NCBI GenBank assembly: GCA_965267425.1
Contig: OZ253959.1
Location: forward strand, 3,137,836-3,161,835
Reading direction: 5' to 3'
DNA length: 24,000 nucleotides
Origin: Vicingaceae bacterium
GTDB lineage: Bacteria > Bacteroidota > Bacteroidia > Flavobacteriales_E > Vicingaceae
Position numbers and translations under genes: made by a program. A model generated the notes under the pieces. That model saw only the letters and a list, made by a program, of their open reading frames with translations. It was not told where the DNA came from and did not search any database. This document shows, in pieces, positions 1 through 24,000 of the stretch (positions within the stretch are counted from its first letter, which is position 1; each line of letters begins with the position of its first letter).

Positions 1-1715
1 CTTTTGTAATCACACCCGTAACCCAAAATCCTACTGGAGGATATTTTACTGGAAATGGAGTAGATAGTACTACTGGAGTGTTCACTCCTATCAATGCCAA
101 CCTTGGTCAAAACATCATATTGTACAAATACACAGATGCTTTTGGATGTTCCAATTTTGCAGAAGATTCAATAAATGTGAACGAAAATCCGGTGGTGTCG
201 TTGGTATTGCTTCAAGATTCAGTTTGTGAAGATGACCCGTCATTTACACTTTCAGGTGGCGTGCCCAGTGCTCCAGGTACAGGAGTATATACAGGAACAG
301 GTGTAGGTCCTACATCTCCTTACGTGTTTTCACCCCCATCAGCCGGACCTGGCGTTCATAACATCACATATGAATATACAGATCTAAATGGGTGTGCGAG
401 TTCTACGACACAACCAATGACTGTTCATGCGCTTCCAACCATTACATTTAACGTATTTGATCAGCATTGTGCCAATGATGACCCATTTTTGTTGGACAAA
501 GCGGTTCCTGCAGGTGGAGTCTATTCAGGTACAGGAGTTGTAAATGGTGACACATTTGATCCAGCACAAACACCCGGACCTGGAACCTATACGATTACTT
601 ACGAATACACGGATCCTGTAACAGGATGTTCAAATACAGAAATTCAATCACTGACATTGGATTCTATCCCAATTATCTTTTTTGCCAATGGAGACCCACC
701 ATTGTCGTCTTCCAGTCCTTACATAATAAAGATTTGTCAAGGTGATTTTGGATATATCGAAGTATTTGCCAACCCCACAGCTGGTTCATTTGACTGGTTT
801 CCAAATGATTTAACTATTTCAGATTCCGGAGCAATTAAAAATGGTTCTCAAATGAAATTGTTGCCAACTGTTACGACAACTTACACAGTTACGGCCTTGG
901 TTGGTAATTGCCAAAATTCAGAAGACATTACTGTGGATGTTATCCCTCCTGCAACAGCAGAAATTCTTGGAGATACAACATACTGTTTTGGAGATAGTAC
1001 TACTTTGACAGCTACCGGTGCATCTTCGTACATATGGAGTACAGGTGATACTACAGAATCCATTGTGATTAATTCAATGTTCTCTGTCAATGATATTTCT
1101 GTAACTGCGAATAGTGAAACCGATGGAAATGGAAATCAATGTAGTTCTTCAGACACCTCTGTTAATGTAACTGTGCATCCAACTCCGTTTATTTCGACAT
1201 CTTTTGATACAACCATTTATGCAGGAGATGAAGCACAACTTGGTGCTTATGGAGGAGTCTCTTATGTATGGGAAGCAAAAGATTCTTCTCATACCGATGA
1301 TTTTGATTGCAAGGATTGTCCAGATCCTATTGTCTCTCCATTGGTTGATAGAAACACAGAAAAATTGACCTATTATGTTATCGGTACAGACACAAACGGA
1401 TGTGTGAATGCAGATAGTGTAGATGTCTTTATAGATGAAAAAATAATTGTATTCGTGCCTACGGCATTTTCACCCAACAAAGATGGCAATAACGACGTAT
1501 TGTATGTTAGAGGCAAGGGTGTTAAATCTATTTTCCTTGAAATTTTCAATCGACGGGGTGAGAAGGTTTTTGAAACTTCTAAAATGTCCAAAGGTTGGGA
1601 TGGAACTTTTGAAGGGAATGATATGAATGCGGAAACGTACGTATATTATTTAACAGTGACTCCTTATGCGGATAAAGCGTTTAAGGAAACCGGGAGTATT
1701 ACGCTCGTGAGATAA
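1..1715 (+). CDS. Cell-surface repeat protein with a T9SS type B C-terminal sorting domain; the 5' end lies outside the window
   Basis: The reading frame is open from nt 3 to the window edge (FVITPVTQNPTGGYFTGNGV...), so the ATG at 78 in the ORF track is internal. The last ~90 aa (FVPTAFSPNKDGNNDVLYVRG...GWDGTFEGN...TYVYYLTV...GSITLVR) match the gliding-motility-associated / T9SS type B CTD signature (CHU_C, TIGR04131-like). Upstream are Ig-like repeats with xYxWSTGDTT motifs. Confidence 0.85.
   Translation, partial: FVITPVTQNPTGGYFTGNGVDSTTGVFTPINANLGQNIILYKYTDAFGCSNFAEDSINVNENPVVSLVLLQDSVCEDDPSFTLSGGVPSAPGTGVYTGTGVGPTSPYVFSPPSAGPGVHNITYEYTDLNGCASSTTQPMTVHALPTITFNVFDQHCANDDPFLLDKAVPAGGVYSGTGVVNGDTFDPAQTPGPGTYTITYEYTDPVTGCSNTEIQSLTLDSIPIIFFANGDPPLSSSSPYIIKICQGDFGYIEVFANPTAGSFDWFPNDLTISDSGAIKNGSQMKLLPTVTTTYTVTALVGNCQNSEDITVDVIPPATAEILGDTTYCFGDSTTLTATGASSYIWSTGDTTESIVINSMFSVNDISVTANSETDGNGNQCSSSDTSVNVTVHPTPFISTSFDTTIYAGDEAQLGAYGGVSYVWEAKDSSHTDDFDCKDCPDPIVSPLVDRNTEKLTYYVIGTDTNGCVNADSVDVFIDEKIIVFVPTAFSPNKDGNNDVLYVRGKGVKSIFLEIFNRRGEKVFETSKMSKGWDGTFEGNDMNAETYVYYLTVTPYADKAFKETGSITLVR
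36..629 (+). repeat. Three tandem ~79-aa protein-level repeats inside the first CDS (about 36-149, 276-395, 513-629)
   Basis: A recurring pattern is read directly from the translation: GG-x-[YF]-[ST]-G-x-G-V ... F-x-P ... GPG-x-[HY]-x-I-T-Y-E-Y-T-D-x-x-G-C. The period is about 237-240 nt. The DNA copies are diverged. Confidence 0.7.
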
Positions 1716-1761
1716 ATTCAAATTAAAGGGCAGTAGAAAGGACATTCAGAACAAGAAAATT

Positions 1762-2820
1762 ATGAAGAGAAACCTATCGATTGTATTGGTGATGCTGTTT
1801 TTGTTGGCAGGTGTGGGATTGGTGAAAGGACAATATATTCACTATTCGCAGTTTTATACAAATTTATATGGTATAAATCCTGCAGCAACAGGAGCATTTC
1901 GTGGTGATTACCGGCTGTTTGCCAATTACAGGCAACAATGGAACTCTATCAATCAACCGTTCCAAACAGTTTTCGCCGCGTATGACATGGGAATAATGAA
2001 ACATAAAGATCCCTCGGGAGTGAAATCTTTTCCGGCATTTGGAATTTCATTTCTTCAGGATCAAACAAATGACCAAAACTTAAAAATTACAGAAATCTTG
2101 GCATCTCTGGCATATAACGTAAGATTGAGCTCAAAGAATTATTTGACTGCTGGTGTGCGTGTAGGATCAGCTAGCCGAAGTTTGAATTTGGCCAATTTTT
2201 CCTGGGATTCACAATACCAGACTACTACTGGTATTTATGATCCAACCGCTCCTACAGGAGAAGATGCTAATAAAGAAAGTGTTAATTACGTACCTATTTC
2301 GGGAGGATTGTTATGGAATTTCAGCAATCCAGATAAATACAGAATGAACATAGGATTAGCTTTAAATCGATTAAACCAACCTGATGCTTCATTTTATCAA
2401 AATGGTAGTGATGTATTAAATCAGCAATTGGCATTAAACATCGGAGGTGAAGTTTTTATTCCAAATAGTGCATTGTCACTCATGCCTGTATTTTTATTGA
2501 TTGATGAAAAAGTTTCGAGCGAAACCACCATTGGTTTAATCGGTAAGTATGCAGTGAGTTTCGATTCCAAATACACAGGGATTAAGAAATCTACTGGAAT
2601 ATCACTTGGTATGTTGTATCGATCACAAGATGCGGTGGTAGCGTTAATTAGAATTGACTTGAGAGGTTCCATTTCTATAGGAGCTTCATACGATTATGAT
2701 ATTTCTGGATTAAAAACAGCCACAGGGAATAAAGGAGCTACCGAATTCATGCTGATTTATTCAGGGTTTATTAAGAAGAAAAGTAAATTACCTCAAAGGG
2801 GTAGTGTAGAATTTTTCTAG
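1762..2820 (+). CDS. PorP/SprF-family type IX secretion outer-membrane protein
   Basis: It has an N-terminal signal peptide (MKRNLSIVLVMLFLLAGVGLVKGQ) followed by QYIHYSQFYTNLYGINPAATG, the characteristic N-terminal motif of the PorP/SprF family (TIGR03519-like). It is ~350 aa, beta-rich, and ends in an aromatic residue (..VEFF). It sits 46 nt downstream of a type B CTD cargo gene, which is the canonical arrangement. Confidence 0.85.
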   Translation: MKRNLSIVLVMLFLLAGVGLVKGQYIHYSQFYTNLYGINPAATGAFRGDYRLFANYRQQWNSINQPFQTVFAAYDMGIMKHKDPSGVKSFPAFGISFLQDQTNDQNLKITEILASLAYNVRLSSKNYLTAGVRVGSASRSLNLANFSWDSQYQTTTGIYDPTAPTGEDANKESVNYVPISGGLLWNFSNPDKYRMNIGLALNRLNQPDASFYQNGSDVLNQQLALNIGGEVFIPNSALSLMPVFLLIDEKVSSETTIGLIGKYAVSFDSKYTGIKKSTGISLGMLYRSQDAVVALIRIDLRGSISIGASYDYDISGLKTATGNKGATEFMLIYSGFIKKKSKLPQRGSVEFF

Positions 2821-2835
2821 AAATAGTTGATCAAA

Positions 2836-3474
2836 ATGAAGATGAAAAAGATATTAAATACACTATTATTTGGATTGTTTGTTTCAGCCATAATTGTAGC
2901 ATGTACAAAAGCTGAAGAAACAACACCAGATCACCCTGCTAATCCTCCTGCATCTTGTAATGATGGAATATTGAACCAGGGAGAATACAAAGTTGATTGT
3001 GGAGGACCTTGTTCGAATTGCAGCAAGTCCGTGTCTATGAAAATTGAAGTCGATAGTATTTGGCTTGCGGATTCTGTGAATACCCGAGGAGGCTGGGAAG
3101 CAGATAAAATATATTTCAGTGATTCCATCTATGATGGCGATTTTTATTTTGCAGCAATAGACAGTCAATTTAATGCACAACATCACTATCGTGGATTGTA
3201 TTTCATTATTGATTCTCTATATCCTGAAGTGAGAGGAATTTATGAATTTCAAGATATTGAAGGATTTTATACTCATTTCATATTGAATCCGGGAACAGCT
3301 GAATTGAGTAGTGGAATCGTAAAAGTTACCAATGCCGATACCGTTAATAAACTTATTTCAGGTTCGTTTGAATTTCATACAGAACCTTTCGGTATTGACA
3401 ATTATAGAGTAGAGATTATAGAAGGTGCCTTTAATGACTTACCATATACAGGTACCTTCGTTGAGGCCAAGTAA
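2836..3474 (+). CDS. Lipoprotein of unknown function (N-terminal 4-Cys module plus a beta-rich domain)
   Basis: The signal peptide has a lipobox-like ...SAIIVAC|TK. The ORF track starts at a TTG (2827), and I prefer the ATG at 2836 (MKMKKILNTLL). It contains a CNDGILNQGEYKVDCGGPCSNC module. The C-terminal part has an ISGSFEF...IEGAFNDLPY pattern, reminiscent of small Bacteroidota lipocalin-like lipoproteins. That family assignment is not secure. Confidence 0.7.
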   Translation: MKMKKILNTLLFGLFVSAIIVACTKAEETTPDHPANPPASCNDGILNQGEYKVDCGGPCSNCSKSVSMKIEVDSIWLADSVNTRGGWEADKIYFSDSIYDGDFYFAAIDSQFNAQHHYRGLYFIIDSLYPEVRGIYEFQDIEGFYTHFILNPGTAELSSGIVKVTNADTVNKLISGSFEFHTEPFGIDNYRVEIIEGAFNDLPYTGTFVEAK

Positions 3475-3545
3475 GTCATTACTGGTCATTTTATTTCCAA
3501 AGGCAAAGGATTATCTTGAGCGCTATCTTGAGAGGAGGAACAGCT

Positions 3546-6500
3546 ATGTTAACTAATTTGAAAATAAGCGCACCGGGATGGACAGCAAGAATTGCTGTGG
3601 TTATTTCCTTATTTCTTATTTCTTCTTTCGCGATAGGACAATTGTCGACAGTAACAACTGCCAACTTATCCATTTGCCCGGGAGGATCAGCAAGTTTATT
3701 AACCACTCCTTCTGGTGGAACATCATATACATACTCTTGGTCACCGGCAGGTTCATTGTCCAATGCAGCCATTGCAAATCCTGTTGCCACACCTACAGTT
3801 ACTACAAAATATTTTATAACCGTTACAGATGTGCCAACATCTGCAACTTTTACTGATTCTGTCACTGTTACTGTGGCTAATGTACCTCCTGCTTTGACAA
3901 TCGTTCCGGATGTTGACACCATATGTGCTGGAGATTCTACCCAGCTTGAGGTTTTTAATTCTCCGGTATGTGGCACAGTTCCTGGATCAACTTGCATTGG
4001 CACATCAAGCACGGGAATTGTTGGAACTGGAACGTTTGGAACATCAGCACAAACGGTTAGTCCCTATTACAAAAGATATCAGGTATTTCCACTATTCACC
4101 ATTGATAACAGGAGTACCAAACATCAAATGATCTACACCAAAGACGAATTGAATGCGGTAGGAATCATTGGACAAAGAACCATTTCTGCAATTGCATATA
4201 ATGTATTAGGCGTTCCCAGTGGATTGACTCCTTACATTGATTTCACTATTAAAATGAAATGTGTTACCGCATCTGCCCTCTCAAGTACATTTGAAACAGG
4301 CATGCAAACTGTTTTTGATCCCAAATCAGTAACCGTTACCAATGGATGGAATGAACACGTTTTTGACAATTCATTTGTTTGGGATGGCACAAGTAATATT
4401 GTAGTAGAAGTCTGCTTTCAAGATGTTGCTACCACCGCTGTCTTCCAGAGTCCAACGGTGGAATGGACTAATGGTGTAGGATTTGGCGCGACAAATACCT
4501 CTACCTCAGGAAGTGCATGTGGCGCCACATTTGGATTTGCATTTGTTCCTCAATCCAGAGTAAATACCAGATTTAGGCATTGCCAAGCAACTCATTCCAG
4601 TGGATTGACATTTAGTTGGACGCCAACGGCCGGACTCAGCAGTGCAATTATCAGCAATCCTCATGCCTTTCCGGGAACATCCACCTCTTATGTGCTAACT
4701 GCCACCGATGCTGGAAATTGTGAATTTATTGATACGGCGGAAATTACTGTGGCTCCCAATTTCAATTTATCCGTAACTGCAGATACCGTATTATGTGGGG
4801 AAGACAGTATTAACTTGGTTGCCACTGATAATGCAGGTGCTGGAGCGACTTATTCATGGACCCCTGCTGCTCTTGTGGCTAACCCTAATGTGGCTTCTAC
4901 CAAAGGTTTGGTGAGTGGAAACTTTAGTTATCTGATCAGTGTCAAGTCCACAGCAGGATGTGAAAAAACAGATAGTACCGTGGTTAGTCTATATCCACCT
5001 GTAGATGTGGAAATTGTAACGCAAGATACATCCATTTGTGCCGGAGACACGTTGCAGCTCGAAAGCACAACGTTAAATGCAAATTGTTATACATCACCGG
5101 GATACGGTTGTCCTTCTCCAACTTCAAGAATTGTGGGAACAGGAGTTGGCGCTTTCAATTTTTGGACGGCGAACCCATTTAATGCAACAGCTAGCCCGTT
5201 TGTAACTTCTCCCGGACATAGAAAACAAATATTGTTTACCAAGGCTGAATTAAATGCTGCTGGCTTGGACGCCAGTACGTCCATTACAGCCATTGCGTTT
5301 GATGTAGCTTCCTTTTCTGGAACTTCAACATTTAATGGTTTTACTGTCAAAATGAATTGTACATCGCTGGATGAATTCCCTCTATTCGGTGGAGTATATG
5401 AAACAGGGTTGACAACTGTGATGAATCCAACTGCCGTGACCATCAATTCAGGATGGGTTGATCTTACATTCACCAGTGCTTTTAACTGGGATGGTGAATC
5501 AAATGTGATCATAGAAGTATGTTGGCAAAATTCAAGTTCATTGGTTACGGGGACTCAACAAGTGGTGAATTATTCCACCCTTTCCAAAAGAATGACCTTG
5601 ACCTCTTTACTAGGATTTGGTGGAGGAGTGGCCTGTGCGGCTGCACCATCAGGTAGTGGATTACAGCGCCCCAATGTAAGATTTAAGACATGCCCGGCTC
5701 CCCCGAATTTGGCATTTAGCTATCAATGGACGCCGACGGTAGGATTAACCGACGATACCATTCCTTCACCTGTCATGAATGGAACCGTGAGCAATAATTA
5801 TGTGCTTACCGTATTTGATGCTTCATCAAATTGTTCAGATACTGATACTGTGGCCATTACTGTTGCACCGAATTTCACGATGAATGCAATGAATGATACG
5901 ACTCTTTGTATTTCAGATTCCTTTAATTTGGCACTTACGCACAACTCTGGACTTCCAGTAACCTATCGATGGACTCCTTCATCCATGATGAATGACTCTA
6001 CATTGGCCGCACCTTTTGCAGTCATTGATAAGAGTTACAATGTTTCCGTTGAAGTTGAATCTAGCCTCGGGTGTATAAAAAGAGATACCGTAGACATTAC
6101 ACTATTAAATCAGGTAGCGTTTGACATTAGTTTAATTGACTCCGTGGCATGTCAAGATGATTCTTCGCAATTTGTGGTAGATCAACATTTGGATAACGGA
6201 ATTGGAGAATCTTCTTTATGCACTGCCTTTAATTCAGCCACCATTGGAACTTCGTCGTCAGCATCGTTTGCGACCAATACAACTCCTTTTTTACATATTA
6301 ATCCAAGTACAAAGAGACAGTATATCATGCGTGCCAGTGAATTAACTGCCGCAGGAATTAATTCAGGGCAATTGTCATCCATTGCCATTAATGTGTTGTT
6401 CCTCGGAAGTACCACTACGTATCAGAACTTTGTCATTAAGATAGGCACAACAACGTTGGATGCGTTTTCTACCACAGCATTCGCCAGTGGGCTTGAGACA

Positions 6501-8327
6501 GTAATGGGACCATCCAATATTGTTATTAACGCGGGCTGGAATACCTTTTTGTTTGATAACCTCTACAACTGGGATGGAAAGTCGAATCTAATCATTGAAT
6601 TGTGTTATGATAATGGTTCCGGAGGTGGATTTGGGGCTTCTTCTTCTGTATACTATTCCAATAAAACATATACATCTACTTTATTTGCAGCGGGTACGGC
6701 TCAATGTGGAATTGCGAATGGTTCTTTGACGTCTCGTAGACCGAATTTCATGTTCAATTATTGCAATTACGTACCAGGTCCATTTGCCTATTCATGGTCA
6801 CCATCCATATTCTTAAGTAATCCAAACATCAAAGAACCTGGGGTTATCCTGGATAGTACCAGAACTTATTATTTGACTTCTACAGATTTGAATTCATTGT
6901 GTACCTATGTTGATAGCATAACATTTGAAGCACGCGATTTCAACATTTTGGCATTAACAGACACTGGCTTGTGTTCAACAATGGATTACCAACTAGAAGT
7001 AGTAACGGATGCTGTAGCGCCTGTCACTTATGAATGGACTCCTTATGCATGGGTATCAGACTCCTCTATAGCAAATCCAGTTTCTGTTGTTTCCAATGGA
7101 TCATTCTATTCGGTGAGAGTTACTGACTCGGCAGGATGTGTTAAATACGATACCGTTGACGTTCAATTATATCCAAACATATTTCCAACTGTGACCCCAG
7201 ATACTACCTGGTGTGTCAATACAGATCTTGTATTGCAGGCTACTGGAGGAGACTTTTATAATTGGAGCCCTTCGAATGGTTTGAGTAATGCCAGTATTCC
7301 AAATCCAACTGCAACCGTTACCATGCCAATTACCTATGTGGTAAATATTTCGAACACATTTGGTTGTACAGGCAGTGATACGGTTACCATTGGCTTGCAT
7401 GATTCGCCTCCTTTGGACTTAGGTCCAGATACTTCATACTGTAATGGCGGTTGGTTAATTCTTGATCCAGGTGATGAATTTGTCTCATACGAATGGCAGG
7501 ACTTATCTACGGATCAAACATTTCTTGTTACCAACGACGGTAATTTCTCCGTGAAAACAGAAGATGAATTCGGGTGTTTCCAAACAGATTCTGTTGAAAT
7601 TGGTATTGCCCCTATTCCAACAACTGACTTTGATTTTAATACTGCGTTGTGCGTTGGAGATTCCTTGTATTTGGATGCTGGGAATGTTGGTTCAACGTAT
7701 TTGTGGTCGACAGGTGAAAATTCACAATTTACCCTGGTCAAAGACAGTGGACTAATCTGGGTGGAAATAGATGATGGAATTTGCGTGGGAAGAGATACCA
7801 CGAGAGTCGTATTAACTGAATACCCGGTTTCTGAACTACCAGAACTTGTAACTTATTGCAATCGCGATAATCCATTTGGTGTGGTTATCAGAGCGGGTGA
7901 TGAACAGTTTAGATATAGATGGTCCAATAACCGTGCTACCAATCAAATCATTGCTGTGGATGATGGTATGTATACGGTGAGTATTACCAAAGATTTGGTT
8001 TGTACCATTCAAGATACAGTAGAGGTTAAATACTATTGTCCGGGAACATTCTTTGTGCCAACGTCTTTTACACCTAATTCGGATGGTGTCAATGATTATT
8101 TTTCCATTGCCGGAACACAAGTAGAAGACTTCTTATTTGAAATTTATGATAGATGGGGGCATGCCATCTTACGTTCTCATGATCCTGATTTTGTGTGGGA
8201 TGGTTATTTTAAGGGAAATCCCGTCCAGGCAGGAACGTATGTTTGGAAATTAACCTATAAAGTCACGGAACTTGATGGGGTAGTTACCGAAAAACAAGAA
8301 TACGGTAACCTACATATCTTGCGCTAA
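3546..8327 (+). CDS. Giant (~1590 aa) cell-surface protein with a T9SS type B C-terminal sorting domain
   Basis: This is a long uninterrupted ORF. The ORF-track start at 3516 is a TTG. The ATG at 3546 is preceded by AGGAGG (3533-3538) and yields a signal peptide (MLTNLKISAPGWTARIAVVISLFLISSFAIGQ). The C-terminus (FFVPTSFTPNSDGVNDYFSIAG...VWDGYFKGN...GTYVWKLTY...GNLHILR) carries the type B CTD signature. The interior has three large modules plus Ig-like xYxW[ST]P / YxWSTG repeats. Confidence 0.85.
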   Translation: MLTNLKISAPGWTARIAVVISLFLISSFAIGQLSTVTTANLSICPGGSASLLTTPSGGTSYTYSWSPAGSLSNAAIANPVATPTVTTKYFITVTDVPTSATFTDSVTVTVANVPPALTIVPDVDTICAGDSTQLEVFNSPVCGTVPGSTCIGTSSTGIVGTGTFGTSAQTVSPYYKRYQVFPLFTIDNRSTKHQMIYTKDELNAVGIIGQRTISAIAYNVLGVPSGLTPYIDFTIKMKCVTASALSSTFETGMQTVFDPKSVTVTNGWNEHVFDNSFVWDGTSNIVVEVCFQDVATTAVFQSPTVEWTNGVGFGATNTSTSGSACGATFGFAFVPQSRVNTRFRHCQATHSSGLTFSWTPTAGLSSAIISNPHAFPGTSTSYVLTATDAGNCEFIDTAEITVAPNFNLSVTADTVLCGEDSINLVATDNAGAGATYSWTPAALVANPNVASTKGLVSGNFSYLISVKSTAGCEKTDSTVVSLYPPVDVEIVTQDTSICAGDTLQLESTTLNANCYTSPGYGCPSPTSRIVGTGVGAFNFWTANPFNATASPFVTSPGHRKQILFTKAELNAAGLDASTSITAIAFDVASFSGTSTFNGFTVKMNCTSLDEFPLFGGVYETGLTTVMNPTAVTINSGWVDLTFTSAFNWDGESNVIIEVCWQNSSSLVTGTQQVVNYSTLSKRMTLTSLLGFGGGVACAAAPSGSGLQRPNVRFKTCPAPPNLAFSYQWTPTVGLTDDTIPSPVMNGTVSNNYVLTVFDASSNCSDTDTVAITVAPNFTMNAMNDTTLCISDSFNLALTHNSGLPVTYRWTPSSMMNDSTLAAPFAVIDKSYNVSVEVESSLGCIKRDTVDITLLNQVAFDISLIDSVACQDDSSQFVVDQHLDNGIGESSLCTAFNSATIGTSSSASFATNTTPFLHINPSTKRQYIMRASELTAAGINSGQLSSIAINVLFLGSTTTYQNFVIKIGTTTLDAFSTTAFASGLETVMGPSNIVINAGWNTFLFDNLYNWDGKSNLIIELCYDNGSGGGFGASSSVYYSNKTYTSTLFAAGTAQCGIANGSLTSRRPNFMFNYCNYVPGPFAYSWSPSIFLSNPNIKEPGVILDSTRTYYLTSTDLNSLCTYVDSITFEARDFNILALTDTGLCSTMDYQLEVVTDAVAPVTYEWTPYAWVSDSSIANPVSVVSNGSFYSVRVTDSAGCVKYDTVDVQLYPNIFPTVTPDTTWCVNTDLVLQATGGDFYNWSPSNGLSNASIPNPTATVTMPITYVVNISNTFGCTGSDTVTIGLHDSPPLDLGPDTSYCNGGWLILDPGDEFVSYEWQDLSTDQTFLVTNDGNFSVKTEDEFGCFQTDSVEIGIAPIPTTDFDFNTALCVGDSLYLDAGNVGSTYLWSTGENSQFTLVKDSGLIWVEIDDGICVGRDTTRVVLTEYPVSELPELVTYCNRDNPFGVVIRAGDEQFRYRWSNNRATNQIIAVDDGMYTVSITKDLVCTIQDTVEVKYYCPGTFFVPTSFTPNSDGVNDYFSIAGTQVEDFLFEIYDRWGHAILRSHDPDFVWDGYFKGNPVQAGTYVWKLTYKVTELDGVVTEKQEYGNLHILR
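3918..7205 (+). repeat. Three tandem diverged protein modules inside the giant CDS: 3918-5030 (371 aa), 5031-6143 (371 aa) and 6144-7205 (~354 aa)
   Basis: The modules align by eye. Each starts with xxC[AQ][GD]D..Q[LF]. Next comes a Cys-framed ~180-205-aa domain (3969-4583, 5085-5693, 6219-6764) with conserved K[HR]Q..[YFM]T[KR].EL[NT]A[AV]G[IL], I[ST]AIA[YFI][ND]V, F[TV]IK[MI], GW[NV]...F...[FY].WDG.SN[ILV][IV][IV]E[VL]C and R.N.[RM]F..C. It is followed by two Ig-like repeats ([FY]S[WY].W[TS]P... and TY.WTP...). The similarity is at protein level only. Confidence 0.8.
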
Positions 8328-9125
8328 TTAGTCAGCGTCTAGTCCAACAGGAAATTTTTTTCTAAATGCGATGAGATCATCAATGTTAATGATGGATGTC
8401 AAAATTTGATCGGATGCTCCTTGAGAGACAATTTTATCATTTCCTTTAAAATCGATAATAGCAGAGTCGCCATTATAGTGAATGGCGTTACCGTCCATCC
8501 CTACACGATTTACCCCTACCACGAAACACTGATTTTCAATGGCACGTGCTCTCAACAGTGTTTCCCAGGCATTCTTTCTGGGTGACGGCCAGTTGGCCAC
8601 GTAGATTAACAAGTCATATAAAGCATCATATTCCTTGTTTCCCTTTTCATAGTATTCATTTCTAGACCATACCGGAAATCGCAAATCATAACAAATGAAT
8701 GGACATATTTTCCACCCATTGAAATCAACCACAACCTTTTCCTCCCCGGCAGTGTAATATTTGTCCTCATCCGCCATCCGAAACAAATGCCGCTTGTTGT
8801 ATATCTTCCTGTTCCCATCGGGATCCACCCAAATGAGCCGATTGTATACCTTGCCATTTTCAGATACCATGACACTTCCCGTAATCGCAAGATTGTATTT
8901 TTTCGACAGTGATTCCATCCAAGACCCCGTGGAATCTTCCTCTGAAGGTTCTGCCAATGCGTTCACATTCATACTAAATCCGGTGGTAAACATCTCTGGC
9001 AGCACCAAGAGATCTACATCGCTGTTAAGGGATTTAATTTTTTCTTCAAACAACTGCTTATTTTTCTGAGGATCTTCCCAGTGCAAAATGGACTGTACCG
9101 CAGCAATATGCAATTGTTTTTTCAT
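8328..9125 (-). CDS. yafV: Omega-amidase (2-oxoglutaramate amidase), nitrilase/CN-hydrolase superfamily, YafV type
   Basis: There is strong colinear similarity, from memory, to E. coli YafV: LVLPEMFTTGFSM (Glu), YNKRHLFRMADE (Lys), ICYDLRFPVWSRN (Cys), YVANWPSPR and RARAIENQCFVVGVNRVG. I place the start at M22 of the track ORF (ATG 9125-9123, MKKQLHIAAVQ). The longer ORF would overlap the upstream gene by 64 nt. Confidence 0.85.
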   Translation of the reverse strand: MKKQLHIAAVQSILHWEDPQKNKQLFEEKIKSLNSDVDLLVLPEMFTTGFSMNVNALAEPSEEDSTGSWMESLSKKYNLAITGSVMVSENGKVYNRLIWVDPDGNRKIYNKRHLFRMADEDKYYTAGEEKVVVDFNGWKICPFICYDLRFPVWSRNEYYEKGNKEYDALYDLLIYVANWPSPRKNAWETLLRARAIENQCFVVGVNRVGMDGNAIHYNGDSAIIDFKGNDKIVSQGASDQILTSIINIDDLIAFRKKFPVGLDAD

Positions 9126-10285
9126 TAAGTGACCGAATTCAAAATTTCTGCCGCTTCTTTCAACGTTTCTTTTTCCTTGGCAAAACAAAAGCGTAGAACG
9201 TGGTTTTCCACTTTACTGTGATAAAAGACAGAAACAGGAATAGCCGCAATCTTGTATTTTTTGATCAAATGCAGTGCATATTCATTGTCAGGCATATCAG
9301 AAATGGCATCGTACCTGAGTAATTGAAAATAGGTGCCTGCAGACGGTAGGATTTCAAATTTGGAGTTTTTTAATAGTCCATTGAAATAATCTCTTTTTTT
9401 CTGGTAAAATTCTCCAAGTTTCAGATAATGTGAGGATTTATCCATATAATCTGCCAAAGCATATTGTATAGGCGTATTTACTGCAAATACGATAAACTGA
9501 TGTGCTTTTCGTATTTCCTTCATGATGTTTTCTGGCGCTAGGCAATAGCCTATTTTCCACCCTGTACAATGGTAGGTCTTTCCAAATGAAGAAACCACTA
9601 TGCTTTGAGCAGCCAGTTCAGGGCTTTGCATCACACTATTGTGCTCATTGTCATCAAAAACAACATGCTCGTACACTTCATCACTCAACACAAAAATGTC
9701 CGTCCCTTTCACAATTTTTTCAAGTTCCGACAAGTCGTTCTTTGACAACACCGTTCCAGTTGGGTTATGTGGTGTATTGATGATGATCATTCTTGTTTTT
9801 TGATTGATCACTTTTTTCACCTCTTCCCAGTCAATGCAATAGTCTGGAAGTTTTAATTGTACAAAAACAGGTTTTCCGCCATTCAACTTAATGGCAGGCT
9901 CATAACAATCATAAGCAGGAGTGAATATAATAACCTCATCATCTTCATTTATCAGGGATGCGATTACCGCATAAATCGCTTGAGTAGCGCCAGCGGTTAT
10001 TGTAATCTCCTTTTCGGCATCATATTTGCAACCATAAAGTGACTTGGTCTTCTCTGCAATCTTTTTTAGCAATCCCGGATGACCCGGCATTGGAGCATAC
10101 TGATTGTGCCCCTTTTTCATGTAGTGATGGACCCGGTTGATTAAATCTTCAGGCATGTCAAAATCAGGGAATCCTTGTGAAAGGTTTAATGCCCCTGCCT
10201 TGGCAGCATGCTGGTTAATGAGCGAAAAAATACTTTGATCCGTTTGTGGTAACTTAGAACGAATCGAGCCATTATAATGAATCAT
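9125..10285 (-). CDS. PLP-dependent class I aminotransferase of the YbdL / kynurenine-glutamine transaminase type (methionine aminotransferase-like)
   Basis: It carries the N-terminal ALNLSQGFPDFDMP motif, the YAPMPGHPGL motif, NTPHNPTG, and the PLP-lysine motif SSFGKTYHCTGWKIGY. Its stop codon (9127-9125) overlaps the yafV start as TAATG. Confidence 0.85.
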   Translation of the reverse strand: MIHYNGSIRSKLPQTDQSIFSLINQHAAKAGALNLSQGFPDFDMPEDLINRVHHYMKKGHNQYAPMPGHPGLLKKIAEKTKSLYGCKYDAEKEITITAGATQAIYAVIASLINEDDEVIIFTPAYDCYEPAIKLNGGKPVFVQLKLPDYCIDWEEVKKVINQKTRMIIINTPHNPTGTVLSKNDLSELEKIVKGTDIFVLSDEVYEHVVFDDNEHNSVMQSPELAAQSIVVSSFGKTYHCTGWKIGYCLAPENIMKEIRKAHQFIVFAVNTPIQYALADYMDKSSHYLKLGEFYQKKRDYFNGLLKNSKFEILPSAGTYFQLLRYDAISDMPDNEYALHLIKKYKIAAIPVSVFYHSKVENHVLRFCFAKEKETLKEAAEILNSVT

Positions 10286-10362
10286 AGGACAGTCTCTTCA
10301 GCGCGAAGGTAAAGAATTCAATATTGTAAATATAAAAATGTATTTGGCTAACTTACCCTTTT

Positions 10363-10370
10363 TATCTTTG
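10363..10370 (+). promoter_or_regulatory. Candidate Bacteroidota -7 promoter box TAtcTTTG upstream of the DUF547 gene
   Basis: It is an exact match to the Bacteroidetes sigma-A -7 consensus TAnnTTTG, 16 nt before ATG 10386, in the 100-nt divergent intergenic region. Confidence 0.4.
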
Positions 10371-10385
10371 TGTAACCGCAGTCTT

Positions 10386-11105
10386 ATGAAGTATATACAA
10401 TTTCTTACGTTGGTGGTCTTATTTCCTGTGTTGACAATTGCTCAGGTACCATCTCATTCTCAATGGAATACATTGTTACAAGCTTGTGTTAGTCCTGATG
10501 GGCAGGTCAATTACAAAGCTTTTAAAGCCCGACAGTCTGAACTGGATAATTACCTAAAAACATTGGCTGATGCCACACCTGGAAGCAGCTGGAGTTCAAA
10601 TGATAAATTGGCCTATTGGATCAATGCGTACAATGCATTTACGGTAAAACTTATTATCGACAATTATCCTTTAAAGAGCATTATGGATTTGGAAAAAGAT
10701 GGTGTTTCTCCATGGGATAAAAAATTTATCAAAATGCATGGGAAGACGTATACATTAAACCATATTGAACATCAAATTCTGAGGAAGGATTTCAGTGAAC
10801 CTCGCATTCATTTTGCCGTGAATTGTGCTTCACAATCTTGCCCAGATTTGCTTAATCGAGCGTATACTGGGAAAAATGTTTCGGCTGAATTGGAAAAAAG
10901 TACCAAAAAATTTATCAATAATTCTCAGCACAACAAACTCGCCTCAGGTTCGGCCAAAGTGTCTAAAATATTTGAGTGGTTTAAGGAAGACTTTACCAAA
11001 AATGGTTCGGTAATTGATTTCCTTAACAAATATGCCGCAGTGAAAATAGATAAGAATGCGACCATCAGTTATTTGGATTATGACTGGTCTTTGAACGGTT
11101 ACTAG
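10386..11105 (+). CDS. Secreted DUF547 domain protein
   Basis: It has the typical DUF547 blocks YWINAYNAFTVKLIIDNYPLKSI, LNHIEHQILR and PRIHFAVNCASQSCPDL. I prefer the start at ATG 10386 (MKYIQFLTLVVLFPVLTIAQ signal peptide) because a TAtcTTTG -7 box at 10363-10370 lies inside the longer track ORF. Confidence 0.8.
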   Translation: MKYIQFLTLVVLFPVLTIAQVPSHSQWNTLLQACVSPDGQVNYKAFKARQSELDNYLKTLADATPGSSWSSNDKLAYWINAYNAFTVKLIIDNYPLKSIMDLEKDGVSPWDKKFIKMHGKTYTLNHIEHQILRKDFSEPRIHFAVNCASQSCPDLLNRAYTGKNVSAELEKSTKKFINNSQHNKLASGSAKVSKIFEWFKEDFTKNGSVIDFLNKYAAVKIDKNATISYLDYDWSLNGY

Positions 11106-11129
11106 CAATAAACTTAATAGATACGATTT

Positions 11130-11465
11130 ATGGATGATGCTTACTACAAAGCAGCCGATCTGAAAAAGTTTGGCGATATCAAGGATTTTGAACCCAATTT
11201 GGCAGATAAATTTTTTACCTATTACAATGAAGTGTTTAAAGATGGAGCGCTCACGGCAAGAGAGAAATCTTTAATTGCATTGGCGGTATCGCATACCGTT
11301 CAGTGCCCATATTGTATTGATGCTTACACTGAAGATGCGCTGCAAAGAGGAATGGAAGAAGCCGAAATGATGGAAGCTGTTCATGTTGCTGCAGCCATAA
11401 GAGGGGGTGCCTCTTTGGTTCACGGTGTTCAAATGATGGAAAAGGTGAAAAAACAAAGCATGTAA
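11130..11465 (+). CDS. AhpD/carboxymuconolactone-decarboxylase-fold CxxC protein, arsenosugar biosynthesis-associated peroxidase-like family
   Basis: It is a ~110-aa CMD-fold protein with REKSLIALAVSHTVQCPYCIDAYT (CxxC at 11304-11315). It lies immediately upstream of ArsS. This matches the family named by genomic context as arsenosugar-associated peroxidase-like (TIGR04169, accession from memory). Confidence 0.8.
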   Translation: MDDAYYKAADLKKFGDIKDFEPNLADKFFTYYNEVFKDGALTAREKSLIALAVSHTVQCPYCIDAYTEDALQRGMEEAEMMEAVHVAAAIRGGASLVHGVQMMEKVKKQSM

Positions 11466-11472
11466 TTGGAGT

Positions 11473-12534
11473 TTGGAAAAGAGTCTACATAAACAAAACA
11501 ACACAATTGCCGATCCAAAAGTTCAATTGGAACATTTGAGCAATGGCCTTTTCAAATCAGGCACATTAAACGACTTTAGGAGCACTTTGGTTGACAACAA
11601 TATTGACATGTTGAGAGCGAGCGATCCTGAAATTTTGCAAGTCAATGTGGGTTACATGTGCAATCAGGTATGCAAGCATTGCCATGTTGATGCCGGTCCG
11701 GATAGAAAAGAAATCATGTCTCGAGAAACAATGACACATTGCCTCGATGTGCTGAGACAAAATGACTCTATAAATACATTGGATCTAACGGGTGGTGCCC
11801 CGGAAATGAATCCGGATTTCAGATGGTTCGTTGAAGAATCAAGGAAAGCAAAACCAAATTTGGACATCATTGTGCGTTCCAATCTCACGATCATATTGGC
11901 CAATCCAAAGTACCATGATCTGCCTGAGTTTTTCAAAAAAAACAATATTCACGTAGTTTCTTCTTTACCGTATTATAAAGCAGCTAAAACGGATAATCAA
12001 AGAGGAAAAGGAGTCTTTTCAAAATCAATTGAAGCGTTGATTTTGTTAAACAAACAAGGATACGGAATGCCTGATAGTCAATTGCAACTGGATTTAGTAT
12101 ATAATCCTGCCGGGGCTTTTTTACCCGCTGATCAATCGCAACTTGAAGCAGAATACAAAAGAGAATTGTTCAATGAATTTGGTATACAGTTTCATTCTCT
12201 TTTTGCGTTGACCAATATTCCGGTTAATCGTTTTTTGGAATATTTAATTCGAAGTGGGAATTATGAAGATTATATGACCAAATTGGTTAATGCATTTAAT
12301 CCTGCTACAATTGAAGGCTTGATGTGTTTAAACACATTGTCCATTGACTACCAGGGATATATTTACGATTGTGACTTCAATCAAATGTTAGATCTGGGCA
12401 GTGGTTTAAAAGACAAACTTCATGTGAGTTCCGTTTCTTCTGCGGAATTGAAAGGGCGAATTGTAAAGACCAGCCAACATTGTTATGGTTGCACCGCTGG
12501 TGCCGGTTCCAGTTGTCAGGGTACTCTATCATAA
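11473..12534 (+). CDS. arsS: Arsenosugar biosynthesis radical SAM protein ArsS
   Basis: It has the radical SAM cluster motif LQVNVGYMCNQVCKHCHVDAGP (CxxxCxxC) and the family-typical Cys-rich C-terminus CYGCTAGAGSSCQGTL. The start is uncertain. I take the TTG at 11473 because the N-terminal segment before the first ATG (M46) aligns with conserved ArsS N-terminal sequence. Confidence 0.85.
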   Translation: MEKSLHKQNNTIADPKVQLEHLSNGLFKSGTLNDFRSTLVDNNIDMLRASDPEILQVNVGYMCNQVCKHCHVDAGPDRKEIMSRETMTHCLDVLRQNDSINTLDLTGGAPEMNPDFRWFVEESRKAKPNLDIIVRSNLTIILANPKYHDLPEFFKKNNIHVVSSLPYYKAAKTDNQRGKGVFSKSIEALILLNKQGYGMPDSQLQLDLVYNPAGAFLPADQSQLEAEYKRELFNEFGIQFHSLFALTNIPVNRFLEYLIRSGNYEDYMTKLVNAFNPATIEGLMCLNTLSIDYQGYIYDCDFNQMLDLGSGLKDKLHVSSVSSAELKGRIVKTSQHCYGCTAGAGSSCQGTLS

Positions 12535-13144
12535 TTCTATTTTGACAGCTTCCCTTATCATATTTGCAAAAAACCCGGTTGCCGGAAATGTGAAAACCCG
12601 GCTTGCAAAAGATATTGGAGAAGAAGAAGCTTTGAACGTTTACAAATGGTTGTTGCATTGCACTTCTTCCGCCATTGAAAATCTGAAGTTTACAAGAACC
12701 GTATATTTTGATAATCTCCCAGATAAATCTGATTTGCCCGATTTTGCTGAATTTCAATGGAGATTGCAAGAAGGTCAAGATCTTGGAGAAAAAATGAAAA
12801 ATGCCTTTCAATCAGAATTTGAGCGTGCTGAAAAAGTGATTATCATTGGAAGTGATTGTCCAGACATTACGGATGTTCATCTAACTTCAGCGCTTGACCT
12901 ACTTGACCATAACGATGCTGTCGTTGGTCCTGCTTCAGATGGAGGTTATTATTTGTTGGGGTTAAACTCGTTGCATACGACTTTATTTGATGGAATTTCA
13001 TGGAGTTCAGACGAGGTTCTGGAATTGACCATTGATAAACTGGAACAATCAGGGTTGACTTTTGCATTGTTAGAAGAGTTAACAGACATTGATACGGTTG
13101 AAGACCTTAAATCAAAAACATCAGATGTCAGAATATTTAAATAA
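12485..13144 (+). CDS. DUF2064 / TIGR04282-family glycosyltransferase-like protein (arsenosugar-associated transferase 1)
   Basis: It has the N-terminal LIIFAKNPVAGNVKTRLA and IIIGSDCPDIT motifs and GPASDGGYYLLGL, all typical of DUF2064. The only ATG (12485) overlaps arsS by 50 nt. An alternative TTG at 12542 sits just after the arsS stop and would give the family-typical short N-terminus. Confidence 0.8.
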   Translation: MVAPLVPVPVVRVLYHNSILTASLIIFAKNPVAGNVKTRLAKDIGEEEALNVYKWLLHCTSSAIENLKFTRTVYFDNLPDKSDLPDFAEFQWRLQEGQDLGEKMKNAFQSEFERAEKVIIIGSDCPDITDVHLTSALDLLDHNDAVVGPASDGGYYLLGLNSLHTTLFDGISWSSDEVLELTIDKLEQSGLTFALLEELTDIDTVEDLKSKTSDVRIFK

Positions 13145-13946
13145 TATAAATGAAAGTGCTTCATTCATTTCAGGGCAATTGAATGCGCAACCTGAAATTG
13201 GAATAATACTGGGTACTGGATTGGGAGGATTGATAGACCATATGGAAATCTCACATTCCTTGTCGTATGAAAATATCCCTCATTTTGCTCAATCTACCGT
13301 GGAATCTCATTCTGGGAAACTGCATTTTGGAACCATCCATGGCAAACAATTAATGGTCATGCAAGGTCGTTTTCATTTCTACGAAGGGTACGACATGAAA
13401 CAAATTGCTTTTCCTGTTTACGTCATGAAGGCCCTGGGTGTAAAAAAATTGATTGTCTCCAACGCTGCAGGAAATATGAATCTTGATTGGAACAAAGGAG
13501 ATTTGATGCTTATTGAAGATCACATTAACCTGTTTCCTGACAACCCGTTGAGAGGAATAAACAACGACTCCCTTGGACCTAGATTTCCTGATATGAGCGA
13601 GGCTTATAGTCGTGCCCTGGGCGAAAAGGCACTTCAACACTCAGCCAACCTCAATATAACCCTTCGTAAAGGAGTATATGTTGGTGTCTCTGGTCCAAAC
13701 CTGGAAACGGCAGCAGAATATCGCTTTCTCAGAAGAATTGGTGCTGATGCTGTGGGCATGTCAACGGTTCCGGAAATCATAGCTGCCAACCATTGTGGAT
13801 TAGAATGTCTGGCCATTTCTGTATTGACAGACGATTGTGATCCGGACAATCTTCAACCTGTGAATATTGTAGAAATACTTGAAGTGGCTGGTAAGGCCGA
13901 AAAGAAGTTATCAATCCTCATTTCAAATGTTTTAAAAGAATTGTAA
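13125..13946 (+). CDS. Purine nucleoside phosphorylase homologue (trimeric PNP-I / PunA family) with Asp at the Asn243-equivalent position
   Basis: It is colinear with human PNP / PunA blocks: GIILGTGLGGL, MVMQGRFHFYEGY, SNAAGN, GPRFPDMSEAY, GPNLETAAE and GADAVGMSTVPE. I prefer the start at ATG 13125 (MSEYLNNINESASFI), which overlaps the upstream gene by 20 nt. Confidence 0.85.
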   Translation: MSEYLNNINESASFISGQLNAQPEIGIILGTGLGGLIDHMEISHSLSYENIPHFAQSTVESHSGKLHFGTIHGKQLMVMQGRFHFYEGYDMKQIAFPVYVMKALGVKKLIVSNAAGNMNLDWNKGDLMLIEDHINLFPDNPLRGINNDSLGPRFPDMSEAYSRALGEKALQHSANLNITLRKGVYVGVSGPNLETAAEYRFLRRIGADAVGMSTVPEIIAANHCGLECLAISVLTDDCDPDNLQPVNIVEILEVAGKAEKKLSILISNVLKEL

Positions 13947-14917
13947 TGGAATCATATTTAGAAAAAACCATAGATGTATATGAACAAGCAGCCAAAACTC
14001 CTGATGTAGGGTTGTGCTGCACCACGAGTCCAATTTGGCAACTTCCGGGATTAAGCATCCCTGGAAAAATGCTCAGCATGAACTATGGTTGCGGAACTAC
14101 CGTTCACCCTAGAGATTTAGTCAATGATCCATCTATTTTATATGTTGGCGTGGGCGGTGGAATGGAGTTATTACAATTTTCATATTTCAGCCGAAAACCA
14201 TCAGGAGTGACAGGTGTTGATGTAGTGGATAAAATGTTGAAAGCAGCGGATGAAAATTTGATGAAAGCAGAAGAATCCAATGATTGGTTTCAACGGAATT
14301 TTGTGGATTTGAAAAAAGGTGATGCCACAAATTTACCTGTAGATGATGGCAGTATGGATGTTGTTGCGCAAAATTGTCTTTTTAATATTTTCAAAGACCA
14401 TGAGCTCAAAGCCGCGTTGGAAGAAACATACAGAGTGTTGAAACCTCATGGAAGGTTTGTTTCATCCGATCCAGTTTGTGAATCAGGAATTCCAGATCAC
14501 TTGAAGGAAGATGAACATTTACGTGCACTTTGTCTTAGTGGTTCCATTCCATTGGATGAATACATCAAATACATGACAGATATTGGATTTGGGACCATTG
14601 AAGTTCGGGCGCGCAGACCCTACAGAATATTGCATCCAAATCATTACGATGTTGAACAACCCATTGAGATAGAGAGTGTTGAAGTTTGTGCCATAAAAGA
14701 CCCAATGCCAGAAGATGGCCCTTGTGTATTTACCGGTAGAAGTGCCATATACGTAGGAAAAGAAGAACATTTTGACGATGGTAAAGGGCATCTACTTTTA
14801 CCCAATCAGCCAATAGCTGTTTGTGATAAAACAGCATCAAACTTACAATCTCTTGAAAGAGATGACATGTTTGTCACGCCAAGTACGTACTTTTACGATG
14901 GCGGAGGATGTTGTTAA
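13946..14917 (+). CDS. arsM: Arsenite S-adenosylmethionine methyltransferase (ArsM-like)
   Basis: It has a class I SAM-MTase core (ILYVGVGGGMEL). Cysteines sit at the spacing of the four conserved ArsM cysteines: GLCCTTSP (C24/25), NYGCG (C49), AQNCLFN (C144) and RALCLSG (C196). The start ATG overlaps the PNP stop as TAATG (13944-13948). Confidence 0.8.
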   Translation: MESYLEKTIDVYEQAAKTPDVGLCCTTSPIWQLPGLSIPGKMLSMNYGCGTTVHPRDLVNDPSILYVGVGGGMELLQFSYFSRKPSGVTGVDVVDKMLKAADENLMKAEESNDWFQRNFVDLKKGDATNLPVDDGSMDVVAQNCLFNIFKDHELKAALEETYRVLKPHGRFVSSDPVCESGIPDHLKEDEHLRALCLSGSIPLDEYIKYMTDIGFGTIEVRARRPYRILHPNHYDVEQPIEIESVEVCAIKDPMPEDGPCVFTGRSAIYVGKEEHFDDGKGHLLLPNQPIAVCDKTASNLQSLERDDMFVTPSTYFYDGGGCC

Positions 14918-14973
14918 ACCGGGAAAGCCATCCTTTTGAAATAAATATTCGTCTACTTTTAAAAAGGAAATTT

Positions 14974-17025
14974 ATGAAATACTTCTACGGTCTTATAATC
15001 CTGTTTTCTTCTGCGATTGTTTTGGGTCAAACACGTATTGATTCTTCATTTGCGTTTGGAACCAATCCGGCAAAAAAATATTCAATTTACATCCCCAGCA
15101 ATTATAATGCTGGTGTTCCAAATGAGCTCATGGTGGGATTTCACCCATTTAATGTCTCTGTTTGGGATGCAGAAGCTTGGTGTGACACGCTCATCCAATT
15201 CAGTGAATCAAACGATTTAATCTTGGTATGTCCGGATGGAGGTACGAATGGTAATATTACTGATGCCATAGATTACGGCTTTACCACTGCATTGTTGGAT
15301 TCCATGAAACTATGGTATTCCATTGATACGAATCGAATATATGCCATGGGGTTTTCAATGGGCGGAGTAGCAACTTATGAATATGGCCTTCAATTTCCGG
15401 AAGTTTTTGGAGGATATTTACCTATTGGCGCTGCCATCAATGGCACTGGTTCCTTCAGCTCTGATCTGCCAAATTCGGGACAAAAACCGTTTTATTTGGT
15501 ACATGGGGCTAATGATGCACCAAACACCCGATATTGGCCTGCAATTAATGGATTAAACGCAAATTGTGCCATAGTCAATAGCATGTTGATGACTGGTGTT
15601 GGGCATACCATTAATTTCCCTAATCGAAATCAAATTTTATCAGATGCATACCAATGGATTGATTCAGTAAATGTTACACCAAGAAGTGGAGGGTTTAACT
15701 TAATCAGTCCGATTTCCTTTTCTTCACTTGATGTGAAAGGGTTTTCTAATCTGGAAACCGTATTGACATGGGAATCAAATTCCATAGCAGATACTTGTGG
15801 CGTTATGAAATATGAATTCATGTTGGACGTTTCCAATGGATCATTTACTCCACCAATCTATACCAGATTAAGTGATAACAATGGCGAAGACACAACGCTC
15901 ACTTTTACCAATCACGAATTGGACAGCCTGTTAAATTCATTTGGTGTTCTTCCTGGAGCTTCCATCACCCTTAAATGGGCCGTTCGTTCTAATTTATTTA
16001 ATCAATGGTATGACACGGCAAAAGCTTTTATCATTACAGTAAACCGAGGAACCGTGGGTTTTAAAAGTACTGACCCTTTTGACAGTGCAAGAGAAACTTT
16101 GGTTCAAGATGCAACACTGCGTTTTGAATGGACTGCGATGAATCATTCGGCTCCTGTGACTTATGCACTTGAAATTGATTCTGTTGGTGCTGATTTTGCT
16201 TCTCCAATTGTCACCTATGTACCTGCCAATGGCGCCTTAAATAATTTCGTTGTCGCTGAACATGAACAATTATATTATGACTTTCTCATGCCCGACAATG
16301 CAGTTCAGGGAGATTCCATTATGTTGTCATGGCGGGCTGTGGCAATGGAAGGTACACATATAGAATATTCCAATCCAAGAACACTAACGCTAATAAAAGA
16401 CTCCGTTGGAGTATCCCTAAAGTTTCCACTTAGCGAATCTGAATTGATCAGCCAATCAGGTTTTGATTATTCGTTCACTTGGGACAGTGTAGGTGTTGCC
16501 AATATTACTTATGAATTTTTGATAGATACCACTCTTGCCGGATTGACAGGATCTCCCAAGTCCTACCAATCTGACAATGGAGGAAACGATGCTCAGATCT
16601 TTATTCCATATGAACGTATGGATTCTATTGCTCATCATTTTGGGATTAACTATACGGACACCTTAAAGGCCTACTGGACTGTAAAAGTTACTCACCCCAA
16701 TGGATTTGAGTATGCACTTGAACCTTTTTTGGTGTATGTTCACCGCGATGTGCCTATTGGAATTGAGCAAGTATTCACTCAGGAAAACATTGCTGTGTTT
16801 CCAAATCCTTCCAAAGATCAGGTTACACTTCAATTTGAACCCTTGAGTGAAGCGGGAATTCTAAGAATTCTTGATGCTGAAGGAAAACTCGTTTTCCTGT
16901 CGAATCTAAACAAAACTCAACAGCGTGTTGAATTGGATATTCATTCCTGGGAACCTGGTATTTATCAGGTTCAATTCCAGTCTGGAAAATCAATGATTCA
17001 CAGCCGAATAGTAAAGGTTGAGTAA
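14974..17025 (+). CDS. Secreted alpha/beta-hydrolase (carboxylesterase / PHB-depolymerase-like) with three internal ~115-aa repeats and a T9SS type A C-terminal sorting domain
   Basis: It has a signal peptide (MKYFYGLIILFSSAIVLGQ) from ATG 14974. The nucleophile elbow is GFSMGG, with a candidate Asp in HGANDA and His in GVGHT. The C-terminal ~75 aa (VFPNPSKDQVTLQF...ILDAEGKLVF...GIYQVQFQSG...SRIVKVE) show the Por/T9SS type A CTD pattern (TIGR04183-like). Confidence 0.8.
   Translation: MKYFYGLIILFSSAIVLGQTRIDSSFAFGTNPAKKYSIYIPSNYNAGVPNELMVGFHPFNVSVWDAEAWCDTLIQFSESNDLILVCPDGGTNGNITDAIDYGFTTALLDSMKLWYSIDTNRIYAMGFSMGGVATYEYGLQFPEVFGGYLPIGAAINGTGSFSSDLPNSGQKPFYLVHGANDAPNTRYWPAINGLNANCAIVNSMLMTGVGHTINFPNRNQILSDAYQWIDSVNVTPRSGGFNLISPISFSSLDVKGFSNLETVLTWESNSIADTCGVMKYEFMLDVSNGSFTPPIYTRLSDNNGEDTTLTFTNHELDSLLNSFGVLPGASITLKWAVRSNLFNQWYDTAKAFIITVNRGTVGFKSTDPFDSARETLVQDATLRFEWTAMNHSAPVTYALEIDSVGADFASPIVTYVPANGALNNFVVAEHEQLYYDFLMPDNAVQGDSIMLSWRAVAMEGTHIEYSNPRTLTLIKDSVGVSLKFPLSESELISQSGFDYSFTWDSVGVANITYEFLIDTTLAGLTGSPKSYQSDNGGNDAQIFIPYERMDSIAHHFGINYTDTLKAYWTVKVTHPNGFEYALEPFLVYVHRDVPIGIEQVFTQENIAVFPNPSKDQVTLQFEPLSEAGILRILDAEGKLVFLSNLNKTQQRVELDIHSWEPGIYQVQFQSGKSMIHSRIVKVE
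15691..16746 (+). repeat. Three tandem ~112-122-aa protein-level repeats in the hydrolase (about 15691-16056, 16057-16410, 16411-16746)
   Basis: Each unit has [FL]xW[ET/DS].. followed by [YT]Y[EA][FL].[LI]D, then a loosely conserved middle, then L.[WS][AR/TV][VK]. The repeats are diverged and were recognised by eye only. Confidence 0.55.
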
Positions 17026-17361
17026 CTATAAAATTTTATTCAGCATTAATATGAGCTCCTGTTCAAGAGGGTTGAAATCGTCATGTTCCAATTTAAAAAT
17101 TTGACGCATTTTGGCGATTACCTCTTCTTTTGACTCATACTGATCTTTAAATTTTGCAAATAGTCCTTGCAAGGTTTCAATGTGATCTATATCATTCTGC
17201 GCACTAAAGATTTCATTGATTTTATCAAATTCATCTTGTCCCAATAAGGAAACAATATGGGCTTTTTCTTTTTCAGTAATGGTGAAATCTGCTGATGCTG
17301 CATAGATCATCAGGTACGCAAGAAAATCATCATGCGTGCAGCTTTCTATCGAAAATGACAT
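17026..17361 (-). CDS. Hypothetical small acidic helical protein (possibly TerB-like fold)
   Basis: This 111-aa ORF lies 16 nt downstream of the bacilliredoxin gene on the same strand. The pattern LAYLMIYAASADFTITEKEKAHIVSLL resembles TerB/DjlA-N-type helical domains. The assignment is tentative. Confidence 0.55.
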   Translation of the reverse strand: MSFSIESCTHDDFLAYLMIYAASADFTITEKEKAHIVSLLGQDEFDKINEIFSAQNDIDHIETLQGLFAKFKDQYESKEEVIAKMRQIFKLEHDDFNPLEQELILMLNKIL

Positions 17362-17377
17362 GAGGGTAAATTAAAAG

Positions 17378-17791
17378 TTAGCAATACTCGTTAAATGCTG
17401 CTTTCAAATTATCCGATACCATGTCTGCCGTACTTCCTTCAATGTGATGACGCTCAATGAAATGAACCAACTTTCCATCTTTAAACAGCCCAATGGCGGG
17501 AGAAGATGGAGGGTAAGGCAACATGTATTTTCTTGCTTGTTCCGTAGCTTCAGTATCAACACCTGCAAATACAGTCGTCAATTTTCCTGGAACCTTATCA
17601 TTGCTAAGTGAATTTAAGACAGCTGGTCGAGCGCTGCCCGCAGCACATCCGCAAACAGAATTGACAACTACAAGTACAGTACCGTTATCCGGATTCATCA
17701 TCTCATCAACTTCTGACGCATTGGTCAATTCACTGAATCCTACTGACGTAAGCTCCTCTTTCATTGGAGCAACTAATTCTGGTGGGTACAT
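17378..17791 (-). CDS. BrxA/BrxB (YphP/YqiW, DUF1094) family bacilliredoxin
   Basis: It has the family-typical N-terminus MYPPELVAPMKEELT and the CGC redox motif VVNSVCGCAAGSARP (codons on the + strand at 17645-17653). Confidence 0.85.
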   Translation of the reverse strand: MYPPELVAPMKEELTSVGFSELTNASEVDEMMNPDNGTVLVVVNSVCGCAAGSARPAVLNSLSNDKVPGKLTTVFAGVDTEATEQARKYMLPYPPSSPAIGLFKDGKLVHFIERHHIEGSTADMVSDNLKAAFNEYC

Positions 17792-17819
17792 CTGATTTAT
17801 CGTTTAGGTTATGTTCGCA

Positions 17820-17827
17820 CAAAAATA
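17820..17827 (-). promoter_or_regulatory. Candidate -7 box TAttTTTG upstream of the bacilliredoxin gene
   Basis: The + strand reads CAAAAATA at 17820-17827, which is TATTTTTG on the minus strand, 29 nt upstream of ATG 17791. Confidence 0.35.
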
Positions 17828-17845
17828 CGCAATCTTTAAATCCAT

Positions 17846-18301
17846 TTATCTTTTGGCTTCAAAGAATCGTTTCATCAATTCACCGCATTCTTCTTTCAAA
17901 ACACCCCCTTTAACTATCGTTTTTGGGTGCAATGCGTGCTTATCCGTAAATTTTCTATATCCCCTTTTGGGATCTGGCGCGCCATAGACAACACGGCCAA
18001 TTCTTGTCCAGTAAGCAGCACCGGCGCACATCATACAGGGTTCCAATGTCACATACAAGGAGCATTCTTGTAAAAACTTCCCTCCCAAATAATCTGACGC
18101 TGCTGTAAAAGCCTGCATTTCAGCATGAGCTGTAACATCTGTTAACCGTTCAGTTAAATTATGGGCCCTGGCAATGATTTGATCATCACAAACAATCACA
18201 GCACCCACCGGCACCTCATCCAATTCAAAGGCCTTAACCGCTTCTTTGAGCGCTTCTTTCATATAAGCTTCTTCACTTTTTCCTTTGATCATTGAAAGCA
18301 T
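17846..18301 (-). CDS. tadA: tRNA adenosine(34) deaminase
   Basis: It has the CDA-fold zinc motifs HAEMQA and PCMMCAGA and is ~150 aa, which is typical of TadA. The start could alternatively be M4. Confidence 0.9.
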   Translation of the reverse strand: MLSMIKGKSEEAYMKEALKEAVKAFELDEVPVGAVIVCDDQIIARAHNLTERLTDVTAHAEMQAFTAASDYLGGKFLQECSLYVTLEPCMMCAGAAYWTRIGRVVYGAPDPKRGYRKFTDKHALHPKTIVKGGVLKEECGELMKRFFEAKR

Positions 18302-18343
18302 TTTTCATCCTGTAAATATATCTTATTACATTTAACACATTAG

Positions 18344-19087
18344 ATGGCGCGCATCTTATTCTTTTGTTTGATTATTACATTGTTTGCAGGTATTTCAAAG
18401 AGTCAGGATTTACCCGTGGCATCTCCTTTGGCCTCAGATAAAGGTATCGCTCTGAGGTTTTCAATTGGTTCCGCCAATACCCATTGGCATCATGCATTTC
18501 CTGACAATTATCCATTGGACAGTTTGGGCATACAAACAGATGATGGTGTGACTTTTTACAACAAGGGAACGGAGAATCATTTTTTGTTCGAATTTTTATT
18601 TACCAGACGTTGGGGAAATATGGGGCTGGGATTCAGAGCAAGCCGCATGCGAATAGATTCACTTGAAGAAGTGGTCAATGATACAACTTTGAAGTTCAGC
18701 TACGTTGAAGATTCCTATGATTTTAATCGAATTTATCTCACTTATATTTCACCCTATTTCATAGAAGATAAAGAGAACAAAATTAAAATTGCGGCACAAG
18801 CCAATCTGGGTACATTCATCATTTCTCCTTTTACTCCAGGCCTGGTTGCCAGGGGTAATCTTACCACTTCAATAGGCCCGGTAATTGACATTGAACTTAC
18901 CCAACATGCCGATATTTATTTCTTATTCAATTATGAATTTCGATACTTCAATAACCAAACCAATGAAAACAATGTAGTTTTCCAGTTTGACAATTTTATG
19001 CATACGCTCGCATTCAGTTTTGGAGTCCATTTTAAACTTTTCCAAAACCAACCAGTAGCTCCTAAAAAGGACAAGCGTTTTAATTAG
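18344..19087 (+). CDS. Hypothetical secreted protein, possible outer-membrane beta-barrel
   Basis: It has a signal peptide (MARILFFCLIITLFAGISKSQ) and alternating hydrophobic beta-strand-like segments with aromatic-rich strand ends (..FSFGVHFKLF). I recognise no family. Confidence 0.6.
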   Translation: MARILFFCLIITLFAGISKSQDLPVASPLASDKGIALRFSIGSANTHWHHAFPDNYPLDSLGIQTDDGVTFYNKGTENHFLFEFLFTRRWGNMGLGFRASRMRIDSLEEVVNDTTLKFSYVEDSYDFNRIYLTYISPYFIEDKENKIKIAAQANLGTFIISPFTPGLVARGNLTTSIGPVIDIELTQHADIYFLFNYEFRYFNNQTNENNVVFQFDNFMHTLAFSFGVHFKLFQNQPVAPKKDKRFN

Positions 19088-19107
19088 TCATAATGTGCTA
19101 GTTTTTC

Positions 19108-19115
19108 TACTTTTG
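19108..19115 (+). promoter_or_regulatory. Candidate -7 box TActTTTG upstream of aspS
   Basis: It is an exact TAnnTTTG match, 14 nt before ATG 19129. Confidence 0.4.
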
Positions 19116-19128
19116 CACATCATTTAAA

Positions 19129-20883
19129 ATGCCATATAACATGTACAGAACGCATACATGCGGTCAATTGAACATCGCGGATAAAGGAACGGAAGTTGAA
19201 CTCTGTGGTTGGGTTCAAAAATCAAGAGATTTGGGAGGAATGACCTTTATCGATCTGCGTGATAGATATGGCATTACTCAGTTGGTTTTTAATATGGAAA
19301 TCAACGAAAATCTTTGTTTGCAAGCCAGAAAATTGGGGCGTGAGTATGTGATCAAAATCAAAGGTCAGGTAGCTGAAAGAGAAAGTAAAAACAAGCATCT
19401 GGCCACCGGTGAAATTGAAATTATGGTTTCTTCACTTGATGTATTGACCTCTTCGGAATTACCTCCTTTTACAATTGAAGAAAATACAGATGGTGGAGAG
19501 GAATTGAGAATGAAGTACCGATACCTTGATTTGAGAAGAACTCCATTGCAAAACAATTTGAAACTTCGTCATAATCTTGTCAAAGGAATTCGTAATTATC
19601 TGGATGGGCAGGGATTTTTGGAAATCGAAACCCCGTATTTGATCAAATCTACTCCAGAAGGAGCAAGAGATTTCATAGTTCCGTCAAGAATTCATGAAGG
19701 TGAATTTTATGCCCTGCCACAGTCGCCGCAGACTTTTAAGCAATTACTGATGGTCTCTGGTTACGACAAATATTTTCAGGTGGTAAAATGTTTTAGAGAT
19801 GAAGATTTAAGAGCAGATCGTCAACCGGAATTTACACAGATTGATTGTGAAATGTCCTTTGTTGAACGCAATGATGTGTTGGACACTTTTGAAGGGCTCA
19901 TCAAGTTTCTGTTTAAAGAAGTAAAAAATATAGATCTCCCTGATTTTCCGGTAATGAGTTATCAAGAAGCCATGGAAAATTACGGATCGGACAAGCCGGA
20001 TATCCGCTTTGAAATGAAAATTAAAGACCTGTCCGATTTATCAAAAGGCAAGGGGTTTAACGTGTTTGATGGGGCGGAATACATAGGTGGAATTTGCGTC
20101 AAAGGAGCTGGAAATTACAGTCGAAAACAATTGGACTCACTTACGGACTTTGTAAAAAAACCTCAGATCGGGGCCAAAGGATTGGTTTATGTGAAGTACA
20201 ATGAAGATGGAAGCTTCAAATCATCCGTAGACAAATTTTTTGGTGCAGATGACTTTTCCGAATGGTTTAATGCATTTGGAGGAGAAACGGGTGACCTGTT
20301 GCTGATGATTAGCGGTGATAAACCCCATAGTTTACAGGTATTAAATGAGTTACGATTGGAGATGGCCAAACAAATGGAATTGATTCAGCCAGGAGATTTC
20401 AAACCACTTTGGGTAGTCGATTTTCCTTTGTTGGAATGGGATGAAGATTCCAAACGATTTCATGCCATGCATCATCCATTTACTTCTCCCAAAGAAGAAG
20501 ATAAGTCAAATATGGAAGACCATCCAGGTGATATACGAGCAAACGCATATGATTTGGTCATCAATGGAATGGAAATCGGAGGAGGCTCTATTCGTATTCA
20601 CGATAGAAAGTTGCAGGAAAAGATGTTTGACCTACTTGGTTTCACCAAAGAAGAAGCGCAAGAACAATTTGGATTCTTGATGGATGCTTTCACATATGGT
20701 GCTCCACCCCATGGAGGTATCGCTCTTGGGTTTGATAGATTGTGTGCCATATTTGGAGAAAGTGATTCAATCCGTGATTTTATCGCCTTTCCTAAAAACA
20801 ATGCTGCCAGGGATGTAATGATAGATGCTCCTGCCAGTGTTGATCGTAATCAGCTGGATGAATTGGGCATCGTCAAGAAGTAA
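19129..20883 (+). CDS. aspS: Aspartate--tRNA ligase (bacterial type)
   Basis: It has [31 protein letters not shown], class II motifs ([36 protein letters not shown]) and a GAD insertion domain. The start is ATG 19129 or M5 at 19141. Confidence 0.95.
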
Positions 20884-22102
20884 CACTTGTAGACGTCAAG
20901 TTTGATTTGGATATCAATATTCTTATTGGAAAGTAAGAAGCTATTAGTCCAATGACAAATACCATGGTAAAAATGGCTACAAAATCAAGCCATTGCATTC
21001 TAACAGGATAAAATTCCACAATGCCTCCCTCCAATCGAACGAGGCCGTAATGTTGCTGTATCAAGCATAAGGCCACCCCAAGAATTACCCCTATCATTAC
21101 TCCAATGAAATTGATCATAAGTCCTTCGTAGAGAAAAATGCGAAAGATGCTCTTGTCCGAAGCTCCCAAAGCGCTCAATATCTTGGTATCTTCTTTTTTG
21201 TCAATGATCAGCATGGTCAACGAACCCACAATGTTAAATGCCGCTATCAATAAAATAAACCCAAGAATAAGCACGGTAATCCACTTTTCGGTTTGATTCG
21301 TTTTATAGATGATTTCGTTGAGTTGGAATTGCGTGCGAACTACAAAATTGTCTCCCAGTTTTTCCTTGGCCATTGACGCAAAATCATCCAGTGAAACCTT
21401 GTTTTTTAGCTTAATCTCCAAAGCAGATACCATCTTTTCATGATCAAACAATTTCCTTGAAAATTCAATGGGTACAATGATGTATTTTCCATCAAAATCA
21501 GGGTTGATCATAAAAATTCCTGAAGGGGTGATGGGTTGGATTTTAAACGCTTTGGAAGGATCTATGTTAACGGAATTGGTTTTTTTTGGCGCGTACATAT
21601 TGATGGGATCAATGGATCTGCCCACATACAGGGAAAGATTATGTGCAATTCCATATCCAACAATGGCCATATCAGCCCCTCCTCTTTGCAGTTCAGCTTT
21701 CCCATCAACCATAATACTGTCCAGGTTACTCATGGACAAAAAGGATTCCTGCACTCCTTTAATTTTTGCAGGAGATTGTTTTCCATCATAACTCAACAAT
21801 GCCAAATCCTCCAGTACCTCTGAATATTCGAGAATGTCATCCGATGCCAGTAATTCTTCTATGGCCGTTTGATTGGGATCATAATACTTTCCTTTTGCCG
21901 GAGTAATACTAATGTCCGGATCAAATGAATCGTACATGGATTCCACAATTTCCTGCAAGCCATTAAATGCGGACAAAATAATGACCAATGCAAAAGAAAC
22001 AAGTGCAATGCTAATGATGGAAATCCATGAAATGATGTTGATTACATTCCATGATTTTTTGGAAGTCAAATACCTGCCAGAAACAAATAATGGGAAATTC
22101 AA
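20873..22102 (-). CDS. LolC/LolE-type FtsX-family ABC transporter permease
   Basis: The N-terminus [16 protein letters not shown] is followed by TM1, a large periplasmic loop, and three C-terminal TM helices (FtsX domain: [13 protein letters not shown]...). It is ~409 aa. Confidence 0.85.
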
Positions 22103-22138
22103 AATCTCGAAACTTTCGTCAGGTTGTTGGATTTAAGG

Positions 22139-22477
22139 TCACTTCTTCAAAAGAGATTCTATTTCATCAACGTAATCCAGGGAATCATCAACAAAAAATT
22201 GCAATTCCGGAATATGTCTCAATTGATTGTGCGTGTAGTTGCCAAATCTTCTACGAATATCGCCTCCCATTTTTCTCACCTCTTCAATAACTTCTTTCGG
22301 TTCACCTGACCCAAAAATACTGAGGTATACTTTTGCCAAGCCTAAATCAGGGGTGATGCGCACTTTCGTAACAGTGATCATGCTACCTGCAAATAAATTT
22401 CTCAAGTCATTCTGAAATATTCCACCCAATTCTTTCTGAACCAGCCGAGCGACTTTTTGCTGACGAATAGACTCCAT
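22139..22477 (-). CDS. rbfA: Ribosome-binding factor A
   Basis: It carries MESIRQQKVARLVQKELGGIF...ITVTKVRITPDLGLAKVYLS, typical of RbfA. The track ORF starts at a TTG (22495) that overlaps a predicted -7 box, so I prefer ATG 22477. Confidence 0.85.
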   Translation of the reverse strand: MESIRQQKVARLVQKELGGIFQNDLRNLFAGSMITVTKVRITPDLGLAKVYLSIFGSGEPKEVIEEVRKMGGDIRRRFGNYTHNQLRHIPELQFFVDDSLDYVDEIESLLKK

Positions 22478-22492
22478 GATTGGTAATTTAGA

Positions 22493-22500
22493 CAAAACTA
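22493..22500 (-). promoter_or_regulatory. Candidate -7 box TAgtTTTG upstream of rbfA
   Basis: The + strand reads CAAAACTA at 22493-22500, which is TAGTTTTG on the minus strand, 16 nt upstream of ATG 22477. Confidence 0.4.
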
Positions 22501-22535
22501 CGCTTAAAATGAATTTCAGCCCGTATTATTTCCTG

Positions 22536-22543
22536 TATATTTG
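22536..22543 (+). promoter_or_regulatory. Candidate -7 box TAtaTTTG upstream of the ABC exporter gene
   Basis: It is an exact TAnnTTTG match, 33 nt before ATG 22576. It is arranged back-to-back with the rbfA box. Confidence 0.4.
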
Positions 22544-22575
22544 CCGCGCAATCCAATTCATTGGATTTTCAAGGA

Positions 22576-24000
22576 ATGAAGGCCCTCAAGAAAATATTGT
22601 CGTATGTCAAAGGGTACAAAAGTTATGGGCTTTTGGCTGCACTGTTTTACTTACTGGATTCTATATTTAACCTTGCCTCCCTCATTATTTTTATTCCACT
22701 TCTTGATCTGCTATTCACCAAAAATGTCTCATATAATCTGACCAAACCGGATTTTGAACTGAGTAAAAAATTCTTCACAGACAGCTTTGATTACTACATG
22801 AGTTCGTATTTGAGCAGTGAAGATGATAAAATTGGGGCACTGATCTTCATTTGTTTGGTGGTAGGTGTATTGTTCTTTCTCAAAAATTTTTCGAGATACT
22901 TTGCCAAGTTTTTTCTTGCCAAATTAAGGAGTGGTGTGGTTCGAGATATTCGAATTTCATTGTTTGGCAAACTGTTGGTTTTACCCATCTCCTTCTACAG
23001 TGAAAAACGAAAAGGAGATATAACAACCCGTCTGACAGGAGATATTCAGGAGATAGAATGGTCCATTATGAATTCTTTGGAAATGATTTTCCGAGAACCT
23101 GCGTTGATTGTCTTGACGTTTGTGATGCTTTTAATTATCAGTGTAAAATTGACCTTGTTCGCTATCTTTTTCCTTCCTGTAAGTGGAATTATCATTGGAC
23201 GAGTGGGAAAAAGTTTGAAGAAAACTTCTGATAGCATGCAGCATAAATCAGGACTGATTATGAGTGCCGTGGATGAAACCATTGGTGGCCTTAGAATTGT
23301 GAAAGCATTTAACGCTGAAGGAAGAGTTTACAAGAAATTTGAAGAGCTGAATAATAGCTTCCGAAAAACCATGTCTCACATGCTTTACCGAAGAGAGTTG
23401 GCGTCTCCTATGAGTGAATTTCTTGGTGCGTTGGTCATGATAACCTTAGCATGGTACGGTGGAAGTATTGTTCTTGAAAACCAAATGCGTGAAATCCCGG
23501 ACCCAAATATCATGACAGGATCACAGTTCATTGGTTATATCATTATGTTTTCACAATTGATCAGTCCCATTAAATCGTTGACCACATCGTATTACAATTT
23601 GCAAAAAGGTGCGGCGTCTGTAGATAGAATCAACGAAATTCTGAACACTGAAAATTCAATTAGCAATAAACCAGACGCCAAGGACATAAAAACATTTAAT
23701 GACGGCATACATTACAAGGATGTGTCATTTGCATACAATGAAGACAAGCAAGTTTTGGGAGGCATTGATCTTGAGGTGAAAAAAGGGAAAATTGTTGCTC
23801 TTGTCGGACCTTCCGGAGGCGGCAAATCCACAATGGTTGATTTGCTCCCACGTTTTTATGATGTGGTTAAAGGAGAATTGATCATTGATGGACATTCTGT
23901 AAAAGACTACAAACTAGATGATTTGCGAGGTCTGATGGGCGTGGTCACACAGGAATCCATTCTTTTCAATGATACAGTTCACAATAATATCGCATTTGGT
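22576..24000 (+). CDS. ABC exporter, fused permease/ATPase (MsbA-like); the 3' end lies outside the window
   Basis: This ORF is not in the supplied track because it runs off the window. It is in frame 1 from ATG 22576 (MKALKKILSYVKGYK...) and stays open to nt 24000. It has a six-TM ABC exporter domain followed by Walker A GPSGGGKST (about 23809-23835). Confidence 0.9.
   Translation, partial: MKALKKILSYVKGYKSYGLLAALFYLLDSIFNLASLIIFIPLLDLLFTKNVSYNLTKPDFELSKKFFTDSFDYYMSSYLSSEDDKIGALIFICLVVGVLFFLKNFSRYFAKFFLAKLRSGVVRDIRISLFGKLLVLPISFYSEKRKGDITTRLTGDIQEIEWSIMNSLEMIFREPALIVLTFVMLLIISVKLTLFAIFFLPVSGIIIGRVGKSLKKTSDSMQHKSGLIMSAVDETIGGLRIVKAFNAEGRVYKKFEELNNSFRKTMSHMLYRRELASPMSEFLGALVMITLAWYGGSIVLENQMREIPDPNIMTGSQFIGYIIMFSQLISPIKSLTTSYYNLQKGAASVDRINEILNTENSISNKPDAKDIKTFNDGIHYKDVSFAYNEDKQVLGGIDLEVKKGKIVALVGPSGGGKSTMVDLLPRFYDVVKGELIIDGHSVKDYKLDDLRGLMGVVTQESILFNDTVHNNIAFG

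Follow-up and report, generated by a model that had tools for sequence, protein, structure and literature searches.

Organization of the locus

The window analysed here, a 24-kb stretch of DNA, carries on its plus strand five genes between positions 11130 and 14917, all of which were confirmed as open reading frames. Their compact same-strand packing, already described in a sequence-only reading, is borne out by coordinates and junctions, with neighbouring genes either overlapping or separated by 7 nt or less. Each product, when scored against curated NCBIfam cut-offs, also passes for the family that had been proposed for it, so that these assignments hold up.

The first of the five (11130–11465) encodes a 111-aa AhpD-like CxxC protein (Pfam CMD) of the arsenosugar-associated “peroxidase-like” family TIGR04169 (182.8 bits, cut-off 120), in which C59-x-x-C62 is invariant in 75/75 homologues. 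A gap of 7 nt (stop 11465, TTG start 11473) leads to the gene for the radical SAM enzyme ArsS (11473–12534; 353 aa; Radical_SAM and DUF3641 domains; TIGR04167, 434 bits, cut-off 300). The product initiated at TTG is also the public gene call, conservation in 22 homologues covers its first 46 residues, and the CX3CX2C motif (C63/C67/C70) together with five further cysteines is invariant (81/81). The third gene (12485–13144) encodes a DUF2064 protein of family TIGR04282 (205.4 bits, cut-off 134), for which two starts are available: ATG 12485, the public call (219 aa), which overlaps the arsS stop at 12534 by 50 nt, or TTG 12542 (200 aa), which leaves a gap of 7 nt. The TTG start fits better with the length of most homologues (193–211 aa). 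Next lies the gene for a 273-aa PunA-type (trimeric-family) purine nucleoside phosphorylase (PNP) homologue (13125–13946; NF006054, 359.5 bits, cut-off 218), which shares 20 nt with the gene before it (ATG 13125, stop 13144) and, in a TAATG at 13946, a single nucleotide with its downstream neighbour. That neighbour encodes the 323-aa arsenosugar-type As(III) SAM methyltransferase ArsM (13946–14917; NF038099, 539.5 bits, cut-off 400), in which C24, C25, C49, C144, and C196 are invariant in 44/44 sequences. Terminator-like sites were found neither inside the operon nor after arsM.

The five genes had been read as one coupled unit; the tight packing supports this, but a sixth, DUF547 gene was missed, and the unit probably comprises six genes with this one first. 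The DUF547 gene (plus strand, 10386–11105, the public call likewise beginning at 10386; 239 aa; Pfam PF04784, 105.7 bits) likely begins the unit because it lies on the same strand, ends only 24 nt short of the AhpD-like gene, and is a recurrent member of related clusters, occupying the same position in four of them (L031, L032, L036, and L083). An operon of about 10386–14917 (DUF547, AhpD-like CxxC, ArsS, TIGR04282, PNP, ArsM) is thus probably co-transcribed. The DUF547 protein, seemingly exported, has an N-terminal segment resembling a signal peptide and a pair of invariant cysteines (NCASQSCP, conserved 37/37), and outside the cytoplasm it may act on the product. A possible Bacteroidetes-type −7 promoter box, TATCTTTG, lies on the plus strand at 10363–10370, 16 nt before the DUF547 start codon, with a TTTG 16 nt further upstream (10343–10346). 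It is the sole plus-strand match between 8238 and 19108 to TAnnTTTG, which we take to be the −7 consensus; across the window the motif shows no enrichment (15 occurrences against 26 expected), and the box is a weak promoter candidate. Just upstream, the window also contains a methionine-aminotransferase/omega-amidase pair that resembles the final step of methionine salvage.

Two absences stated in the sequence-only reading hold: no homologue of the GT2 family TIGR04283 was detected by tblastn in the 24-kb window, and no arsR, acr3/arsB, or arsC is present among its genes. The rhodanese and fatty-acid-hydroxylase genes of fuller Flavobacteriaceae clusters are likewise missing from the window. 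The description of the locus as a “self-contained” route is consequently not supported, given that these two genes and GT2 TIGR04283, which follows in 24/57 related loci, are all lacking.

Conservation of gene context around ArsS

ArsS is carried by at least 598 species-representative genomes, the 80 nearest of which are all Bacteroidota, and PGAP gene names for the cluster are present in many Flavobacteriaceae and Cytophagales. The arsenosugar-type cluster is therefore common and already named in databases, and finding it in a heterotrophic Bacteroidota genome is not unusual. Among 57 species-level ArsS loci that are adequately flanked, an AhpD-like gene is found in 54, directly upstream of arsS, a DUF2064-family gene in 49, PNP in 33, ArsM in 30, DUF547 in 28, and GT2 TIGR04283 in 24. 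Since the gene set of the window recurs beside ArsS in dozens of species-level genomes, its arrangement reflects more than chance.

The linkage of PNP to ArsS persists through rearrangement. The order DUF2064-PNP-ArsM is found in Flavobacteriaceae, CMD-ArsS-PNP-ArsM in L084 and L088, and ArsM-PNP in L066, while in L072 the PNP gene lies on the opposite strand; all 33 PNP-bearing ArsS loci also contain a DUF2064-family gene, and ArsS is no more than 3 kb away from five of the seven closest PNP homologues examined. A PNP-centred metagenome scan, in which relatives were grouped by residue 257 (human PNP numbering), found arsenosugar genes near 12/45 loci of the hydrophobic type (11/23 with 5 kb or more of sequence upstream) and 0/35 of the His257 type (0/19 with at least 5 kb; Fisher p ~3e-4), a contrast confounded with phylogeny, as many His257 loci come from gut metagenomes.

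The putative nucleotidyltransferase

The DUF2064 protein had been read as a transferase, and the NCBI name of its family is glycosyltransferase. Its matches to CofC HMMs (E 2.7e-9 and 8.7e-9), its structural neighbours, and its aspartate motif together point to a predicted CofC/FbiD-like nucleotidyltransferase rather than to an enzyme forming the glycosidic bond. It matches PDB 3cgx (E 2e-30), and its AF2 model (pLDDT 92) has FbiD, CofC, phosphoglycerate guanylyltransferase, IspD, KdsB, and GlmU as Foldseek neighbours, with no glycosyltransferases among the top 50. Invariant residues D105, D182, and D184 align with the Asp motif of CofC; in FbiD, the substrate phosphate is held by three aspartates via two Mg2+ ions (PMC6450877). 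Elsewhere, in locus L170, TIGR04282 and GT2 genes form an overlapping pair, as expected for an activate-then-transfer module.

The purine nucleoside phosphorylase

The phosphate- and ribose-binding residues of the PNP are retained. Three other positions are changed (F200L, N243D, and H257I in human PNP numbering) in all 46 aligned PNPs, including every ArsS-linked one, the alignment register having been checked against human PNP mutant chains and human methylthioadenosine phosphorylase (MTAP). The Asp at N243 has its MTAP counterpart in D220, as a second Asp has in D222; H257, the 5′-OH ligand, is replaced by an Ile that matches MTAP V233, and the next I and L match V236 and L237. As judged from these alignments, the set resembles an MTAP-like base and 5′ pocket. 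Because the L200/D243/I257 subtype is also found away from ArsS (in L081 and L086 and in roughly half of the long metagenome loci), the protein is not a dedicated paralogue and may be the lineage’s general enzyme. The proposal that it belongs to the pathway nevertheless gains comparative support, from its linkage in several gene orders and its MTAP-like active-site pattern.

A proposed route to arsenosugars and its alternatives

We give an even chance to the reading of the window as an arsenosugar-type operon whose products act in the order ArsM, ArsS, PNP phosphorolysis, NDP-activation by TIGR04282, and transfer by GT2. Methylation of As(III) to dimethylarsenite is established for the ArsM family, and by analogy ArsM would catalyse this first step. 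Transfer of the 5′-deoxyadenosyl group of SAM onto dimethylarsenite is established for cyanobacterial ArsS, and equivalog membership suggests that the window’s enzyme would likewise produce 5′-deoxy-5′-dimethylarsinoyl-adenosine. The AhpD-like protein would probably serve ArsM or ArsS as a source or recycler of thiol reducing power. From its conserved linkage and MTAP-like pocket, we infer that the embedded PNP would remove adenine by phosphorolysis rather than hydrolysis, yielding 5-deoxy-5-dimethylarsinoyl-α-D-ribose-1-phosphate. The fold and three-Asp motif of the TIGR04282 protein suggest that it would join this arsenoribose-1-phosphate to an NTP to give NDP-arsenoribose, from which an inverting GT2 (TIGR04283), encoded elsewhere in the genome if at all, would transfer the arsenoribosyl group to an acceptor as a β-riboside. 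The stereochemistry counts for such a route: PNP inverts a β-nucleoside to an α-ribose-1-phosphate, nucleotidyl transfer keeps the anomeric configuration, and GT2 enzymes invert, so that the outcome would be a β-riboside, the form of natural arsenosugars. Against the full route stand the absence from the 24-kb window of a GT2 for its final step, the score of the PNP above the “inosine/guanosine-specific” equivalog cut-off (TIGR01700, 321.7 against 293.35), clusters that have PNP without TIGR04282 (L084, L085, and L088), and loci where TIGR04282 has no ArsS near it (L169 and L170). The literature searched yielded no biochemical data on Bacteroidota enzymes of this type of cluster. Beyond existing annotation, the PNP linkage with its MTAP-like residues and the modelling of TIGR04282 as a nucleotidyltransferase offer, in two conserved genes, concrete candidates for the middle steps, as yet unassigned, in the making of arsenosugars.

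A less likely reading, at perhaps one chance in five, is that the PNP is the general 5′-deoxyadenosine/methylthioadenosine phosphorylase of these Bacteroidota, salvaging by-products without contributing a pathway step. 5′-Deoxyadenosine inhibits radical SAM enzymes, and the PNP would lie beside ArsS to clear what arises from uncoupled SAM cleavage. D243, I257, and L200 would suit 5′-deoxyadenosine or MTA equally as well as an arsenical nucleoside, and the unlinked occurrences of the subtype are expected of a general enzyme. ArsS, however, is established to build the 5′-deoxyadenosyl group into its product, so that 5′-deoxyadenosine should be no more than a side product; moreover, the PNP gene is in most cases squeezed between TIGR04282 and ArsM, with codon overlap, and always accompanies a DUF2064-family gene in the ArsS-centred genome loci. 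The aminotransferase/amidase pair upstream would suit salvage, but these neighbours are common to only one syntenic relative.

It is rather improbable that the PNP is simply the lineage’s housekeeping purine-salvage enzyme, in a functionally meaningless operon position. Its passing of the PNP equivalog cut-offs and its equal similarity to unlinked (62–66%) and linked PNPs would agree with this, but linkage in at least four gene orders and 33/57 species-level loci, codon overlap on both sides, and replacement in every PNP examined of the His that binds the 5′-OH of normal nucleosides argue otherwise. Slightly less probable again is that the cluster makes an arsenolipid head group or a different metalloid compound instead of a riboside arsenosugar, the “arsenosugar” names, which stem from gene context, then over-reaching. 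TIGR04282 does occur without ArsS nearby (L169 and L170; Leptospira and Balneolaceae), the fuller clusters of Flavobacteriaceae include an OlsE-like fatty-acid hydroxylase as well, and several clusters have no ArsM nearby (including L083 and L085); ArsS and ArsM, however, clear their equivalog or exception cut-offs by a wide margin, and both possess the expected invariant Cys sets. Least probable, and very unlikely, is that PNP supplies As(III) in place of the missing ArsC, through nucleoside arsenolysis to ribose-1-arsenate and reduction to arsenite by thiols from the neighbouring AhpD-like CxxC protein or, in other clusters, rhodanese: mammalian PNP reduces arsenate in vitro with dithiols (references listed in PMC12608789), but that review leaves its occurrence in vivo undecided, the rhodanese is absent from the window and looks exported, and neither the altered 5′ pocket nor the Asn-to-Asp change would be called for.

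Comparison with known systems

The extended Flavobacteriaceae cluster of Winogradskyella aurantiaca (L001) has the same six families as the window (identities 43–69%) and the same TIGR04282-PNP-ArsM order, but its DUF547 gene lies downstream of ArsM rather than upstream, and it has in addition a putatively exported rhodanese (NF045521), the OlsE-like hydroxylase, and GT2 TIGR04283. In L083, a syntenic relative, the rhodanese is present but ArsM is not. In Synechocystis sp. PCC 6803, the arsM-arsS pair reportedly described by Xue et al. in 2019, with ArsS biochemistry said to have followed from Cheng et al. in 2021, places ArsM beside a radical SAM ArsS of TIGR04167, and the first two steps are presumably as in the window. 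That system is cyanobacterial, with no step assigned to PNP, TIGR04282, AhpD-like, or DUF547 proteins, whereas arsM and arsS of the window sit within a six-gene Bacteroidota unit without ars resistance genes nearby.

The TIGR04282 protein has its fold in common with CofC/FbiD guanylyltransferases and sugar-1-phosphate nucleotidyltransferases (Foldseek E 4e-11 to 2e-10, TM 0.70–0.76), and shares with CofC/FbiD, of F420 biosynthesis, an N-terminal K-T-R-L segment and the three-Asp metal/phosphate site, although it belongs to a separate family (DUF2064/TIGR04282) with 15–21% identity. The PNP differs from MTAP in overall sequence (25% identity to the human enzyme; TIGR01694, 81 bits against a cut-off of 275), but where MTAP/MtnP has its base-specificity aspartates (D220, D222) and 5′-alkylthio pocket (V233, V236, L237), the window protein reads D, D, I, I, and L, and both would convert a 5′-substituted adenosine to a 5-substituted ribose-1-phosphate, a reaction that is putative for the PNP.

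Gene Organization and Family Membership

The operon consists of tightly packed + strand genes encoding an AhpD-like protein (11130-11465, 111 aa), the radical SAM enzyme ArsS (11473-12534, 353 aa, TTG start), a DUF2064-domain protein of family TIGR04282 (12485 or 12542 to 13144, the start codon being ambiguous), a purine nucleoside phosphorylase homologue (PNP; 13125-13946, 273 aa), and ArsM (13946-14917, 323 aa). These ORFs and their junctions, first described in a sequence-only reading of the locus, were confirmed from the sequence. The AhpD-like and ArsS genes are 7 nt apart, the ArsS and TIGR04282 genes either overlap by 50 nt or are separated by 7 nt depending on the start codon chosen, the TIGR04282 and PNP genes overlap by 20 nt, and the PNP and ArsM genes overlap by 1 nt in a TAATG junction. 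The TTG start of ArsS matches the public 353-aa gene call, and residues 1-46 are conserved among 22 Bacteroidota homologues. In the public annotation the TIGR04282 gene starts at the ATG and encodes 219 aa; however, since most homologues are 193-211 aa in length and the family model begins only at residue 24 of this longer version, TTG 12542 is at least as likely a start as ATG 12485.

The same reading counted five genes, which is probably too few, as a same-strand gene encoding a DUF547 protein (recognized by Pfam; start at 10386 in the public call, stop at 11105) ends only 24 nt upstream of the AhpD-like gene. Its product has two invariant cysteines and looks to be exported. Shortly 5' of its start codon, at 10363-10370, lies the only + strand copy of the Bacteroidetes -7 box (TAnnTTTG) between 8238 and 19108, but this motif shows no enrichment in the window, so that it is a weak promoter candidate. 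Scans of 10100-17300 for sigma-70 promoters (22 found versus 21.9 in shuffled sequence) and intrinsic terminators (4 versus 5.1) returned the counts expected of shuffled sequence and are therefore uninformative as to the ends of the operon. Neither the terminator scan nor folding of the arsM 3' region (z = 0.55) revealed a terminator-like structure between arsM and the 683-aa esterase/SusE/T9SS-tail gene that begins 56 nt beyond it.

Family membership was judged by NCBIfam profile scores against curated cut-offs. The AhpD-like protein matches arsenosugar-associated TIGR04169 (182.8 bits, cut-off 120), ArsS the equivalog model of the arsenosugar radical SAM enzyme, TIGR04167 (434 bits, cut-off 300), the third protein TIGR04282 (205.4 bits, cut-off 134), the PNP the purine nucleoside phosphorylase model NF006054 (359.5, cut-off 218), and ArsM the arsenosugar-type model NF038099 (539.5 bits, cut-off 400). 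As all five proteins exceed their cut-offs, the families proposed from sequence alone stand. The PNP also passes the inosine/guanosine-specific model TIGR01700 (321.7 versus 293.35). Pfam concurs, with CMD in the AhpD-like protein, Radical_SAM and DUF3641 in ArsS, DUF2064 and CofC in the TIGR04282 protein, PNP_UDP_1 in the PNP, and methyltransferase domains in ArsM. The DUF3641 domain of ArsS (PF12345, 182 bits) is C-terminal and cysteine-rich; C285, C300, C337, C340, and C348, together with the CX3CX2C motif (C63/C67/C70), are invariant in 81/81 sequences. Likewise, C59xxC62 is kept in 75/75 AhpD-like proteins, and C24, C25, C49, C144, and C196 in all 44 ArsM sequences.

Four of the five families of the database-defined arsenosugar cluster (ArsS, TIGR04169, TIGR04282, TIGR04283, and ArsM) are thus present. 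The fifth, the GT2-family protein TIGR04283, has no tblastn match across the 24-kb window, and arsR, acr3/arsB, and arsC do not occur among the window's genes, both absences having been anticipated in the sequence-only reading; the locus is accordingly not an ars resistance operon. The rhodanese and fatty-acid hydroxylase of related clusters also have no homologue in the window, and with these two and the GT2 protein missing the earlier proposal of a self-contained operon is not supported.

The TIGR04282 Protein

The TIGR04282 family is named a glycosyltransferase by NCBI, but the predicted fold of the protein points elsewhere. It matches CofC models significantly (TIGR03552, E 2.7e-9; PF01983, E 8.7e-9), and among solved structures only 3cgx, a DUF2064 protein, is related to it by sequence. 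An AlphaFold2 model built with 40 homologues (mean pLDDT 92) was compared with the PDB by Foldseek. After 3cgx, the matches were FbiD Rv2983 (E 4e-11), CofC MM2497 (TM 0.76), and a 3-phosphoglycerate guanylyltransferase, with IspD, KdsB, GlmU, and CMP-sugar synthetases as further neighbors; none of the top 50 was a glycosyltransferase. Three aspartates invariant in the family (D105, D182, and D184) fall on the 'AD' and 'DID' positions of CofC in a profile alignment that has a weak sequence E-value and is supported by the fold match. In FbiD the three corresponding aspartates hold the substrate phosphate via two Mg2+ ions (PMC6450877). The most economical reading is that the protein would join a phosphorylated substrate to an NMP, and the name glycosyltransferase is likely a mis-naming.

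This module is not strictly tied to ArsS, since homologues of the window protein publicly named 'TIGR04282 family' lack an ArsS neighbor in the surrounding 8 kb in two comparison loci, one from a Balneolaceae MAG (L170), where the gene and a GT2 gene overlap by 4 nt, and one from Leptospira alstonii (L169), where it lies near an MMPL transporter gene. Product names containing 'arsenosugar biosynthesis', which derive from gene context, may over-reach for such genomes.

The Phosphorylase

The PNP gene is found near ArsS in several arrangements. Most Flavobacteriaceae have TIGR04282-PNP-ArsM, and other comparison loci have AhpD-like-ArsS-PNP-ArsM (L084 and L088), AhpD-like-ArsS-PNP (L085), ArsM-PNP (L066), or a PNP gene upstream on the opposite strand (L072). 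Of the seven closest PNP homologues with contigs examined, five are encoded no more than 3 kb from ArsS, and the other two are elsewhere.

Forty-six PNPs (45 linked to ArsS and one unlinked, L081) were aligned with human PNP, in a numbering that reproduces the known active-site positions; PDB chains of the human N243D and H257F mutants verified the register of the window PNP. All 46 retain H64, R84, H86, Y88, N115, A116, M219, and S220, which bind phosphate and ribose. In all 46, too, F200 is replaced by Leu and N243 by Asp, while H257 is replaced by Ile in 45 and by Leu in one. The window PNP therefore has Asp and Ile in place of the Asn243 and His257 of inosine/guanosine-specific PNP, residues that serve 6-oxopurine recognition and binding of the 5'-OH, respectively. 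In an alignment with human MTAP (reference sequence verified as identical to PDB 1cb0), its T-D-D-C corresponds to T219-D220-Y-D222-C223, and its I, I, and L to V233, V236, and L237, which form the 5'-methylthio pocket. The likeness to MTAP is limited to these pocket residues, the score against the MTAP model TIGR01694 being 81.4 bits, below the cut-off of 274.85. On the basis of the two alignments, the enzyme is best described as a PunA-type PNP by descent, with base-recognition and 5'-pocket residues characteristic of a phosphorylase that acts on 5'-substituted adenosines. The subtype is already represented among solved structures, since PDB 4lna and 4m1e, the closest to the window PNP, share F200L / N243D / H257L; the next closest, 8swt and 8swu, retain His257.

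A PNP-centered scan of metagenome contigs provided 80 loci. Arsenosugar genes lie within the flanks of 12/45 loci whose PNP has a hydrophobic residue at 257, rising to 11/23 where at least 5 kb of upstream sequence is available (Ile: 10/15), versus 0/35 and 0/19, respectively, for F200/D243/H257 PNPs, which are 50-53% identical and in many cases from gut samples (Fisher p ~3e-4, for loci that are not phylogenetically independent). We also considered whether the linked PNPs form a distinct paralogue and rejected the idea: the pocket residues of the unlinked L081 enzyme match those of the linked ones, and similarity to the window PNP is as high for unlinked PNPs as for linked ones. As the same subtype occurs unlinked to ArsS in both L081 and L086, the PNP is not a dedicated paralogue. 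Nevertheless, its linkage in several gene orders and its MTAP-like pocket residues bear out the earlier suggestion that it is relevant to the pathway.

A Proposed Sugar-Nucleotide Route and Its Alternatives

In marine algae and seafood, arsenic occurs mainly as arsenosugars, and the scheme for their biosynthesis dates from the 1980s. To our knowledge, enzymes have been assigned only to its first two steps, namely ArsM and ArsS, and for cyanobacteria alone. We tentatively propose, as a possibility rather than a probability, that the middle of arsenosugar synthesis is a sugar-nucleotide route involving an MTAP-like PunA-type phosphorylase, a TIGR04282 nucleotidyltransferase, and transfer to the aglycone by the GT2 protein TIGR04283. 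ArsM and then ArsS, the latter by transfer of the 5'-deoxyadenosyl group from SAM to dimethylarsenite, would carry out steps 1 and 2, as family membership and published cyanobacterial work indicate. The PNP would then phosphorolyse 5'-deoxy-5'-dimethylarsinoyl-adenosine to adenine and an alpha-ribose-1-phosphate derivative (step 3), TIGR04282 would turn this arsenoribose-1-phosphate into NDP-arsenoribose (step 4), and an inverting GT2 (TIGR04283), encoded outside the window if at all, would form the beta-riboside (step 5). The configuration would pass from beta-nucleoside to alpha-1-phosphate, alpha-NDP-sugar, and beta-glycoside; natural arsenosugars are beta-ribofuranosides, and the route is stereochemically coherent because it ends in that configuration. 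A thiol/disulfide role is suggested for the AhpD-like CxxC protein, which accompanies ArsS more constantly than any other partner does.

Of the alternatives, the one that fits best is that the PNP serves by-product salvage, clearing 5'-deoxyadenosine or MTA, with which both the pocket residues and the existence of unlinked copies agree; the tight embedding of the gene between TIGR04282 and ArsM fits this less well. There are also hints, from the fatty-acid hydroxylase of fuller clusters, that the product is some other organoarsenical, for example the head group of a lipid. Arsenate reduction by the PNP via arsenolysis is attractive in that arsC is missing from the window's genes and such reduction is known in vitro for mammalian PNP (references in PMC12608789), but it leaves the altered pocket unexplained. 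Accidental placement of a housekeeping PNP is contradicted by two features, the persistence of linkage through several gene orders and the missing 5'-OH ligand.

Searches of the open literature, with incomplete coverage, found no paper linking arsenosugar synthesis to a nucleoside phosphorylase, Flavobacteria, or Bacteroidetes, and a 2023 review ascribes adenine removal to a hypothetical 'adenosyl nucleosidase' (PMC10456119). The value of the sugar-nucleotide proposal is as a testable pathway hypothesis, together with the likely mis-naming of TIGR04282: the locus and its relatives offer specific, clonable candidates for the two steps after ArsS and reduce a long-open biosynthetic question to three or four direct enzyme assays. 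Common heterotrophic marine Bacteroidota, and not only phototrophs, may produce arsenosugar-type compounds, and should the route prove true, they would constitute a large overlooked source of arsenosugars or arsenolipids.

Neighboring Genes

The remainder of the window encodes T9SS cargo proteins, PorP/SprF, a bacilliredoxin, TadA, AspRS, an FtsX-type permease, RbfA, and an ABC transporter. Sorting domains of T9SS types A and B, PorP/SprF, and the best database matches assign the genome to Bacteroidota. Head-to-head with the operon, on the - strand (8328-10285), are genes for a methionine aminotransferase (NF006569, 569.8 bits versus 420) and a CN-hydrolase amidase (NF007757, 263 versus 249), a pair resembling the final transamination/omega-amidase step of methionine salvage. 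Its position beside an MTAP-like phosphorylase is suggestive; however, the pair was rejected as a member of the system because, among the fetched loci, it recurs only in the syntenic L083. The bacilliredoxin (BrxA/BrxB-type; 17378-17791, - strand; TIGR04191, 202.8 bits versus 100) is encoded 2.5 kb downstream of arsM and has a counterpart in L083. This is a thiol-redox protein close to a pathway that depends on thiols, but nothing ties it to the cluster in other genomes. On the + strand at 78-8327, two T9SS type B sorting-domain proteins (545 aa and 1603 aa) are encoded around a PorP/SprF gene and a small ORF, in what looks like a cargo-plus-PorP module.

Distribution and Variants of the Cluster

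The closest relatives of the window ArsS are 62-66% identical to it, and many of them, from Formosa, Psychroserpens, Galbibacter, and Fulvivirga among others, already bear the public name 'arsenosugar biosynthesis radical SAM (seleno)protein ArsS'. Database curators recognize clusters of this type, and numerous genomes of Bacteroidota carry annotations for these genes. When a single genome was scanned for each species, at least 598 loci with an ArsS relative were identified, the nearest 80 all being from Bacteroidota. A heterotrophic-looking host is accordingly no surprise, and for this phylum the operon is unremarkable.

ORFs were called and clustered in the best 80 of these 598 or more loci, and recurrent families were then named. 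The common order in Flavobacteriaceae is AhpD-like, ArsS, exported rhodanese (NF045521), TIGR04282, PNP, and ArsM, followed by an OlsE-like fatty-acid hydroxylase, DUF547, and GT2 (TIGR04283), and sometimes ending with a pyridine-nucleotide disulfide oxidoreductase and a membrane 4Fe-4S protein. In the 57 loci among the best 80 that have at least 3 kb upstream and at least 5 kb downstream of ArsS, the AhpD-like family is present in 54 and the DUF2064 family in 49, followed by PNP and rhodanese (33 each), ArsM (30), DUF547 (28), GT2 TIGR04283 (24), and the fatty-acid hydroxylase (18).

The oxidoreductase (~432 aa) recurs downstream in L011, L013, L016, L028, L041, L047, L049, L055, L061, and other loci, and after it comes a polytopic membrane protein (~527 aa) that has NapH-like 4Fe-4S motifs. 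Among well-flanked loci the oxidoreductase is found only where the PNP is present (10/33 versus 0/24), and the two proteins may supply electrons to the radical SAM enzyme. In several Flavobacteriaceae (L004, L012, L019, L025, and L033), an insertion of ~8 kb, at ~+1.1 kb to +9 kb relative to ArsS, interrupts the cluster. The insertion opens with a DUF2064 paralogue whose L035 representative falls below the TIGR04282 cut-off (101 versus 134 bits) and continues with a ~1065-aa protein resembling a TonB-dependent/SusC-type receptor, after which the rhodanese, TIGR04282, and PNP genes resume.

Compared with these arrangements, the window operon is, as judged by gene content, a compact variant of a known cluster type, without the GT2, rhodanese, and hydroxylase genes. 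In carrying DUF547 upstream it resembles loci of Tenacibaculum and Polaribacter (L031, L032, and L036). The syntenic relative L083 (ENA ERZ25074452 ctg12118, 1.63 Mb) has the whole neighborhood in common with the window and, at 2798-6819, encodes DUF547, AhpD-like, ArsS, rhodanese, DUF2064, and PNP, immediately after which comes the esterase/SusE/T9SS gene also seen in the window. L083 thus has the rhodanese but no ArsM at this site, whereas the window has ArsM but no rhodanese, and this difference points to the modular gain and loss of genes within one conserved neighborhood.

Follow-up and report, generated by a model that had tools for sequence, protein, structure and literature searches.

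A purine nucleoside phosphorylase gene kept in Bacteroidota arsenosugar clusters is a candidate for the adenine-removal step

A purine nucleoside phosphorylase (PNP) gene lies inside an arsenosugar operon in the window, the whole 24-kb stretch of DNA that was analysed here. Because about half of the related Bacteroidota clusters retain a PNP in this setting, the enzyme can be put forward as a testable candidate for the adenine-removal step of arsenosugar biosynthesis. The proposed substrate is 5′-deoxy-5′-dimethylarsinoyl-adenosine (DDMAA), the compound made by ArsS (PMC13598754). Judging from residues at the active site and from gene neighbourhoods, we put the probability that the window PNP phosphorolyses DDMAA to adenine and a ribose-1-phosphate derivative at about 0.5.

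In marine algae and seafood, organic arsenic occurs chiefly as arsenosugars. The literature that we searched assigns only the first two enzymes of their biosynthesis, ArsM and ArsS, and we found in it no paper assigning an enzyme to the removal of adenine from DDMAA.

Results

The PNP gene overlaps both of its neighbours

The PNP gene occupies positions 13125..13946 of the plus strand and encodes 273 amino acids, running from an ATG at 13125 to a TAA at 13944-13946. Homologues begin at the corresponding MSE... position, and a longer reading from a TTG at 13089 has no homologue support. Upstream on the same strand are genes for a DUF547 protein (10338..11105; PF04784), a recurrent member of these clusters; an AhpD-like, arsenosugar-associated peroxidase-like protein (11130..11465; TIGR04169, 182.8 bits); the radical SAM DDMAA synthase ArsS (11473..12534; TIGR04167, 434 bits; function in PMC13598754), with DUF3641 and Radical_SAM domains; and a DUF2064 protein (12485..13144) that matches the TIGR04282 'arsenosugar biosynthesis glycosyltransferase' model at 205.4 bits. 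The DUF2064 protein has a CofC-like nucleotidyltransferase fold; it matches CofC more weakly (about 1e-9) and resembles PDB entry 3cgx, a putative NDP-sugar transferase. An arsenosugar-type ArsM (13946..14917, plus strand; NF038099, 539.5 bits) follows the PNP. ArsS and ArsM are co-oriented and both score above their cut-offs.

The PNP start codon falls within the last 20 nt of the DUF2064 gene, and the final A of its TAA is also the first base of the ArsM ATG (TAATG). These 20-nt and 1-nt overlaps suggest that the PNP is translationally coupled to both neighbours, and they bear out the claim of an earlier sequence-only reading that it is embedded in the operon between DUF2064 and ArsM. The next gene (14908..17025, plus strand), whose first 10 nt coincide with the end of ArsM, encodes an esterase-like / SusE / T9SS-tail protein. 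It may be co-transcribed and is a candidate pathway member only; a gene of this type follows the PNP solely in the syntenic relative L162.

NCBIfam curates an arsenosugar gene set (TIGR04167, NF038099, TIGR04169, TIGR04282 and TIGR04283) that contains no PNP model. Four of these five surround the window PNP, overlapping or abutting on one strand, and the accessory genes TIGR04169 and TIGR04282 are among them. Neither TIGR04283 (GT2) nor the rhodanese NF045521 was found within the 24-kb window. A promoter and terminator scan of 10000-17500 gave no more hits than shuffled controls. A methionine-aminotransferase and omega-amidase pair (MtnE/MtnU-like) adjoins the cluster; it occurs elsewhere in one close relative only, and we set it aside as a clue to methionine salvage.

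PNP is a recurrent member of arsenosugar clusters

Bacteroidota arsenosugar clusters repeatedly include the PNP, in the same orientation as their other genes. It lies within 10 kb of arsS in 43 of 80 Bacteroidota loci, including three copies cut off at the locus end, and in 30 of the 54 loci flanked by 5 kb or more on each side. Flavobacteriaceae and a few Cytophagales-like lineages account for many of the linked loci, and the counts are thus not independent. No PNP occurs within 10 kb at the other 37 loci. By family, the 80 neighbourhoods contain ArsS in 80 cases, AhpD in 74, DUF2064 in 59, ArsM in 42, full-length PNP in 39, rhodanese in 32, DUF547 in 30 and GT2 in 25, and the next real family reaches 15; scored as a neighbour of ArsS, the AhpD-like protein was present at 77 of the 80 loci. 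PNP is about as frequent beside arsS as ArsM. Only PNP and DUF547 among these recurrent neighbours are without an arsenosugar-specific NCBIfam name or a cluster-specific model.

The 56 loci that keep a PNP in the cluster show 38 distinct gene orders, such as A-S-R-T-P-M, A-S-P-M, A-S-P, A-S-M-P, A-S-T-G-M-P and P-A-S-R-T (A, AhpD; S, ArsS; R, rhodanese; T, DUF2064; P, PNP; M, ArsM; G, GT2). Linkage to arsS, which the sequence-only reading had raised as a matter for comparison across genomes, is conserved through these many rearrangements. DUF2064 stands directly before PNP in 41 of the 56 arrangements.

We also sampled loci chosen through PNP rather than through arsS, counting only those with adequate flank. 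The window PNP belongs to a subclade defined by the gate-loop motif TD[DE]C-DP, and 12 of 17 metagenome loci of this subclade lie beside ars genes, whereas none of the 19 loci of other PNPs does (Fisher p about 5e-6). Long contigs of the subclade are ars-linked in 4 of 6 cases, and both sources pooled place 16 of 23 well-flanked loci beside arsenosugar genes. At the other seven the same orthologue is found in unrelated contexts, for example GldB-PNP-NagB and OEP-PNP-GH97.

Outside Bacteroidota, four arsS loci of distant lineages were examined, too few to support a conclusion: two contigs were too short, and the two informative ones contained no PF01048 gene; one of these, L164, has a metallophosphoesterase in its place. 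A scan of ten long ArsS representatives revealed no fused PNP domain: five are joined to ArsM, one to a CMD domain, and the remaining four have N-terminal extensions that lack annotation.

The window PNP belongs to the PunA clade

The window protein matches PF01048 and, by sequence, is a PunA-type PNP of the trimeric-type NP-I / PunA clade. It scores above the cut-offs of NF006054 (359.5 bits, cut-off 218), TIGR01700 (321.7 bits, cut-off 293.35) and TIGR01697 (302.3 bits, cut-off 197.1). Phosphorolysis of purine nucleosides and a homotrimeric state are predicted from the family. The nearest solved structures, from a HMMER search against the PDB, are 4lna, 4m1e and 8swt.

Human and calf trimeric PNPs share this fold and family, and the residues conserved with them are Ser/Thr33, His64, Arg84, His86, Tyr88, Phe159, Glu201, Met219 and Ser220 in human numbering. 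The phosphate and ribose ligands among these are T31, H62, R82, H84, Y86, F154, M212 and S213 in the window PNP, corresponding in order to human Ser/Thr33, His64, Arg84, His86, Tyr88, Phe159, Met219 and Ser220; the last two lie in the GADAVGMSTVPE block (13740..13775, plus strand). Glu201 is kept as Glu194, next to Leu193 at the position of human Phe200 (13701..13706, plus strand; alignment). The reference sequences used for human PNP and MTAP are identical to PDB chains 1pf7 and 1cb0 from end to end.

An Asp at the base-specificity site is shared by the wider clade

Asp236 (codon GAC, 13830..13832, plus strand) lies 19 residues past the Glu of the GADAVGMSTVPE block. A MAFFT alignment places it at human PNP Asn243 and MTAP Asp220, and HMMER alignments to PDB PNPs concur on this column and are gap-free in that stretch. 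The ORF reading and both kinds of alignment confirm the earlier report of a PNP homologue with Asp at this position. That an Asp at this site governs the acceptance of 6-aminopurines is established, and the Asn-to-Asp change reverses specificity towards adenosine (PMC5074518, PMC6128611). Engineered human PNP N243D and K. lactis PNP N256D, both adenosine-preferring, have the same Asp as the window PNP (PMC5074518, PMC6128611); in the window PNP, by contrast, the residue occurs naturally and throughout the lineage, and its gene is part of an arsenosugar operon. With Asp instead of Asn243, the base site is predicted to accept adenine. Asn243 is the 6-oxopurine selector that goes with the 'inosine and guanosine-specific' label of TIGR01700, and its replacement by Asp236 makes the specificity claim in that name doubtful for the clade of the window PNP.

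The Asp is not a mark of arsenosugar linkage. It fills the Asn243 column in all 120 of the closest database homologues, in the primary PNP copy at all 80 of the closest metagenome loci and in 40/40 full-length arsS-linked genome copies; the sole Asn belongs to one extra tandem PNP copy at a metagenome locus, probably L150. Among solved structures, the Spirosoma, Planctomyces and 8swt PNPs have it as well. Every member of the wider Bacteroidota PunA clade carries it, and this extends to gut-type PNPs, whose surroundings (lpxK-PNP-thiL) contain no ars genes. We therefore rejected the Asp as a signature of arsenosugar-linked copies, and the suggestion that it is tuned for, or specific to, those copies does not hold.

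The 5′ pocket and gate loop distinguish the linkage-carrying subclade

Features of the 5′ pocket and the gate loop discriminate the linkage-carrying clade better than the Asp does. Ile248 (codon ATT, 13866..13868, plus strand) takes the position of human PNP His257 and MTAP Val233. Human His257 binds O5′ (PMC5147791); this residue, which hydrogen-bonds to the ribose 5′-OH, is absent from the window PNP. The segment D237-C238-D239-P240-D241 (13833..13847, plus strand) belongs to the conserved gate-loop motif of the subclade. Relative to human PNP, the window enzyme has Ile for His257, Leu for Phe200, Ile for Val260 and Asp for Lys244, and the first three of these substitutions together with an acidic residue at 244 separate the subclade. 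At residue 257, 52/52 linked copies have I, L or V and 34/36 gut-type PNPs have His, residue 200 is Leu in 52/52 linked copies and Phe in 33/36 gut-type PNPs, and position 244 is E or D in 52/52 linked copies versus Leu in gut-type PNPs. Five columns in all separate the clade from gut-type PNPs, and three of them are ribose or 5′-site residues (site list in PMC5074518). The replacement of His257, Phe200 and Val260 by Ile, Leu and Ile suggests that the 5′ pocket of the subclade is remodelled, perhaps as in MTAP, whose preference for 5′-substituted nucleosides arises from a hydrophobic 5′ site without hydrogen-bond partners (PMC5147791).

Human MTAP resembles the window PNP further in its Asp at position 220, in a similar T-D-(x)-D-C motif and in Val233, Val236 and Leu237, which align with Ile248, Ile251 and Leu252. 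Its substrate class, 5′-substituted adenosine, is also the one proposed for the window PNP. MTAP differs in having Ser178 at Glu194 (Glu201), Ile at Tyr86 (Tyr88) and His137, a residue supplied by the neighbouring subunit, at Phe154 (Phe159). Membership of the MTAP family was ruled out, because TIGR01694 gives 81.4 bits against a cut-off of 274.85 and Glu201, Tyr88 and Phe159 are retained; all other MTAP and MTIP models score far below their cut-offs. Judged by these residues and His64, which is also kept, the window protein is otherwise PNP-like, not MTAP-like.

The closest solved structures, 4LNA (Spirosoma linguale, E 1e-89) and 4M1E (Planctomyces limnophilus, 6e-88), are functionally uncharacterised and form a sister clade to the window PNP's subclade in an NJ tree. 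In common with the window PNP they have Asp243, Leu200, Ile260, a hydrophobic residue at 257 and the gate motif C-x-P-D; they differ in having Leu at 244 (Asp in the window, Asp or Glu in the subclade) and CFPD or CLPD rather than CDPD. No ars linkage was seen in their metagenome relatives. The literature searched contains no functional data on 8SWT, 8SWU, 4LNA or 4M1E, and 4M1E appears there only as a modelling template. Gut Bacteroidales-type PNPs (8SWT-like, 'TDLG' motif) are of the same family, at about 50-55% identity, and have Asp at the Asn243 site; they differ from the window PNP in keeping His257, Phe200 and Val260 and in their genomic context, with ars genes beside 0/36 loci.

Linked and unlinked copies are orthologous

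Relatives of the window PNP in a YggS-DivIVA-PNP-IleRS context have the same Asp and the same remodelled 5′ pocket. Since both features occur in unlinked orthologues and in the Spirosoma and Planctomyces proteins, they are older than the ars linkage and not particular to it. In the NJ tree, ars-linked and unlinked copies are interleaved, and five unlinked, well-flanked subclade copies have all of the clade-defining residues. A dedicated arsenosugar paralogue clade is thereby ruled out, and the window PNP is its lineage's ordinary orthologous PNP. The overall sequence-only reading survives in part: the recurrent linkage to arsS and the Asp as a known 6-aminopurine determinant both stand, and the ideas of an arsenosugar-specific Asp and a dedicated paralogue fall away.

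Discussion

From these observations we infer a substrate, a product and two downstream steps. ArsM would yield dimethylarsenite, which ArsS would adenosylate to DDMAA, and the PNP would use phosphate to cleave DDMAA into adenine and 5-deoxy-5-dimethylarsinoyl-alpha-D-ribose-1-phosphate. The adjacent CofC-like DUF2064 protein may activate this product by turning the sugar-1-phosphate into an NDP-sugar, and the GT2 TIGR04283, present in other clusters and not in the window, could transfer the sugar with inversion to form a beta-riboside. That an inverting transferase uses the sugar-1-phosphate directly, as had been suggested earlier, is conjecture. The full route, in which the TD[DE]C-DP clade supplies the missing DDMAA phosphorylase after ArsM and ArsS, DUF2064/TIGR04282 makes NDP-arsenoribose and TIGR04283 makes the beta-ribofuranoside, is a tentative proposal that is possible and more doubtful than the PNP step itself. 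We propose that the ability of an ordinary PNP to act on a 5′-substituted adenosine may have led to its recruitment into the arsenosugar operon.

The same pocket could instead belong to a general phosphorylase for adenosine and 5′-deoxy or 5′-thio adenosines (5′-deoxyadenosine, MTA), engaged in by-product clearance or salvage off the biosynthetic path. Beside ArsS and ArsM it would remove inhibitory SAM-derived nucleosides, for example 5′-deoxyadenosine from abortive radical SAM cleavage, and recycle adenine. In MTAP a hydrophobic 5′ site goes with 5′-deoxy or 5′-substituted nucleosides (PMC5147791), and the combination of Asp243 and a hydrophobic residue at 257 is clade-wide, including housekeeping contexts and Planctomycetes, which speaks for a universal substrate, for example 5′-deoxyadenosine or MTA. 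The absence of a dedicated paralogue is in keeping with this, as is the MtnE/MtnU-like pair, although only one close relative has that pair in common. However, the ArsS reaction is redox-neutral and builds the 5′-deoxyadenosyl group into the product (PMC13598754), which leaves 5′-deoxyadenosine as a side product at most. The frequent position of PNP straight after DUF2064 also suits consecutive pathway steps better than clean-up. As with SAM-dependent methyltransferases, the by-product of ArsM is S-adenosylhomocysteine, and the PNP fold is not known to act on this compound. We consider such a clearance or salvage role unlikely.

Ordinary purine salvage with no arsenic role, the operon place being inherited synteny or hitch-hiking in a few Bacteroidota lineages, would agree with the scores above NCBIfam PNP equivalog cut-offs, with the unrelated contexts at 7/23 well-flanked loci, with gut relatives in lpxK-PNP-thiL and with the 37/80 arsS loci that have no PNP. 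It is hard to reconcile with a linkage that outlasts many independent rearrangements in Flavobacteriales-, Cytophagales- and Chitinophagales-type loci, with the lack of any other housekeeping family near PNP's frequency beside arsS and with a gene that overlaps both neighbours, and we regard it as distinctly improbable. Arsenate reduction in bacteria is normally the work of ArsC, which speaks against a role for the PNP in arsenate activation, whereby nucleoside arsenolysis would give ribose-1-arsenate, ready reduction of which by thiols would provide As(III) for ArsM. Such a role has a precedent in the 'arsenate reductase' activity of mammalian PNP with a dithiol in vitro, as reported in work cited in PMC1257606, and the clusters contain thiol/redox-type proteins (AhpD-like here, rhodanese in other loci). 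Only some of the reports support the mammalian activity (PMC1257606), and the remodelled base and 5′ sites and the tight pairing with DUF2064 would be left unexplained, making arsenate activation a very remote prospect.

Phosphorolysis of DDMAA is the reading we prefer. For the family at large, a large block of Bacteroidota PNPs, those with Asp at the specificity site, is probably mislabelled as 'inosine and guanosine-specific'. For arsenosugar biosynthesis, a conserved operon partner of a fitting enzyme class offers a concrete candidate gene for adenine removal, with a base site predicted to accept adenine and a 5′ pocket predicted to need the 5′-OH no longer. If the proposal is correct, the step would be phosphorolytic rather than hydrolytic, which would explain the energy source for glycoside formation, and, on the full route, arsenosugars would arise by way of sugar nucleotides whose pentose bears arsenic.

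Genetic context of the PNP homologue

Seven genes lie in tight series on the plus strand of the window (10338-17025). They encode a DUF547 protein (10338-11105; PF04784), an AhpD-like protein (11130-11465; TIGR04169, 182.8 bits), ArsS (11473-12534; TIGR04167, 434 bits), a DUF2064 protein (12485-13144; TIGR04282, 205 bits), the PNP homologue (13125-13946; NF006054, 359.5 bits), an arsenosugar-type ArsM (13946-14917; NF038099, 539.5 bits), and a T9SS-sorted esterase/SusE-like protein (14908-17025; Por_Secre_tail, SusE). The sequence-only reading accurately described the PNP as operon-embedded, since its first 20 nt are shared with the 3' end of DUF2064 and its stop codon has one base in common with the ArsM start (TAATG). 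A scan for consensus promoters and terminators was uninformative. The listed start codon of DUF2064 is tentative; this ATG lies 50 nt within the 3' end of ArsS (12485-12534), yet the protein does not align to TIGR04282 before residue 24.

In the last product of the series (705 aa), an N-terminal part resembling esterases and PHB depolymerases is combined with a SusE domain and a T9SS sorting tail. Its reading frame begins 10 nt ahead of the ArsM stop, so the gene may be co-transcribed with the arsenosugar genes. Among the loci examined, it recurs 3' of the PNP only in L162, a syntenic relative of the window. Upstream and divergent (8328-10285, minus strand) are genes for an omega-amidase-like CN_hydrolase (NF007757) and a methionine aminotransferase (NF006569), resembling the MtnU/MtnE pair of methionine salvage. 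Since only L162 has this pair too, it probably reflects synteny within the lineage and not function. Further upstream are a T9SS type B-sorted protein and a PorP/SprF gene (78-2820), followed by a repetitive 1603-aa cell-surface protein (3516-8327, plus strand) whose L162 counterpart has a CHU_C (T9SS type B) sorting domain; it bears no relation to the PNP finding. The gene content of the cluster varies readily, even among close relatives. The window lacks the rhodanese (NF045521) and GT2 (TIGR04283) genes found in 32 and 25 of 80 arsS loci, respectively, and L162, its closest relative, has the rhodanese and lacks ArsM in its cluster.

The Asp at the Asn243 position is a lineage trait

The window PNP (273 aa) clears the curated cut-offs of NF006054 (359.5 versus 218) and TIGR01700 (321.7 versus 293) and falls far below every MTAP model cut-off (81 versus 275). 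We aligned it with human PNP, MTAP, five solved bacterial PNPs, and 120 related sequences; the human PNP and MTAP references are identical over their full length to PDB chains 1pf7 and 1cb0. Downstream of the GADAVGMSTVPE block (13740-13775), codon 13830-13832 is GAC and encodes Asp236 within SVLTDDCDPDN. Asp236 shares an alignment column with human PNP Asn243 and MTAP Asp220, and HMMER alignments to the solved structures are gap-free around it, which bears out the residue assignment made from the sequence alone.

The same reading took this Asp to tune the enzyme for a 6-aminopurine nucleoside and set specificity to arsenosugar-linked copies as a yardstick, which did not hold here. Thr-Asp occupies the site in 120 of 120 closest database homologues, and Asp is present in all 80 closest relatives from a PNP-anchored scan of metagenome contigs (primary copy per locus). 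These include 36 PNPs of a 'TDLG' type, several on contigs labelled human gut metagenome. Directly upstream of the PNP in 31 of the 36 'TDLG' loci is lpxK, a ThiL-like (AIRS-domain) gene follows the PNP in 14, and ars genes were found near none. The three closest solved structures also carry Asp (4lna from Spirosoma, 4m1e from Planctomyces, and 8swt), while 8swu and 4ns1 have Asn. By that yardstick the Asp belongs to the lineage as a whole and is no adaptation of linked copies. One metagenome contig (L150, 9174-10810) carries two tandem PNP genes, both of Tyr200/His257 type, one of which is probably the only Asn243 sequence in the set.

In a neighbour-joining tree, the sequences sharing a TD[DE]C-DP motif, including the window PNP, form one clade, with a Spirosoma/Planctomyces-type clade as its sister and the gut 'TDLG' clade branching outside the two. 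Copies with and without the linkage are intermixed in the TD[DE]C-DP clade, and nothing hints at a distinct paralogue for arsenosugars. One and the same orthologue sits in an ars cluster at some loci and elsewhere at others.

The biochemical meaning of the Asp still holds despite its wide spread. In trimeric PNPs, an Asn-to-Asp exchange makes the enzyme thousands of times more active on adenosine and can invert its preference (PMC5074518; PMC6128611), and because of this shift the Asp-bearing Bacteroidota PNPs are probably not 'inosine and guanosine-specific'. That is the name TIGR01700 would give to a large Bacteroidota clade that is uniformly Asp at this site, and the annotation is probably misleading there.

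Linkage to arsS survives rearrangement

A scan of one genome per species yielded 80 arsS loci, all from Bacteroidota, which we searched for PNP within 10 kb using tblastn and ORF-level phmmer. A PNP was found in 43 (3 of them cut off at the locus end) and no nearby PNP in 37; where 5 kb or more of flank was present on both sides, the count was 30 of 54. Clustering of neighbouring ORFs gave family counts of 74 for AhpD, 59 for DUF2064, 42 for ArsM, 39 for full-length PNP, 32 for rhodanese, 30 for DUF547, and 25 for GT2, with 15 members in the next real family. By these counts PNP is about as constant a neighbour of arsS as ArsM. PNP and DUF547 are the only recurrent families without an arsenosugar-specific or cluster-specific NCBIfam model.

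PNP is kept in the cluster through 38 distinct gene-order strings among 56 loci, with DUF2064 immediately before it in 41. With A for AhpD, S ArsS, R rhodanese, T DUF2064, P PNP, M ArsM, U DUF547, and G GT2, these orders include A-S-R-T-P-M-U-G, A-S-T-P, A-S-P-M, A-S-P, A-S-M-P, A-S-T-G-M-P, P-A-S-R-T, and one divergent form. The PNP-anchored sample was chosen independently of arsS. Metagenome loci of the TD[DE]C-DP clade were linked in 12 cases, unlinked with good flanks in 5, and too short to judge in 16, against 0 linked and 19 unlinked with good flanks for other PNPs (Fisher p about 5e-6). Close homologues on long contigs were linked in four of six cases (L161, with the order CMD-ArsS-PNP-ArsM, L162, L168, and L169) and unlinked in two (L163 and L170). 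Pooled, 16 of 23 well-flanked clade loci are linked, although these loci are phylogenetically clustered and the events are not independent. The proposed conserved linkage is thus upheld, and its persistence across varied architectures argues for selection.

Other features of arsS loci were also noted. A PF04116 fatty-acid-hydroxylase family membrane protein, weakly OlsE-like, lies between ArsM and DUF547 at 15 of 80 loci (for example L001, 13961-14842) and may hint at lipid-linked arsenicals. Sampling outside Bacteroidota was minimal; neither of two informative distant arsS loci has a PF01048 gene, and one has a metallophosphoesterase. That locus (L164, 5832-10487) encodes a Metallophos/cupredoxin protein, a response regulator, CMD, ArsS, GT2, and DUF2064, with no PNP-family gene; other lineages might use its metallophosphoesterase as an alternative partner. 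No ArsS-PNP fusion occurs among ten long ArsS representatives (P0129, P0135, P0137, P0156, P0164, P0165, P0169, P0181, P0189, and P0195). In five of them ArsS is joined to ArsM, with both domain orders represented, one carries a fused CMD/AhpD domain, and four have N-terminal extensions of 220-430 aa with no Pfam match.

The 5' pocket of the clade is remodelled

At consensus thresholds of 90% for the TD[DE]C-DP clade and 85% for the gut type, five columns split the two: Phe200 to Leu, Cys versus Gly at 245, His257 to Ile, Val260 to Ile, and Phe274 to Leu (human PNP numbering). The ribose site of trimeric PNPs is lined by residues including Phe213, His281, and Val284 of K. lactis PNP (PMC5074518), which we infer to be human Phe200, His257, and Val260. 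The window counterparts are Leu193, Ile248 (ATT, 13866-13868), and Ile251. Leu occupies position 200 in all 52 linked copies, with Ile, Leu, or Val at 257; His257 is kept in 34 of 36 gut-type copies. In human PNP, His257 hydrogen-bonds O5'. MTAP favours 5'-deoxy and 5'-substituted nucleosides, a preference attributed to a hydrophobic 5' site that offers no hydrogen-bond partners (PMC5147791). MTAP Val233 aligns with window Ile248.

At position 244 the TD[DE]C-DP clade has Asp or Glu, whereas the gut and Spirosoma types have Leu and human PNP has Lys. The resulting T-D-[DE]-C recalls the T-D-Y-D-C of MTAP, and the second acid may take the role of MTAP Asp222. In all other respects the window enzyme is PNP-like, keeping Glu201, Tyr88, Phe159, His64, His86, and Arg84. 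It thus belongs to the PNP family but combines a base site compatible with adenine with a 5' pocket predicted to be independent of the 5'-OH. Both traits are older than the ars linkage, because they also occur in unlinked clade copies and in the Spirosoma/Planctomyces sister clade, which differs at position 244 and whose metagenome relatives lie in YggS-DivIVA-PNP-IleRS contexts.

A candidate for the adenine-releasing step

ArsM supplies dimethylarsenite, which ArsS adenosylates to 5'-deoxy-5'-dimethylarsinoyl-adenosine (DDMAA) (PMC13598754; PMC8552651). Because arsenosugars, which are dimethylarsinoyl-ribosides, contain no adenine, a step that releases it must come after ArsS; our literature search on arsenosugar biosynthesis found no paper assigning it. 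The window phosphorylase would convert DDMAA and phosphate to adenine and 5-deoxy-5-dimethylarsinoyl-alpha-D-ribose-1-phosphate, a reaction to which we give roughly even odds (about 0.5). DUF2064/TIGR04282 matches CofC (2-phospho-L-lactate guanylyltransferase) at about 1e-9 and also PDB 3cgx, a 'putative nucleotide-diphospho-sugar transferase'. Because of these matches, we propose that DUF2064 would turn the sugar-1-phosphate into an NDP-sugar, refining the earlier idea of a direct transferase, and that the TIGR04283 GT2 would then transfer the sugar with inversion to give the beta-riboside. This complete route of phosphorolysis, activation, and transfer is more tentative than the phosphorolysis step and less likely than not.

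The PNP might instead be a general adenosine, 5'-dAdo, and MTA phosphorylase clearing by-products beside SAM-consuming enzymes. The clade-wide occurrence of the pocket would fit such a role; the consumption of the deoxyadenosyl group by ArsS and the tight DUF2064-PNP pairing fit it less well, and we consider it unlikely. Slightly less probable still is plain purine salvage with inherited synteny, given that many rearranged architectures retain PNP and no other housekeeping gene is as frequent at arsS loci. Arsenolysis by PNP supplying As(III) to ArsM is very improbable; in vitro activity is reported for mammalian PNP, but those reports disagree in part (PMC1257606).

The interpretation in the sequence-only reading is partly supported. 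As stated there, the Asp argument is weak, but the central hypothesis draws independent support from the conserved, rearrangement-resistant linkage and the remodelled 5' pocket. A natural Asp243/Ile257 PNP clade appears to have been recruited to arsenosugar operons, and this enzyme is a directly testable candidate for an open step in arsenosugar biosynthesis.
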